Shown here: in pieces, positions 1 through 64,000 of the stretch | Layout of the letters: every line of letters starts with the position of its first letter | Numbering within the stretch: position 1 is the first letter of the stretch | Origin: Schmidtea polychroa | Lineage: Eukaryota | DNA: 64,000 bases | Direction of reading: 5' to 3' | NCBI GenBank assembly: GCA_044892525.1 | Contig: CM097885.1 | Location: forward strand, 244,900,001-244,964,000 | Made by a program: the position numbers and the translations under genes | The notes under the pieces: model-generated | The model's input: only the letters and a program-made list of their open reading frames with translations | Database searches by the model: none | Told to the model about the DNA's origin: nothing

Positions 1-174
1 AGTAATGAATAATTTCCTCACTTTAATGAAGATTCTTACCACCTTCATTGTTAATTTTATCAAAGTTTAAAGAATATTTCTCCTTTCATTGCTTACCACT
101 TTAGAATTTTTATCAAAATTTATGATAATTTGACTGATTCAATGAAAAATTTGAATGAGTTAATTAATATATAC

Positions 175-1833
175 TGTTGGTTACTTAGGGGTGTGTCCTT
201 TTTACAATTTAAAATACGTTAGGGGTAATCATAATCGTTCGACTCTTTCCTAAGCACCTCCATGACTATTGCAATTTAAACCATTTGTGTACCCATGGCG
301 ACGACCATGTTGGTACTGTACACAAAGGTGAAAAAACAATGAGCAGGTGAGCTCTATTACTAAAACTACTCCCCATTGGATTTTCTTTTCGGGTTCTAGA
401 CTGCCGATAGAAGGTCTTACGTCCTTATTCACTATATATGCTATTTTTGGATAGATGTTGGTCCTCAATTACGGGTATTTTTAATTGTTCTCTTATAAAA
501 TTTTGTGCAGGGATCCGTCCTTATTTCCCAGCTAGTAATTATTGTTCTACACTTCCTACAATATTTAAATTATCCTTTGAAAAATTTGCGCAGGGATTGG
601 CCCTTATTTTCAAGTTAATCCACACTTGCCATAATATTTAAATTGTTCTTCAAAGATTTTGAGCAGGGATCTGCCTGTGTTTCTAATCCTGAGCTGTCGG
701 AAAAATTACATAAATCTAACTTTATCCATCTTCAACTGGTCTCAACTATTCCATCTTTACTCCTAACTCACTTATGTCTATAAAACATAAAGGCGACTAA
801 GCCACCTACATTATCTAAATCTAAATAAAATCCTAAACGACCTAAAATGACATTACACTCCCAAATCATTCCTATCACTATCACTGTCCTCTAACTCGAT
901 GGACTCAACCGGCGAAATATCTGCCGACCAACAGCACGTAGTGCCGCCCGTCCACAAACTTTTCCCCAGCCCAGACCATCGACACAATCAACAAATAATA
1001 TAATTGAATTCAATAAAAACTATGATTTAGAATAAATGAATTTAAACCATTAAAAAGGATCACTAAAGAAAATTTAACCGAAACATTAATAGCATATAAA
1101 ATTTATTAATTAAAATACTCCATAAAAATTACAGAAAACAATAACAAATAAATTACCACATCCACGTTGGCATAAAATCGAAACTGAGAGTTCTGCAAAT
1201 TAAGTGGCTATGTTGGAAAAAGTGAGAGAGTGTTTTTCAATTGAATTTGTGATCAGTATTTATACTGATTTTGAATGCGTACTCTATCCAATCAGAGTGC
1301 GAGAATTATTGAATTGATTTTGCACACATGCATGAATGTGTGTAATTATTTATTTGTTTTAATTTCATAAATTTAATTAATTTCTTATTTAATTTTTATT
1401 AATTTTAATTTTACAAATTTTATAATTTAACTAATTTGAGTAATATTAATTTTTATTAATTTAAACATTTTTATTCTTTAAATTTAATAAGTTAAATAAC
1501 CATTTAATTCTATAAACTTTACAATTTACATAATGCTAATTAATTTTATTATTTTTGACGAATAATTTTTATATTGTTTAAATAATTTTCAACTAATTCC
1601 ATTTTCTATTTTATTATTTTTCTATTTAAATTTTTAAGTGTTGAATTTTCTGTTAAATTTATTTATCTCTTTATTCTATTATACGGGGTTTATTGATTCT
1701 TAATGTGTAATGTAGTTTATTTTATTTATTTTAAATTAAACCTTGGTCATAAATTTTTTCAACTTTGCGGTTTTTGTGTTAGGTATTTTCGATCGATTAA
1801 AACAAACTCTCAGTTTTCGTTTTCAGCCCAACA
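175..1833 (-). repeat. 3' LTR of element A (1659 bp)
   Basis: Starts tgttggttac, ends cagcccaaca; near-identical to 14801-16455. Confidence 0.92.
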
Positions 1834-2861
1834 AATCACTCCGGGACCCGTTAAAATTGCGTCCTGCAATTCTGTTAGACATATGAATTTCCCAGGTCAT
1901 AGTCTATTACATTCCCATTAACCTATAAACATACTATAATAGTTTAAGACATGTTAGAATTCAATTAGCAGAAAAAGGTCTAAGCTCAAATTCAAGCAGT
2001 TGCCACATACAGTGACTGGTCATAATACACATACATACTGATACAGTGTCCAAACTCAATTACGAGTCATATGCAAAAGTTTTATTTCTGGATCAATTCT
2101 TCAGTTGGTTGTTTCTTATCTTTTCTGGGTTCGGTTTTCAATCTTTCGGCTGGGTTTTGTAGGCATGTTTGATTCCTGTTGTTGATTTTCATAATTAGCT
2201 CGTAATACTTACTGAAGATCATAGGATTCTCTCTATCGGGGTTTGACTGTTTTCCCATATTCTCTTTGGATTTTTAGGTTGGGATTCTGATTTTCTGGAT
2301 CATTTGATGGTATTGACGGACCTTGCTCCAGGGTTTTTGGAACTTTTGTTCAACTGGGTGATTTGACACATTGATTTTTCTTTTGGTTTTTCTTGGTGGT
2401 TTTGTTTACGGTATTGCTCTTATTAAGGGGTTTTCTTCCTCTAGTGGGTAACTTGAATTATTTTCGATTTTGGTCTAAGTTCGCTTGATTTGATTAAGTT
2501 TCTAATGTCACTGGGTCTGTGACTTTCGTCTCATTTATCAGGATCTTTTACCGTTCTTTGTTTAGGGGTTCCAAATTAGGTATTATTTTTAGATATTCGT
2601 TTAACTCATTCTTTCTAGGTTTGCATCTTTATGTTTCTTCTGGATTTATATTCTTTCTTCTCATTTGAGCCTCTGTTCTCCTTTACCATTGTAAGGGTTC
2701 AAATTTTGTATTTTTCCCAACTGATTACTTGATCCATTTCTATTTATACATCGATCTTTTGCCACATTATACATCAATTTATACATATACATCTAGTACA
2801 TTTAGTTTGCTATTTATACATCAATTTTTACATATGTTCACTTCCTTTTTACTATTTTCAT

Positions 2862-5413
2862 CTACACTTCCTCTTTAATTTCCACTACATCCTTTGGACT
2901 ACCCTTCTGCTTTTCCTTGGCTGTCATCATTTGTGTCTCTTCTGCCATATCTTTACATTTTTCTTGATTACTCGTTATTTCATTGATTCTTAATTCGGCT
3001 GACCTTGCTTCTTCTTTTAGTCGGAGTATAGTTGTCTTGAGTACTTCATTTTCTCTTGTTCTGTTTTCTGCAACCTTTCTCCATATCATTATCAATTCAT
3101 CCTGTCTCGTTTCTTTTACAACTAGTTCCATTATTAACCTGCACTGTTCCACACATTGTCTCCTCAATTCCTCGTATGCGTTGGGTTTCACCTGTTCCTT
3201 CACGTCATTTGTCCGTCTCTGTACATTTGTCGACTGTTGTTTTATTAGCATTGGAGATTGGTCTTTTCTAATTTCTGGATGATAAATTCTGTTTTCGACA
3301 TATTTTTTATTGTTCTGTTCTGTGACGTATTCTCGTGACTGATCTCTCACTGGGTTTGTCCCATTTGGACAGTTATTGACTAAATGTCCAGTTCTTTTAC
3401 ATTCGTAACACCTCTTTATGCGGCGATATTTATTTTTTCTGTGCTCATTTTTCTGATAATTCCCATACGTCTTATCGAAGAACCGATAGCGCTCATTGTG
3501 TCCTTGTGGTTGGTATTTGTTCCCGTAATTGTTTGTACTCGCGTCCCATTCGATATCTGGTTCGCACCCGCTTTCAATTTTTAACGTGTTTATGTCATGG
3601 TACTTTTCTTGCGTTTTTTCATTATTTCGTTTTTCGTGATTTTCGCCATTCTTCGATTCGCGCTTTTCCGGGATTACTGCAATTCCAACCTGACTATCGA
3701 TGCCGGTATAATCTCTCTGATTGTCCTCAAATGTTTTTATGTTTTGATGGTCTAATATTACCTGTTCCAGTTTTTCAATTATTTCGCTTTCGATCCTTGA
3801 GTCCGGAATTTTTTGTAAATCTATTTCGTTGCTCGTTATCATTCTCATCATATTGATTTGTATTACTCTTTTTTGTTCTCTTTCCCATATTCCTTTTATC
3901 TTTTCCCTCTGGTTGTCGTTGGTGGTTAGTCTCATTATATCCAATTTTAAAAGTTCTTCCTTTCTCGTTCTCCAATATTTTTCTTCTCTTCTTGCCTGAG
4001 GTTCTTTTCGTTTACTCCATCTTTCTTCCGCTTCTCGTGCTTCCGCGATCTGTAAGGTATTCCATTCTCGTTGTTGTTTTGTTCGGATATTTTGAATTTG
4101 TAATGTGCCTCCCACACATTGTAATACATTTATTCTTGATTGTTGTTTTCCTTCCGCTTGAAACTGATAATCGATCATGTTACTGCACAGTCCTGTGAGA
4201 ATTGTTATTTGATTTTGCATTTCAGCTAGTTGCTTTGCTGACGTATCCCTATTGTCACTCCGTTGTTGGTTTCTTTTATTCTTACATGCAACTGCTAGAT
4301 GGTCTCCTTGTCCGCACGAGAAACATTTTTTGGATACTCCACATCTTACTGCGGTATGTCCTTTCTTACCGCAATTCCAACATCTTCTTTGCCCATGACA
4401 TTCATCGAGCCAGTGTCCTTGCCTCTTGCAGTTATTACAAAACTTTCCAATGTTTCCATTATTCGACCTCTTGCTTTTGTTGTCATTTTCGTTTCTTCGA
4501 TTATTGTTGTTATGACTCCACTGTCTGTGGTGCTGGGGTTGATTATCTGCGATAGGCCTCCTACTTGGTGGTTGTGTTACTTTGGTATACATTTCGCTTA
4601 CATTCGCTGCCTCTACTGCTTCGTCCAGCGTCTTGCAGATTTTGCATCCGACTACACCTTTAATGTCATCTCGTCGCAATCCTTTTACAAATTGGATTAC
4701 TAGTTGTGTTTCCATATCCTTTTCACTGAACAGCGGTTTGGCTAGACGTCTTAGTGCGCTGGCGTAAAGTATATTTGATTCATTCACTGCTTGTCCTCGA
4801 TTGAAGAATTCTAGAAATTTGTATTGTGCATCTTTTGCTTCTCCAAATGTTTTTATCAGAGCTTCCTTAATTTCTTTCCAGGTTTTTAGTGGGGTTGTAC
4901 ACTCTTTTATTCCGACGTACCAATTAAACGCGTCATCTGCTAGATATAGTGGGAGTCTTCTCACTATCATTTCGTTTGTCCATTTTAGAGCATCGCAATA
5001 AGATTCAAAATGTTTGATAGTTTGTTCGGTTTTCCGTCGTATTTTTCGCCATTACATTTTCCCTGGAAATTGGGTATCTCCATTTCACTGAGTTTCTTGT
5101 TGATCGCTTCCATTTGGGCTGTTGTATCTACCATCTCTAATTGTATTCTTTTTCCGTTTGTCTTTTCTTTTATTAGGTTTATGTCACTTTTATTATTTCT
5201 GTTTTCAGATAGAGTTTTTCCTTCCTGAGGTTCTGATACGCGTATTACGCTTCTTGGCCTATTGTTTTCGAAATCCTTTTCACTGCTTCCTTTTATGGAT
5301 CGACCTTTGGTCTTTGAGATGTCTTTTTGATTTTGCTTTTCGATTTCTTGTGCTTTCGTGGGTTTAGTAGTTCGTCTTCCTTTCTTTGCAACTTTTAATT
5401 CTTCTTCTTTCAA
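2862..5413 (-). pseudogene. Retrotransposon Gag-like protein (capsid-like region, 4 CCHC knuckles, coiled-coil tail), split by a 1-nt frameshift near 5020-5055
   Basis: ORF 4985-5413 ends IPNFQGK..YDGK. The neighbouring frame continues HFESYCDALKWTNEMIVRRLPLYLADDAFNWY into ORF 2862-4970. Knuckles: CNNCKRQGHWLDEC, CWNCGKKGHTAVRC, CFSCGQGDHLAVAC, CYECKRTGHLVNNC. Confidence 0.85.
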
Positions 5414-6406
5414 TAAACTTGGTTCTATTATTAACTGTTTTGATCTGGTATGCTTTGTTATTGGTTCAATATTTCCGAACTTGGCTTAATTGTTTGACAA
5501 TAACTTCTAGTTGGTTGCTGATACTTGGCTGTTGGCTTGATTGATTGATTTACCTGAATAGAAAAATATCACTTCTCCCTATCGTTTATTATATTTATAA
5601 ATTGTAATATATATATTATATAGTGCAATTGCAATATTTTTACTTTGGTTTCTTTGGGTGCCGGCATATCTTAATATTCATTTCGTCGTTAGTTTTGTTT
5701 ACACATTGGTTCTCAAATTCCTACGTAATTTTTTCGATCCTTCTTATTTAATTCACACTCCTTTTCTTCGTTTCTATAGTTTTCTCTACTTTAACTGTCT
5801 TTTTTCCTTGGCTTATCTCTATCTATTGACTTACATTACTTGTATTCTTGTTTCTATCTTAGTTTTCTTCATTGATGTAGTCTTTATTCTGTTCATGTTT
5901 GTTTCCGATTTTTATCATTTCCTCCGTTTACCTTATTGGTCGTCCTTTATATCTCTCTTTTTCCATTATCGTTACCACTTTTTAGACTTATTTATTATTC
6001 TTGACTCGGTTCTCCATTATTCATTCTATATTCTCATCTATTCTCCTACACGGTTGTCTATTTTCAATTCGTTTTTCGTCTTTTTCCTTCACGATCTTAT
6101 TTATTTTCAGTTATATATCTGTCAATGACTTCGGCTGTATTCTCATTTATATTCCCGTCTATGTTTCTTTCTAGGTACTCATCTATATTCTCGTTTATCT
6201 TTCCTTTTACCTTCTCATCTATATTTACGTCTGTTATTTCCGTTTATTATTCGTAGTTATTATTCTCGTTTATATTCGCGTCTATGTTTCTTTCCAGGTA
6301 CTCATCTATATTCTCGTTTATCTTTCCTTTTACATTCTCGTCTATATTCACGCCTGTTATTTCCGTTCCTATTCGTAGCCATTATTCTCATTTATATTCG
6401 TATCTC

Positions 6407-6763
6407 TTATTCGCATCTATTATTTGCATCTATTATTCGCATCTATTATTCGAATCTATTATTCGCATCTATTATTCGCATCTATTATTCGCATCTATTA
6501 TTCGCATCTATTATTCGCATCTATTATTCGCATCTATTATTCGCATCTATTATTCGCATCTATTATTCGCATCTATTATTCGCATCTATTATTCGCATCT
6601 ATTATTCGCATCTATTATTCGCATCTATTATTCGCATCTATTATTCGCATCTATTATTCGCATCTATTATTCGCATCTATTATTCGCATCTATTATTCGC
6701 ATCTATTATTCGCATCTATTATTCGCATCTATTATTCGCATCTATTATTCGCATCTATTATTC
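6407..6763. repeat. 13-bp tandem repeat (CGCATCTATTATT)n, about 27 copies
   Basis: Directly visible near-perfect array inside element A. Confidence 0.95.
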
Positions 6764-9356
6764 GTCTACTGGTTATCTTATGAATTTAGTCTTTAAGCTC
6801 TAATTGTTTCTCTTTACTTCGCTTTGTCTTTTTCCAGTTACTTGGTCTTCCTTTTATTTCTCCTGCATGCTTCTTTTTACTACTGTTCCAGGTTTTCCCC
6901 ACTCTCCTGACTCTGGATGCGAAACACTCGCACTGGTCGATCTCCGATCGTGTGGTGATCAGTCACACGCAGAGATGTTCCAGTATATGCGATGGGCCCT
7001 GTTCCACATCTTTCGTCAGAACAGTTGGTACTTTCCTGGTCTTATCCGTACTACGCTGAGCGTAGCTCATAGGTTGTGGATGTCCTAAATCCTAACAGAA
7101 AAAATTTCCTTATTCATTTGCTCTCAATTTTCGTAATACTTTATTCTCATTTTTACGTCGTGCTCTTAATCTACTTATCTCGATTACTCTTGGTCCTTCT
7201 TCATTATTCTAAATATATCCACGTCTCTTGTCTACTTAACGTCTTATTGCTATCGCTTTTACTCTTACCGCTTTGGTTGACTTGTTTCTCGATAATATGC
7301 TCACTATTTCCTAAGGCAGATCCCTCTCGCATTACTCGTAATATTAGTTTATCCATTTTATTCGTTACCCTTCTATTCGTTAATGGTTTATTTACGAAAC
7401 ATCCCTGCTCAATTTTGTAATTTATCGCTTCCGTATTTGTATATTTTCCTCAGCTTTGATTTTTTTTTATGTGACCTCTCACTGATTTCCCCGTCATAAT
7501 GTTTCTCATTTCGTATATTTTACTTTTTCAAAATTTGTTTGTTGTTTTTCTGTTTATGGGCCTCGTTGTTCCACTCCCTGTATTTTATATTTTTACTTAT
7601 TTCCGCATCTATTTGCTATTTTACTTTTGGCGCGTAACTTTGATTGGTCATTTATTTTCATTATCTCATTTAATTGTTTATCTATGTCTACATATACACG
7701 CATATACTTATACATATACCCTTATCCATAAACATATATTCATATACATATATCCACCTATATCTGGATATCTACATCTGTACGCATTTCTCCCTAGCTG
7801 TTCCTGGAGTGGTTGATATTATTGTTTCTATTATTTCTGAATTTATTCAAATTTATCATTGAAATTCCCACGATTGTATCTTTTTGTTTCGTAATAAAAG
7901 TAGACAGTCCGTTCGTTTTTCATTATTGTAACTTTTTGCTCCATAGTAAAAGTAGGCAGTATGTTCGTTTTCCATAACTAAAACTTTTGTTCAATGTTTC
8001 TAATTGGTCTCATTTTTGTTAGTGTCTCTTGTTATTCTAATTTTCCGTGTCATGATGTTAAGCTTTCACTTTTGTTCTATTATATTGTATCGCGTTTCAT
8101 TTTATATTTGTTGTTTCTCGTAATTTTGATTTTTCATTCAAATGTCTTTGACCTTGCTTTCTTTCTGTGAATTTGTTACTTATTGTTTCCTGTTTGTTCA
8201 TTTCGTTTTGTGTTTTCCTTGTCATTTTTATCGCGTTTATTTATTCACATTCTATTTTGATATATGTGCGCTCTTCATTTTCTGTCAATCATGTTTTTGT
8301 ATAATTTTTCCCGATTGTTCCTATTATTGCTCATGTCCATTTTGACTTTCATATTGGTCTCCCGTTTGTTGTTATCTTAGTTTGTAGTTTGTTCTCATTT
8401 TCCTCCGCGTCTTCGCCAAATGTCGTCCCCGACATTCATTATTTGATTTATTTATTATCTTGTGTTCTCTCGGTTCTCACTATTTTGTTCTCGTGTCCTC
8501 TCTACAATATTTGCCAAACGTCCATTTCTCTGATTGATTTTCCTTACTCTTAAATAAGCGTAGATTTTGATGTTTTGATTTTTCGCATTATTTTATCTTT
8601 GTTTATGGTGATCGGTCCTCTACTTTTATTATATATCATTTTGGTTGGGGTGTATATACCGATATATGCAATTTTTTATATACGATTAGTCCTCTTTTTG
8701 GCACTCAGTTCTGCCATTACCATCTCTTTTCGATGTTATGACCATACTAATAGTTCGTTGTGTTTTTCTCCTTTACGCAAAATACAGATACCGCTTCTGC
8801 TCATTCCCCCTCCCTCTCGGAATAGTTTACTCATCATCTTATAACAATTTTCAATGAATACTATGCTGGATTTATTGAACTATTTGTACTTCATCTTCAG
8901 CTCCCTGCATTTTCCTTTTCCCGTTTCCTTTTCCCGTCTGATATTCTCCGTTACATTCTGACCATATCTTTCTCTCTTTGTTTTCCTCAGCTTTCTTAGT
9001 AGTTCATTTCTTGCATTTGGCTTTATCATTAGAGTTGTTCTATTTCTCTTTACCTTAGTTCAATTTTTCCTCTCTGGTCCTTGATTATTCTCTCACGACC
9101 AAATTCGTTGTTCAAATTTTCGATTAGATTGTTCCTCCATGAGATTCCTTGCTTCTGTGTAGCTAATGTTATTTACGATAATATGACGCCTTTCTGCTTC
9201 CATATTTCTCCTGTGGCGGTATTGGGATTGATTTCCGTTGTGATCCGTTTCATTCTATTAATTCACCTACATTGATTCCTAATCTTTTATCTGAATTTTA
9301 CTACATTTTATTTCCCAAAGTTATATACTAATTATACCGCGCTGATATATATATCT

Positions 9357-9360
<4 letters not shown>

Positions 9361-9428
<68 letters not shown>
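9361..9428. repeat. (AT)n microsatellite
   Basis: Pure AT run of about 34 units. Confidence 0.95.
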
Positions 9429-9431
<3 letters not shown>

Positions 9432-12231
9432 TATATAATCATATACCTTTATATATTCATTGTTCACAGTATATATAGTCATCACCCTTTCTATGTATGT
9501 GGGTTCGTAATTCGTGATACTTTCTAGATCTCTCCCCACTGTTCTTAGTTTAGTGTTCTGTACTCTTTCATTTATTGTATATTTCACCCGTCTGGTTCTA
9601 ATTGTTTCCAATGCTCTATCGTTGACGTTGGATAATTTTTCATACTTCTTTCCGGTTATTAATATGAGCATCGTACGTATAACTGTCTTGTATATTCATA
9701 TTACTTTGGCTAACCTTAGGCTTCCTGGTTTCTTTCGCTGGATCATTTGTCGATATCCACCACGTTATTCCGGTGTCTTGTGTATTTATTTTCATTAATT
9801 TCTGTATTTATTTTGTTAACTTCCTGAGCCGTTCTACATAAATTTTTAAAATTCATTTTCTACATATCCATTGATGTCTGTGATGTTCGCCTATTTTGCA
9901 ACGTTGTCCAGTCACTTTTAATTTAGTTCTTGTGCCTTTGACACGGGGATTTTCGATTTTCTTCTGCTCACTTTTATACTGTGATTGTTATTGATGGAGT
10001 ATTCGCGATTGTCATTAGTTCAGTTCTCAAACAGTTTTTCTTTTCATTTGTCTTGCAGCCACGTTCGGTTCTTACTTTCATTCATTTACTTAACGCTTTT
10101 ATTTATTCTATGTTGATGACAAGTAGCTATCAGTATACCAATGATGTTTCGATGCCTTTCATTGTATTTACTTCCTAGTCTCCTTTCATAGATTTTGTTG
10201 CCCCGCTCGGTTTCGCTCGATCTACAAACCTCTTGGTATGTTTCTTTCTCCAGTACGGTGTTCACTCGGAAGAATGGGCGGGCACTATCCTTTTCACAAT
10301 ATTACTCATTTTGAATTAGCATTTGCAGAAGCATTCGTTTTGTTTGATATTCGGTGTTTTATTATTTGTTGTGCTTTGCTATATTTGAATGTTCGTTTAA
10401 TTATCTTTTGCTGTTCCTATTTCCCATTTTACCACAATGTATTTTGACATCTTTGGATACTATTCCCGATTTACCGATGGATAAAGAAGGTAATGTGATG
10501 TGGTCAGCACCAAAATCATTCCCTTTCAAACTCTAACGCTATATTCATGTCACTCAAACAACCCCATACCTGCCTTTCCAGACGCATTCAATACTTACAC
10601 CGAGTTACAATAGACAATCATCCCATCTTCATTTTCTTATACATCACTCTATCCATCTACCAATTTACTACTTCGGAAAAATCTTTTGAAAATTAATTAT
10701 CACCAATTCAGAAATATTTATTACCAAACTATTAGCACAATTTTCGAATACAAATTTTAATTTATTTTATTAACCATTAATTCTAATTAGTCTTCCTATT
10801 TATTAATTATCAGTTTGTTAAATTAAAACAAACGCATTCAATTTCAATCCAAAATGCATATACTAAGATATATTAATCAGACGAATTTAGTTATCCTGCG
10901 CAATGTCAAAACCAACGATTGGGATCCGCCAACTCTGAAACTCGATGACATAACCTAACACAACACCATAAAAGTACCTTAGGAAGCAACCTGATAACTC
11001 CCTGTGTTGGCACTATTCACCATTAACATTCGACAAATTATTGACACAAATATTACTAAGCACACAAACAACCAATCCTCAGTTACACCCGAACCAAACC
11101 GTCATTCAATCATGCGATCATTCATAACAAATTTAGCAGAAAAGAATTTTATATTTCCTTTTATCAACATTAACCTAACTTACTTATTCCATCATAACTA
11201 AAATTCCAATTTTTGAATTGATAAAAATCCAACCGAACCGAAATTCATTTTTATTCCATTCTTTTGATCCTATAGTCAGTGATACACGCATACATTATCC
11301 TTTTGATACGCACATTTTTGAATATTTTAACCAAGAACCTCCTCATCTACCCCTAAATCCAGAATATCAGAAAACATACTGACTATCCACGCATTGATGG
11401 ATTTGATTAGGGAAAAATTCAAATGGATATTCATTGATGGTTTTCATGTAAGATTTGATAGTCGCTCAAAGTTTTATTCGACATCGACAAAAACAACGAA
11501 ACGAACCGAGAGAAATTACAATGAATCGAAGAACTAATCAAATTTCCAGCATCATTTTCAAAAGTAAATATTCGAATCATTATTCCAATTGATAGACATG
11601 TTAACATCAATAAAAACAAATTCCATTTTCGTTTTGTAAATCTCATAAAATTTCAATTTCATCTGAACACTACAGCAATCATCCAAATGCAAAATACGAC
11701 GACCGCTCTGCGATTCATAAATAATCAATCAATGAAATTCGTTGAGAAAGCCGCTGAAGTAGCAAGCCTGTTCCGGTTGTGTTGCTGTTCACATAACACT
11801 AGCCGACAGTTCTTTGATATAATTGTCTCGACTATGCCAATCATCCTGCCTGCACTTGACCGACATTTCAATATGTCGTTCAGTGAATGTGAGAGATCTC
11901 TGAATATCTTCTAGTGTGTATGTGTACACGTGTGTGTGTAGAAATATCCAACTACGATTGTCAGATCTGTTTTTTATTTGTTGCCGATTATAATCGACAC
12001 ATCAAACGGACCGCCTACTTGATTGACAGATAAATTGGCGCCGCTCTTGAGTGGTCTCTCAATCAAACCGAAAATCTGCTCATTGACTCTATGAGAAAAT
12101 TTACAAATTGGACTTGTTGTGACAAATTGTGACAGGTCATGTCACACAAATTCGCACACTTACACACATTATGTCACCGCTGATGCGAAAACGTGTTGCT
12201 CAACAATTTATTTGATTGAATTTTTAATATA

Positions 12232-13630
12232 CACCTAACCGCGAAAGTTAACATTGTCTATAATATAAGTTGGTGTGCACACCACCTGAGGTGAGTCACC
12301 AATTATATGACAATGTTAACTTAATTTCATTTATTCAATTTTCCAAAATTCGTTTAAAGGTAAGTTTTTGAATTAAAGTAATTTTTAGGACTTGAATTTT
12401 GATTTTATATAATTATGAGATCATTATTCAAGTTCTTAAATATTACTGTTAGTCAGCATTTATAATATTGATAATATATAACAACGGTGGGCAAATGCGG
12501 CTCTTAGAGCCGCATGCGGCTCTTCGTTGAGTAAACTGCGGCTCTTTGATAATTGAATTTTTGATAATTGAATTTGAAAATTGAATTCGATTTTTTTATT
12601 TTGAAATTTTTTCAACTGAATTTTTAAAAAAAAATTTTTTGTTGCAATTGTATTTTCATGGTTAGTTCATTTTTACCTGTGTCACAAAATAGGTGTAAAC
12701 AGAATTAAAATTTATAGTGTCATTCGATGGCGGTATTTAGAATCAAAATTTAATATTTCCTTATTACATTCTACCTTGTTTGATTCTTTTTATAAGCAAT
12801 ATTTAAATAATACATGTCTCACTACACTATATACCAGGGGTGGGCAAGTGCGGCTCTTTGATGAGCCATGTGGCTCTCTAGGACCTCATGCGTGCCCACC
12901 CCTGATATATAACATTGATAATTAAATTTCAGGTGTTTTTTTAGGAATTTTATGGTATTTTATTTGGATTTATTTCGTAAAAATGTAAGTTAGATATTTT
13001 TATAATTATAAATAAGTAAAGTTATCACTAAACATTTATTTTTTAAAGACATTTAGTAAAGAATGGATAAAATATTTTTTAAGTTTTTGTAATCTTCTTT
13101 CGAATTTTGTCTATTTCTGTAATTCTATGAAAATATTAATTTGTTAAAATAATTTATTAAAATTTACGATTTGCGATTTTTTTCCTGCAAATTCAAAGAT
13201 GTCGAAGGATCTTCTTCAATATCTGTAAATCTAAAGAAATTTTATATTCTAAATTATTTTTTAATTAAATCTTACAATGTATTTACTTCTTTTTCCCTAA
13301 AGCTCAACGTAGAGCAGTCGGAATCTGATTCAAAAGTTTTTTTGTACATAATTTTTTAAATAATTTAAAAATATTGATATGTTGATTATATGTTAATCAA
13401 TCTGAATTTCGCATGAAAAACACTTTACTTAATTTTGTATGTATTTTTCATTATGTGTGCTGTGCTTGTATGCTTAATTATTTTCTCTAACTTTTTAGAT
13501 TCCTATAATAAATATGTTAAATTTCGCGGCATTGCATTTCTACACACAGGTAAGTTGGTGTGTTCCTATAATATATATTTATTGATTTTTTTTTTAGATT
13601 ATAGATAATGTTATATTTCGCGGTTAGGTG
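12232..13630. mobile_element. Non-autonomous TIR element with TA target duplication, nested in element A
   Basis: ta|CACCTAACCGCGAAAGTTAACATTGTCTATAAT at the left end. The reverse complement ATTATAGATAATGTTATATTTCGCGGTTAGGTG|ta is at the right end. Confidence 0.75.
12482..12904. mobile_element. hAT (Buster-type) MITE nested in the 12232-13630 element
   Basis: TIRs CAACGGTGGGCA / TGCCCACCCCTG; exact 8-bp TSD ATATATAA (12474-12481, 12905-12912); an extra internal TIR copy at 12835. Confidence 0.85.
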
Positions 13631-14775
13631 TATGACATTGTTTAATTTTTAGAAACATCTGACAACGCCACCAGCCACGCAGCAACAGCCGAACGCATTT
13701 TCATCAAGTGAGTTGAATAATGTCACAGAAAATGATAATGATACAAAATCAACAGCTGTATCTGGATAATTTAAAATGCGAGTGAACATGAAATAAATTT
13801 AATAAAGTTAAATTATGAATTTCTTGTTTTATTCACACTTAATCGATAAAATTTGCACAAATTTTGAATTGAAAACTAATAGATTTCTGTCATTAATGCT
13901 TCAAATACCACAAGGACAATTTTCATATGCTCATTAGACAACCAAAAAGAAAACCTTCTACAAAAATGAAAGAAAAAAAATGCACCAGTAGAGTTACTCT
14001 CTACTTTCTATGTTTGTTGGTGGAATTATTATAATGCGCATATTTCCGAATTCTACTATTTGTACGTTATTGTTGAATTTTGTGGATTATGACATTATCT
14101 GTGTGGTCACTTCAATAACCATCATGCTCGCTCAGTGATACGTATTATTTTATCTCGGCTTCTCATATCTCTCTCTGGCTAACTAAGAATTATTCGTCCT
14201 CATTCTCATCATTCGGACACTCGTATTTTTCCTAATGGAGTAAAATCGTTATGCCTTCGGCAAAACAGAAATATTTCCAAGTCTCACATCAATATTTGGA
14301 CTTAGGCGGTCTCCCTATGAGCACCCTCACTGAACTGCTGATCGAACTATGAAATAGTATCTGGACTATCGGGTACAAGGGCGGAATTCCTCTTTACCCT
14401 GGACCAGCATACCACTCAGGCGAGGTAATAAATCTTAATAAATATAAATTGTTAAGGTGTAATACAATAAATGATTTCTATTTCATGTCTTCCTACTTAA
14501 AATAAAAATTTGTTAATTTAATTTAATAAACTCGGTAGGAGAAAGAAAATAATTTACTCAAAAACATTTAATGATACATTACAAATATAGCTATATTAAA
14601 TCATAGATAATTAACACATATGTACAGCAAAAATTAAAATTAATCATTTCCCACTAATAAGCTTTAGAGTAGTTTGGCTGGCTACTAAAATGTTATGATT
14701 GATACTGATACTAAATTCGAATTCCGTGAATCGATTTATCAAAATAAATTCTTGAACAATGTTTGAAATAGAGAA

Positions 14776-14793
14776 ATCCCGGCTGAGCCCCCA
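14776..14793 (-). promoter_or_regulatory. Primer-binding site, tRNA-Pro-like
   Basis: Minus strand TGGGGGCTCAGCCGGGAT, 7 nt from the LTR; 2 mismatches to the canonical tRNA-Pro PBS TGGGGGCTCGTCCGGGAT. Confidence 0.8.
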
Positions 14794-14800
14794 AAAATCA

Positions 14801-16455
14801 TGTTGGTTACTTAGGGGTGTGTCCTTTTTACAATTTAAAATACGTTAGGGTAATCATAATCGTTCGACTCTTTCCTAAGCACCTCCATGACTATTGCAAT
14901 TTAAACCATTTGTGTACCCATGGCGACGACCATGTTGGTACTGTACACAAAGGTGAAAAAACAATGAGCAGGTGAGCTCTATTACTAAAACTACTCCCCA
15001 TTGGATTTTCTTTTCGGGTTCTAGACTGCCGATAGAAGGTCTTACGTCCTTATTCACTATATATGCTATTTTTGGATCGATGTTGGTCCTCAATTACGGG
15101 TATTTTTAATTATTCTCTTATAAAATTTTGTGCAGGGATCCGTCCTTATTTCCCAGCTAGTAATTATTGTTCTACACTTCCTACAATATTTAAATTATCC
15201 TTTGAAAAATTTGCGCAGGGATTGGCCCTTATTTTCAAGTTAATCCACACTTGCCATAATATTTAAATTGTTCTTCAAAGATTTTGAGCAGGGATCTGCC
15301 TGTGTTTCTAATCCTGAGCTGTCGGAAAAATTACATAAATCTAACTTTATCCATCTTCAACTGGTCTCAACTATTCCATCTTTACTCCTAACTCACTTAT
15401 GTCTATAAAACATAAAGGCGACTAAGCCACCTACATTATCTAAATCTAAATAAAATCCTAAACGACCTAAAATGACATTACACTCCCAAATCATTCCTAT
15501 CACTATCACTGTCCTCTAACTCGATGGACTCAACCGGCGAAATATCTGCCGACCAACAGCACGTAGTGCCGCCCGTCCACAAACTTTTCCCCAGCCCAGA
15601 CCATCGACACAATCAACAAATAATATAATTGAATTCAATAAAAACTATGATTTAGAATAAATGAATTTAAACCATTAAAAAGGATCACTAAAGAAAATTT
15701 AACCGAAACATTAATAGCATATAAAATTTATTAATTAAAATACTCCATAAAAATTACAGAAAACAATAACAAATAAATTACCACATCCACGTTGGCATAA
15801 AATCGAAACTGAGAGTTCTGCAAATTAAGTGGCTATGTTGGAAAAAGTGAGAGATTTTTTTTCAATTGAATTTGTGATCAGTATTTATACTGATTTTGAA
15901 TGCGTACTCTATCCAATCAGAGTGCGAGAATTATTGAATTGATTTTGCACACATGCATGAATGTGTGTAATTATTTATTTGTTTTAATTTCATAAATTTA
16001 ATTAATTTCTTATTTAATTTTTATTAATTTTAATTTTACAAATTTTATAATTTAACTAATTTGAGTAATATTAATTTTTATTAATTTAAACATTTTTATT
16101 CTTTAAATTTAATAAGTTAAATAACCATTTAATTCTATAAACTTTACAATTTACATAATGCTAATTAATTTTATTATTTTTGACGATTAATTTTTATATT
16201 TAAATAATTTTCAACTAATTCCATTTTCTATTTTATTATTTTTCTATTTAAATTTTTAAGTGTTGAATTTTCTGTTAAATTTATTTATCTCTTTATTCTA
16301 TTATACGGGGTTTATTGATTCTTAATGTGTAATGTAGTTTATTTTATTTATTTTAAATTAAACCTTGGTCATAAATTTTTTCAACTTTGCGGTTTTTGTG
16401 TTAGGTATTTTCGATCGATTAAAACAAACTCTCAGTTCTCGTTTTCAGCCCAACA
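14801..16455 (-). repeat. 5' LTR of element A (1655 bp)
   Basis: Near-identical to 175-1833; flanked internally by a PBS and externally by TSD ATAC. Confidence 0.92.
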
Positions 16456-16458
16456 ATA

Positions 16459-19144
16459 CTCTGAGTTTATCCGACAAAATATTCTGTCCCCCTATGGGTA
16501 TTGCTCACAAGGGTACTACTCACATTCAACATGTCGCAAGGGTATTAGTCGCAAAGGTATTTAATGTTTTTATTTGAATGATTATTTAGGCAAATTTGAT
16601 GTTTAAGGCATTGATAATTTTTAGAGTTGATGGTTTTATTCAAGTAAATTTCTATCATTTTTGTGAATTTTTATCGTTTTTATGAATTTCTATCATTTTT
16701 GTGGATTTCCATTATTTTCATGAATTTCTATTATTCTTGTGAATTTCCATAATTTTTTTGTGAATATCAGTAATTTTTGTGGATATCTATCATTTTTGTA
16801 AATTTCTATTATTTTTGTGGATTTCTAACATTTTTGCAAATTTGATGTTTATTGAATGAATATTTAATAATTTAATGCTAATTCTAAGATAAATTTAATT
16901 AATTTCTTGATAATTGGATGTATTTTTATTTGATGGTAAATATTTGTAGAAAATTTAGTGAATTTTGATCTTTTAATGGGCTCTTATTATTTGTCTGGTT
17001 CTATAACAATTAATTAAAAGTCATATTTCTGAAGTTCTCTGAGGATTTTAAGAGGATTGATATATAATAAAGGGCTCAAGTGGGTGAAATCTTTAGGGAA
17101 AATAAGGGATATAATCGGATAGATGTTTAAAAGGGTAGAAATATTTGCTGAGAGATCGGATAAGATGGGATATTGTCGGTTATTAAATTTAATGAGGGAT
17201 GGGTTAAGATGGGAATATATGATTTTTAAAGGGATATTGTCGGTTAGATTTAATGAGAGATCAGATAAGGTGGAAATATATCATTGCAAGGGGGATATAG
17301 TCGATTTATTTTAATGAGAGATCAGATAAGTTGGGAATATATCATTGTAAGGGGGATATAGTCGATTGAATTTAATGAGAGATGGGTTAAGATGGGAATA
17401 TATGATTTTTTAAGTATGCTGTTGGTAAAATATCAATGTTTTAAGGGAAATGTCAATACATTAGTCAGTTATGTATCAATAATAATTATATCGTTTTATT
17501 AGATTGTGATTAATGCACAGTAAATTAATTTAGAACAGTGTTCTATTAAGTAGGGATAATGATCGATTTACTTGGTTTTGACAATGAAATCTTTATAGAT
17601 AATTGGGATTGACTTCAACTTTAATTTATTTTTATCTTTATTTAGGCGGAGAATGACAAAAGTTGAGAAATATGGACTTAAAACATCGACAAACACTAAA
17701 TAAAATTGATCTTTATTGGAAGGAGTCTTGATTTTAATTAGTAATTAAATCGGTTGAATATCGGTAAAAATGATCATTTGAAGAAATATATTTTATTGAA
17801 TGGATAAATTTAATCTTTCAATGGGACCTAGTCAGTTATATTTATTTTAAATTTCGAGTAGAGTGATTAACAAAAATTTTATTATAACCGGTTTTATCAT
17901 TAGATTTTATAAATTATTTAGGGTTAATGACCAAATTATTTTACATGTTTTATAGGGAAATATTCGTGATAATAGGAATTAGTCATTTAAAAGGATATTA
18001 AGGAATCTTATTATTCTGAGGTAAATATATAACCTTTTAAGGATATTTATCGATAAGATACTAATCTTAAAAGATAGAGATATTTCAGGGAAATTTGATG
18101 CTTTTTGATGATATTTGTAATAATATGGATTAAGGAATCTTGTTAGTTTGAGGTGAATATATGATCTCTAACAAGTATTTATCATTAAAATACTAATCTT
18201 TAAATATTGATATATTTAGGGGAAATGATGCTTTTTAGATGATTTTATTAGAGAATTCACTTGGATATACCAATTATTGTCATTTAAATGAATTTACTGG
18301 TTTGTTAGATGTTATCATTAGTTATCTAGTCTCTTTTGGAATTTAATGATAATTATTTTTATTGTAGATTGCTGACTTTGATAATTGTAATGAATTTATA
18401 CTGATTTTTTGAATATATTGAGAAATCAGTCAATCAATTTGAGTACATGTATTACTTTTACAAAAATAATTAAAATTAATTTTATTTAAATTAATTTATT
18501 CAATCTAAATCAATTTTCTACTAGATCTTATTTCAAAGTTTTTATTAATTTATTATCTTAGTTGATTAAACTTGAATGATCAGTATTTTTTTTATTTACT
18601 GGATGATTAATGATTAGAAATCTTTCTTGTCCATTAATTAAATTTTTATGATATTTATTTTGAATAATTTAAATTTTTACAATTATTTAATCAATTTTTA
18701 CCAAGTTATTGATGCCTTGAGTTCAAATAATTTTTCATCCAATTTTTCAAGTGAAGAGTATTTGCTTTTAAAGATCAATTTGTTAGTACATAGTTGTTGG
18801 TTGTAAGTAGTTGGTTGACTTTTTAGATTTTGATAAGAAAATAGTGTATGCGATGAAGAATATTTTGTATTTGTTAGTTGGTACAGTGTTGTTTACTGAT
18901 TGTTGTTATATAGTTGTAGGTTGATAATGCTTAGTACCTGGTTGTTAGTTGATTGTAAGTGTTTAGTATTTAGTTGTTTGAGACTTGGTTGTTGGTACTT
19001 GTTAGGTGGTTAATGGGTAGGTGGGGGGTTGAGAGTTAGCAATATCCTTACGACCAGTACCCTTACGACTAATACCCTTACGACCAGTACCCTTACGACC
19101 TGTACCCTTAGGGGGTCAAAACATCCTGTCGGATAAACTCAGAG
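16459..19144. mobile_element. Non-autonomous DNA transposon with about 38-bp TIRs, TA TSD and subterminal GTCGCAAGGGTA / TACCCTTACGAC repeats
   Basis: ta|CTCTGAGTTTATCCGACA ... TGTCGGATAAACTCAGAG|ta. Internal minisatellites at about 16660-16830 and 17100-17400; no credible ORF. Confidence 0.8.
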
Positions 19145-19439
19145 TATATATAATAAAACTGATCAACAATAAGTATTTATTGAATGCGATTTTTACTTTG
19201 CAATAATAAGTCAGTAGTTATCATTTAAAAGAAGAATGTTTTGTAAATTAGAATTCATTAGTCTTTCATTGTAATTAAAATTATTTTGAATTCCACGTGG
19301 TGATGAGTTGTGGTTTTTTGATGAAAATCAACATTTTTGTTAAATTTGAAAAGGTTTTTCTAATGATTGTAATTAAATATATTTTTGAAGATAGATATAA
19401 AATTAATTTAAAAAGCATTTCATAAAATACAATAAAGAA

Positions 19440-19573
19440 TATTTAGTAGTTAGTTGTAAGTATCTGGTTGTTTGAGAGTTAGTTAGTACGTGGTATCATG
19501 GTGTAAGTATTTGTTAGCACCTAGTTAAAAAATAATCAGTAACCGATTGTTGGTAACTGTTGAATTATTTTTA

Positions 19574-19627
<54 letters not shown>

Positions 19628-21200
19628 CATTTAAATTTCCATTTAAATTTTCATTATAAATTACATTTCTCAAAAAAGTTGGTGGTTATTCAATCTTTTG
19701 ATAATAAATTTAAAAATCTTACTTTAATTTACTTATTTAGCTTTAATTGAAAATTTGAACCATTGGATACTTAATTTTAAATTTTGAACCTTAATTTACT
19801 TATTTAAAATTTTTAACTTTAATTTACCTAATCATTCTTTATTTCTTAATTTTACACCATAATTTACTTAACAACTAAATATAATCCTTATTTTCATATT
19901 TAACCAATAATTTCATGTGGTCATCTGGTTGTAAGTGTTTGGTATCTAGTTGACAGTGCTTAGTACTAGGTAAGTTACTTGGTTGTTAGTACTTGGTTGA
20001 TAATGCTTAGTAGTTGGTAACTGGTTGTTAGTACTTGGTAGGTGGTTGTTAGTTGGTTGTAGGTACTTAGTAGTTGGTTAATAATGCTTAGTACTTAGTT
20101 GTTGTCGCTTGTGAGTACTTGGTATCTAGTACTTAGTTGGTTGGTTGTTAGTACCAGTTGTAGGTAATTAATGCTTAGTACCTGGTTGTTGTCGGTTGTT
20201 AGTACATGGTAGATGGTAGCTAGTTGGTTGTAGGTACTTAGTAGTTGGTTAATAATGCTTAGTAACTGGTTGTTGTCGGTTGTGAGTACTTGGTATCTAG
20301 TACCTAGTTGGTTGGTGGTTTTTGGTTGATAGTACTTGGTATCTAGTTGTAAGTATTTGGTATCAGGTAACTGGTTGTTAGTATCTAGTTGTAGGTTGTA
20401 GGTACTTAGTAGTTGGTAATTAATGCTTAGTACCTGGTTGCTGTTGGTTGTTAGTACTTGGTAGCTAGTTGGTATCTGGTACCTAGTTGGTTGTTTGTTT
20501 TTGATTGTTAGTACTTGTTAGGTGGTTGTATTTACTTGGTATCAGGTAACTGGTTGTTAGTAACTAGTTGTAGGTTGATAAGGCTTAGTACCTGGTTGTT
20601 GACGATTGTTAGTACGTGGTATCTAGTTGTAAGTACTTGGTAGCTAGTTAATGGGTAGGTGGGGGTTGAGAGTTAGTTAGTACGTGGTATCTAGTTGTAA
20701 GTACTTGGTAGCAGGTAATTGGTTGTTAGTAACTAGTAGTAAGTACTTGGTAGCAGGTAACTGGTTGTTAGTAACTAGTTGTAAGTACTTGGTAGGTGGT
20801 AACTAGTTGTTAGTACTTGGTACCTAGTTGGTTGCTTGTTTTTGGTTGTTAGTACTTGTTAGGTGGTTGTAGGTACTTGGTAGGTACTTAGTAGTTGGTA
20901 ATTAATTGTTGTGGGTTGTTAGTACTTGGTATCAGGTAACTGGTTGTTAGTAACTAGTTGTAGGTATCTGGTTGGTAATACATGTTCGTAAGTTACTGGT
21001 TGTTGGTACTTAGTAGGTGGTTAATAATGCTTAGTACCTGGTTGTTGTTGGTTGTATGTACTTGGTAGTTAGTTGTTAGTACTTGGTACCTAGTTGGTTG
21101 CATGTTTTTGGTTGTTGGTACTTGGTATCAGGTAACTGGTTGTAGGTATCTGGTTGGTAATACATGTTCGTAAGTTACTGGTTGTTGGTACTAAGTTGTT
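19440..21200. repeat. Degenerate G/T-rich satellite of TAGTACTTGGT / TAGTTGGTTG / GGTAACTGGTTGTTAG words, interrupted by (ATT)n and an AT-rich block at about 19560-19900
   Basis: Strongly strand-biased reiterated short words, dense from about 19920 to 21200. Confidence 0.8.
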
Positions 21201-21519
21201 GATATGTTGTTGATTTATTATTAAAATTTGTCTTTGAAAAATATTTCATAAAAATTTTCAATAAAAATTATCTTAAAAATTTCCATCTAAAACAATCATT
21301 GAAAAATATTTCTTAAAAATTTCCATTAAAAATTAACTTAAAAAATTATTCCATAAAAATTTCCATTAAAAATTACCATTGAAAAATATTTCATAAAAAT
21401 TTTCATTAAAAAATTTCAATTCTCAAACACCTTCTATTATTTCAACTTTTTGTTAATAAATTTAAAAATTATTACTTTAATTTACTTATTTAAAATTTTT
21501 TTTACCATTGATTACTTAA

Positions 21520-22260
21520 TTTAAAAATTTGGACCTTAATTAACTTTAATTTAATTTTTAGAACCTTAATTTACTTTAATTTAAAAATTTGGACCATTAT
21601 TTACTTTAATTTAATTTTTAGAACCTTAATTTACTTTTATTTAAAAATTTGAACCATAATTTACTGTAATTTAATTTTTTAGAACCATTATTTACTGTAA
21701 TTTAATTTTTAGGACCATTATTTACTGTAATTAAAAAATTTGGACCATAGTTTACTTTTAATTTAATTTTTTAGGACCATAATTTACTGTAATTCAATTT
21801 TTAGGACCATTATTTACTTTAATTGAAAAATTTTGACCATAATTTACTGTATTTGAAAAATTTGGACCATAATTTACTTTAATTTAATTTTTAGAACCAT
21901 TATTTACTGTAATTTAATTTTTTAGAACCATTATTTACTGTAATTGAAAAATTTGGACCATAATTTACTGTAATTCTAAATTTTTGAACATAATTTACTG
22001 TAATTTTATTTTTAAGAACCATTATTTACTGTAATTCAAAAATTTGAGCCATAATTTACTGTAATTTAATTTTTAGAACCATAATTTACTTTAATTTAAA
22101 AATTTGGACCATTATTTACCGTAATTTAATTTTTTAGACCCATAATTTACTGTATTTGAAAAATTTGGACCATTATTTACTGTAATTAAAAATTTTGGAC
22201 CATTATTTTCTGTAATTTAATTTTTTAGGACCATTATTTACTTTAATTGAAAAAATTTAC
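21520..22260. repeat. About 30-bp tandem minisatellite (…GACCAT(A/T)ATTTACTGTAATT…)
   Basis: About 24 visible degenerate units. Confidence 0.85.
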
Positions 22261-23090
22261 CACGTTTTTTAGTTAAGACCACCTTTTTCTCAGGACCAAG
22301 GAGACTCACCTCACTATAGTCTGAAAAATCCTTGGCTTTTTTAGTGTAGACCAGCTTTTTGTATTGAAAATATCCTGAGACCTTAAATTACCATGCTTTT
22401 TTAGTGTAGACCAGCTTTTTGTATTGAAAATATCCTGAGACCTTAAATTACCACGTTTTTTTAGTGTAGACCACCTATTTCTCAGGACCAAGGAGACTCA
22501 CCTCACTATAGTCTGAAAATACCTTGGCTTTTTTAGTGGTAGTCGGATTTTTGTATTGAAAATTTTTTTTTGTATTGAAAATCCCAGGACCATCGAGACC
22601 CCCTCACTATAGTGTGATAAATCCTTGACTTTTTTATTGATAGTCGGATTTTTGTATATAAAAAATTTTATTTGTATTGAAAATCCCAGGACCATCGAGA
22701 CCCCCTCACCATAGTGTGAATAATCCTTGGCTTTTTTAGTGAGACCGCCTTTTTGTATTGAAAAAATTTTTTTGTATTGAAAATCTCAGGACCATCGAGA
22801 CCCCCTCACTATAGTCTGAAAATTCCATGCTTTTTTAGTGAGACCGCCTTTTTGTATAGAAAATCCCAGGACCATCGAGACCCCCTCACTATAGTCTGAA
22901 TAATCCTTGGCTTTTTTAGTGTAGACCACCTATTTGTATTGAAAATCCCAGGACCATCGAGACCCCCTCACTATAGTCTGAAAATTCCATGCTTTTTTAG
23001 TGAGACCGCCTTTTTGTATAGAAAAAAATTTTTTGTATTGAAAATCCCAGGACCATCGAGACCCCCTCACTATAGTGTGATAAAAAAAAA
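22260..23090. repeat. Higher-order minisatellite containing CCCAGGACCATCGAGACCCCCTCACTATAGT
   Basis: The core motif recurs 6-8 times with reiterated TTTTTGTATTGAAAA and TTTTTTAGT linkers. Confidence 0.85.
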
Positions 23091-23208
23091 TTTGGACCAA
23101 AAATCCCTGAAAGCAAAAAATGTGAGTTGCAGCAATTGCGTAATCAAAAGTTGCAGCAGAACCCCCCCCCGGGGGGGTCATTGCTGCGGCGGGCCACTAT
23201 CTACCTAC

Positions 23209-23983
23209 TGTTGTCATCACTATCTTAATAGTCTGTACCATTATTGTTTTGTATCATAACTCTTCTTATACATTTACATTGTCCTCTGTCTGTTTTTACC
23301 TTAATGATTTTTTAGAATCTTTTACCAATTTATTCGTCAGTTGCTTTCATTAAATCTCTTATTTCGATTAGTTCTTTTTACCTGTGTATATCTTAAAAGT
23401 GTCCCTATGACACAATTGCTTTTTGCTAAAAACGAAAGAAGTCCTGCATTATTTCATTATTCATAGTAGGGTAGGGAAGCAATGCATCTGATGGATCATT
23501 CGAACTTCATTTTCCATTTAACGTAACACGAGTCATTAGTAAATGCTACAGACAGAATGGGGAACATATCTAACATAGAACAACCACAATAATGTAATAT
23601 TATCGTGACAGACGAATCTCTACTAACATGCACACTTTTCGTGAAGTGCTGGTCCCTAATTTACTACTCCATCACATACATTTCTGTCTCTCACGAAAGC
23701 GAGTGAATGTTCTTGAGATCCCTGAAATTGAATTGAATGATTTTTTTTCTTAAAACCTTTTCAGATGAACCAAGTCAACCTTACATTCTCAGTGAACTAT
23801 ATAAAATTGTTCTTAAAATTTTGAAAAGTAAAACACCTTGAACTATCAGAACTAAGATGATGATAATATTTGGGGTTTGATTTGCTAAGGAAATTGGTCT
23901 CAATAAAACCAGGACTGGTCCATAGACACAGAAAACTTAATGGGCGATTGATGAGACAATTCTTCGTAATACTATCTACCTCG
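23209..23983 (-). repeat. Inverted duplicate of the TBP upstream region 60508-61249
   Basis: Reverse complement matches almost base for base; this copy has an extra 30 bp at 23381-23410. Confidence 0.9.
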
Positions 23984-25262
23984 TGTTAGATGATGAGAGT
24001 AGGCCCATCACTACATTTACCCTAGACAAATACTATAGGGCAGGGCCCAAAAAATATAGAGTGAACGTGTACGCCGAAGAGCGTAGATAGATAGATGTTC
24101 CACAAACAACCCAATTCCAGGCAAACCAATTCAATCCAACGATCTGCTTATTTATGTGGAGCCGAGGTTAAACAGATGAGCCAGAAAATTCAAAATATTG
24201 ATTCAAAATATTGACAATCATGTGTTGACTAAATTCATTATTTACTTTATGCATCCTGTGTCTTTTGTGACTATTCTTTATTTTATTTCGTTATTGGTGT
24301 ATATAGTAATCATTTTTATTCTATAGAATTTTGTACATATTTTTGAGTAGATTGTTAATTTTATTTAATATATCTTTCTGTATACATATTTAATATTTTT
24401 ATAAAAGGGTAAATTAAATCATTAATAATTAGTTTTATAAGTAAAGATAAATAATATAACAATAAATTTTAATTAACTCTTAATTCAATAACAATAAAGT
24501 TTAATTAATTTTTAATAAACAGCTGAAAATATTTTTGGAAATTAATAAGTGTCTTAAAAAACACTTTTAAAATGAAACACTTGTGAAATAAAATAGAATT
24601 ATAAGTATGAAAATAATAATAAATTAAATTATAAGTATTATTAAATAACAGCTGCCCAAAAAATCTGTATAAATAGCGATAAAAAATTAGTTTTAGTCGC
24701 CCAAAAATCTTGCGAAAAAAGCTCTTATTCAAAGGTTAATCCTTCGAATAAATTAATAATCGAATCAGCACAGAACGATTCACATACTAAACGAAACATA
24801 CTAAGGTATAACACGCATACATAACAAATAACAAATACATATATCTTAACAAGCATCTTAGTAGAAGGAATTGATAAATAATTGTTAACACTCTTGGAAT
24901 TGGAATTTGTGTAGATTTGGTAATTTTTGATCATAATAAATTTTTATATACACTTATTTGTTCTGTTTTGATGTATATATAAGAACCAGCAAGTTAAGTG
25001 TTCCCGAATATCGAGACCTCAACATTTGGTGCCGCGAACCGGGACTTTAAAATCAATTATTGTTATTCACAATTTGGGGGATAGGAATTGAGATCAGAGG
25101 GTTATAGTATTTTATATTGGGAAAATATATTTATAAAATAATATCATTGATCAATTTTAAATAAATAAATTCAGTTTTGAAAATTATTAAATAATTCAAA
25201 AAGATAAAATAGATAATCAACCCGAAATAGTTTACAATCTCAGAAATAGAATAGTCTATAGG

Positions 25263-25711
25263 ATGAATAATAATAATTACATAAAAATTTTACCAGTAGA
25301 ACCATATAGAGGAGAGCCTGAAAAGTTCGACGATTTTTTCACTGAGATCGCTCAGTATGCAGAAGCTTGTGGTTGGACATCTGATGAGTTAAAAATGAGA
25401 ATCCCACTATATTTAAAAGGTTATGCGTTACAGGCATACAATAACTTAGAATGCAAAGGAAATAATTTTGATCAACTCGTAAGATATCTGAGAGCAGAAA
25501 TAGTAATCAATAGCGATTTACAAAAAATAAATGTTCAAAAATTTAGAAACAGATATCAAGGTACTAGAGAATCAGTTGGTGAATATGTATATACAATTAC
25601 GGAGTTTGCGAAAAAGGCATTTGGTGCAGGCGAGCACACAGCAAAATTAATTGAGGATCAGTTTTGGAATGGTATACAAAAATATTTATATAAAGCATTA
25701 ATTATGGTAGA
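25263..25711 (+). pseudogene. Truncated Gag N-terminus
   Basis: LPVEPYRGEPEKFDDFFTEIAQYAEACGW...RIPLYLKGYALQAY aligns by eye with the element B Gag (LPVKAFSGDPGEFPEF...RLPIYLKGLAREKY). It is cut at about 25712 by an unrelated insert. Confidence 0.85.
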
Positions 25712-26346
25712 TAGCGGCGTATTTACCTGTAGGCAGATTAGGCATTTGCCTAGGGCCTCGGATTTATAAGGGCCTCCAAAATCCAAAAAAAAAATTATAA
25801 TTTTTTAAAAAAAAAAAAAAACAAAGTCGTAGCATTTCAGATTTTAAACTTTAACAGTTTTAAAATTTTCAGAGTTAAAACCTTTTTGGGCCTCAATTTC
25901 TATAAGTAAAAGAATTTGCACATATTCAAAAAGGAAAAAATAACAAATAGGATAAAAGCAAAATCCAAGCAAGGTTTGAATTTTTATATTTTGAATATAA
26001 TATATTTTATTTTGTAAAGGCCTACTAATTTTATTTTATAAATTGAATTTGAGGCCCCACGAATAGGTTTTAAACTCTGAAAAATTAAAAAAAAAATTAC
26101 AAAAAAAAACAATAGTCCGTAGCATTTCAGATTTGAAACTTTTTATTTACAAAATAAAATTGGTAGGCCTTTAAATACAAAATAAAATTATATGATACAC
26201 AAAATAGAAATATAAAAATTCAAATAGGAAAAAACAACAACCAAGCAAGCTTTGAATTTGTATTTGTATTTTGTATATTTCTTTTCCAAAACAGAAAATG
26301 CATATGCAATTTCATTTCATTTATTGTTTGAATTTTAACGGCCCAG
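25712..26346. mobile_element. MITE-like insert replacing the interior of element C
   Basis: Abrupt loss of Gag homology at TAGCGGCGTATTTACC. Internal GGCC-rich repeats and an imperfect end TTAACGGCCCAG; no TSD found. Confidence 0.45.
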
Positions 26347-27411
26347 GGAGGAATGTTAGATGATGAGGGTAGGCCCATCACTACATTTACCCTAGACAAA
26401 TACTATAGGACAGGGCCCAAAAAATATAGAGTGATAGCGTAGATAGATAGATGTTCCAACAAACAACCCAATTCCAGGCAAACCAATTCAATCAAACGAT
26501 CTGCTTATTTATGTGGAGCCGAGGTTAAACAGATGAGCCAGAAAATTCAAAATATTGATTCAAAATATTGACAATCATGTGTTGACTAAATTCATTATTT
26601 ACTTTATGCATCCTGTGTCTTTTGTGACTATTCTTTATTTTATTTCGTTATTGGTGTATATAGTAATCATTTTTATTCTATAGAATTTTGTACATATTTT
26701 TGAGTAGATTGTTAATTTTATTTAATATATCTTTCTGTATACATATTTAATATTTTTATAAAAGGGTAAATTAAATCATTAATAATTAGTTTTATAAGTA
26801 AAGATAAATAATATAACAATAAATTTTAATTAACTCTTAATTCAATAACAATAAAGTTTAATTAATTTTTAATAAACAGCTGAAAATATTTTTGGAAATT
26901 AATAAGTGTCTTAAAAAACACTTTTAAAATGAAACACTTGTGAAATAAAATAGAATTATAAGTATGAAAATAATAATAAATTAAATTATAAGTATTATTA
27001 AATAACAGCTGCCCAAAAAATCTGTATAAATAGCGACAAAAAATTAGTTTTAGTCGCCCAAAAATCTTGCGAAAAAAGCTCTTATTCAAAGGTTAATCCT
27101 TCGAATAAATTAATAATCGAATCAGCACAGAACGATTCACATACTAAACGAAACATACTAAGGTATAACACGCATATATAACAAATAACAAATACATATA
27201 TCTTAACAAGCATCTTAGTAGAAGGAATTGATAAATAATTGTTAACACTCTTGGAATTGGAATTTGTGTAGATTTGGTAATTTTTGATCATAATAAATTT
27301 TTATATACACTTATTTGTTCTGTTTTGATGTATATATAAGAACCAGCAAGTTAAGTGTTCCCGAATATCGAGACCTCAACATTTGGTGCCGCGAACCGGG
27401 ACTTTAATATT

Positions 27412-28340
27412 AACAGAGAAAATCCCTTTCTGCGATCAGTAAAATAAAACCACTTTAAACTAATACATCGATCAGTATTTGATGAGAATGTTGCCACCTT
27501 TAAATATACATTCAATAAAATATGAACTTAGCTAAATAAATGTTGAAGTTTTGATAATAATTAAACTATTTCAAAGTGGCGACTACAACAACAAACTCAA
27601 GACAACTGCAGTAACTTGACCTATTCTTTATTCTTATTACCAATTTTAATTTAAATAGGTTATAGTTGTTTTATACAAATTTTTAGTTATTTATTGTGTA
27701 AATTTTTATTTACAAATTTCGTTTTTACATTATGTTATATTTTCAATTTAAATAATAAATGATTTTTATTACATTCTTTTTCCAAACTTTGATATTTAAA
27801 TTTAATTTAAGTATTGCATTATTCTTTACATCAATATTTATAGATTTGTTTTAATTTTATAACCTTTTTTATTTTTAAGTTAAATAATAATTCTTAATTT
27901 TTACTGAAAGTTATTATTAATCTTTATTTGATAATTTATTCTGATATTCATTTTATATATGCATCAATGTCATTTTAAAATAATCTCACAATTATTTAGA
28001 CAAATTAATTACATGCAGAACAATATTTCATCAGTTGCTGCTAATAGCATGTACCATCAAAATAGCATAGGAAGTTTAGCCAGTGTTTTTAATGCAATAC
28101 AAACACCAAATTCCCATTTTATTAAAAAAGATAATAATGAAGCACCTTTAAATTTAATTTCTCATTCAAATAATTTGTGTAATGAAACAGCTGGTCAAAT
28201 TAGTATTGGGAGCATAGTTGGTCGTACTCCGGTTACTCCTCACACTCCTTCTACTCCTATGATTGATATAGAAATTGTGATGCCTACTCCTCAGTTACAG
28301 TAAAATGTCTAGAATTGATTTTATTGCTTAATATAAATTA
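27412..28340 (+). pseudogene. TBP: Partial TBP duplicate (upstream region, N-terminal exon and next intron; lacks the conserved core)
   Basis: Direct near-identical copy of 61310-62240. Encodes MQNNISS...TPVTPHTPSTPM..IVMPTPQLQ and stops just before the acceptor of the core exon. Confidence 0.88.
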
Positions 28341-28863
28341 ATATAATTACATTCATTCTTATAAATGAATTCTTTCTCTTTAAGGGCTAGCAAAGATATG
28401 TAATTTTAATAGAATATCAATAGAATGTTGAAAACATTAATAATTTTGTTTAAAAATACCTTTGGTTCGTGAATCAACATTTAAAGACATTAATTTATGT
28501 AATTTTACAAATATTAGTTTTTAAATATAAAGAAATCTATGTTACCTATGGATATCTCTAATAAAACAAATCTTATTTATTCTTTTTAAAATTTCAAATT
28601 AACCTAAATGTTTTAGTGTTCTTTTTTAAAAACTTTATTAAATTATTAAATTTATTTTTTAATTTATTAAAAATTTATATATTTTAGATAAATAAAATTT
28701 CCTTGTCTAACTAATTACATTTATGTTTCTAAAATAAGAAAATACACACAGTTTTAGTGATTTGGGAAGAAAATAATAATTCACAGAATGTGGAAAAGCA
28801 ATCAAAAAAATTTCTTCAATCTTATTGGATTTTAATTTATGATTATATTAGTTTATTAAAGAA

Positions 28864-28942
28864 ATGAAATATATTAAAAATTATATCATTTTCTTTGTTC
28901 TTTATTGGATTTGTTTAAAAATAGACGGAAAAGCAGTGGAAA
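28864..28942 (+). CDS. nAChR non-alpha subunit exon 1 (signal peptide)
   Basis: MKYIKNYIIFFVLYWICLKIDGKAVE; phase-1 GT donor, 46-bp intron, joins exon 2 in frame. Confidence 0.7.
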
Positions 28943-28988
28943 GTAATCTTTATTTTTATATATTTTCAAATTATTTGCGTTACTTTAG

Positions 28989-29131
28989 GTTTAGCTAGCG
29001 ATGATGAAGGTAGATTAAAGGATTACCTGTTTAAATACAAAGGCTATAATCAGTTAATAAGGCCCGTTGTGAATTTAACTGATGTAATCGATGTAAAGTT
29101 TGAATTAGCCCTTATTCAATTGATAAATGTG
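28989..29131 (+). CDS. nAChR non-alpha subunit exon 2
   Basis: LASDDEGRLKDYLFKYKGYNQLIRPV...VKFELALIQLINV; AG/GT flanks. Confidence 0.92.
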
Positions 29132-29742
29132 GTAAGTCTTGTTGTTAAGCAAATTGTAGCTTTTAATTTTTAAATTAATTATTTTATCTATGAATGTTAT
29201 TTTATTGAAAAGTATATTAAATAGTTATTTAATTATAAATATATCCATTGAAATTTAAAATTTAATGAAATAATTATTACTAATTTTAACATTATTGAAT
29301 TTAAAATATGAAAAATGAGAAAAAAATAATTTTTGTCAAGTTGTAGAATTATTTTCTGAAAGTCCTAACTAATGAAATATTTGTTTAAGGTTGAATATTA
29401 TAAATATAATAAATTATTGTTAATTTTTATTAACTTAATTAATAATGCAAAATTTTTAAAATAAAGTTTTGTTAAATATCCTATTAACCATATTTTTAAA
29501 TGACAGAAATTTGTTAGAATAAATACTTTCAATTAAATGGAAGTTCTTACTTGTTCTAATAATTTGCTTGAATTTATATTTCTTTACAATGACATGTAGC
29601 ATAAAGTTATGATTCAATATAGAATGAGTCAAATTTTCGTAGACGTTTGGTGTTATAGTAGTATTTTTATTCCTATGTCCTATATTACAAATTCAAAATA
29701 TGCATACACATTCACAATTGTCGAGTGAAGGTTATATATAAT

Positions 29743-31285
29743 TAGGCTTGCCAGATAAAAATGTCGAAAAAACGTACATACGAAAATTGATCAGCATAAA
29801 AAAGAAAACAATTAAAGATACATGTTATGTAATTTTTTTTATTGTTATAATTATCAGTAAATATGTTATATATAAAATTATTAAATTATTTTAAAAAATA
29901 AAATTATTTAAAAAAAAATCACTAAAATAAAAATTATAATATTAAATTAACACTACAAAATGTCACGGTAGGCTTGCCAGATAAAAATTTCGAAAAAAAC
30001 GTACATACGAAAATTGATCAGCATAAAAAAGAAAACAATTAAAGATACATGTTATGTAATTTTTTTTATTGTTATAATTATCAGTAAATATGTTATATAT
30101 AAAATTATTAAATTATTTTAAAAAATAAAATTATTTAAAAAAAAATCACTAAAATAAAAATTATAATATTAAATTAACACTACAAAATGTCACGGTAGGC
30201 TTGCCAGATAAAAATTTCGAAAAAAACGTACATACGAAAATTGATCAGCATAAAAAAGAAAATAATTAAAGATACATGTTATGTAATTTTTTTTATTATT
30301 ATAATTATCAGTAAATATGTTATATATAAAATTATTAAATTATTTTAAAAAATAAAATTATTTAAAAAAAAATCACTAAAATAAAAATTATAATATTAAA
30401 TTAACACTACAAAATGTCACGGTAGGCTTGCCAGATAAAAATTTCGAAAAAAACGTACATACGAAAATTGATCAGCATAAAAAAGAAAACAATTAAAGAT
30501 ACATGTTATGTAATTTTTTTTATTATTATAATTATCAGTAAATATGTTATATATAAAATTATTAAATTATTTTAAAAAATAAAATTATTTAAAAAAAAAT
30601 CACTAAAATAAAAATTATAATATTAAATTAACACTACAAAATGTCACGGTAGGCTTGCCAGATAAAAATTTCGAAAAAAACGTACATACGAAAATTGATC
30701 AGCATAAAAAAGAAAATAATTAAAGATACATGTTATGTAATTTTTTTTATTATTATAATTATCAGTAAATATGTTATATATAAAATTATTAAATTATTTT
30801 AAAAAATAAAATTATTTAAAAAAAAATCACTAAAATAAAAATTATAATATTAAATTAACACTACAAAATGTCACGGTAGGCTTGCCAGATAAAAATTTCG
30901 AAAAAAACGTACATACGAAAATTGATCAGCATAAAAAAGAAAATAATTAAAGATACATGTTATGTAATTTTTTTTATTATTATAATTATCAGTAAATATG
31001 TTATATATAAAATTATTAAATTATTTTAAAAAATAAAATTATTTAAAAAATAAATCACTAAAATAAAAATTATAATATTAAATTAACACTACAAAATGTC
31101 ACGGTAGGCTTGCCAGATAAAAATTTCGAAAAAAACGTACATACGAAAATTGATCAGCATAAAAAAGAAAATAATTAAAGATACATGTTATGTAATTTTT
31201 TTTATTATTATAATTATCAGTAAATATGTTATATAAAATTATTAAATTATTTTAAAAAATAAAATTATTTAAAAAATAAATCACA
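29743..31285. repeat. About 227-bp tandem array (6 full units plus 1 partial), each unit starting with the hAT TIR
   Basis: TAGGCTTGCCAGATAAAAA at 29743, 29969, 30196, 30423, 30650, 30877 and 31105. Confidence 0.95.
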
Positions 31286-31411
31286 AGGTCTTTAATTCTG
31301 CCTTAACAAAAAATTAATTATATCACTTCAATAAAATATTAAAATTAATTATATTAATAGTATAACAATTTAAAAAATAAATCACAAGGACTTCATTTAA
31401 TTATAATTTGA

Positions 31412-32151
31412 TTAGGTATATTTTTCATTTCCTTTAAGTTTTTTTAATAATTCATCTTTCTGAATCACATATTTGTAAAACTCTTTGCAATTCATATTAA
31501 AATTATGCTTCACGAGGATTTCAGCTTCTATATTTTTTATAAGGAGACGACTTCTATCTGATCTCCAAGCATAAAACATTAAACTAAACATGCGTTCACT
31601 AATCGCGTTGGAATGAGGTACCGCAAAAATAAATTCTACAATTTTAAGCATATTTGGAGAATTAAATGTTTTAAATATTTTTAACCATTTTTCTTCATAT
31701 GTTAATTTCTTTATATCTGGTATAATTTCTTTAAATATTATGTACTCTTCAAATAAACCATCTACGTCAATATTTTTTATAGGAAATACCTTCAGTACAT
31801 TTATTAAATCTTCAAGGACAGGAACTTCTACCAATTTAAAAACATTTAGAGCTTTGTACTTATTATTAATGAAATCAAATCTTTTTTCAATATATTGAAT
31901 CAATTGTTCTAAAAATGCAGAAGCTCTTTTGAGAAATAATGTTTTTCAGTATCATTACTGCATTTTCCTAATGCCTGTTGTGCTATAGTAGCATAAAACC
32001 TTTGCTGTAGCTTTGTTTTTAACGAATTCCACTCATCGTTAAAATGATTTATACGACGTTGTCTTTTTATTTTTGATTTTCCACTAATATTTTGATTTTC
32101 ATCTTCCGTGTTGTATTCGCTGCTGTCAGTATCAATTTCTTTTTCCATCAT
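31412..32151 (-). pseudogene. hAT transposase remnant (N-terminal piece plus C-terminal dimerisation domain; catalytic core missing)
   Basis: IFAVPHSNAISERMFSLMFYAWRSDRSRLLIKNIEAEILVKHNF matches the hAT C-terminal P-x-S-N-A-x-x-E-R-x-F-S motif. Confidence 0.85.
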
Positions 32152-33563
32152 ATATAGATCTTAAATAAAATTAAAAGAAGATTTACATTTAAATACTTTT
32201 TTTAACAAATATTCCAGAAATAATACTTTAAGAATACAAAAACGCTGCTTCATTAAAGTTGAAATGGACAAAAATTATATTATAACAAAACAAATCAAAA
32301 AATAATCAGTAATTAAACGTACCTTTAGGTACGTTTTCACTAATTCCGCAAATAACGTACATTCTTATTTTGTAAGCCAAAATAACATACACCTGGCAAG
32401 CCTATATATAATTTAATATTTTTCATCTTCATAAAAGTACAAAAATTTGTTTTAAGTTTTGATCCTTTAACAAAATGAAAATAAATGAAATATCAATAAA
32501 CTAAAACAAATAAAAATTTTAATTGAAAATTATTATTTCAACAAATTATAAACGTAATATTTTTTTAAATATAATGAATCAAAAAAAAATATTCTAAAAA
32601 TCATCAAATAATGAAAGATATTCGTTAATTTTGAATTTCCGATCTCTGTGCAACTCTCATCAAAAATATTTAATAGTGATATTCAATGAAACAAGTTTTG
32701 ATCTTTTTTGGTTCATGGGTACAGTTTAAAAAATTTTACCCCATTGAGATCGAAACCATTAACTTTGATTTGATCTCAGTATTCCATCACTCTGCCACTT
32801 GGTTACATGAAATATCACAATTTTCATAATGCCCCTATCAAATATATAGACTGGATACAGTGTGACATATGTAGTTTCTTCGAAAATTGGATATAATTCC
32901 GTTAGTTAGGGATCTCCAATCAACTTTATATTACTATATTCGTGTTCGTCTCACCATTTGCCATCCGCTCATATCCGCTCCCCCGAGAAATATTAACTTT
33001 TAATTAATTTGCACACAGATTTCTGTGTATTCGGACTTTATTTTACACTAATCTAAACAATCTGAATATCGTCATTGAGACTTACTTGAGGCGGAAGGAT
33101 GAATTGAAGTCATTTTGAAGACAAAACAACCCATGGTACATCATCAAAATATTTCAAATAGGTCCAATAGGTTTTCGGTTGGTAACTGCGGGTAGTCAGA
33201 AAGACAATTTATATATTTGGGTGGTAAATACTACTCAATAGGTGGGGAATAATGACTGCAAACTCTAAGCTGGTTACATTCAGAATCCATTAGATGTAAT
33301 TACTTTAAAATTGATACATTATCTTAAGGCTTAACTTTGGAAATAAATATTTTCAGAGTAGAAAATTTTGACCAAAAGGACTATTTTTTGCTTTATCCAG
33401 AAATTGCCATGTACTATTGTGGACATTTTCATCTTTAAATAATTATCAGCAAAATCATTTATTTTTTCACCTTTGATCTGTTTTCATTAAACATAGTATT
33501 TTGTCATTAAGCCTAAAGATCAAACATTTATATTTTCACAGTAAACTCCTTCAATATAAAATG

Positions 33564-33564
<1 letters not shown>

Positions 33565-33611
<47 letters not shown>
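33565..33611. repeat. Compound (TA)n(GA)n microsatellite
   Basis: Directly visible, about 110 bp upstream of the micro-exon. Confidence 0.9.
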
Positions 33612-33615
<4 letters not shown>

Positions 33616-33722
33616 ACTGTAATTATTTTTCAAATACTTTATTGTCATAAACCTTTGTGACCTTCACAGCTTTTATAATGATTAATTGTTTAAAATGATG
33701 TCTTAAAAATATTTTGCTTAAG

Positions 33723-33767
33723 GAAGAAAAAAAGCAAATTCTCAAAAGCAACGTCTGGATCAGAATG
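33723..33767 (+). CDS. nAChR exon 3 (45-nt micro-exon)
   Basis: EEKKQILKSNVWIRM with ag|...|gt flanks; fills the missing DEKNQIMxxNVW segment. Confidence 0.88.
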
Positions 33768-35831
33768 GTAATTTTAATTTTATTATGAAAAAATATTTAT
33801 TAGCGTATCTCATCAAAAAATCCGCTTTTTAAAGATTTTACCTTGGTATCGTAATAACAAAATAATTATATATGAACATGATATTATTTAATGCTATTTA
33901 TCACAAAGTTCAGATTTTAATAAACTCCTAGTTTGACACTGTCATTTTTATTATAATTTAACAATCTTTTAGAATCATAAATAATTAAATATAAATATTT
34001 ATTTTATTAAATCTACCGTATTTTCCAATATATAGCCCGCATACGCAGATTAATTTCTCAAATTAAAAAAATTAGTGCAATTATCTTTGATAAAAAATAT
34101 CTTGAACTTTGATTGAATTGCGGGTCGCAATTTTGTGGGCTCCGGAGTGTTTTATGTTGGGCTGGAACTGATTTCGAAATGTGTCAGTACACAACACGCA
34201 TACCCAGCATTAGGTAAAAATAAAACATCTGAATTTAAAGTAAAATAAAACACGAGCAAGAAGTATCACACGAAAACTTACTCAAATATAACCAAAAGAC
34301 ATAAAACATCAAAAAACAAATTCGAATAATGGCGATTAGTAAAAATTTAAAAGAAAAATTAAAGAAAATCTCCCTAAAATTTTACCGAAAGAAAATTATC
34401 AAAATTTCGAGTAAAAATCCAGAACAATCCAAAAACTGGCGAAATCCGCCATGACCCCAAAAAAATTTATAAAAATAAAAATTTTAGTTTAAAATATAAA
34501 AATTTTAAAAAAAATATCACAAAAAACTTTTTTAAAAATAAGAAATAGATTAAATTTTGCATGGAATGTTCTGGAAATGCCGAAATCCAGCATGGAAGCG
34601 AATTTAATAAAATATAATTCAAAAATAAAATTTCAAGAATAAAAACAAAAATTCTTACTGACAAATCGCCATCAAAATCGATAAAAAATTAAAAATCGAA
34701 TGTTCGAGAATTAAAATAATTCGAATTTGTTTTACTGCATCAATGCACGCATGTATACTTACACACCAAACAGAGGCTATATAAACTAACACATTTCGTC
34801 ACTTTTCAATGCTTACTTTTATGCCAATTTTTTGATTTTGATTTTTCTGAGATTTTAAGTAAGAACGATCTCATTGTGAATTATAAATTATTATTATTGA
34901 AACCTTGTTCTCATTATTTTTATTTAACTATAGAGGTGTAGGTTTGAGTGAGATCGTCGGTTATTAATGATTTTGAAGCGACTACCCAGACATGCTAGGC
35001 GTAATGTTCCGTACGGAGAATATATTTATACTTTAAAATATCGCAACGTAATATATTTAATAATTAAAAAGTATGGTGAGTCATGTCTTTGTTCCGTAAT
35101 ATTTCTTGGTTTAAAATGATGAATCATGTGTCTTTGTTAAGTCATATTTCTTTGTTTATAATTTGACCTTAAAGTGGCCTAAAATCGACTCCGGCCTTAA
35201 AATTTGACCTTAAAATTTTCTATGATTTTGAGGCGCCCTTAAGAAAAAAATACCCGGGATTGTAATCTTGTTGGATATGTGCATTTCGGGATCAAGAGGT
35301 TAAATTTTAAAGACTTCTCTGAATGGTCTACCATAGCCTACGGTGTCAGACGATAATGGGCCAAATAGAATTGCTGTTTTGCAATATCTGAAAATGATAA
35401 TTTGGTAATTTCCTCCAACTAACAGCAAAAGCTTCACGAAGCCTCACACTAATGACTCCACGTTTCATAATAATGAAATGCGGAATACGTATGGATAACC
35501 TCATGAAATGAGGTAGAAGCTAAGAACAGTATTATTAACGTCAGCAAAATTCCGAAATGCATATACACAACCCAAGAACAACGATTTGTAATCTGCCTGA
35601 ATTCATCCCAAACTTTATATCCACTCAATGAAATCGTAATTTAAGACATATTATTCACGTATTTAGTAAAATTTAGCGATGATAATGTCTATATATTAAG
35701 CTAACAACCGGAGTTTTATAGTTCATACTTTAAATTGCGAGTGATAACTTGGTATCTCAATTTAAATGTAAAATAAAGTTAAAATTCAAAAATATTTGAT
35801 CTGATAGTTTGAAATTATTTTATTTCTCCAG

Positions 35832-35941
35832 AAATGGGTTGACTATCAATTAGTTTGGGAGCCTGCAGATTTTGGTGGAATTAAAGTGACACGAGTGTCT
35901 CCTAAAATCGTATGGAAACCAGATATAGTTTTATTTAATAA
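35832..35941 (+). CDS. nAChR exon 4 (110 nt)
   Basis: KWVDYQLVWEPADFGGIKVTRVSPKIVWKPDIVLFN(N). Confidence 0.93.
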
Positions 35942-36693
35942 GTATGTTTTATAAAAATTTGATTCTTGATTTTCTATTATACAGTAATTCTGTTGATGAC
36001 TTTCAGTTCAACGATATTGATATTATCGAAATTCCATTTGACAAATTCTGAATAATCTGATTCTATTTTTTGACATTCATTTGGCTGTGATATCTGGTAT
36101 TGGCTCTTGAATTGGAATTTTTTGTGGTTCAATTTTACATAATTGGAAGTTATTAGGTTTAATAAATTCTATAAATTTAAAATTCACTCGAAACTGAGCA
36201 TATGCATATTTAGGAATTCTATAATATTCAAGTGTAGGTTTAATATCAGTCTGCTTGTCTTTTTGGAGAGGAGTTACATTAAACTAATGGAAAAGCTTGA
36301 TCTTCATTATTTCTAGGGAATAAAGCACATCTAATATCTTATAATTGGCATAGCAATTTGAAATAGCAGCAATAATTTTGTAATTATTAGCAGACTTAAA
36401 ATTATTGGTGAAATGATCTTGATATTTTCCATATCTATAATTCATTAAAAAATTCAAATTCATTATTTTTAACGACATTTTTGAAACAAAATTTTTCTAA
36501 AATACAATCACTTCAAATATTCTCAAAAAACTAATTGCTAACCCACAATCCGATTCCGACACACCGCGCACACGGTGACACATCAAATAAAAAAATTAAA
36601 AACGTATATTGATTTGATTGGATGCACCACAAGTGGAGAATGGTCCAATTCATTTTACAACACCATTGTGACCATGCATAACTTTAAAAATTA

Positions 36694-37534
36694 CACCAAA
36701 CACCACTGAGATGCATTTCCTATAATATAACAAAAAAATCAATAATCTTACATTATATAAACATACTTACTTAATTTGATTTCACGTTGATGTTCTAATT
36801 TATAGCTCAATGAGATACATCTTATAGAAATTTGAAAAGTGGAAGGAAAATTAAAAAATGCACACAAGCACAACACATAATAAAAAACACATACAAACTT
36901 TTGATTCGTAAAATTGTAACGATGAGATACGTTTCTATAATAATTCTATTTTAGACAATTTTTAGAAAAAAAAGATCGTTGGAAATTTTTTAAATTATAT
37001 TTTTAATGAAAATATCAAGAGCAGATGAATTTGGTTCAAAATCTTTTTACTCCAGATTTGATTTCCTTTAAGAATCCCCTCATATTGAGCTCAGAAAAAA
37101 AATTACAAAAATTAAAAAAATTATTCTAATCAGCGATTTTTCCCAAAATGTTTTAAAAAAATACATTGATTGATTTATTTATTTAATTAATTATAATTAA
37201 AAATATATCGGACTCACATTTTTCGAAATAATTCCAAAATACTTTAATAAAAGACATAAAATTCCTAAAAAAAGCCTGAAAATTAATTAAAAATAATTTA
37301 TAATTATATTGTTGATTAAAAGTAAAATATCTCATATGGATCAAAATTCAAGTCTTAAAATTTACTTTAAATTTAATATCTTACCTGAAAACCATTTCTA
37401 AAATGGCTAAAATAAATTTCATTATGTAAAACATACGTAAAACAAATTACTGACAACTTTGCTCAACAACAATTTATCATCAACATCAGTATAAAACCAC
37501 CACTATAGAGAACGTATCTCAGTGGTGTTTGGTG
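36694..37534. mobile_element. TA-flanked MITE with CACCAAACACCACTGAGAT TIRs
   Basis: ta|CACCAAACACCACTGAGAT ... ATCTCAGTGGTGTTTGGTG|ta; internal GAGATAC..TATA subterminal repeats. Confidence 0.8.
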
Positions 37535-38419
37535 TATTAGTAATTTTATTTGGTACTAAAGTCTAGAGTGGGGGTGGACAACCTTTTCAGCGGCCGGGCC
37601 TGATTTTAGAAATAAGATTCTCTACAAGGCCGTACAACAAAATTTTTTATTATTATTCAAAACAACCAAGAAATATATTGTTTTCTCACGAGACACATGG
37701 CGATAACGCATACGATGGAAGCAACCATATATCCGACGGCATTGCAAGCAATGTTCCCTCTAAGCCATAAGCAGCAGTGCGCGCAAAGTCAGCTGCGCTG
37801 AGCAGCCTTTAAATACAAATGAGCGTCAAAATGCTATAACGTGGTTGTAAGAGTTTTAAAACGACACTACAGAAATATACCGTTATTATGCATCTGGTTA
37901 TTAACATTGAAAATTTTTAAATATTCAAAATGAACCACATAATAATATTGAGTATCAAAAATTCGTAACGGTTGAATTAAATATATTGCGCTGAAAATAA
38001 TTTTGCTGCGCTGGGGAGTTGGAGGTGCTGCAGCTTAGAGGGAACGTTGATTGCAAGCTTGCCTCAGACTGTCTGTTGCATGATGCATCCTGCTCCGCAT
38101 TCACTCTCACGGCAATATACGCAAGATCGACGTGCGCTCTTTTTAAAATCGGCTTAACGTTGTGATTATTTGTCAACACTAATATACCATAGAAGAAATT
38201 GTAACGATGACTGAATTAATTTACTGAGATACTTCCATATATTCGATATGATACCAACTACGCATGTCAGAATGTTCCTTTGGTGGTTTTGTACATAAAG
38301 AAGAAAAATATGGACATATGCTCCGTGGGCCACCCTTGATCTTACAAATATTAATATGAAAATTATTAAATTTAGTATATTATTAATTTTAAATTAAACT
38401 GTTTCTCAAAAATCTTAAG

Positions 38420-38600
38420 TGCCGATGGAAATTATGAAGTTTTATGGCAGCCAAATATTTTGATTCAATACGATGGGGAAATTTTATGGATTCCACCAGC
38501 TATTTATGAAAGTTCTTGTAGCATTTTGGTTGAATATTTTCCATTTGATGAACAAATTTGTGAAATGAGATTCGGAAGTTGGACTTTTAATTCAAAACAA
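38420..38600 (+). CDS. nAChR exon 5 (Cys-loop)
   Basis: ADGNYEV...WIPPAIYESSCSILVEYFPFDEQICEMRFGSWTF; C-x13-C loop. Confidence 0.95.
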
Positions 38601-38765
38601 GTAACCTTATAGATTTTCTATATTTTCAAAATATCAACTCAGTTATAGAAATTCATTTTAATATTTTTTATGATAACCCTAACCCAAATTCTCAGATGCG
38701 TCACTTGGGTGGTGTCACCCGTTACATTGATTTATGTGGTCACCTTTCCTTAAAAATAAATAATA

Positions 38766-39347
38766 CCGTAATTATCCAAATGTAGTACACTTCGTTACGC
38801 ACCATTAAAAATGAACTAAACGTAAAATATAAGTAACCCAATTATAATATGTATGTATATTGATTAAAAAGGTTTGAATTTAATCAATATTCAATTATTC
38901 CAATTTCGGTAAAAATTTAAATTTTTATTCCCATATTATGTCTTTAAAACACTGCAGTTACACGACTGGTTTTAAATTGAAAGTAATTGAAACAGCTGAG
39001 AAATAGTGGAGAATCTCAAGCATATGGCCTAATTGAAAGTCTTTGGAGAAGAAATAAAAATATTTTACAGAAATGCGGATTCTCTACAGAGGCTCCTGGG
39101 AGTGGTAGAAAATTATATGACAGTAAGTGAAGATGAAAATAATGACCTCTTTAATGAAAATAGTTTCATTGAATAATAAAAATAAACATTTTGTAACAAT
39201 TTATTTTTTACTTCCCTTACCCATACTGGTTTCTCGGGAAATGTTTTAAACAGGAAAAATTATTTCCTGTTTTATCCTTGTATAATTTGCGCTCCGATTA
39301 TCATCCAAAACAATAAGATAAAGCATATTATATACGGATATTTACGG
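38766..39347 (+). mobile_element. pogo-family (Tc1/mariner) deletion derivative
   Basis: ta|CCGTAATTATCC ... GGATATTTACGG|ta. ATG at 38938 gives MSLKHCSYTTGFKLKVIETAEK*, a pogo/BrkDBD-type HTH start. Confidence 0.75.
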
Positions 39348-40770
39348 TAAATCAAACTATTTTAAAATTTCCGCCTTCGAATTTTAGCCATACTTATTCT
39401 CCCCAAGTTGTTTTCATTAAATTATTTTTAGGATTTTTTGCAAAACTAATTTTGTTTGTAGTTTGTTTACTATATTATCACTAGTTGAAGTTATTGATTT
39501 GTTTTGCTTGTGGAATGGAAGGGTGAATGAATAACTTCATAAGTCAATTTATTTTATTAATGAATTCTGTCAACAAATAGGCGAAGTTGCTATGAACTTC
39601 CTTTTATTGAAAATCGACTGGTCTTTATACTTCTTTTGAAGGTTTTTATGAATTTAAGTATAATAGAAATGTGATGAAAGGATATATTTATCGTTCATGG
39701 TCTTTATATTTTAGTCCTGTAAATTCAGTAAATTGGTTAAGTTGTTGATGAAGAATGAATATTCCAAATCACTTTTATTAATAATAATGAAAGAGATAAA
39801 TGTATAAGGATTCTTAAAGACCTGCATTTGAGAATTATGAGGTAAATAACATTAATAGTGTGAAAAAGGATGAAAAGGATGAAAAGATGAACATTTTTAG
39901 TTGGTTCTGCTGTATTAGAAGGGTTTAACATAAAATAATAATAAGATAAGCAAGCTGTTGAATAACCTAAATTTCACGATTATCTCTAATTCATGTAAAG
40001 AACACAATATGTTTTTCAATAAATCAAAAACTCCAGTTGAAGTGTGTTCAGATCTCGAATATCAATTTACATGCAATGGGTTTAATGTCACATACATTGA
40101 AAAGATTTCCCGTTTTCTATATACTCAAGAGATTCAGGTCTTGATTTTCTTCCGTTGCAGTCGTAGTAGGATTAATAGTTTTAATAGTGAATTTATCTAA
40201 AGAACCTGATAGCTTTTGTCGAGCGTCTTCTATTTTACTTATTTTGCGCGCCTGATAATTTTGATGTTTTTCCGATTCCAGACATCTAAGGATTTTAAGT
40301 TAAAATTTATTATACATTGTAATTATTTAATATTGTTATTTAATATATAATTAGTTATTTAATATTGTAAATTATACTTACGTTGAAATTTTATAATGAA
40401 TGCCTGATGAAAATCAATAAATATTTGATTTACGCAGAAGACATGCAGTGGTGGTCTTGACTAGACGTAAATGTCAACCAATATTAGGTTGACCAATATT
40501 AGTGAATACAATAATAAGTAAAAATGTCATTTCTGATTTTAAAATTTTATTATAAATATAAATTAGTTTTAATAATTTTTATTTTGGCGTCTCAAAGTAG
40601 TTTCTTAACTGTTCATGTGTCTCATAGAAACTAATAATTTATACCCCCTTTGCCTGGAAGTTGAAGCCTCGCAAAGGGTGAGATTGATTGCAATAAAATA
40701 TGATTGTAAAAATATTTTTATGGAAACTAGATATCCATAAGCGTTTCTTATAAAGAATTTATATTTGTAG

Positions 40771-41802
40771 GTTTCTCTAAGTTGGTCGGGCAGTTCAAAA
40801 ATAGATTTATCAACTTATTGGTTAAGTGGTACTTGGGATATAATATCCTGTCCCGGTAGAATAACTAATGGAACTATGGATTCGAGTGGAATCGAGACTC
40901 AAGAAATTATTTATCAAATTACAATTCGTAGAAAGACTCTATTTTATACAGTTATCCTTATTCTTCCTTGTTTATTAATTTCTCTACTTACAGTCTGTGT
41001 TTTCTATTTGCCAGCTGATGATCACCATAAAATGACGCTGACTATTTCCATCCTTTTAGCATTGATTGTATTTTTCCTTTTAATTAGTAAGCTACTTCCT
41101 CCTACTAGCACTTCTATTCCTCTTATTAGTAAATACTTACTCTTCACTTTTATTGTTAACATCATAGTTATAGTAATCACAGTGATCATCATTAATTTGA
41201 ATTATCGTACCCCAAGAACTCATTATATGCCATCATGGGTGAAAAAGGTTTTCATAGAATTTCTTCCAATTGTACTTGGAATGAGTAGACCAAAGCATAT
41301 CGAACAGGAGCTTATAGACAAAAAGAAAATCGGTGTTATTTCTCCTGGAATGATGAGGCAACAGAAGAAAACTTTGAATTCAACCAAACCGGTAGTGAGC
41401 GCATTTGATAAGTTGAAACCCAGCTCGAAACGTTTGATAAAAATGGTTGATTCTCAAATTTCAATGGGACTCATGAATGACAAATTTAAAAGATATTCCA
41501 ATGATGCTGACAATGGGATTTGGAAATCTCAAAATAGTAAAATTATGCCATCGACTAGTTGTAATAAAATTACAAATAATTCGTTCAATTTTTCTCGTAA
41601 TTGGGAGGATATTGAACATGTTCCAAAGAGGTCCTATACAGATAGCATTTCATCAAAAAGCGACAGTAGCACTCGACTGACAGATGAAATGAATACAAAT
41701 TGGCTATTTCGCGGTTATGAAATTAATCATGAAATGAGGCAGGCCATTCTTAGTATTAATTTTCTTTCCTCCCATACAGAATCCCAAGGAGAATTTTCAA
41801 TG
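40771..41802 (+). CDS. nAChR exon 6 (loop C without vicinal Cys, M1-M3, cytoplasmic loop); beta1/UNC-29-like non-alpha subunit
   Basis: IDLSTYWLSGTWDII...IRRKTLFYTVILILPC...KMTLTISILLALIVFFLLISKLLPPTS...NYRTPRTHYMP. No YxCC, so non-alpha. Confidence 0.93.
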
Positions 41803-41847
41803 GTTAATAATATTTTATTGTTAAACTGAATGAACTATATTTTCTAG

Positions 41848-42003
41848 GGAAAGCAAGATTGGCAGTTCGTGGCGTCTGTAATTGACAGGCTAATGCTGCT
41901 TATATTTTGCACAGTTACACTGATTGGCACGGCCGCGTTATTTCTGAGAACTCCTTATTTCTTTTCATTGTTTGATCCTACTGCTGAGGTTAATAATTGT
42001 TAA
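41848..42003 (+). CDS. nAChR exon 7 (M4, stop)
   Basis: GKQDWQFVASVIDRLMLLIFCTVTLIGTAALF...NNC*, after a 45-bp GT-AG intron. Confidence 0.9.
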   Translation, partial: GKQDWQFVASVIDRLMLLIFCTVTLIGTAALFLRTPYFFSLFDPTAEVNNC

Positions 42004-42179
42004 CAAATTCATTTCAAGTCATCTTTATCTTTTATGCTTATATCTTCCATTGGTAAAGTTATTTTTTGGGATTTTTTATTGTGAATTGTAACTTTAGGAA
42101 TAGAATAGATTAATTGTAAACTTGATTTAAATGCAGTAAATTATATTTACAGGTATGACCAGGAGTTAAATTAAGGTTT

Positions 42180-43268
42180 TGTTAGGTTCGATGGGTATGT
42201 CTTCGAACTAACACAAAAATGTTCTATCTGACTCCACGTAAATAATTTATGCGCGTAGGTATAAATAAACAAGAAATATGATTTAAATATTTATTTTTTT
42301 TTAATTAAAAGATTATTCACACGTTTAAATAGATATATATATATAGGTACACCACGCTGCTTTCTCTAAGTATAGAAAACGGTTATTCAAACCGCCCTGA
42401 AGAGTGTTACTAAGTATCAAGGCTGGCCCTAAATGCGCCAACAGCCCGATATAGGTGAAAGGAAAAAGAGAACGGGACAATCACCAAAATTTACGCTATA
42501 GAGTTAACCCAGAAATTGGTTAACTCTTTTCAAATAGTTATTGATAACGACACAACACAAAAATACGTGCTGACGTTATGATATCCCTTATTTGAAATTA
42601 CTTAAATTTGTTAAAATATAAACCGATTTGAAAATTACTTATAACTATTTAAATAATGATAAATACTAACTGATTTAATATCTTTACCAAATAACGTTAT
42701 AATAGATAATCCACAAAATTTGCTTTCGATCCAATATTTCCAATACAAATTCTTCAATTAGATTGTCGATAAGACTAAATTCCCAAAATTCCAAAACTAA
42801 ATTTTCCTTTAATCGATGAAAATTATGCCAACTGTCACTTCGCCGAAAATTAGTTTACGATAAAACCAAATTTCCCAAAATTCCAAAACTTGACGAGAAT
42901 TAGTTGGTTGCTAAAAATAGAATTGACTTCTTCTTCTCTAATTTCAGACACTGCGGTTTTTTGCCTTCTCACTTCCTCCTTCCTTCTAATTTTTATCTAT
43001 TATTTATACTAATTTATTTTACGTAATTCTATTAATAGTAATTGTTTAATTACTATTTTTATTATATATTTTAAATAATTTCTATAATTCTATTTTTAGT
43101 AATTATTTATTACCAATTATATTTTAGTTTTAATTTTAGTATTTACTTTCTATTTTTGGTAATTTTAAAATACTATTTTTATTTTAATCCTAATTTTGGT
43201 AATTAATTATTATTTTATTTATTATCTAATTTCGAACGTTCATTTCCGGTTCCTACTGAACCCCAACA
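42180..43268 (-). repeat. 3' LTR of element B (1089 bp)
   Basis: Matches 55953-57054; PPT adjacent. Confidence 0.96.
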
Positions 43269-43280
43269 TGTCTTCCCCCT
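43269..43280 (-). promoter_or_regulatory. Polypurine tract of element B
   Basis: Minus strand AGGGGGAAGACA immediately before the 3' LTR. Confidence 0.8.
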
Positions 43281-43504
43281 AACAAGATTTTCGTCCCGAA
43301 AATTAAAGCGGTAAAGATAAGACAATTGCAGCCGATACAAAAAACAAAAATAAATAAAATGAATCACTGATTAAAATATATATAAAGCAATCAAAGTCAA
43401 AATCAAAAATTGTTAAACAAAATCAAGAATCAGATTAATCAAATGTTGTTCATAAATTGAGGATGTAGCAAATTGCTAGGTCCATTGAACACATAGCCGA
43501 ATTG

Positions 43505-45667
43505 CTAGTATTTTCTCCTTTTCATGACCTTGGCACTTTCGTTACGGATCCTTTGTTCTACAATGTCAGGTCTGTAACTGACCACCAAAGTCTCCCGTGT
43601 ACTTACCTCTTTGTACACAATTGAGGAGATGATATATGAGCCCTCATTAGCCTCCAATACTCCGTAATCGGGGAAATTGGATACGGCTACTTCATGGATT
43701 GGGCCTCCGTCGTATTCCTTGATACGCGGTTTCCATTTGCTGTCGGGTCTCTGCCACCAACTAGGATCTTCTCTGTCGAGATCTTCCCGTATTTTGATTG
43801 AGTTGCCCCTTCCGACGAACTCGCCTTCCTTCACGATGATCGGCTCTCCTGTAATCGTGGGTTCACTCTTTGTTGCCAATATCTTGGTCAACGCGGGATC
43901 TGGTGGCTGATAGTGAGTTTCTAGGAGATCGTCATCCTCATCCTGGATGGATATCCTAGGCATTTTCTTTTTCGTACTCTTAGGAATCTCCTTTTTCCTT
44001 TTTGCGGAGATAGGGACAGTTTTCTCCTTGTCCTCTTTCTGGGGGAGTTTCTCCGTTGTTTTCTTTTTAAACTTCAAATCTTGTAGCTTAAGTAATGGTG
44101 CTACAGCTTGGGGTAACGTTCCTCCTTCTGCTCCTTGTTTGGGTTCACCCAACGGGGCCAATGCTTTCAGGATCTTGGTGACCCGTTCAACTAACTTTTC
44201 TGCTGGCTGTGGTTTGTCTATTTCCATTTTAGCCGAATTCACCACTCTACCGTCATTGGTAAGGGTGACTTGGAGGCAGTTATCGTCTGCACTCTCACAA
44301 GTGGCATAGTCGTCTTCATCAGCAATTGAAATGGCTGGCGGCGACAAGGAATCTTCTTCCACTATTTTCAACAACTTTGACCTGGGGATATCTTCTTTCA
44401 CATAGCTCTCCATAGCTAGAGGTTTCTGCCTGCTTGAGGTTCCGGGTTCCATCTGCTTTATTTGTGAAGACACCACCTCTTTCCGGGTGTCTGGTGAAAT
44501 GTCATCAACCCAGATATCTCGTAAATTGTCGTAAATCTCCTTAATGGTTGTGACATCATTCTCCGTTTGTAGGTCCGAGAAGTGATGTGCCTCTTTACCG
44601 GTGACTGCTTTTGCTAGATATGCCAAACGGTAATACCCGTTGCATTTCTTTAGTTCCCTACTTTCGAGGCATTTAGCTGCGCCTAACTCACGAATTCCGA
44701 GTGCGCGCTGCATTGGGAATCTGATTACTTCTAATAAGTCCTTTACTAGTAATCCCACGATGATCTTCCCATCGCAGATTTTTCTAATTCTTTCGGCACA
44801 GTCTTCTCCGTCGAACTGTCCTGTTATTTGTTTCTCGGTCATACCATGCGCATGCGATTGGTAATGTTTGACCTGTGCTCTGGGGGTGACTCTCGTGTTG
44901 AGTATTAGATCACCATTGAAGTGTGAGATCGAGATGGCCACGATTGCCGGTTTCAAAAATTGTCGTAATGTAGCGTAGTGAGCTGCTACGAAGATGGTGA
45001 GGTTATCCTCTTGTCTAGGGTCCATGCGCTGTCTAACGAAAGACTTGAATGTTTTAATGTCGTTATCGTTGACATTATATGTCCAGTTTGGGTCATTAAC
45101 CCATCTGGTTTGTGTTTCTCTGTGAGGTTCCAGAATTTCCATTGCTATGATGGTATCTATACCTTCACATAACAGTGAGATGTTCTTTTCCCTTCCATCC
45201 CCGTTTTCTATCTCGAGGGTTGTGTGCTTTTGCAGCAAAATGGGGTTTGTGGCGCCAGGAACATAAACCGTAAATGGTTTGTTAATGGCGTGTATCCACA
45301 GGTGGTTGGTCAGACTATGTCTGCCAAACTCAGGCATGACATCGGTGAGCCTAATACTACCGTTATGCTTACCCGGGATTCTTGAGATGATCATTTGACG
45401 CTTTGGGGCCTCGTCAAATTTAAAATTATTGGGTATGCCTGAACAATGACCGTAAAACCAGTGCCTTTGGCCTTTTCTACTTTGCTCCATAACCTGCTTC
45501 TCCAGGTTTTTATAAATAAGTTTTTCTTTTAGTAAGGTTGTAGCACGTATAATGCTATGTTTTCCTTGATATTGGGATATTGGGTGGCTCTGCATTCCTG
45601 AAATAAAAATCATTAACCATAATATCAGATATACTGATATGCCATAATAGGCTAAAAAGATATGCAT
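43505..45667 (-). CDS. ORF3 accessory protein with a degenerate DEDDh (REX4/ISG20-like) exonuclease domain
   Basis: Intact 720-aa ORF between pol and the PPT. ISISHFNGDLILNTRVTP..VKHY...HGMT...GKIIVG...RLAYLAK...ENDV resembles the REX4-like fold. Confidence 0.7.
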   Translation of the reverse strand: MHIFLAYYGISVYLILWLMIFISGMQSHPISQYQGKHSIIRATTLLKEKLIYKNLEKQVMEQSRKGQRHWFYGHCSGIPNNFKFDEAPKRQMIISRIPGKHNGSIRLTDVMPEFGRHSLTNHLWIHAINKPFTVYVPGATNPILLQKHTTLEIENGDGREKNISLLCEGIDTIIAMEILEPHRETQTRWVNDPNWTYNVNDNDIKTFKSFVRQRMDPRQEDNLTIFVAAHYATLRQFLKPAIVAISISHFNGDLILNTRVTPRAQVKHYQSHAHGMTEKQITGQFDGEDCAERIRKICDGKIIVGLLVKDLLEVIRFPMQRALGIRELGAAKCLESRELKKCNGYYRLAYLAKAVTGKEAHHFSDLQTENDVTTIKEIYDNLRDIWVDDISPDTRKEVVSSQIKQMEPGTSSRQKPLAMESYVKEDIPRSKLLKIVEEDSLSPPAISIADEDDYATCESADDNCLQVTLTNDGRVVNSAKMEIDKPQPAEKLVERVTKILKALAPLGEPKQGAEGGTLPQAVAPLLKLQDLKFKKKTTEKLPQKEDKEKTVPISAKRKKEIPKSTKKKMPRISIQDEDDDLLETHYQPPDPALTKILATKSEPTITGEPIIVKEGEFVGRGNSIKIREDLDREDPSWWQRPDSKWKPRIKEYDGGPIHEVAVSNFPDYGVLEANEGSYIISSIVYKEVSTRETLVVSYRPDIVEQRIRNESAKVMKRRKY

Positions 45668-45790
45668 GAGTCTTCTAAAAGATCTACATATGCTGAATTT
45701 TAATGCTACCTGGAGCTCTACGTAAATATAGATTTTAATATATATATAAATATTTATATATGATTTTTCCCTCGGGGGAGTCTGTAATTG

Positions 45791-48700
45791 TCATAATTGC
45801 GACATCAGTACTCCATCGTAAGCCCTTATGGCTTGTCTAAAATATAGCTTGGTCCAAATACCCATAGCTATCAGTGTAGTTACTAGCAATAGGACGGCTG
45901 ATACCGTAATCCATACCCCTATGGGTACTTTCAGGATATATCCTGTATTAAAGTTTGTGATGGCATTACAATCACAACAGTTTGTCAAGTTTGGAGTCGT
46001 TGGACAAGATATTTGTTTGATCGGTGGCAACTGTCTAAGATGTTGCCACATCGTGGGATGTATCACCATGTTTTCTCTAACTACTTTTGGGGGTATTTCC
46101 GTTATTACTGGCTGTTTCAAAGGTAATATCTCCTCGAATACCTCGAACCACCTATCGTCCTCCCGTTTCCTCGGACTATAGTATATAACTAGAACCGAGT
46201 ATTCTACTGACTGATTTAGATACCTTTCTTGGGAGGGAGAGTTCTGGTCTAACCATAATGTTCCTCTCGTGGTTGATCCGTCTAGAATGCTGATTTTCAC
46301 CTTCTCCTCCCTGTTAATTCGCTGACTAAACTTTACTTTATCCCTTCCGTAGGATATCGATATGCGATTTGTGAAATCCGCCGTCCGTAGGATCCAATTT
46401 GATACGTGATAGGTATACCAACCATTCCGATATAACCTTGATGCTGCGATATGCAGTTTATAATCCGTCTCGGCTTTTAAGTCATATAATTCCCACTCTT
46501 TTTCTTCTGAATCGAGCTGGCGGACCCGTAAGTACTTGTTGTAGAAATGTAAATTGAACTTTGTAGCATTATCGCACGTTGTGAGTATGCTAATTCCATG
46601 ATACGTTCTTATAAAATGTAAGTGTTCCACTTGCATAGCCATCGGCTGAAAATAGGCCTTTCTATCCCTTTTTGCCATTGCCAAAGTCATCATACAGCTT
46701 ATTATCAGCAAAAAGGTTACCGATTTTGGAACACCCCTTGATCTCAATGGGTATCGGTGTTCTTGTGGTTCTTCGGTAGTGTTTGGTTTCACTTGTTTCT
46801 CTGGTGCTCTTACTTTTGAATTTCCAGAGATTCCTTTTGTTGAGATTTCGCACTTTTTACACCGATTAGCATGCACCATTATTGGTTCTGCTTTTCTGTT
46901 GGCTACAAGTTGTAATATGAGATTTGTGTCTGTGGTTCTCAATACCTCATATGGCCCTTTGAAATTGCGCATGAGTTTTGGTGATAAGCCTTTCTTGTTA
47001 TAATGACTTTCCAACATCACCTGGTCTCCAACCAATATGCCATGATCCTTGGCTTTTCGGTCATGATAATCTTTGGATGCCTCCTGATTATATTTTATAC
47101 TGAGGCCTGCTCTAGCCCATGCTTCCTGCATTCTTTCCCGCATTTCCATTAGATAATCTTGCTGATCCAAGTACTGTGTTGCTTTAGGAAAAAACAACAG
47201 ATCTACTGGCATTTTACTTTGTCTCAAATACATTAGGTAAAATGGTGTTTCACCTGTTCCTTCGTGTACTGCATTTCTATATGCAAATAAACAGGATGGA
47301 ATGTGGATATCCCAATCCGTTTGCCCTGAATTTACATATGATGCTAACATATTAGCTAATGTTCCATTAAATCGCTCTACTAGCCCATCCGTCTGTGGGT
47401 GATATGGGGAAGTGTTCAACTTTAAAACTCCGAAATAATCATTTATTCCTTTGAGCAAATTACTCATGAAATCAGCTCCCCTATCCGTTAATAGCTTCGT
47501 AGGTACTCCATACCTAAAGACAATTTGTTCAACGAAAATTCTAGCTATCGTATCAGCTTTGTGATTAGGCATCGGGTAGGCTTCTGGCCACTTAGTCAAG
47601 TAATCACAGAACACTAAGATGTACTTGTTTCCGCTATTGGATTCTTTAAATGGCCCCAACACGTCCATTGCCGTCATTTCCATAGGTGTAGATGGTATTG
47701 GCATCGGCTTCATTGGCACGTGTGGTTTCTTTCCGGTATTTCTTCTGGTGATACAGATCTTACATGTCTGACACCAGGTTTTAACCTCTTGTTTCATGCC
47801 GGGCCAAAAATATTTTTGTTTTAACCTTGACAATGTTTTTCTGGATGACAGGTGGCCTCCTAAGGCTCCATCGTGATACTGCAACATGAGTGCTTCACGG
47901 TATTTCTTAGGGACCATTACAACATTGTCTCTTACATCTGAATATTTGACTAATCCTTCCTCCAGCACAAACTTGTCCTTATTCTTTTCCCAGTATTTCG
48001 TGAATTCTGTGGGCACGTATTTCGCTTCTAAGGCTTGTCGAATGACATTGATTTCTTCGTCAGCTTTTTGTGCCTCCATTAAATCAGCTAGCCGGTTGGC
48101 TTCTCGAGTCAGTGTGAAGATAGTCCCTTCGAGACGTCCTTCCTTCACATCTTCTGCCTCCTCCTCCTGGTCCATTCTCGATAAAGCATCTGCATTTCCA
48201 TTGTGATCTCCTTTTCTATAATGGATTTCTATGTCATATGGCTGTAAAATTAATGCCCATCTGACCAGTTTTGATGTATCCATTGTATGTTTCGTCAACC
48301 ACTGTAATGGTCTATGATCGGTATACACTATGATCTTTCGACCCCATAGATAAGTCCTAAACTGGGTTATAGCATACACAATTGCTAAAGCCTCTAGTTC
48401 TATCACTGCGTAGTTTCTTTCATGCGGTTTTAATCCTCTGCTAGCGTATGCAATTGCATACTCATCTCCTAGGTCATCTCTCTGACCTAGCACAGCACCT
48501 ATGCCCCGAGTGCTGGCATCTGTCATAACCAAAAATTGTCTCTCAAAGTCTGGAAATCGCAATATAGGTGGCTTGATGAGTTTTTCCTTGAGCATATCAA
48601 ATGCTTCTTGCTGTTCTGTTCCCCACACAAATTTGACATTTTTGCCTTCTAACTGCGTGAGTGGAAAAGCTATAACCGAAAAGTTTCTAATGAATTTTCT

Positions 48701-49118
48701 GTAGTATCCAACTAGACCTAAAAACCCTTTGATATGTTTAACGGTTTTAGGCTCCGGGAAATTCTTTACCTTTTCGACATTAGCTGGGTCGGGTTTAACC
48801 CCGTCTCGTGATATGATATGGCCAACATATACCACTTCTGGTTCGGCCCATTTACATTTGGTCGGTTTCACTTTCATGTTGGCGTTAATCAACCTCTTGA
48901 ACACATCTTCCAAATGTTCCAAGTGTTTTTCCAAATTTGGCGAGAATACTATAACGTCGTCAATGTATACCATCGCATGATGTACATCCATGAGCATCAA
49001 ATTCATTGCTCTTTGAAATGTGGCTGGAGCTCCGGTGAGTCCAAATGGCATTACGTTATATTCGTAATGACCCATACTCGTAGAAAACGCTGTTATTGGT
49101 ATAGTCTCATCTTTTAGC
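45791..49118 (-). CDS. Polyprotein part 2: RT core, RNase H, integrase, C-terminal membrane protein
   Basis: MPFGL, YIDD, TDAS, ELEALA, HHCC, D-D-E (AMD, TDRG, VERFN), GPY. The frame continues upstream of the Met as FYQIKLKDETIPITAFST. Confidence 0.95.
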
Positions 49119-52100
49119 TTAATTTGATAAAATCCCTTTTTGGGCGTCCATTACTGAGAAGAACCTAGCGTTTCTCATGCGTCCATAGATATAATCTAAC
49201 AATGGCAATGGATGGCTATCTTTGCATGTTGCTTCGTTAACCATGCGATAGTCGTTACATAATCGTACTGATCCATCCTTCTTGGCCACCACTATCATTG
49301 GTGATTGATATGGTGATTTACTATGCCTGATTATGCCATGTTTTAACATCAGTTTCACCTGTTTATCTACTGATTCCTCCAGACTGAATGGAATACGGTA
49401 TGGTCTCAACTTTATAGGTTTTGTATTGGTGAGAACAATCTCATGTTCTAACAAGTTTGTCTTTCCCAGATCATATTCATGTTTCGCGAATACCTGGTCA
49501 TATTTCCTCAATAACATATTTACTTGAATATTTTCTTTTCTAGTTAGCACTTTGCTGTTTGCTGTAGGTGCATCGTAGTACTCAATGTCTGGATCTCTTT
49601 CTTCTGCCTTTACGGTGAGTATTGACCCTTCTCCCGTAGCTTGTGGTTCGTTTTGTTTCCAGATTCTGCCCACTCTGGTATCTGGATATAAGTAAAGTGG
49701 TTTAATGTCCAGATTGGCTACCCTGATTGGTATTCTGCCATTGACTATTAAACCTACGCTATGCGTTACTGGTATATTGTATTTCTCCGAGAATTTTTCG
49801 TTTGGTTCGAATACAACTTCACCTTCCCAATTATTGCTTGTAGCTACAAAGCAAACTGTTTCCGCTCTGGGTGGTATGATAGTTGTATGATCTATATAAG
49901 CCGTATCATCGTTGTAAATTTTCCTCTTTTTACCTCGTGCTCGGATTAACAATCCAGATGCACAATCGAATACTACTCCTCGTAGTCTTTTTAGGATGTC
50001 CATACCTAATAGACATTCGGCTGGGAGACTTCTCATCACTATGATGTCGTGATGGAGCTCCTGGTCACAAAGCTTAATCTGGCATGATAATAACCCTATT
50101 ACGTTTAATGAGGATCCGTTTGCTCCTGTTAATTTTACTCCTGCCGGTTTTGGCGATTGCAGTTCATGATGGTTTAACAATTTAGCTTCAATTATGGTAC
50201 CATCTGCTCCTGAGTCTATCACCGCATTAACTGTATGTCGGTTCACTCTTATTTTTATCATTGGCTTTTTATCCAAGTTCACTGGGTTGTTGACCATCAA
50301 GATAGTATCGTGCGATATACCGATTGTATTTGCCCTCGTTTGTTCTGCTTCCAGTAATTCAGGATCACTCAGTTGAGGATTATACTCTTTGAATTTAGCT
50401 TTAATTGACTCTAACGCTTCCTTTGGATAGTGCACTTTAAGTAATTCTGGCAATGTTGAGCATGTCAAATTATTAAATATGGTATCTTCACCGATTTTCC
50501 ATTGGTGTCGTCCTGTTCTGAGTGTTGTTTCCCTCGAGTGTTCCCGCCCTTCGTTTGGTGCGGATGGTAAACTCCTCAAAGTTGGCAATTGTACGTATCT
50601 TGGACTTCTCTTGAATCTGGGTGACCTTATGTCGAATTTTTGGTCGGAACTGTCATATTCTCCTTCTGAGGACTGTTTTCTCACATAGATTTCCTTTGAT
50701 TGGTCATATGGAGGAAGATATTCCTTGAATCTCGATTTTCTTTGTTGCTGATTCGGTTTTTTGTTGTAGTTCTGTTTTCGTGATTGATTTGATCTTGAAG
50801 ATGTCTCACGAGAGCCTCCATTACCTCCTCCCTTTGAATTGTTATCGTCCCGATAACTCGAATACTCCTCCATTTCTGTTCCAATTACTTCATGTTTGAC
50901 CAAATGTTTCTGTCTAATTTCTTTAATTTCTTTTCTGTGATGTTTGAATAATGCAAACTCTGCACACATAGGACATAGTCCTAATAGCAGTTTCCATGAC
51001 CATCCTCCAATTTTGAATATGCTATATGTTGACATCAGTTGTGTAATTATCAGCTTTAAAATTACAAATATTGCGTAAATTCCTGAACATCCCGCGACGA
51101 AAATACCAAAATTGGTGAATCGTCCCCATATTTTCATCATTACGTTCTTTGCTGCTTCTTTATAGTGTTCCGGTCCAAATAATAAATTGTAATCTGGTCG
51201 TATCAAATTATCATGATAAATTGTTCTTATAATTTCCGTGATACCTCTTTCTCTGATTTGTGGGAATAGCAATGTCCTCCTTGCTTCCTCGATATCGTCG
51301 GGAGTATAGATCCCTCTTTTTGCTAATTCATCTAGTGACTTGAATTCCAGATTATCTTTTAATTTAGTCACCTCCAAGGTCTCTACCCGTTGTGTAGATG
51401 GTTTTCTTTCCGGCAGAGATATCCACATGTCATTTATTTTGTATAATGGTGATATTGCCGGGTTGCATATAGCTGGTTGAGGTTTAGCGTTTTCCTCAAG
51501 TAACTTTCTGGTTACTGGCATAACAAATCTCAATTTTCCTTGGTAAGATACTGGCAGTTCTAGAGTGCATTGATTAAATCTGGCTAATTGTACTTCAACT
51601 GGTTTACACTCATAGCTATATATAGCTTCTCCCATGATTCTGCCAAACATTCCATCTTCCAATAACATTGGAGTAACCAACTCTGGGTTAACGATAGATA
51701 TTGCTAATCTATTTCGGACTATTTCACGATTTAGCTTACAATCGTTTAGTATCACTTCTTGATACATATCTTGCATTTGTCCTTGCAGATCATGATATAA
51801 ATAATCTACCTTATTATTTATATAATTCGTGATTTTGATATCCTTTACATGTAGGACCTTGGAATTCCGGATATATTCTCTGGACAGGAAAATTCCTTTG
51901 TAGTTCGTCTCGTATACTCTTTTCCCACATTTAGTCCTTTTATCTTTTCGGACAAATCGAATTGCTTCCGTCTTGTCTTCCGATATCAATACTAGAGGTG
52001 TGTTTTCCTCTCCGATATCTTCCTTCTCTTGTTTGTTGATTTTCTTCAACGTTTTTGCTTTATCCCAAACCTTTTCTGGATTCTGGGAGTCCCGATATTT

Positions 52101-55100
52101 AGTTCCATTTAATTTTCTAAAAGGAATTTTCTTGAGGAAAGCCAACTCACAATGATCTCTCATTTGTTCGTAAATTAACGTAGTGGTTCCCGTTTTACAA
52201 CTACCGAACTTGGCATTGCATTGCGGATGTGCCATCAATTTTCCTGTGGCCACATCGAATGTTCCCTCGTATTCTCGTAGCTCCACTGAGTAATCTTCTA
52301 TGTCTACCACATAGGAAACTAAATTGCTACCGCGAATTTTCTTTCTACCTTCGCATGTTCCGTCTGAAGCGATTGTTCCTCCTCGGGTGATTGTTATTCC
52401 CAAGGTTTTCCCAATTTCTGCTGAAATTGATACCTCGTTGTCTATCCTCACACTTCCTTTTCGAAATGCATCTAAGCAATCTTCGGGCATTATGTTTACC
52501 GGCCTTGGTATTAATGTTGCGGATAGAAAAGCAGAATAGCTATTACTACCGCAATAATATTCGAACGTAGCTCTCTGAACTCTACAATCCTTTATCGTGG
52601 TTCTATAAAATTCACTCTCTTGGTAGACATAATATTCTACCTTTTCCCCTTGATGAACCTTCTCGGGATACGCCTCTTTGCACTCAATTGCATCTACTAG
52701 CGAATATACCCGAGATAGTTTAGGGTTTCCACAGTCAAATACTGTTAATGAATTTGTTTGTTTTAATATGCCCATCATCACTAGGAACATCAGGATCATG
52801 CTTGTCATGTTTCCTGTGCCTGGACTACCATTATTTATGGCTTCTTCTACGACTTCAAATCGTGGTTTTGGAATCGTTTCTTTTTCCCAAAATTTGTTTA
52901 CGGTCATCCATACCTCCAGGTAATAATCTACCATTTCGACTATTTGATCGATTTCTCGTTCTATAAGCCTTTTATCATCCCCTATCCGGGCCAAGGCATT
53001 TTGAATTAACAATGATAAAGATGTTACCACTTTCCCTCTTGTTAACCCTTGCTGCACGAATGCTTCTATGACATCCTGGGTATCTCTTGTTGTTACATCT
53101 TTGGATACTCTGTCCATTGTCTTCTTGACCTCTTTTGCTATTTTCTTTACTTCGATCCCCTTGATTTTTGGAATTCTCCATTCGGGCCTGATAATCCCGA
53201 TCATTTGTTGTATACGTTGCCACAATAACGACCTTTCTGCTGTTGTCTCATCTCCCGCCTGGTCGTCCATTTCTTGAGCTATCCCTGCTAATGTTTTTAA
53301 CTGAATTTTCCGAATCGTTTCTGGATTTAACTGCTCCTTGGGTGGAGGTTTCATCTGATCCTTTCTAGGACGTCCTCGTGCATTTTTTTTCACTTTCTCC
53401 GGAGGTTTTTCATTCTCCAGATTTGTTACTGCTTGTGACGTAGTAGCTCCTACGTTTTTTTCTCCTGGGTTTAATCTGATATATTCTGAGAAGTAATCTT
53501 CCTCGTCAATGTCCACCATTTGACAGGGATTAATTTCCTCTAGTCTTATTTCCTCAATTTCTTCCGCAATTTGGTTTGCTATATCTGGCAGTCTCATTAA
53601 TGACCACTGGGACTCTGGTGGAGTTACTGGGATGATCATTACCGTGGTTGTTGCCAGCGGTAGACAACCCACATCCACTAAATATTCATCGTCATCCACT
53701 TGCCTGCCATGGACCATTATCAGGAATATACCTGTAGTTTGATCGGTGGCAATTACATCTCTCCTCAATATTTTAACCTTGATATAGCAATTATAAATCA
53801 TTGTTAATGGTTCTTTTCCCATCATTCGCACGTCTAGATTAATGTTGCCTTGTCTATCAGGCTGACTTCGGATAGCTTTCCCATTTTTCCTCATCAGCGC
53901 TTCAATTTGCGTCTGAAATGGGCTTGTTTCCTTTACCACTGGTAGTATAAGTGGAATTATTGCTTCCAATAAATCTACTGGTATTCGTAATACTAACATC
54001 CAGTCCAGTATTTCCTTTATAGTTTTACCATCTCGTGGGGATTTCTGCAATTCCAACCCTAGTCGCTGGGTTAATTGTTGAGTTTCCTCCAATCTCTCGA
54101 TTTCCATCTGAGTAATCAAGAATACGCTATCTTGATCCATTACTGCCACTGGCTTTGGTGCTCTCTTTGCTGTGAGCTTCGTCACTCTACCTGGGAGTAT
54201 CCCATTCTGTAGAAGTGTTTGGTTTGCTTCTAATTTTATTCCACATAAGTATAAGTCATATCCTTGATGCTTAATACTTGTCAATGTTTCCGTTAATTTA
54301 TCGGCTCGACTTCTTACATTTATATCGAGGTTATACTCTTTATCCTGTGGGAGTTTTATATTGAGCTGGGCATCTTGGAGATCCCACTCATGTTCCAAAA
54401 GTTTTCCTAATTTCCTTAGGATTTTGTACGTGTCGTTATGATACTTTGGATCATCTTCGACCTGCGATATCAGTTTTACTACTGTATCGATTTCGTGAAT
54501 TTTAATTTCTGTTTCTCCCAATTTTCCCAATTGTCTGGCCAGCTTCTGCTGGTACTCATATCTGGAATCCACCAGTTTTAAACATTTTGTTAGGGTATCT
54601 GACCCTTCTTTTACCTTTGCTTTCCCTGTCAAGGTTCTATCGAACTCGCTTAGTATGGTGGCCATACTAGGTTCATCATCGGAACTCTCCTCTGATTCCG
54701 TTTCCTGAAGGTCCTCTCTAACGGAGTCCTTTTTTCTGAGATACTCATCTCTTCCAACTTCTACCATGAAGATGGTGCCTTCTTGGTCGGTCAATCTAGC
54801 CAACCTATTCTTTTCTTCCTGGATTTCCATTTCCAGTTGTTGCAGATACGTTAACCCTTGATCCTGGTTAACCATGAAAGTTGTCTTAGACTTGTTCACA
54901 TTACCCTTATCGGTATTTTTATTGAACTGACTCGTGTTTCCACTCTGGTTCTGAGGACATGACCTCATCATATGTCCGAATTTCCCACATCCGTGACATT
55001 TTATCTTTCCTGATGAATTTACATCATCTCTTTTGATTGTACTAAAATTATTGCTGTTCTGAGGACTTCTAGTCTTGCAGACCGCAGCAACATGTCCCTT

Positions 55101-55853
55101 TCGCTTACATTTTTCGCATTGCAAATTCTGCACTCTACAATTTTCCGCACTGTGGTTATTCCGTCCACATTTGGTACATTGTATACTTTTACGATTGTCC
55201 ATAATTTTCCTACTGGTACAATCTTTCGCTATATGCCCTTTTCTATGGCAATTGAAACACTCTACCGGTGTTCTTTCACTGTTTACCAGGAACATGGTTG
55301 ACTTTTCCAAGCTGCTTTCAATTACGACAGCTTTCCGTGTCAATTCGTCAAAATCGTCGCTAGTATGTAATATTAGAGCGTTCCTCATTGTAGGAGTAAG
55401 TCCTGCCCATAGCTGATCCTTAACTAACAATTCTGTTGGCTTTGCCCATGTGGTTTTTGGTCCAAATGCTCTTTCAGCAATTAAAGATAGCTGGTGTGCA
55501 AATTCCCCCACATGTTCATTGGCATTCTGTTTTCGATGGTAAAATTGTTGTCTAAATATTCTTCCCGCATCTCCGGGCAATATTCGAGCAGTCATTTGTT
55601 CTCTCATTTCGGCCCATGTTTTCGGTACTTGAGCAACTGGTAATGCCATAATGTCATTATATTTTTCTCTTGCCAGCCCCTTCAAATATATAGGCAGCCT
55701 TTGTATCATGATATTATCTGGATAGGCGTATGCTTTGGCCATCTGATAATATTCAGACATAAACTCTGGGAATTCTCCCGGATCACCGCTGAATGCCTTT
55801 ACGGGCAGAGCGGGATATCTGGCAAATGCATTTACATTAGCTTCCTCTGCCAT
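49119..55853 (-). CDS. Polyprotein part 1: Gag (4 CCHC), 2 ubiquitin-like domains, AT-hook, class-III-like envelope glycoprotein, aspartic protease, RT N-terminus
   Basis: 2244-aa ORF with four CX2CX4HX4C motifs; signal-like MTSMILMFLVMMGIL then LTVFDC, a Cys-rich ectodomain and a TM; protease VIDSGA; RT start KKDGSVRLCNDYR..N...KDSHPLP. Confidence 0.93.
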   Translation of the reverse strand: MAEEANVNAFARYPALPVKAFSGDPGEFPEFMSEYYQMAKAYAYPDNIMIQRLPIYLKGLAREKYNDIMALPVAQVPKTWAEMREQMTARILPGDAGRIFRQQFYHRKQNANEHVGEFAHQLSLIAERAFGPKTTWAKPTELLVKDQLWAGLTPTMRNALILHTSDDFDELTRKAVVIESSLEKSTMFLVNSERTPVECFNCHRKGHIAKDCTSRKIMDNRKSIQCTKCGRNNHSAENCRVQNLQCEKCKRKGHVAAVCKTRSPQNSNNFSTIKRDDVNSSGKIKCHGCGKFGHMMRSCPQNQSGNTSQFNKNTDKGNVNKSKTTFMVNQDQGLTYLQQLEMEIQEEKNRLARLTDQEGTIFMVEVGRDEYLRKKDSVREDLQETESEESSDDEPSMATILSEFDRTLTGKAKVKEGSDTLTKCLKLVDSRYEYQQKLARQLGKLGETEIKIHEIDTVVKLISQVEDDPKYHNDTYKILRKLGKLLEHEWDLQDAQLNIKLPQDKEYNLDINVRSRADKLTETLTSIKHQGYDLYLCGIKLEANQTLLQNGILPGRVTKLTAKRAPKPVAVMDQDSVFLITQMEIERLEETQQLTQRLGLELQKSPRDGKTIKEILDWMLVLRIPVDLLEAIIPLILPVVKETSPFQTQIEALMRKNGKAIRSQPDRQGNINLDVRMMGKEPLTMIYNCYIKVKILRRDVIATDQTTGIFLIMVHGRQVDDDEYLVDVGCLPLATTTVMIIPVTPPESQWSLMRLPDIANQIAEEIEEIRLEEINPCQMVDIDEEDYFSEYIRLNPGEKNVGATTSQAVTNLENEKPPEKVKKNARGRPRKDQMKPPPKEQLNPETIRKIQLKTLAGIAQEMDDQAGDETTAERSLLWQRIQQMIGIIRPEWRIPKIKGIEVKKIAKEVKKTMDRVSKDVTTRDTQDVIEAFVQQGLTRGKVVTSLSLLIQNALARIGDDKRLIEREIDQIVEMVDYYLEVWMTVNKFWEKETIPKPRFEVVEEAINNGSPGTGNMTSMILMFLVMMGILKQTNSLTVFDCGNPKLSRVYSLVDAIECKEAYPEKVHQGEKVEYYVYQESEFYRTTIKDCRVQRATFEYYCGSNSYSAFLSATLIPRPVNIMPEDCLDAFRKGSVRIDNEVSISAEIGKTLGITITRGGTIASDGTCEGRKKIRGSNLVSYVVDIEDYSVELREYEGTFDVATGKLMAHPQCNAKFGSCKTGTTTLIYEQMRDHCELAFLKKIPFRKLNGTKYRDSQNPEKVWDKAKTLKKINKQEKEDIGEENTPLVLISEDKTEAIRFVRKDKRTKCGKRVYETNYKGIFLSREYIRNSKVLHVKDIKITNYINNKVDYLYHDLQGQMQDMYQEVILNDCKLNREIVRNRLAISIVNPELVTPMLLEDGMFGRIMGEAIYSYECKPVEVQLARFNQCTLELPVSYQGKLRFVMPVTRKLLEENAKPQPAICNPAISPLYKINDMWISLPERKPSTQRVETLEVTKLKDNLEFKSLDELAKRGIYTPDDIEEARRTLLFPQIRERGITEIIRTIYHDNLIRPDYNLLFGPEHYKEAAKNVMMKIWGRFTNFGIFVAGCSGIYAIFVILKLIITQLMSTYSIFKIGGWSWKLLLGLCPMCAEFALFKHHRKEIKEIRQKHLVKHEVIGTEMEEYSSYRDDNNSKGGGNGGSRETSSRSNQSRKQNYNKKPNQQQRKSRFKEYLPPYDQSKEIYVRKQSSEGEYDSSDQKFDIRSPRFKRSPRYVQLPTLRSLPSAPNEGREHSRETTLRTGRHQWKIGEDTIFNNLTCSTLPELLKVHYPKEALESIKAKFKEYNPQLSDPELLEAEQTRANTIGISHDTILMVNNPVNLDKKPMIKIRVNRHTVNAVIDSGADGTIIEAKLLNHHELQSPKPAGVKLTGANGSSLNVIGLLSCQIKLCDQELHHDIIVMRSLPAECLLGMDILKRLRGVVFDCASGLLIRARGKKRKIYNDDTAYIDHTTIIPPRAETVCFVATSNNWEGEVVFEPNEKFSEKYNIPVTHSVGLIVNGRIPIRVANLDIKPLYLYPDTRVGRIWKQNEPQATGEGSILTVKAEERDPDIEYYDAPTANSKVLTRKENIQVNMLLRKYDQVFAKHEYDLGKTNLLEHEIVLTNTKPIKLRPYRIPFSLEESVDKQVKLMLKHGIIRHSKSPYQSPMIVVAKKDGSVRLCNDYRMVNEATCKDSHPLPLLDYIYGRMRNARFFSVMDAQKGILSN

Positions 55854-55931
55854 TTGATTTTCCAGTTTTACTCTGGCTCTAGTTCCTAACGCTATTTTGT
55901 TTTAATTCAATATATACCCGCTGATAATTTA

Positions 55932-55949
55932 ATCACGTCGGGCTCACCA
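55932..55949 (-). promoter_or_regulatory. Primer-binding site, tRNA-Trp
   Basis: TGGTGAGCCCGACGTGAT, 3 nt from the LTR; 1 mismatch to the canonical tRNA-Trp PBS TGGTGACCCCGACGTGAT. Confidence 0.88.
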
Positions 55950-55952
55950 AAA

Positions 55953-57054
55953 TGTTAGGTTCGATGGGTATGTCTTCGAACTAACACAAAAATGTTCTAT
56001 CTGACTCCACGTAAATAATTTATGTGCGTAGGTATAAATAAACAAGAAATATGATTTAAATATTTATTTTTTTTTTAATTAAAAGATTATTCACACGTTT
56101 AAATAGATATATATATATATATATATATATAGGTACACCACGCTGCTTTCTCTAAGTATAGAAAACGGTTATTCAAACCGCCCTGAAGAGTGTTACTAAG
56201 TATCAAGGCTGGCCCTAAATGCGCCAACAGCCCGATATAGGTGAAAGGAAAAAGAGAACGGGACAATCACCAAAATTTACGCTATAGAGTTAACCCAGAA
56301 ATTGGTTAACTCTTTTCAAATAGTTATTGATAACGACACAACACAAAAATACGTGCTGACGTTATGATATCCCTTATTTGAAATTACTTAAATTTGTTAA
56401 AATATAAACCGATTTGAAAATTACTTATAACTATTTAAATAATGATAAATACTAACTGATTTAATATCTTTACCAAATAACGTTATAATAGATAATCCAC
56501 AAAATTTGATTTCGATCCAATATTTCCAATACAAATTCTTCAATTAGATTGTCGATAAGACTAAATTCCCAAAATTCCAAAACTAAATTTTCCTTTAATC
56601 GATGAAAATTATGCCAACTGTCACTTCGCCGAAAATTAGTTTACGATAAAACCAAATTTCCCAAAATTCCAAAACTTGACGAGAATTAGTTGGTTGCTAA
56701 AAATAGAATTGACTTCTTCTTCTCTAATTTCAGACACTGCGGTTTTCTGCCTTCTCACTTCCTCCTTCCTTCTAATTTTTATCTATTATTTATACTAATT
56801 TATTTTACGTAATTCTATTAATAGTAATTGTTTAATTACTATTTTTATTATATATTTTAAATAATTTCTATAATTCTATTTTTAGTAATTATTTATTACC
56901 AATTATATTTTAGTTTTAATTTTAGTATTTACTTTCTATTTTTGGTAATTTTAAAATACTATTTTTATTTTAATCCTAATTTTGGTAATTAATTATTATT
57001 TTATTTATTATCTAATTTCGAACGTTCATTTCCGGTTCCTACTGAACCCCAACA
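55953..57054 (-). repeat. 5' LTR of element B (1102 bp)
   Basis: Matches 42180-43268; longer mainly through an (AT)n tract. Confidence 0.96.
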
Positions 57055-57373
57055 GTTTGCTAGAGATTTTTCCCATGTCATTGGATATAAATGTTTCTAA
57101 TAGTGATTTACTACTTCTTTGTTGTCGAAAGGTACGAGTTCACTATTGCTAGAATGGAAACCATTATTCGGCGATTGATTCAAATAAGCCGTGATAAATG
57201 GAATGATCATTTCACAATGATTATTGAGAGCTAAAATTAAATATTAATCAGAGAATTGAGGAATGAGCTGGTGGAAAAATGAAATATAAAATACAATCTC
57301 TAATAGAAACATCCCAAGTTGAATAATTATTGTTGGGGTTATATGAAATTAACAATTATTAATCTGACTCCAA

Positions 57374-59290
57374 TGTGTCTCGGTTCAGTTGGTCACTTAG
57401 GGGTGTGTCATTTTAAATTTAAAATACGTTAGTGGTAATCACAGATATTCACTCGACTCCTTCCTAAGTGCCTCCGTGACTATTGCACTTTAAACCATTT
57501 GTGTACCCATGGCGACGACATGTTAGTACTATACACAAAGGTGAACAAACAATGAGCAGGTGCGCTCTATTGCTAAAACTACTCCCCATTGTATTTTCTT
57601 TTCGGGTTCTAGGCGGCTGATAGAAGGTCTTACGTCATTAGTCATTCTCTATTTCTACTTTGTACTTTTCTATTTTATTCAGCTATGGTCCTCATTTCTG
57701 GACGTTTTATATTGTTCTTTTTCAAAATTTTTGTACAGGGAAGCGCCCTTATTTTTCCGTTATAAATCATTGTGTTTATAATATTTGTCGATAATTTATT
57801 TCCCAGTCGATAAATATCGTTCCATATTTTCAGCGTCTCTTGTGAAAAATTTAACTTAATTTTCAAAGAATTTGAGCAGGGATTTGCCTGTATTTCTATT
57901 CCTGAACTATTGGATATCTTAACCATTTGTGATTTTTTTAAGATTGCCTAAGCCTACTTTGTCTACCGATAACTGGTCCTAACTATCCTATTATTACTCC
58001 TAACTCAGTGATATCTATGCAAATAAAGGTGACTGAGCCATCCTATACTATCTAGATCTAAACAAGGCCCTAAACTATCTTAAATTGACTTTACACTCTT
58101 CAATCGTTCATATCCCTATCTATATCCACTAACCCGATGGACCAAACTGGCGAAATAGAGCATCGACACATAAATTCATTATAAATCCAATTCAACTGTA
58201 ATTATCATAAAAATATAACATAGTCAAAATAAATAAAATACCAATATTCATGAAAAATAACTTCAATATAAAATTTGATTAATTCATAAAATTATATAAC
58301 ATTATACTTAACCAAAATTTCATTTCAAATACAAAGAATCAAATTTACCTTACCGCGATGGCATACACCGAAAATTGAAAGCGCTTGACAACGTCTGGTG
58401 AAAGTGTCAATTTAAATTGAACTGACTGAAATTTCAATCCGTATTTATATTGATTGAATGGTACGCCTACGCATTCTCTGCTACCATATACAATTAGAAT
58501 GCGAGAAAATTTTAATTAATTTTGCATGCATGCATGAATGTGTGCAATTATTTATTCTTTCCTTTAATTAATTTAATTCAGAGGTGTGCAGCCAAAAGTG
58601 GTCCGAGGGCCACTTTTAGGAGAATTATTTTTATAGGGCCAGAAAAGATTTTTAAAAAAAAACCCCGCTCAAATAAAAAAACCCAATTTCTTTTCAGCGG
58701 AATTTTTCTTAGGGTTTACCTTTTTATCTAAAAAAACAGGACACTATACGCTTAATTACTGCAGCTAGTTAGCATAGTGTACAATAATATCCGCTTGAAA
58801 ACATGAAAATTTTATAGGAACAATTAAAAGAAGAAGAATCGTGGAGCCTTTTAGCTATCAAAGTATAAAACTCAATTTATTCGTATGTTTTTTGATTTCC
58901 ACGGGCCAGAAAAATTCGCCTCACGGGCCACCATTTGCACACCCCTGATATAATTAATCAAAAATTTTAATTTTTATTGATTTTTAAGATTTAGTTTTAT
59001 ACATTCTATAATTTAAATAGTTTTTGCTAATTTTAATTTAGTTTTATAATTTAAACAAGTTTAGTTAGTTTTATTTTAGTTTCATTGTTTTAAACAATTT
59101 GGTTTTATTAATTTTATAATTTAGACAATTTGATTGATTTTATTTTAGTTTTCATTAAACAATTTGGTTTTTATAAATTTTATGGTTTATCAAATTTTTA
59201 CTAATTTTATTTTACTTTTTATCATTTTATCCGTTTACTAGATATTTTTTTTTCAATTCGAAGTAGCCGATGAACACATAGTTAGACACA
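57374..59290 (-). repeat. Diverged LTR-like sequence related to the element A LTR (ends approximate)
   Basis: 57388-57640 clearly matches 175-470 (TTAGGGGTGTGTC, GTACCCATGGCGACGAC, ACTACTCCCCATTG), with patchy similarity to about 58570. Ends TGTGTCT/AGACACA; no TSD found. Confidence 0.65.
58579..58947. mobile_element. hAT (Buster-type) MITE inserted in the diverged LTR
   Basis: TIRs CAGAGGTGTGCA / TGCACACCCCTG; 8-bp TSD ATTTAATT vs ATATAATT (7/8). Confidence 0.8.
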
Positions 59291-61912
59291 GAGAATACGA
59301 TTAATTTTTCGTACAGTTTTCTTTCGCGACATCGATCGATCGTTTTGAAACCAGTAACGTACGACGGATAAGTAATTGACACTCATCATATAAACATACG
59401 CTCGTAACTTGTCGATGCATGATCTATATCACAATTCGGACTGTGAACTTGGTGAGGAGTAGTCATAACACAGAGGCTCACTGTCCATCAGTTCCGACCT
59501 GCGTATACACTTCCAACTTGAACTATCATCACGGGTATACGTATGGGAAATCAGTGGTAAACCATGAAGGGTACTCGGAGGAAAAAACTGAGCATACAAA
59601 AAACGTCCGCAAGTATCCAACAAAATATATAATTTTATAAGATAATATTTTCCATACTTCATCAGTAATCCATTTGTTATTTCGGACATGTTATCAAGAT
59701 AATTTTACCACATTTTCTAATTTGTTTTTCGTTTGTAATTCGTTTTTAGATTGTACTTATGAATTTAAAACAACTTTTTGATGTTTGATTTATTGATTAG
59801 TTATTTTCTTCTCTTCACAACTGCTTCTCAGAATTCTGGAACAACACCCTCTGTAATATATATTACCTCCTCGTACTTATTTTGCTCACTTAAATGATTA
59901 TTCAATTTTATTATTTAGGTATTCTCAACATTATTAAAGAAATATAATAAATGCCAGCTGGAAATAATTATAATTATTTATTTTTCATTTACCGTAAAAC
60001 CTTTAAACAAAGTATAGATGATATAAAATTAACTTATTTTCTGTCAAATTTATTTTTAACTTATTTTTACTAAATAGTTTTAAAAACATAAATTAGAAAA
60101 ACTCACGAGCCTGCTAAGAGAATAAGTTTGCTAGATATGAAAAAAAATCCTATCCTATTTTGCGGATCATTGGAGAAAATTGGACAGTTTTTTCTTATAA
60201 GACAATTCAAATAAATAAGTCCATCATTTTTATGGAGTCATTAAAATTTTCGAACTAAAATTAGTCATGTTCAGTCAAATCTTGCTCTGAAAATGAATTT
60301 TTCTCTTTTTGTCATTACGGCGGGGAATAATTTTGTAACCTAAGTCACTAACGCATCAAATAGTTAGTAAATGAATTATAAATTATTAAATAAATTAGTA
60401 AATGAATCAAGTCATTTTCTGACAGGTTAAATAAATTCTTAAGTCACTAGTTTAAACTGGTTTTTCTTCGTCGTTAATCATAACAAATTTCCGTATTCTG
60501 GGATATACGAGGTAGATAGTATTACGAAGAATTGTCTCATCAATCGCCCATTAAGTGCTCTGTGTCTATGGACCAGTCCTGGTTTTATTGAGACCAATTT
60601 CCTTAGCAAATCAAACCCCAAATATTATCATCATCTTAGTTCTGGTAGTTCAAGGTGTTTTACTTTTCAAAATTTTAAGAACAATTTTATATAGTTCACT
60701 GAGAATGTAAGGTTGACTTGGTTCATCTGAAGTTTTAAGAAAAAAAATCATTCAATTCAATTTCATGGGTCTCAAGAACATTCACTCGCTTTCGTGAGAG
60801 ACAGAAATGTATGTGATGGAGTAGTAAATTAGGGACCAGCACTTCACGAAAAGTGTGCATGTTAGTAGAGATTCGTCTGTCACGATAATATTACATTATT
60901 GTGGTTGTTCTATTTTAGATATGCTCCCCATTCTGTCTGTAGCATTTACTAATGACTCGTGTTACGTTAAATGGAAAATGAAGTTCGAATGATCCATCAG
61001 ATGCATTGCTTCCCTACCCTACTATGAATAATGAAATAATGCAGGACTTCTTTCGTTTTTAGCAAAAAGCAATTGTGTAAAAAGAACTAATCGAAATAAG
61101 AGATTTAATAAAAGCAACTGACGAATAAATTGGTAAAAGATTCTAAAAAATCATTAAGGTAAAAACAGACAGAGGACAATGTAAATGTATAAGAAGAGTT
61201 ATGATACAAAATAAGAATGGTATAGACTATGAAGATAGTGATGACAACAAGCAATGAAGAGGAATATAGAATGTCTTTAACAACACCGTCTTGATCAGTT
61301 AGACGAGGGAACAGAGAAAATCCCTTTCTGCGATCAGTAAAATAAAACCACTTTAAACTAATACATCTATCAGTATTTGATGAGAATGTTGCCACCTTTA
61401 AATATACATTCAATAAAATATGAACTTAGCTAAATAAATGTTGAAGTTTTGATAATAATTAAACTATTTCAAAGTGGCGACTACAACAACAAACTCAAGA
61501 CAACTGCAGTAACTTGACCTATTCTTTATTCTTATTATCAATTTTAATTTAAATAGGTTATAGTCGTTTTATACAAATTTTTAGTTATTTATTTTGTAAA
61601 TTTTTATTTACAAATTTCGTTTTTACATTATGTTATATTTTCAATTTAAATAATAAATGATTTTTATTACATTCTTTTTCCAAACTCTGATATTTAAATT
61701 TAATTTAAGTATTGCATTATTCTTTACATCAATATTTATAGATTTGTTTTAATTTTATAACCTTTGTATTATTTTTAAGTTAAATAATAATTCTTAATTT
61801 TTACTGAAAGTTATTATTAATCTTTATTTGATAATTTATTCTGATTTTCATTTTATATTTGCATCAATGTCATTTTAAAATAATCTCACAATTATTTAGA
61901 CAAATTAATTAC

Positions 61913-62199
61913 ATGCAGAACAATATTTCATCAGTTGCTGCTAATAGCATGTACCATCAAAATAGCATAGGAAGTTTAGCCAGTGTTTTTAATGCAATAC
62001 AAACACCAAATTCCCATTCTATTAAAAAAGATAATAATGAAGCACCTTTAAATTTAATTTCTCATTCAAATAATTTGTGTAATGAAACAGCTGGTCAAAT
62101 TAGTATTGGGAGCATAGTTGGTCGTACTCCGGTTACTCCTCATACTCCTTCTACTCCTATGCTTGATAAAGAAATTGTGATGCCTACTCCTCAGTTACA
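61913..62199 (+). CDS. TBP: TATA-binding protein, N-terminal exon (start Met inferred)
   Basis: Ends TPVTPHTPSTPM..IVMPTPQLQ with a CA|GT donor, matching the TBP P-Q-L-Q-N junction; 42-bp intron follows. Confidence 0.8.
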
Positions 62200-62241
62200 G
62201 TAAAATGTCTAGAATTGATTTTATTGCTTAATATAAATTAG

Positions 62242-62589
62242 AAATATTGTATGCACTGTAAATTTGGGATGTAAATTAGATTTGAAATCAATTGCTCTTC
62301 ATGCCAGGAACGCTGAATACAATCCAAAACGTTTTGCAGCTGTTATAATGAGAATAAGAACACCTCGAACTACTGCTCTTATATTCTCGTCTGGAAAAAT
62401 GGTTTGTACTGGCGCAAAAAGTGAAGATGAAGCTAAATTAGCGGCTCGAAAGTTTGCTCGAATTATCCAAAAATTAGATTTTGATGCGAAATTTATGAAT
62501 TTTAAAATTCAAAACATGGTCGGTTCTTGTGACGTCAAATTTCCCATACGTTTGGAAGGTATATGTCTTTCACACACCCAGTTCGCTAC
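62242..62589 (+). CDS. TBP: TATA-binding protein core exon
   Basis: [60 protein letters not shown]...[17 protein letters not shown]. Confidence 0.98.
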
Positions 62590-62634
62590 GTTGGTTAATT
62601 AATTCTAACTATGATTTAATTTGATAATCGACAG

Positions 62635-62729
62635 ATATGAACCAGAATTGTTTCCCGGATTAATTTATCGAATGGGTAAACCGAAAATTGTTCTTTTGAT
62701 TTTCGTTTCGGGAAAAATAGTCTTAACAG
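62635..62729 (+). CDS. TBP: TATA-binding protein exon; final exon not found in window
   Basis: [31 protein letters not shown](G), flanked by AG and GT. Confidence 0.97.
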
Positions 62730-64000
62730 GTTAGATGAAGATTTAATTAAAAACAATTTCTAAATTTTATTGAATTATATATTTTAATATTAACATTAAA
62801 TGAATTTAAATTATAAATTTTTATATTGATCCTTTAACTCGTAATTATTTTAAATAATTAATTAATCATAATTAAATAATTAATTACGCCTTAGGAACTT
62901 ATTTTGTCTGGGCTTCTGTAGTGCAACTTTCTCCTTCATTAGTTAATAGTCAAACTATATTTATTTAAACCAACGTATAAGATGAAATCAGCAATTGTTA
63001 ATGAGAAACATTATTAAAATTGTTGTTATTAATAAAAACAGAATTTTTTACAAAATAGAAAAATGTAAAAATACATAAAAATCTAATCAGTACACAACTA
63101 AATAATTTTCTTTTATTTTTATTAACTTAAAAAAAATTAACCAATGAAATTAATTTAAAATATAATTTAATTGATTTTTATTCTCTCTTGTATAACATAA
63201 ACTAGTATTGATTGGCTGATGCTTAATAAGGCCTTTCACAAAAATTTATCGTTATTCTTAGGAATTTTAATCACTTACTGTCCATTAGCAACAACTTTGT
63301 GATGAAGGGTGACCTTGTTATGGCAGCAATTTACAACATTATAATTTTAATTAAATTCAATTTGAATGTTTGACTAGTAACTAAATCTGGGAATTCAAAA
63401 CGTATAAACCGGTTACTTGGGAATAAACCAGTTTTTAACACTGCATTTCACGCCCCAATAGTGAATGATTATATGAATAATTTCTTATTGAGACCGACAA
63501 TATTATTATACAATCACAAATCATGTTTGTAAAGTCGCATCAAAAATCGGTGTATTTTCTTTTTTTATTATGTCGATTGAAAATTTTTACAAATAAATTA
63601 ATTGAATGTCTTCCTTTATTATTTGTGTGAAGTTTTGTGAAAATAAATTGTGTAATAAATTGAGTTATTTCATAATAGGTTTTATATAGTAAAGTGGAGT
63701 AAATACTGTTTATCTGTGTTATTGGCAGTTGGTTTCGATCACAGAGTCTGATTTAAAATAGCTCGTCCCAGCCGATGGGGGAAACGGGTATCGTGAAATG
63801 CTTATCAGATATTTTTCTGTTTTCCTGATCGCAATTTTCTTTGGCTTATTCTCTTGACAGTTGTCGCAATATTTTCTTTTATATCAGAAACTCTTATATG
63901 TTAAATTTCTTATTTCCATCTTTATTTTCATTTTGTATTTTAAATTATCGATTTTCCTTTGATTACACACAAAGTCTATACAACGACTTGCAGTCATCTT

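Follow-up and report, generated by a model that had tools for sequence, protein, structure and literature searches.

Structure of the provirus

The window, the whole 64,000-nucleotide stretch of DNA that was analysed, was found to harbour a 14.9-kb Ty3/Gypsy provirus with long terminal repeats (LTRs), a tRNA-Trp primer-binding site and a 4-bp target-site duplication (Table 1). The 5′ and 3′ LTRs shared 98.5% identity over 1,102 columns, with 3 mismatches and 2 gaps, and the primer-binding site matched a tRNA-Trp gene of the same genome at 18 of 18 nucleotides; a tRNA-Trp site was also present in three of the four sister-family 5′ stretches examined. Pfam searches recovered Ty3-type domains in the order protease, reverse transcriptase, RNase H and integrase (PR-RT-RH-IN). 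On the basis of its LTRs, target-site duplication, primer-binding site, polypurine tract and domain order, the element is classified within the Metaviridae (Ty3/Gypsy), and several near-identical intact copies were identified in the genome. Within Gag, the match to Retrotrans_gag (E 0.007) was below the cut-off, and zf-CCHC was matched at E 6.5e-9, with a cysteine spacing that also fits.

Table 1. Features of the provirus and of its predicted products, listed from the 5′ end of the element
Feature	Position	Strand	Remarks
5′ LTR (TG...CA)	55953..57054	-	target-site duplication AAAC at flanks
Primer-binding site, 18 nt	55932..55949	-	complementary to tRNA-Trp 3′ end plus CCA
Gag region	52821..55853	-	capsid-like domain, four CCHC knuckles, long unannotated middle; predicted cytosolic
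Internal signal sequence 1	52749..52820	-	predicted cleavage T-N-S / L-T-V-F-D-C
Env ectodomain, Monjiviricetes/chuvirus-like (gB-type) fusion glycoprotein	51105..52748	-	Pfam PF24664, E 5.6e-87
Env membrane anchor (stop-transfer)	51048..51104	-	by hydropathy; found in sister families too
Aspartic protease (DSG)	49977..50273	-	Pfam PF13975, E 4.7e-12; PF00077
Reverse transcriptase (YIDD)	48812..49544	-	divided between ORFs A and B in window copy only
RNase H	48236..48625	-	Pfam PF17917/PF17919
Integrase (H2C2 zinc finger, core, C-terminal part)	47051..47914	-	Pfam PF17921, PF00665
Internal signal sequence 2	46673..46732	-	abuts integrase tail; predicted cleavage A-M-A / K
Second ectodomain, ~250 aa, three sequons	45923..46672	-	first domain ~46636-46367, FN3-like
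C-terminal membrane anchor	45866..45922	-	followed by 25-aa tail, stop TGA at 45793-45791
Accessory ORF C	43505..45595	-	degenerate ISG20L2/REXO4-like exonuclease domain
Polypurine tract	43271..43280	-	
3′ LTR	42180..43268	-	paired with 5′ LTR

A single reading frame from Gag to the C-terminal anchor

In the window copy the coding region is divided between two minus-strand ORFs, ORF A (49119-55901; 2,260 codons) and ORF B (45791-49150; 1,119 codons), which share positions 49119-49150 inside RT. The initial annotation had joined these into one polyprotein of about 3,350 amino acids, and the sibling copies bore this out: among 30 loci the frame change occurred only in the window copy, the frame was continuous in all 29 siblings, and 28 of the 29 were free of stops at this spot. 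Of 126 matches to the C-terminal region, 4 lay in uninterrupted frames of 3,366-3,369 codons, and a fifth extended over 3,366 codons with one stop within the match; counted from its first ATG (55853), the product would comprise approximately 3,350 residues. Open frames recurred in three sister families (3,334, 3,437 and 3,516 codons), and the Gag-Env-Pol-FN3 frame is open in four separate families.

The overlap of about 10 codons between the two ORFs might be read as a programmed frameshift that sets the Gag-Env:Pol ratio, but the break sits in the middle of RT and no sibling locus changes frame; this explanation was accordingly rejected, its probability being negligible. The break is taken to be a private lesion of the window copy or an assembly slip.

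Env and the predicted membrane topology

Hydropathy was assessed on the Kyte-Doolittle scale (window 19; threshold 1.55), and the topology was predicted from hydropathy and the −3/−1 rule only, with signal 2 cleavage sites assigned by eye. Four hydrophobic segments, at the places given by the initial annotation, peaked at 52820-52764 (signal 1; 1.58), 51104-51048 (Env anchor; 2.28), 46732-46676 (signal 2; 1.74) and 45922-45866 (C-terminal anchor; 2.36). The order Gag, signal, Env, anchor, PR-RT-RH-IN, signal, ectodomain, anchor and short tail recurred in divergent families, and to this extent the topology proposed earlier was upheld, with threading of the precursor through the ER membrane and its cleavage being predicted from the sequence. 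Segments below the threshold were signal 2 in family L043, signal 1 in family L073 and the Env anchor in the database protein P0001. At least three basic residues lay beyond the last anchor in 10 of 10 cases (20-aa window), compared with 0-3 in the preceding 15 residues.

Proline-rich stretches of Gag that were absent from the initial annotation were equally hydrophobic (53999-53943, 2.01; 53681-53625, 1.80). No Gag segment reached 1.55 in L074, the closest sister family, and L075 and L077 possessed an additional hydrophobic stretch approximately 80 residues upstream of signal 1. These additional stretches in the window, L075 and L077 could alter the number of membrane crossings.

Flavivirus and alphavirus polyproteins alternate signal and stop-transfer segments, are processed by host signal peptidase together with their own protease, and have a capsid that is initially membrane-anchored. 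The earlier description of the precursor as flavivirus-style serves as an analogy and fails as a statement of kinship: these polyproteins have no homology to the element, in which no Pfam family of the NS3 protease-helicase or NS5 RNA-dependent RNA polymerase was found, and RT and integrase were found instead. Membership of the Flaviviridae was rejected on these grounds.

In all 12 relatives the start of Env is compatible with signal-peptidase cleavage: each located start had a small residue at −1, and 10 of the 12 had a permitted one at −3, against a background of 16%, the relatives not being independent of one another. Across 21 copies, pN/pS was 0.06-0.08 for Env, PR, RT-RH and IN (0.08 for the Env ectodomain). 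Glycosylation after the predicted signals had been suggested as a check of the topology, which for Env would mislead because the protein is poor in sequons, with a single N-glycan sequon in 545 residues (0.18 per 100). Searches with Env returned no significant match among PDB sequences and no relatives in metagenome contigs.

A second membrane protein downstream of integrase

A signal-ectodomain-anchor module followed integrase in all five families that were read through integrase (that of the window, L041, L043, L045 and L073), and the integrases of the module-bearing families were 50-85% identical to that of the window. The module was also present in three of the four database proteins that extend beyond integrase (P0001, P0002 and P0006; three of six matches overall), and P0003 was without a hydrophobic segment downstream of integrase. 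The second ectodomain is under purifying selection, at a pN/pS of 0.21 (21 copies) as against 0.06-0.08 for Env and the enzymes.

It could be argued that signal 2 escapes cleavage and acts as a signal-anchor, or that it frequently fails to engage, leaving integrase tethered or the FN3-like domain partly cytosolic. The segment is short and of moderate hydropathy (1.74), its L043 equivalent falls under the threshold, and in the window basic residues lie on either side of it (RSRG...K before, KRDRK after). Against this, equivalents of signal 2 in sister families end, as does that of the window, in a small residue in every family read (by eye), the second ectodomain carries sequons 4-5 times more densely than RT-IN (1.82 versus 0.39 per 100 residues over eight sequences), and basic residues lie past the last anchor. 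We regard an uncleaved or skipped signal 2 as quite improbable, and a cleaved signal 2 is preferred.

No homologues of the second ectodomain were identified among longer proteins or in 1.84 billion representatives, and that of the window matched no Pfam family, PF00041 included. The L043 ectodomain aligned with fn3 (PF00041) at E 0.091 and 13.4 bits, hence below the cut-off of 25. The ten best named matches in the ESM Atlas were all FN3 (top 0.89), and the models, with a mean pLDDT of 36-38, were of low confidence: the best match by VIA was fibronectin (Z 7.7, rmsd 2.9, 81 residues), at a level where Z values under 8 may reflect only a common fold, and the top rows from Foldseek were FN3 (E 2.6e-3), FN3 chains making up most of these fold-match lists. 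The motif L-x-x-x-x-x-Y, which we take to be of FN3 type, was present in six of eight ectodomains. These leads are concordant, each below the confidence line of its tool, and weakly suggest that the second ectodomain is FN3-like. Literature searches turned up no paper that describes such a membrane protein downstream of integrase in elements of this type, though Repbase entries, figures and bioRxiv supplements may contain one; the protein is apparently undescribed so far.

Accessory ORF C and probable splicing

The sister-family version of ORF C matched ISG20L2 at E 9.5e-11. A T-rich acceptor-like site at 45597, 2 nt upstream of the ORF C ATG, was kept in 28 of 30 copies, and similar sites upstream of a downstream ATG were identified in four sister families (two by scan, two by eye). 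Amino-acid constraint on ORF C began at its ATG, the ratio being 0.05 over codons 66-101 versus 1.5 over codons 1-41, from few variants. Because acceptor-like sites precede ORF C and constraint starts at its ATG, the element probably splices. In LTR elements, accessory ORF3s are as a rule expressed from spliced transcripts, according to extracts of PMC5408684. The hydrophobic N-terminus of ORF C (45661-45605) was dismissed as, probably, a translated T-rich acceptor tract.

All of this bears on whether the frame, although single, is bypassed by spliced or internally started RNAs that supply most of the Gag, Env or FN3 protein, in which case the proteins would be non-equimolar and threading would occur only in a minor full-length precursor. 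The ORF C observations and the ORF3 precedent favour such RNAs; however, the Gag-Env-Pol-FN3 frame stays open in four families, nothing pointed to a need for an in-frame, ATG-led signal that would yield a free Env, and a simple consensus scan detected no equally T-rich acceptor-like site just upstream of signals 1 and 2. We consider this explanation unlikely, and prefer the single precursor.

Of four sequencing runs, X1, presumed to be RNA, covered all 30 bins of the stretch without LTRs and showed no listed joint, and the listed joints were confined to X4, which may or may not be RNA; these runs speak neither for nor against splicing or expression.

Proposed expression and entry mechanism

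The provirus is interpreted as a recently active GAG-ENV-POL gB-type Ty3/Gypsy element, the family of which makes a precursor of about 3,350 residues with four crossings of the ER membrane; we place the probability of this reading at roughly 0.65. Signal 1 would direct Env to the lumen, where signal peptidase would release it, and Gag would stay membrane-anchored until trimmed by the element's own protease. The Env anchor would return the chain to the cytosol, and PR-RT-RH-IN would therefore hang from the Env tail. Signal 2 would carry the FN3-like ectodomain into the lumen, the last anchor making it a type I membrane glycoprotein. Since host cleavage would separate Gag from Pol, the layout predicts that RT and integrase are packaged without a Gag-Pol fusion; Pol would be brought in through tethers to the membrane or by binding RNA, and this would favour budding through membranes. 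A 1:1 Gag:Env ratio is unusual for retrovirus-like particles and counts against an equimolar precursor.

Cell attachment on behalf of the fusogen is the leading, if tentative, candidate for the role of the fast-changing FN3-like protein; the main alternative is a decoy or host-modulating surface protein. More speculatively still, one precursor may encode a two-part entry machine, in which a gB-like fusogen is paired with an FN3 membrane protein that was captured, changes fast and is modular, having one to three repeats depending on the family; this protein would bind to the target cell, the part played by gD alongside herpesvirus gB, with the enzymes packaged via the Env tail and membrane tethers and replication dependent on membrane budding. 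How errantiviruses enter cells with a gB-like Env on its own is described as an open question in PMC13524379, given that herpesvirus gB requires gD and gH/gL. The second membrane glycoprotein, which is conserved, under selection and encoded in the same precursor as Env, is a direct candidate for the missing gB partner, and the element's apparent host, a planarian, is experimentally tractable.

Relationship to known elements

Nematode NERVs (Sacco et al. 2022) reportedly possess a continuous gag-env-pro-pol ORF, an RNA-virus-derived glycoprotein and an additional downstream ORF. The window family also has a continuous gag-env-pro-pol ORF of this kind; NERV hosts are nematodes, and the nearest published Env found for that of the window is planarian.

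By the position of env, the type of Env and the intact copies, the element is placed in the GAG-ENV-POL gB-type errantivirus group, published for flatworms, nematodes and bryozoans (Chary & Hayashi 2026, PMC13524379, in part). As described there, these HSV/gB-type errantiviruses are likewise multicopy Ty3/Gypsy elements with env before pol and a gB-type Env; the nearest is Smed_errantivirus_4, whose Env agrees with that of the window at approximately 66 positions within the first 100 of the alignment (by eye, from a supplement row). The main text has 0 occurrences of ‘polyprotein’, ‘fibronectin’, ‘accessory’ or ‘exonuclease’, and, as far as the available text extends, a post-integrase membrane protein, polyprotein threading and an exonuclease ORF are not mentioned.

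In the giant planarian LTR elements Burro/GYPSM1, env lies between gag and pol and is in frame with both (Arkhipova & Yushenova 2019, PMC6431247, in extract), and Burro shares with the element a single polyprotein, a mononegavirus-like fusogen, CCHC knuckles and accessory ORFs. Burro exceeds 30 kb and has a 4,873-aa ORF with MATH, BIR, BCL2, ankyrin and dUTPase (PMC6431247), whereas the 14.9-kb element has no Pfam match to any of these five and ends in the FN3-like membrane protein; membership of Burro was rejected on size and on the lack of any MATH, BIR, BCL2 or ankyrin Pfam match at E 0.1. The initial annotation overstated the novelty of the expression layout, in-frame or single-polyprotein Env having been published in these sources and in PMC9094657, each available in part. 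A one-frame Gag-Env-Pol with gB-type Env was already known in planarians, and it is the post-integrase module that is apparently new.

The one-polyprotein plan and the presence of two glycoproteins are also shared with the Atlas belpaovirus, for which parts of PMC9094657 describe a Gag-Pol-Env polyprotein of 2,828 residues that contains an attachment-like glycoprotein, GN, and a fusogen, GC, in tandem. Atlas is a BEL/Pao element with a class II phlebovirus-like Env after Pol and the motif YVDN (PMC9094657); assignment to the Belpaoviridae was rejected, as Env is of the PF24664 type and ahead of PR, and the RT motif is YIDD. In contrast to Atlas, the two glycoproteins of the window element are mutually unrelated and lie one on either side of Pol.

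A single Gag-Env-Pol reading frame

The frames of ORF A and ORF B overlap within the reverse transcriptase (RT) region of a complete minus-strand Ty3/Gypsy provirus, and the initial annotation had claimed that the two form one fused ORF. This was borne out for the element family: among 30 loci fetched, the frame was kept at the RT spot in 29/29 siblings and changed only in the window's own copy, a stop codon there was absent from 28 of the 29, and, of 126 hits obtained with the C-terminal part, four lay in uninterrupted frames of 3,366-3,369 codons (~3,350 aa when counted from the first ATG). The family therefore has one ORF, and the RT break in the window is a private lesion or an assembly slip. 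A programmed frameshift in RT was ruled out, since the sibling loci keep one frame.

Features of the provirus and related loci (window coordinates unless a locus or contig is named)
Feature	Position	Strand	Remarks
Complete provirus	42180-57054	-	Contains the studied polyprotein
ORF A	49119-55901	-	Gag, Monjiviricetes-type fusion glycoprotein (PF24664, E 5.6e-87), protease, RT start
ORF B	45791-49150	-	Remaining RT, RNase H, integrase, then ~400 more residues
ORF A/ORF B overlap	49119-49150	-	
Signal 1	52749-52820	-	Before Env
Env anchor	51048-51104	-	
Signal 2	46673-46732	-	After integrase
Second ectodomain	45923-46672	-	
Stop context	45793-45785	-	TGA CAA TTA
Linker to ORF C	45790-45596	-	
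ORF C (accessory)	43505-45595	-	ISG20L2/REXO4-like exonuclease
Accessory ORF, sister family	L041:7752-9218		ISG20L2/REXO4-like exonuclease
ORF C frame overlap, sister family	L073:7267-7517		Overlaps polyprotein end in -1 frame
ORF C frame overlap, sister family	L043:6633-6910		Overlaps polyprotein end in +1 frame
Ion channel exons	35900-41830	+	PF02932, E 3.9e-43
Second LTR element	175-16456		
13-bp tandem array	6370-6764		Within second LTR element
tRNA-Trp array	G000:C4, about 55,022,400-55,032,700		284-bp period

A second membrane protein after the integrase

The four hydrophobic segments of the initial annotation (signal 1, the Env anchor, signal 2 and the C-terminal anchor) were all found in place. 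Two proline-rich Gag stretches of the window's element scored as high, whilst no segment in the Gag of the closest sister family reached the threshold (Kyte-Doolittle hydropathy of 1.55, window 19). Segments that scored lower, namely the Env anchor of P0001 and, in L043 and L073 respectively, signal 2 and signal 1, were assigned visually or by use of a shorter window.

Sister families were retrieved from the same genome with distant Env stretches as queries (19 stretches fetched), and showed recurrent open frames of 3,437, 3,334 and 3,516 codons. Five families were readable through the integrase to the stop, namely that of the window and L041, L043, L045 and L073 (integrase identities to the window of 67%, 50%, 69% and 85%, respectively), and in 5/5 the polyprotein ended with a signal-like segment, an ectodomain, an anchor and a short tail. 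The same module was present in the broken copies L046 and L049. Deletion, breakage or truncation affected L042, L047, L052, L078 and L079; in L042, an internal deletion has created an in-frame fusion of the second ectodomain with the exonuclease ORF. Six database polyproteins carried this Env, four of which extended past the integrase, with the module present in P0001, P0002 and P0006 and absent in P0003. The P0006 ectodomain is short, cysteine-rich and unlike fibronectin type III (FN3), so that the cargo seems swappable. Extra aspartic-protease-like domains were seen in three stretches in P0002 and P0003, and in two in P0006, one after the integrase.

A conserved [YF]DC motif served to position the Env starts. 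At the putative -1 place a small residue was present in 12/12 located starts, and at -3 a permitted residue in 10/12 (background 16%), though these sequences are mutually related and therefore not twelve independent trials; the L041-type start, missed by the pattern, has Ser at the -1 place. Sequon density (per 100 aa, 8 sequences) was 1.82 for the second ectodomain, against 0.39 for RT-IN and only 0.18 for Env, and at least three basic residues followed the last anchor in 10/10 cases.

The proposal that the polyprotein is threaded through the membrane is partly supported, by the recurring layout, the small -1 residues, the sequons of the second ectodomain and the basic residues after the last anchor. 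The single Gag-Env-Pol frame is of a known kind; nematode NERVs are reportedly the subject of Sacco 2022. Planarian Burro polyproteins carry env in frame, flanked by gag and pol (Arkhipova & Yushenova 2019, PMC6431247), Atlas virus encodes Gag, Pol and Env as one polyprotein that includes two glycoproteins (PMC9094657), and GAG-ENV-POL gB-type elements are described from Platyhelminthes, Nematoda and Bryozoa, including six from Schmidtea mediterranea, their entry mechanism being called unknown (Chary & Hayashi 2026, PMC13524379). No description of a post-integrase membrane protein was found in the literature covered, which was the text of openly accessible papers, and passages of PMC11410931 and PMC12770441 contained nothing on this point. 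The conserved second membrane protein, with its implications for packaging and entry, appears to be new, and makes the stated question of how gB-type elements enter cells testable.

Character of the second ectodomain

Across 20 copies and the window, the second ectodomain had a pN/pS of 0.21, against 0.06-0.08 in Env, PR, RT-RH and IN. It is thus a functional component of the element, albeit one whose protein sequence changes several times faster. Between families it was barely alignable (3/28 pairs matched), and sequence searches found no homologue. In the ESM Atlas, the ten best named matches were all FN3 (top score 0.89; a lead only), as were those of a sister family's ectodomain, and Pfam fn3 matched L043 at E 0.091, below the cut-off. 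An FN3-type motif occurred in 6/8 ectodomains, twice each in L041 and L045. FN3 chains were the best matches of two low-confidence models (mean pLDDT 36-38), with Foldseek giving E 2.6e-3 and VIA a Z of 7.7 (rmsd 2.9, 81 residues). These signals, each below the confidence line of its tool and with the second half of the ectodomain yielding no useful model, point weakly towards FN3 repeats.

Proposed topology, packaging and entry

Under standard ER topogenesis, signal 1 would start a luminal excursion, and signal peptidase cleavage would leave the signal stub as the membrane anchor of Gag, much as in the flavivirus capsid. The Env anchor would halt transfer, leaving PR-RT-RH-IN cytosolic and hanging from the Env tail, before signal 2 started a second excursion and the last anchor produced a type I glycoprotein whose tail measures 25 aa. 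Trimming of Gag and Pol by the protease of the element would follow. Since a host cut would separate Gag from Pol, the usual Gag-Pol packaging route would be closed, and Pol would have to be carried along by RNA binding or a membrane tether. A variable, adhesion-type protein with predicted glycosylation that is made alongside a gB-like fusogen standing alone is most readily interpreted as a putative attachment partner, a decoy or a modulator of the host being the possible alternative. The equimolar output of Gag, Env and Pol suggested initially would be expected only in the absence of subgenomic RNAs.

Probable splicing and the accessory ORF

A T-rich acceptor-like site lies two bases before the ORF C ATG in 28/30 copies, four sister families have comparable sites, and amino-acid constraint begins at this ATG, from which it is likely that the element splices and that the output may not be equimolar. 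The polyprotein stop reads TGA CAA TTA in 30/30 copies, a classic leaky-stop context, and ORF C follows in frame. The linker measured 195, 198 or 201 nt in 28/28 copies and was stop-free in 27/28 (13/3,000 shuffles). No amino-acid constraint was seen in it and the stop context is absent in the sister families, so that minor readthrough into ORF C is no more than a possibility. In L073 and L043 the ORF C frame is open far upstream (stop-free in 10/3,000 and 39/3,000 shuffles, respectively).

The catalytic-type motifs DAE and HSALED of the exonuclease were retained in the L041 family and lost in that of the window, and the L045 family has, by eye, a small coiled-coil-like ORF in its place. Rotifer LTR elements are known to carry DEDD-type ORF3s, and DEDDy exonuclease ORF3s are described by Rodriguez 2017 (PMC5408684).

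Provirus structure and genomic surroundings

The two LTRs of the provirus share 98.5% identity (1,102 columns, with 3 mismatches and 2 gaps), start with TG and end with CA, and have a 4-bp duplication on both sides. A purine tract lies 5' of the 3' LTR, and the 18 nt of the primer site are exactly complementary to a tRNA-Trp gene plus CCA, the source genes forming a tandem array in the same genome. A third ORF lies downstream of ORF B, and the closest published Env, compared by eye, is from a planarian element, which suggests a flatworm host.

The provirus is antisense to a nicotinic-receptor-type ligand-gated ion channel gene, the exons of which stop about 350 bp from it; the last transmembrane exon was not found within the window, and the provirus probably lies inside an intron. 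A second LTR element, with 1,660-bp repeats that are 99.4% identical, is probably non-autonomous, as no long pol ORF was seen in it; its minus strand bears a gag-like ORF of 729 codons.

Follow-up and report, generated by a model that had tools for sequence, protein, structure and literature searches.

Envelope-bearing retrotransposons are usually pictured as carrying gag, pol and one env. The window, the whole 64,000-nucleotide stretch of Schmidtea polychroa DNA analyzed here, contains an element whose open frame continues past the integrase, and the question is what this extension encodes and what it might do for an element that has a fusogen of its own. An initial annotation had placed a second membrane protein there, with an ectodomain resembling fibronectin type III (FN3), unrelated to the fusogen and perhaps captured as a receptor-like attachment protein or immune modulator in a two-glycoprotein entry system. 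The analyses described below leave little doubt that the extension is a real, selected membrane protein of FN3 type. The GAG-ENV-POL type of element was already known; the FN3 membrane protein past the integrase has no description in the literature examined, and the second FN3 domain, the PDZ-binding tail and the spread over seven families go beyond the initial annotation.

The two LTRs of the element (Table 1) align over 1,089 positions with 1086 matches and 3 mismatches, and a GTTT target-site duplication borders them; the near-identity and the duplication indicate a recent insertion. Pfam matches give the domain order gag, CCHC, Monjiviricetes-type fusion glycoprotein, protease (PR), reverse transcriptase (RT), RNase H (RH) and integrase (IN). 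Those in the Gag-to-RT frame are PF24664 (Env, E 6e-87), PF03732, PF00098 and PF13975. The two LTRs with their duplication, the order PR-RT-RH-IN with a GPY motif, and a gB/chuvirus-type Env between gag and protease define the element as a GAG-ENV-POL errantivirus. The window copy is interrupted in RT, where two long ORFs overlap at 49119-49150; four other copies, found in a search of the species' own genome for copies and homologs (781 Mb, 1,012 contigs), have a single open frame of 3,366-3,369 codons. A candidate primer-binding site adjoins the 5' LTR at about 55932-55949 and resembles, we assume, a tRNA-Trp site. The neighbor of the element is a nicotinic-receptor-type ligand-gated channel gene (40771-42003, plus strand), and the insertion probably lies in the 3' untranslated region of that gene, about 176 bases past its apparent stop codon. 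Elsewhere in the window are a tandem repeat with a 227-base period (30000-31208) and gag-like ORFs of other retroelements at 2862-5051 (minus strand, with zinc knuckles) and 25191-25769 (plus strand).

Table 1. Features of the element and of its post-integrase protein. Positions are those of the window, except in the last row, which refers to a separate locus.
Feature	Position	Strand	Basis or remark
LTR element, 14.9-kb Ty3/gypsy errantivirus, GAG-ENV-POL type	42180-57054	-	
5' LTR	55953..57054	-	LTR vs LTR comparison
Gag (CCHC), internal signal, gB/chuvirus-like Env, protease, RT start	49119..55901	-	Pfam and hydropathy
Env signal	about 52796-52764	-	hydropathy
Env TM	about 51104-51048	-	hydropathy
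Pol: RT (3' part), RNase H, integrase (H2C2, rve, GPY)	46721..49150	-	Pfam
GPY	46957-46949	-	
YPLR motif at integrase end, just ahead of the signal peptide	46742..46753	-	
Start of membrane protein (VTFLL...)	46720	-	
Internal signal peptide (h- and c-region), predicted cleavage after residue 16	46673..46720	-	hydropathy peak
FN3-like domain 1, seven strands, L-x-x-L-x-x-x-T-x-Y motif	46382..46621	-	AlphaFold, Foldseek
WELYDLKAETDYKLHIAA motif	46495-46442	-	initially placed at about 46490-46443
FN3/Ig-like domain 2, seven strands	46121..46363	-	AlphaFold, VIA-align
YLNQSVEYSV	from 46222	-	
Pro-rich stalk, Cys cluster (CCDC), N-glycosylation sequon	45923..46120	-	pLDDT <50
CCDC	45979-45968	-	
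Transmembrane helix	45854..45922	-	Kyte-Doolittle 2.36 over 19 residues
20-residue cytoplasmic tail, YxxV motif, MSQL end	45853-45794	-	stop 45793-45791
Splice-acceptor-like site ahead of ORF3	ends 45598	-	
ORF3, ISG20/REXO4-like exonuclease domain	43505..45595	-	BLASTP E 2e-21 to family D ORF3
3' LTR, purine tract ahead of it	42180..43268	-	
Burro-like type I membrane protein, repeated Cys-pair beta units, ATLV tail	L089:5762-7204	+	

All the motifs quoted in the initial annotation fall within a single open frame of the minus strand, 45791-49150. The annotation had counted about 310 residues past GPY; the frame in fact runs for 385 codons beyond that motif, of which the first 76 or so belong to the C-terminus of the integrase and a linker, and the figure holds for the last 309, which are the membrane protein. 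Seven element families of this genome, called here A (the window element), A', B, B', C, D and D', have homologs of this extension at the end of the polyprotein, at 22-62% identity. A hydrophobic stretch with small residues at its end is found at the equivalent place in all seven, as is a transmembrane (TM) segment. The C-x-C of the stalk is conserved in A' and B/B', and the family A extension has sequons at residues 51, 169 and 244. These features suggest a type I membrane protein of predicted topology, with an internal signal that would be cleaved after residue 16, two β-sandwiches, a stalk, one TM helix and a 20-residue tail. The integrase itself closes, in every family read, with a conserved RYPLRS (RYPLRS in A', B, B', C and D'; YPL in 30 of 30 family A copies), which we take to recall the YxLR chromatin-binding motif of foamy virus Gag.

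The extension has at least 133 matches in its own genome, where scoring covered 128 of 345 candidates. In the best 81, the match spans no fewer than 301 of the 309 residues at 89-100% identity, and 64 of them are without a stop. Among the 30 best copies, GPY and the extension share an open frame in 27, and the upstream frame is open for at least 250 codons in 24. The frame on which the initial annotation had staked its reading is kept in other copies, and a second membrane protein after the integrase is supported. The dN/dS of the extension is 0.15 over 186 pairs from 20 family A copies, and 0.16 over 78 pairs from 13 copies when near-identical, interrupted and shortened copies are excluded; the two FN3 domains taken singly give 0.12 and 0.17. 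The integrase region gave 0.20 and 0.27 in the same runs, values above expectation, and for the pair B and B' the values are 0.19 (extension) and 0.02 (integrase). The extension is under purifying selection (dN/dS 0.16). Between A and B the integrase is 79% identical and the extension 27-32%; this faster divergence is expected of a host-facing surface protein.

The ectodomain was modeled with AlphaFold from a 31-row alignment of natural homologs of the same genome. The model has two seven-strand β-sandwich domains and a disordered stalk, with pLDDT per 10-residue block of 66-91 in domain 1, 72-90 in domain 2 and below 50 in the stalk. Foldseek returned 159 PDB chains at E ≤0.001. Each of the 12 best is a tandem FN3 segment of a surface or matrix protein, namely fibronectin, an axon-guidance receptor, LAR, integrin β4, tenascin, CD45 or IL-2 receptor β (E 5e-6 to 4e-5, 9-16% identity); cytokine receptors and tissue factor are also among the matches, and identity to every structural match is 18% or less. 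For domain 2, VIA-align gives Z 7.5-8.9, with FN3 level with GH2 (glycosidase) Ig-like and C2 domains. An independent model of the family C protein (7-row alignment) has three repeats, the first at pLDDT below 55; the middle one, which aligns with domain 1 of the window protein, matches FN3 chains at Z 8-9.3 and rmsd 2.0-3.1 over about 80 residues. Features in the ESM atlas likewise lean toward FN3 membrane proteins, at 0.89-0.92, a lead only, as the recognition value of 2214 is below the 2300 mark. The E-F corner of FN3 domains carries a Leu and a Tyr in an L-x-P-x-T-x-Y type signature. Both columns are invariant in alignment A3, and the strand-B Trp is present in C and D only. The Pfam fn3 profile matched none of the seven families. 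The models support an FN3-type fold, and Pfam fn3 membership is without support. The initial proposal of an FN3-like ectodomain, for which AlphaFold and Foldseek had been suggested as the check, is upheld by a predicted β-sandwich with tandem FN3 neighbors, and there are two such domains instead of one. Its unrelatedness to the fusogen also holds: against the element's own Env, hhalign gives a probability of 0.1% (E 0.52), and no fusogen is among the listed structural matches. Searches of the extension for RGD, WxxW and furin-type sites found none. Family A has one Cys across both domains, and the extension has neither the WSXWS motif nor the conserved disulfide pairs of class I and II cytokine receptors.

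Sequence searches with the extension were blank. No Pfam family matched; no homolog outside the species' own genome was found among 1.84 billion representatives, in a 5.8-billion set or in viral and metagenome contigs; and a PDB sequence search gave nothing below E 0.07. The 5.8-billion set holds entries of 61-2,000 residues, so polyproteins of 3,300 residues could not be found in it, and homologs may still exist in other flatworms, in nematodes or in bryozoans despite the blank results. Capture of a host receptor, as initially suggested, found no donor: profiles A2 and A3, run against 517 peptides from 30 of the 90 host fn3 matches, had best E-values of 0.006 and 0.009 against 0.08 and 0.03 for reversed controls, and the candidates were rejected. 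The lack of a Pfam family and of homologs outside the genome in the databases searched is what chance read-through, or an inert passenger sequence, would give. The open frame, the confident fold and an architecture kept across families at 22-37% identity argue against such a reading, which is refuted by a dN/dS well below 1 together with the conservation between families; its probability is close to negligible.

The families differ in length and in repeat number. Their polyprotein frames have 3,516 (B), 3,513 (B'), 3,334 (C), 3,419 (D) and 3,437 (D') codons; A' is about 42% identical, and the copies of it that were read are broken. Global identities of the extension among A, B, B', C and D are 22-37%, except B/B' at 62%, and those of the integrase end are 53-94%. 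There are two FN3 repeats in A, A', B and B' and three in C, D and D'. Among these FN3-bearing families, Env is found upstream in each of the six examined for it (A, B, B', C, D and D'). Weak matches below the Pfam cut-off lie between Gag and Env in D' (Bcl-2-like, L115:2-4501) and B' (ubiquitin-like, L114:2-4501), like those reported for Burro. A satellite derived from a fragment of the element forms long tandem arrays (G000:C3:106492018-106521361 and 107055922-107230950), which repeat about every 2.9 kb and include the 3' portion of the extension of family B.

Class I PDZ ligands have the consensus [ST]-x-[VIL] at a free C-terminus. All seven families terminate in such a motif, in the form [ST]-x-[VL]: MSQL in family A (28 of 30 copies, the other two stopping early), MTTL in A' (one copy), ETEV in B and B', ETRL in C, ETWV in D (6 of 12 loci, the rest interrupted or shifted earlier) and ETFV in D' (2 of 2). 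By comparison, 248 of 6,969 frame ends (3.6%) fit [ST]-x-[VL] in a background set of frame pieces of at least 30 residues from the loci examined. A Tyr is close to the end in every tail. The seven families are kin, so the tails count as one conserved trait and not as seven independent ones. Binding of the tail to PDZ domains is predicted from these motifs. In the part of the HTLV-1 literature considered here, ETEV is the PDZ-binding motif of Tax, is necessary and sufficient for binding the syntenin PDZ domains, and is linked to cell-to-cell spread (PMC12326194).

How the protein might be made was approached by scanning five families. In all five, the last in-frame Met is 26-60 codons ahead of the hydrophobic stretch, no position-conserved T-rich acceptor precedes the extension, and a T-rich acceptor lies 173-201 bases past the polyprotein stop, 1-3 bases ahead of the ORF3 ATG. 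Because the scan did no more than count pyrimidines, and crudely, the FN3 protein may yet have a spliced message. Four contig sets over 43300-57060, two of them only presumed to be RNA, span the extension, and none of the joints listed is of splice type; these sets carry no weight for or against transcription or splicing. Env has an internal signal ahead of it and one main TM region after it, which would leave PR-RT-IN back in the cytosol. The simplest reading would be a single polyprotein, Gag-signal-Env-TM-PR-RT-RH-IN-signal-FN3-FN3-stalk-TM-tail, threaded twice through the ER membrane, with signal peptidase releasing a small type I glycoprotein from the integrase end.

Our hypothesis for the function of this glycoprotein is adhesion and spread. 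Its two FN3 domains would face outward, and its tail would bind PDZ scaffold proteins that hold it at cell junctions or another polarized membrane. There it would bring producing cells or budding particles against target cells and so aid spread, while the gB-like Env would carry out fusion. Confidence in this role as an attachment protein is about evenly divided; the missing RGD motif counts against it. In the published work considered, planarian gypsy elements are de-silenced in differentiated tissues once PIWI control fails (PMC8532177); a route between cells would be useful under those circumstances, which are context and not evidence for the FN3 protein.

The signal that directly follows the integrase, with its counterpart after Gag, could instead serve assembly, by tethering Pol at the budding membrane while the ectodomain sorts sites or, as a block to superinfection, occupies the entry receptor. 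The family C tail also has a PPSY motif, of the PPxY class and late-domain type. The other families have no PPxY, and a tether would require no folded ectodomain kept under selection (dN/dS 0.12 and 0.17), so this explanation is improbable.

The post-integrase position is also occupied in a Burro-like family of the same genome, which has a 4,791-codon frame and 102 matches. Its polyprotein ends in ankyrin repeats, an internal signal, a Cys-containing β-rich ectodomain, a Thr-rich stalk, a TM segment and ATLV. It shares the signal, ectodomain, stalk, TM segment and [ST]-x-V type of tail with the FN3-bearing families, but the FN3 profile does not match its ectodomain. An identification of that ectodomain as a viral glycoprotein, a weak lead from atlas scores of 0.84 or less, was rejected. 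With an unrelated ectodomain in the same slot and the same kind of tail, it is the ectodomain that looks younger, or under less constraint, than slot and tail. ORFs downstream in the Burro-like element (L089:7862-9322, L090, L092) encode a TRAF zinc finger with MATH and a BIR with RING; there are also coiled-coil ORFs and a further ORF of 341 codons with signal and TM.

These comparisons bear on a third possibility, that the protein rides in the virion as a partner of Env, binding a receptor and triggering or chaperoning the gB-like fusogen, a task that falls to accessory glycoproteins in herpesviruses. Sharing a frame with Env, it would be produced in equal number, and the presence of Env upstream in each of the six FN3-bearing families examined for it fits. 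On the other side, a PDZ-binding tail would be of more use in the producing cell than in a particle, single glycoproteins of the chuvirus type are thought to act alone, and the Burro-like element has its unrelated ectodomain in this very slot. We regard a virion-borne partner as quite unlikely, and the adhesion reading is preferred to it.

The element carries other cargo. Family D ORF3 matches ISG20L2 (E 2e-9) and ISG20 (E 5e-7), and the catalytic motif of ORF3 looks intact in D and D' and degenerate in A and B; further ORF3 loci are L057:5268-6725, L105 and L033:1494-3818. Such cargo raises the possibility that the FN3 protein modulates host signaling or defense, the FN3 pair acting as a decoy for a secreted ligand or as a non-signaling partner and the tail competing for PDZ scaffolds. 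FN3 pairs double as cytokine-receptor modules, which counts against adhesion, and the layout of two FN3 domains, one TM segment and a short tail is that of two kinds of structural match, the class II cytokine receptors and tissue factor. FN3 proteins of cowpox virus, lumpy skin disease virus and a cyprinid herpesvirus were present in the viral library. The exonuclease-like ORF3, the sub-threshold Bcl-2-like region of D' and the TRAF, BIR and ankyrin cargo of the Burro-like element would likewise face the host. The cytokine-receptor signatures are nevertheless missing, with no WxxW and a single Cys in the family A domains, and a repeat number varying from two to three is easier to reconcile with an adhesion stalk or spacer than with a fixed elbow for ligand binding. 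A modulator is unlikely on this evidence, and adhesion remains the reading we favor.

Several known systems share parts of this arrangement. The GAG-ENV-POL errantivirus type has been described in PMC13524379, and Burro in PMC6431247. As presented there, Smed_errantivirus_1-6 (PMC13524379) have in common with the window element a Ty3/gypsy pol and a gB-type Env between gag and pol. Smed_errantivirus_4 is of similar length, about 14.9 kb, and is closest to the window Env (about 66 of 100 residues by eye, from the supplement of PMC13524379); the length suggests that the Smed_errantivirus elements may carry the extension. The word fibronectin does not occur in the main text of that paper, which, for two flatworm elements checked past the integrase, records only the lack of a chromodomain. 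Burro/GYPSM1 has an in-frame Env between gag and pol, one huge polyprotein and extra host-like domains, as here; the Burro section of PMC6431247 names ankyrin, BIR, MATH, BCL2 and other domains and no membrane protein after the integrase. Tandem-FN3 surface proteins (fibronectin, Robo, LAR, CD45, DCC/neogenin, class II cytokine receptors and tissue factor) are alike in predicted fold and type I layout, whereas the extension lies inside a retroelement polyprotein, is at most 18% identical to them and has no Pfam fn3 match, RGD, WSXWS or signaling domain. The sORF2 of the Drosophila MDG1 group, as described in PMC11952523, is likewise a membrane protein encoded by the element and distinct from Env, and it acts in transfer between cells; it is short, fusogen-like and replaces Env, whereas the window protein has about 290 residues, is FN3-based and accompanies Env. 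Bdelloid rotifer elements, in the account of PMC5408684, carry ORFs past pol that include membrane proteins and DEDD-type exonucleases, as here, but as separate ORF3s of DEDDy type and with no FN3 found, whereas the window ORF3 is ISG20/REXO4-like and of DEDDh type. The literature examined, these papers among it, yielded no description of an FN3 membrane protein past the integrase.

A wider proposal, which we offer tentatively and at somewhat less than even confidence, is that planarian GAG-ENV-POL errantiviruses including Burro reserve the end of the polyprotein for a second glycoprotein, one with a PDZ-binding tail. Its form in seven families would be a tandem-FN3 mimic of an adhesion receptor, making the junctions a contact site for passage from cell to cell, for example into stem or germ cells. 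If that is true, a retrotransposon would contain a two-glycoprotein polyprotein threaded in flavivirus style, and the hijacking of PDZ scaffolds, known from HTLV-1, may have a separate origin in an invertebrate retroelement. An abundant and recently active lineage keeps a selected second glycoprotein resembling an adhesion receptor in the same frame as its capsid, fusogen and enzymes. This second surface protein, shaped like a cell-adhesion receptor, may assist the passage of the element from cell to cell, and it gives a handle on the movement of such elements between cells in an animal whose body is maintained by stem cells.

Follow-up and report, generated by a model that had tools for sequence, protein, structure and literature searches.

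The linker between Gag and Env of a planarian long terminal repeat (LTR) retrotransposon is a tandem duplication of one module, a helical domain plus a ubiquitin-like domain (UBL), within a single Gag-Env-Pol polyprotein. The element that hosts it, 14.9 kb long, lies on the minus strand of the DNA analysed here (the window: 64,000 nucleotides of Schmidtea polychroa, assembly GCA_044892525.1, contig CM097885.1, positions 244,900,001 to 244,964,000). Judged from its sequence, the element is of the Ty3/gypsy LTR type and a member of the flatworm GAG-ENV-POL errantiviruses, an assignment based on its LTRs, primer-binding site, polypurine tract, target duplication (4 bp, GTTT, flanking it on both sides), protease–reverse transcriptase (RT)–RNase H–integrase order and a gB-type Env between Gag and Pol. 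Its parts outside the linker are as follows:

55953..57054, minus strand: 5′ LTR (TG...CA), 98.5% identical to the 3′ LTR over 1102 columns
55932..55949, minus strand: primer-binding site, a TGG-starting stretch three bases past the LTR, presumably complementary to tRNA-Trp
54940..55853, minus strand: Gag, with the capsid immediately after the start methionine and then four CCHC-type knuckles
50904..52748, minus strand: gB-type (class III) fusion glycoprotein (PF24664, E 5.5e-87)
49986..50258, minus strand: aspartyl protease (PF13975, E 4.9e-12)
45791..49150, minus strand: remainder of RT, then RNase H, integrase and a C-terminal tail that has two hydrophobic segments
43505..45790, minus strand: accessory ORF3, weakly like the ISG20L2/REX4-type exonuclease fold
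43269-43280, minus strand: polypurine tract, adjoining the 3′ LTR
42180..43268, minus strand: 3′ LTR, pairing with the 5′ LTR at 98.5%

A single frame runs from the methionine at 55853 through capsid, zinc knuckles, linker, glycoprotein and protease to the start of RT; the window copy has a frame change inside RT near 49150-49119; in some other copies the frame stays open throughout, at 3366-3369 aa. Gag matched PF03732 (aa 55-129, E 0.0074) and PF00098 and has no N-terminal region of matrix size. Hydropathy places the transmembrane segment of the fusion glycoprotein near 51104. In frame after integrase (45794-46740, minus strand) are a second signal-like segment, about 250 residues of no known kind and a transmembrane segment; L045 and L114 have a related tail. 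ORF3, whose sole PDB match was 7yw5 (E 0.17), apparently lacks the catalytic acidic motif when read by eye and has homologues in the sister families L032, L114, L094 and L097. The Pfam scan of the element's three ORFs returned no MATH, BIR or ankyrin match. Copies of the linker gave at least 107 matches (107 scored out of 1386 candidates).

The surroundings of the element hold several further features. An exon of a ligand-gated ion channel subunit (PF02932; 40771-41829, plus strand) ends about 350 bases from the 3′ LTR, and the element probably sits in an intron of that gene or just beyond it. On the plus strand at 27412-28340 and 61310-62602, there is a TBP exon (PF00352), with a 931-base stretch duplicated at 98.6%. 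Another LTR element spans 175-16456, its 1.66-kb LTRs sharing 99.4% identity and its minus strand carrying a Gag-like frame; by eye, this Gag resembles that of a 28.7-kb Burro-like copy in the same genome.

The two modules are made up as follows:

54390..54593, minus strand: helical domain H1, three helices (2-36, 41-54 and 58-77 of the model), first half of module 1
54159..54374, minus strand: UBL1, beta-grasp, the faster-evolving copy (predicted structure and profile comparison)
54114..54149, minus strand: short connector linking the two modules, made of two strands in the model (158-161 and 166-169)
53865..54110, minus strand: helical domain H2, four helices, first half of module 2 (predicted structure)
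53622..53849, minus strand: UBL2, beta-grasp, the conserved copy, which groups with single-module families (predicted structure and profile comparison)

Profile comparison found H1 homologous to H2 (95.5%, E 1.5e-8) and UBL1 homologous to UBL2 (97.8%); the repeat unit is therefore a helical domain plus a UBL, about 160 residues long. A connector-like stretch can also be read by eye in the distant two-module families L031, L155, L157 and P0005. The first-pass annotation had proposed two ubiquitin-like domains in this linker with a helical segment between them. The two domains were borne out: the models have the beta-beta-alpha-beta-beta-beta order of the beta-grasp fold, and in a fold search they superposed on ubiquitin and SUMO. 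The helical segment is present too. A Bcl-2-like domain and an AT-hook just downstream of the modules had been missed. Membership of the ubiquitin clan appeared at family level and not in the window UBLs alone: the family profile of the UBLs matched the clan in a PDB profile comparison and 7/17 modules matched PF00240 at E up to 1 (best 0.0042), but UBLs scanned separately all fell below the PF00240 cut-off, and those of the window gave no PF00240 match in the Pfam scan. One UBL2 from a metagenome rose above the cut-off of PF00789 (UBX) over 33 residues, and its loop reads as the G47-K48 of ubiquitin. Because SUMO, ISG15 and ubiquitin tie in fold-search Z, the UBLs are not assignable to a sub-family. 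An acidic motif resembles, we presume, CIDE-N domains; PF02017 (CIDE-N) matched nothing in the genome, where its controls were equally silent, and it did not appear among the families listed in the Pfam scan of the modules.

Other searches gave little. With the family profile, the helical domain had no meaningful PDB sequence match (best E 0.086), and no Pfam family was found for it. As a single sequence, the window linker drew nothing useful from Pfam, PDB, phage genomes or single-sequence folding. Alignment searches for longer public homologues found none, which is a weak negative, and also missed the known relative P0013; 118 pattern matches in viral contigs yielded 0 confirmed cases.

The domains are conserved in related elements, every family read having at least one module upstream of the Bcl-2-like domain and Env, and many having two. 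Two modules were found in the window family, L031, L047/48/56/58, L049/54/59, L050, L051 and the L052 group, and also in P0002, P0005, P0009 and the contigs L152, L155 and L157 of one metagenome. One module was found in L090-L097 (8/8 with a UBL match) and, by reading, in P0006, P0007 and P0013. The Burro-like copy has one clear module and, upstream of it, two uncertain UBL-like stretches that were left out of the module trees; one of these matched PI3K_rbd at E 0.01 and Ubiquitin_4 at 0.19, the other nothing ubiquitin-like. P0013 is a public relative of 2296 aa in which a single module and Env are accompanied by several tandem aspartyl-protease domains. The window itself also contains an internally deleted copy of the single-module L090 family (23984-27407, plus strand) between LTRs 98.1% alike.

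In RT-RNase H trees, built without an outgroup, a branch separated the two-module families from both the single-module group and the Burro-like copy (support 96/96 for 19 rows, 93/94 for 10 rows). In module trees, the second modules clustered with the single modules and the first modules were long-branched. The eight first modules alone grouped with a support of 33/26; with the Burro-like module added to them, the split from second and single modules reached 89/87 on long branches, and another module tree gave the same split at 77/98 with module 1 of P0009 outside. The simplest reading suggested by these trees is one old duplication, after which the second copy kept the ancestral role. The UBLs had been described as captured. 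Any capture would be ancient and not recent, since the 11 UBLs compared share 8-24% identity with host ubiquitin; no donor gene was identified, and the pair itself is most probably the product of a duplication that took place in the lineage of the element.

Env and RT are missing from one derivative family (L052, L053, L057 and L060), in which 4/4 copies examined have an open frame that still encodes Gag, the two modules, the Bcl-2-like domain and the hydrophobic anchor. RT-RNase H had no match in these four loci or in L115, and the family is probably non-autonomous. It is multicopy, with a frame of 1323-1333 aa (239-4207 in L052) and an unrelated tail after the signal peptide.

The module stretch is under purifying selection, and module 2 is as constrained as the capsid. 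We compared 29 copies with the window and counted the variants common to at least two copies. These copies scored best among the 107 found when the module region was searched at protein level, a choice that biases the w of the modules downward, and with this bias the synonymous/non-synonymous counts were 12/1 in UBL2 (w 0.02), 19/2 in H2 (w 0.03), 13/8 in UBL1 (w 0.17) and 8/2 in H1 (w 0.07). The Bcl-2-like domain had 28/13 (w 0.12), the capsid 38/4 (w 0.03) and the N-terminal part of Env 59/3 (w 0.01). In L049, L050 and L052, which were picked by another query, w was 0.06-0.30 for module parts where dS was measurable and 0.23-0.38 for the linker; comparisons with L047 were saturated. These values bear on the idea that the modules are a folding aid or spacer, stable beta-grasp domains that keep a long polyprotein soluble or space its protease sites and have no specific partner. 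Variation in copy number and the drift of module 1 would suit such a role, but the w of 0.02-0.03 in module 2 does not, nor does a charged motif conserved among families whose RT-RNase H identity is just 48-59%. We regard it as the least probable of the readings considered.

The pattern of conserved residues speaks to what the UBLs contact. None of L8, I44, H68 and V70, the Ile44 patch of ubiquitin, is kept in any of the 11 UBLs (position 8 lies in a loosely aligned loop), and position 44 is variable (Y, M, K, T, R or Q). A C-terminal Gly-Gly occurs in 0/11, which upholds the earlier view that the domains are integral and that conjugation is unlikely. By contrast, G60 is kept in 11/11, and E54, K/R27 and G47 in 9/11 each. 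We take the conserved positions to lie near the N-terminus of the ubiquitin fold, where the helical domain would pack. The invariant face (positions 22, 27 and 52-61) probably contacts the helical domain or proteins of the element itself, and not host ubiquitin receptors.

The first-pass annotation had suggested that the UBLs recruit ESCRT, proteasome or deubiquitinase (DUB) machinery, that is, that they act as a canonical ubiquitin mimic, either a built-in late domain or a proteasome or DUB recruiter working through an Ile44 patch. The ubiquitin-like fold, the hydrophobic Tyr/Met at position 44 of window UBL1/UBL2 and the lack of a PPxY or PTAP motif conserved across families are compatible with this, and the available text of PMC2958808 describes Gag-fused ubiquitin without Gly-Gly that can stand in for a late domain. 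The same text makes budding by fused ubiquitin dependent on L8 and I44, and neither is kept in any of the 11 UBLs; canonical mimicry is therefore unlikely.

Between the modules and Env, the cassette continues with four further parts:

53400..53621, minus strand: acidic linker with low model confidence (pLDDT below 50)
53361..53378, minus strand: AT-hook-like RGRP motif, read from sequence
52880..53240, minus strand: Bcl-2-like helical domain (leave-out profile and family profile), ending just before the Env signal peptide
52749..52808, minus strand: hydrophobic stretch, the internal signal peptide of Env and putative tail anchor of the upstream cassette

The Bcl-2-like domain is a homologue of the Bcl-2 family (BH1-BH2 sequence), a relationship drawn transitively through its sister domains. 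A leave-out profile scored it at 40.5 bits, a score reached in 0/500 shuffles. The whole-family profile matched a profile of host Bcl-2 exons at 95.3% (E 2.4e-8), and the window domain with its nearest sister alone reached just 9.7%. Against PDB, the family profile found Bcl-xL, Bcl-2 and A1 at about E 1e-3, with a designed helical protein as top match. Sister domains matched PF00452 at E 9.6e-5 to 0.033, all below the cut-off (4/6 in one scan); the window domain alone had no Pfam match. The window family has degenerate BH1 and BH2 motifs, and the model of the region is unreliable (pLDDT about 40-55) and was not reported in fold searches.

The AT-hook is also present in L031, L090, L105, P0006, P0007, P0009 (PF02178, E 0.027) and P0013 and is absent from the L047-L061 families. 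Its presence in several families, with a helical pattern in the modules that by eye is like TFIIS-N (TND), raises the possibility of a nuclear or chromatin tether, in which the helical domain would bind integrase or a transcription factor and work with the AT-hook; a LEDGF-like built-in device is the comparison for this. The TND identity received no support from the PDB profile search, from PF08711 (25 genome matches, none in a frame or place listed for these elements) or from hhalign against 4 host TND sequences (0.1-0.6%, with a shallow profile). As the hook is missing in some families and the cassette ends in a membrane anchor, we consider a tether improbable.

In every alignment row that extends far enough, the hydrophobic stretch lies ahead of the point where the conserved Env domain begins; in the window element it is below the 19-residue hydropathy threshold. 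Our leading reading, held tentatively and partly by analogy, is that the H-UBL modules may be an assembly adaptor in a tail-anchored leader that couples the capsid to the Env-bearing membrane. In brief, the internal signal peptide would thread the polyprotein into the ER, Env entering the lumen while Gag and the cassette remain cytosolic and tied to the Env-receiving membrane. Signal peptidase would release Env, and the element protease would separate capsid and nucleocapsid at T-x-F-M/L-V type sites upstream of H1. What remains would be a tail-anchored leader of the form (H-UBL)2-linker-Bcl-2-like-anchor, with the modules as its folded, non-conjugated interaction units. These would link the matrix-less capsid to the Env-bearing membrane at assembly, a role comparable to that of the foamy-virus Env leader peptide.

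Candidate protease sites flanking the nucleocapsid are at 55298, 54884 and 54776. The motif occurs 6 times in the frame against 0.39 in shuffles, an enrichment that is circular because the motif was read from the same frame; one match is inside the inter-module connector and may be structural. We rank the assembly adaptor first because Gag has no matrix, every family read has a module, module 2 is constrained like the capsid and the Env-less derivative keeps the anchored cassette. Counting against it, families differ in their number of modules and module 1 evolves under far weaker constraint, a looseness that an ordered particle lattice would not necessarily accept, and the neighbouring domains (Bcl-2-like here; MATH, RING, ankyrin and BIR in Burro) are typical host-modulating cargo.

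That cargo points to the reading that ranks second, close behind the assembly adaptor: modulation of host cell death or the ubiquitin pathway. In cells expressing the element, a released cassette might dampen cell-death or stress signalling, with the Bcl-2-like domain at membranes and the H-UBL binding ubiquitin, SUMO or a death-pathway component through a non-canonical surface. The Bcl-2 homology is in its favour, as are the ankyrin repeats and RING+MATH ORF of the Burro-like copy in the same genome; the motifs of Burro include BIR, MATH, ankyrin and BCL2, and a review, in its available text, proposes meddling with apoptosis and ubiquitination (PMC6431247). Set against these, module 2 is constrained like capsid and Env, with no sign of rapid change, and the BH1 and BH2 motifs have degenerated in the window family. 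Such modulation is possible, if less probable than an assembly role. A bolder proposal, which we consider doubtful, joins the two: throughout the clade, the signal peptide of Env might double as the tail anchor of a Bcl-2-fold protein, with the helical+UBL module taking the place of matrix, and the resulting covalent leader from Gag to the membrane would both organise budding and keep cell death at bay. If true, enveloped-retroelement particles would here be built in a way for which our searches returned no description, and the helical+UBL unit would count as a new family of domains.

Ubiquitin and Bcl-2 sequences are also found in other mobile contexts of this genome. In a BEL/Pao-type LTR family (DUF1759 Gag, protease), two near-canonical ubiquitins, both ending in Gly-Gly, stand in frame ahead of Gag (L147 2467-6513, G000:C1:18604000-18613900; also L140, L148, L149 and L150), and dispersed copies of this family seem to account for most of the 150 ubiquitin matches in the genome listing. 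These ubiquitins are a recent, independent capture and, unlike the window UBLs, could be cut by host DUBs. Apart from the polyprotein-borne domains, dozens of dispersed, near-identical Bcl-2 matches lie in short frames (L077-L081, L099, L100 and others), many with one in-frame TAG; they are likely other mobile carriers or spliced copies.

Among ubiquitin-fold proteins, the module UBLs share with ubiquitin, ISG15, SUMO and Rad60-SLD the fold and the core residues G47, K/R27-D52, L50 and L56. They differ from clan members in their low identity to host ubiquitin, the absence of Gly-Gly and the Ile44 patch, and their constant fusion behind a helical domain. Pestivirus ubiquitin insertions have a role in polyprotein processing. 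These insertions (BVDV polyproteins) and, in the available text of PMC2958808, engineered Gag-ubiquitin fusions also place a ubiquitin fold in a viral polyprotein, but theirs is near-canonical ubiquitin, unlike the module UBLs. The foamy-virus Env leader, as described in the part of PMC3705266 available, is cytosolic, membrane-anchored and ahead of Env; its likeness to the cassette is by analogy alone.

Closest in kind are the planarian elements. In gene order, gB-type Env and size, the window element is the same as the Platyhelminthes gB-type errantiviruses, and the available part of PMC13524379 catalogues six Schmidtea GAG-ENV-POL elements of 14.5-18 kb, Smed_errantivirus_1-6. By eye, about 62 of the first 91 positions of the window Env match the Smed_errantivirus_4 Env row shown there, and rows 1, 2, 3 and 5 resemble L051, L047, L090 and L105. 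The word 'ubiquitin' occurs 0 times in the main text of that paper, and 'ubiquitin' and 'Bcl' 0 times in its supplementary file 1; its other supplements and figures may annotate the linker.

Burro (GYPSM1), a planarian gypsy element, is described in the available text of PMC6431247 as one polyprotein with Gag, a Ubi2/SUMO-like motif (PF11976) upstream of a BCL-2-like domain, an in-frame Env and then protease, RT, RNase H and integrase, the same order as here. The Burro-like copy in the same genome has a homologous module, AT-hook and Bcl-2-like domain, at 51% RT-RNase H identity to the window element. Burro is a giant of more than 30 kb with MATH, BIR and ankyrin, according to the same text, whereas the window element has 14.9 kb and 1.1-kb LTRs; in core order it is like a compact Burro, and in size and cargo it falls outside Burro. 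The review, as available, names one motif and no helical partner, whereas the window element has two well-formed modules. The earlier statement that no LTR retrotransposon with integral tandem UBLs was known is weakened by the single integral UBL published for Burro (PMC6431247, available text); of the tandem form and the helical partner we found no description in the literature covered (subscription papers, Repbase reports and figures being outside it). One integral UBL with BCL-2 was known; the doubled, conserved form with a helical partner appears to be new.

Planarian gypsy elements are abundant, and the window element is young, its LTRs being 98.5% alike. Burro is expressed on PIWI loss and abundant (PMC8532177 and PMC11410931, in the parts available), and in the available text of PMC6431247 the 30-kb element was judged hard to study and planarian gypsy elements had previously come under suspicion of interfering with ubiquitination and apoptosis. 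The present comparison makes the UBL-Bcl-2-Env cassette a shared core of compact 15-kb relatives as well, with a defined 160-residue repeat unit whose small, foldable domains open its function to expression, structural and pull-down tests. It also has a bearing on the route by which a matrix-less Gag gets to an Env-bearing membrane in GAG-ENV-POL elements. Its value is not the presence of a UBL as such, which Burro already had, but a small, conserved module, open to testing, that is central to a clade little studied so far.
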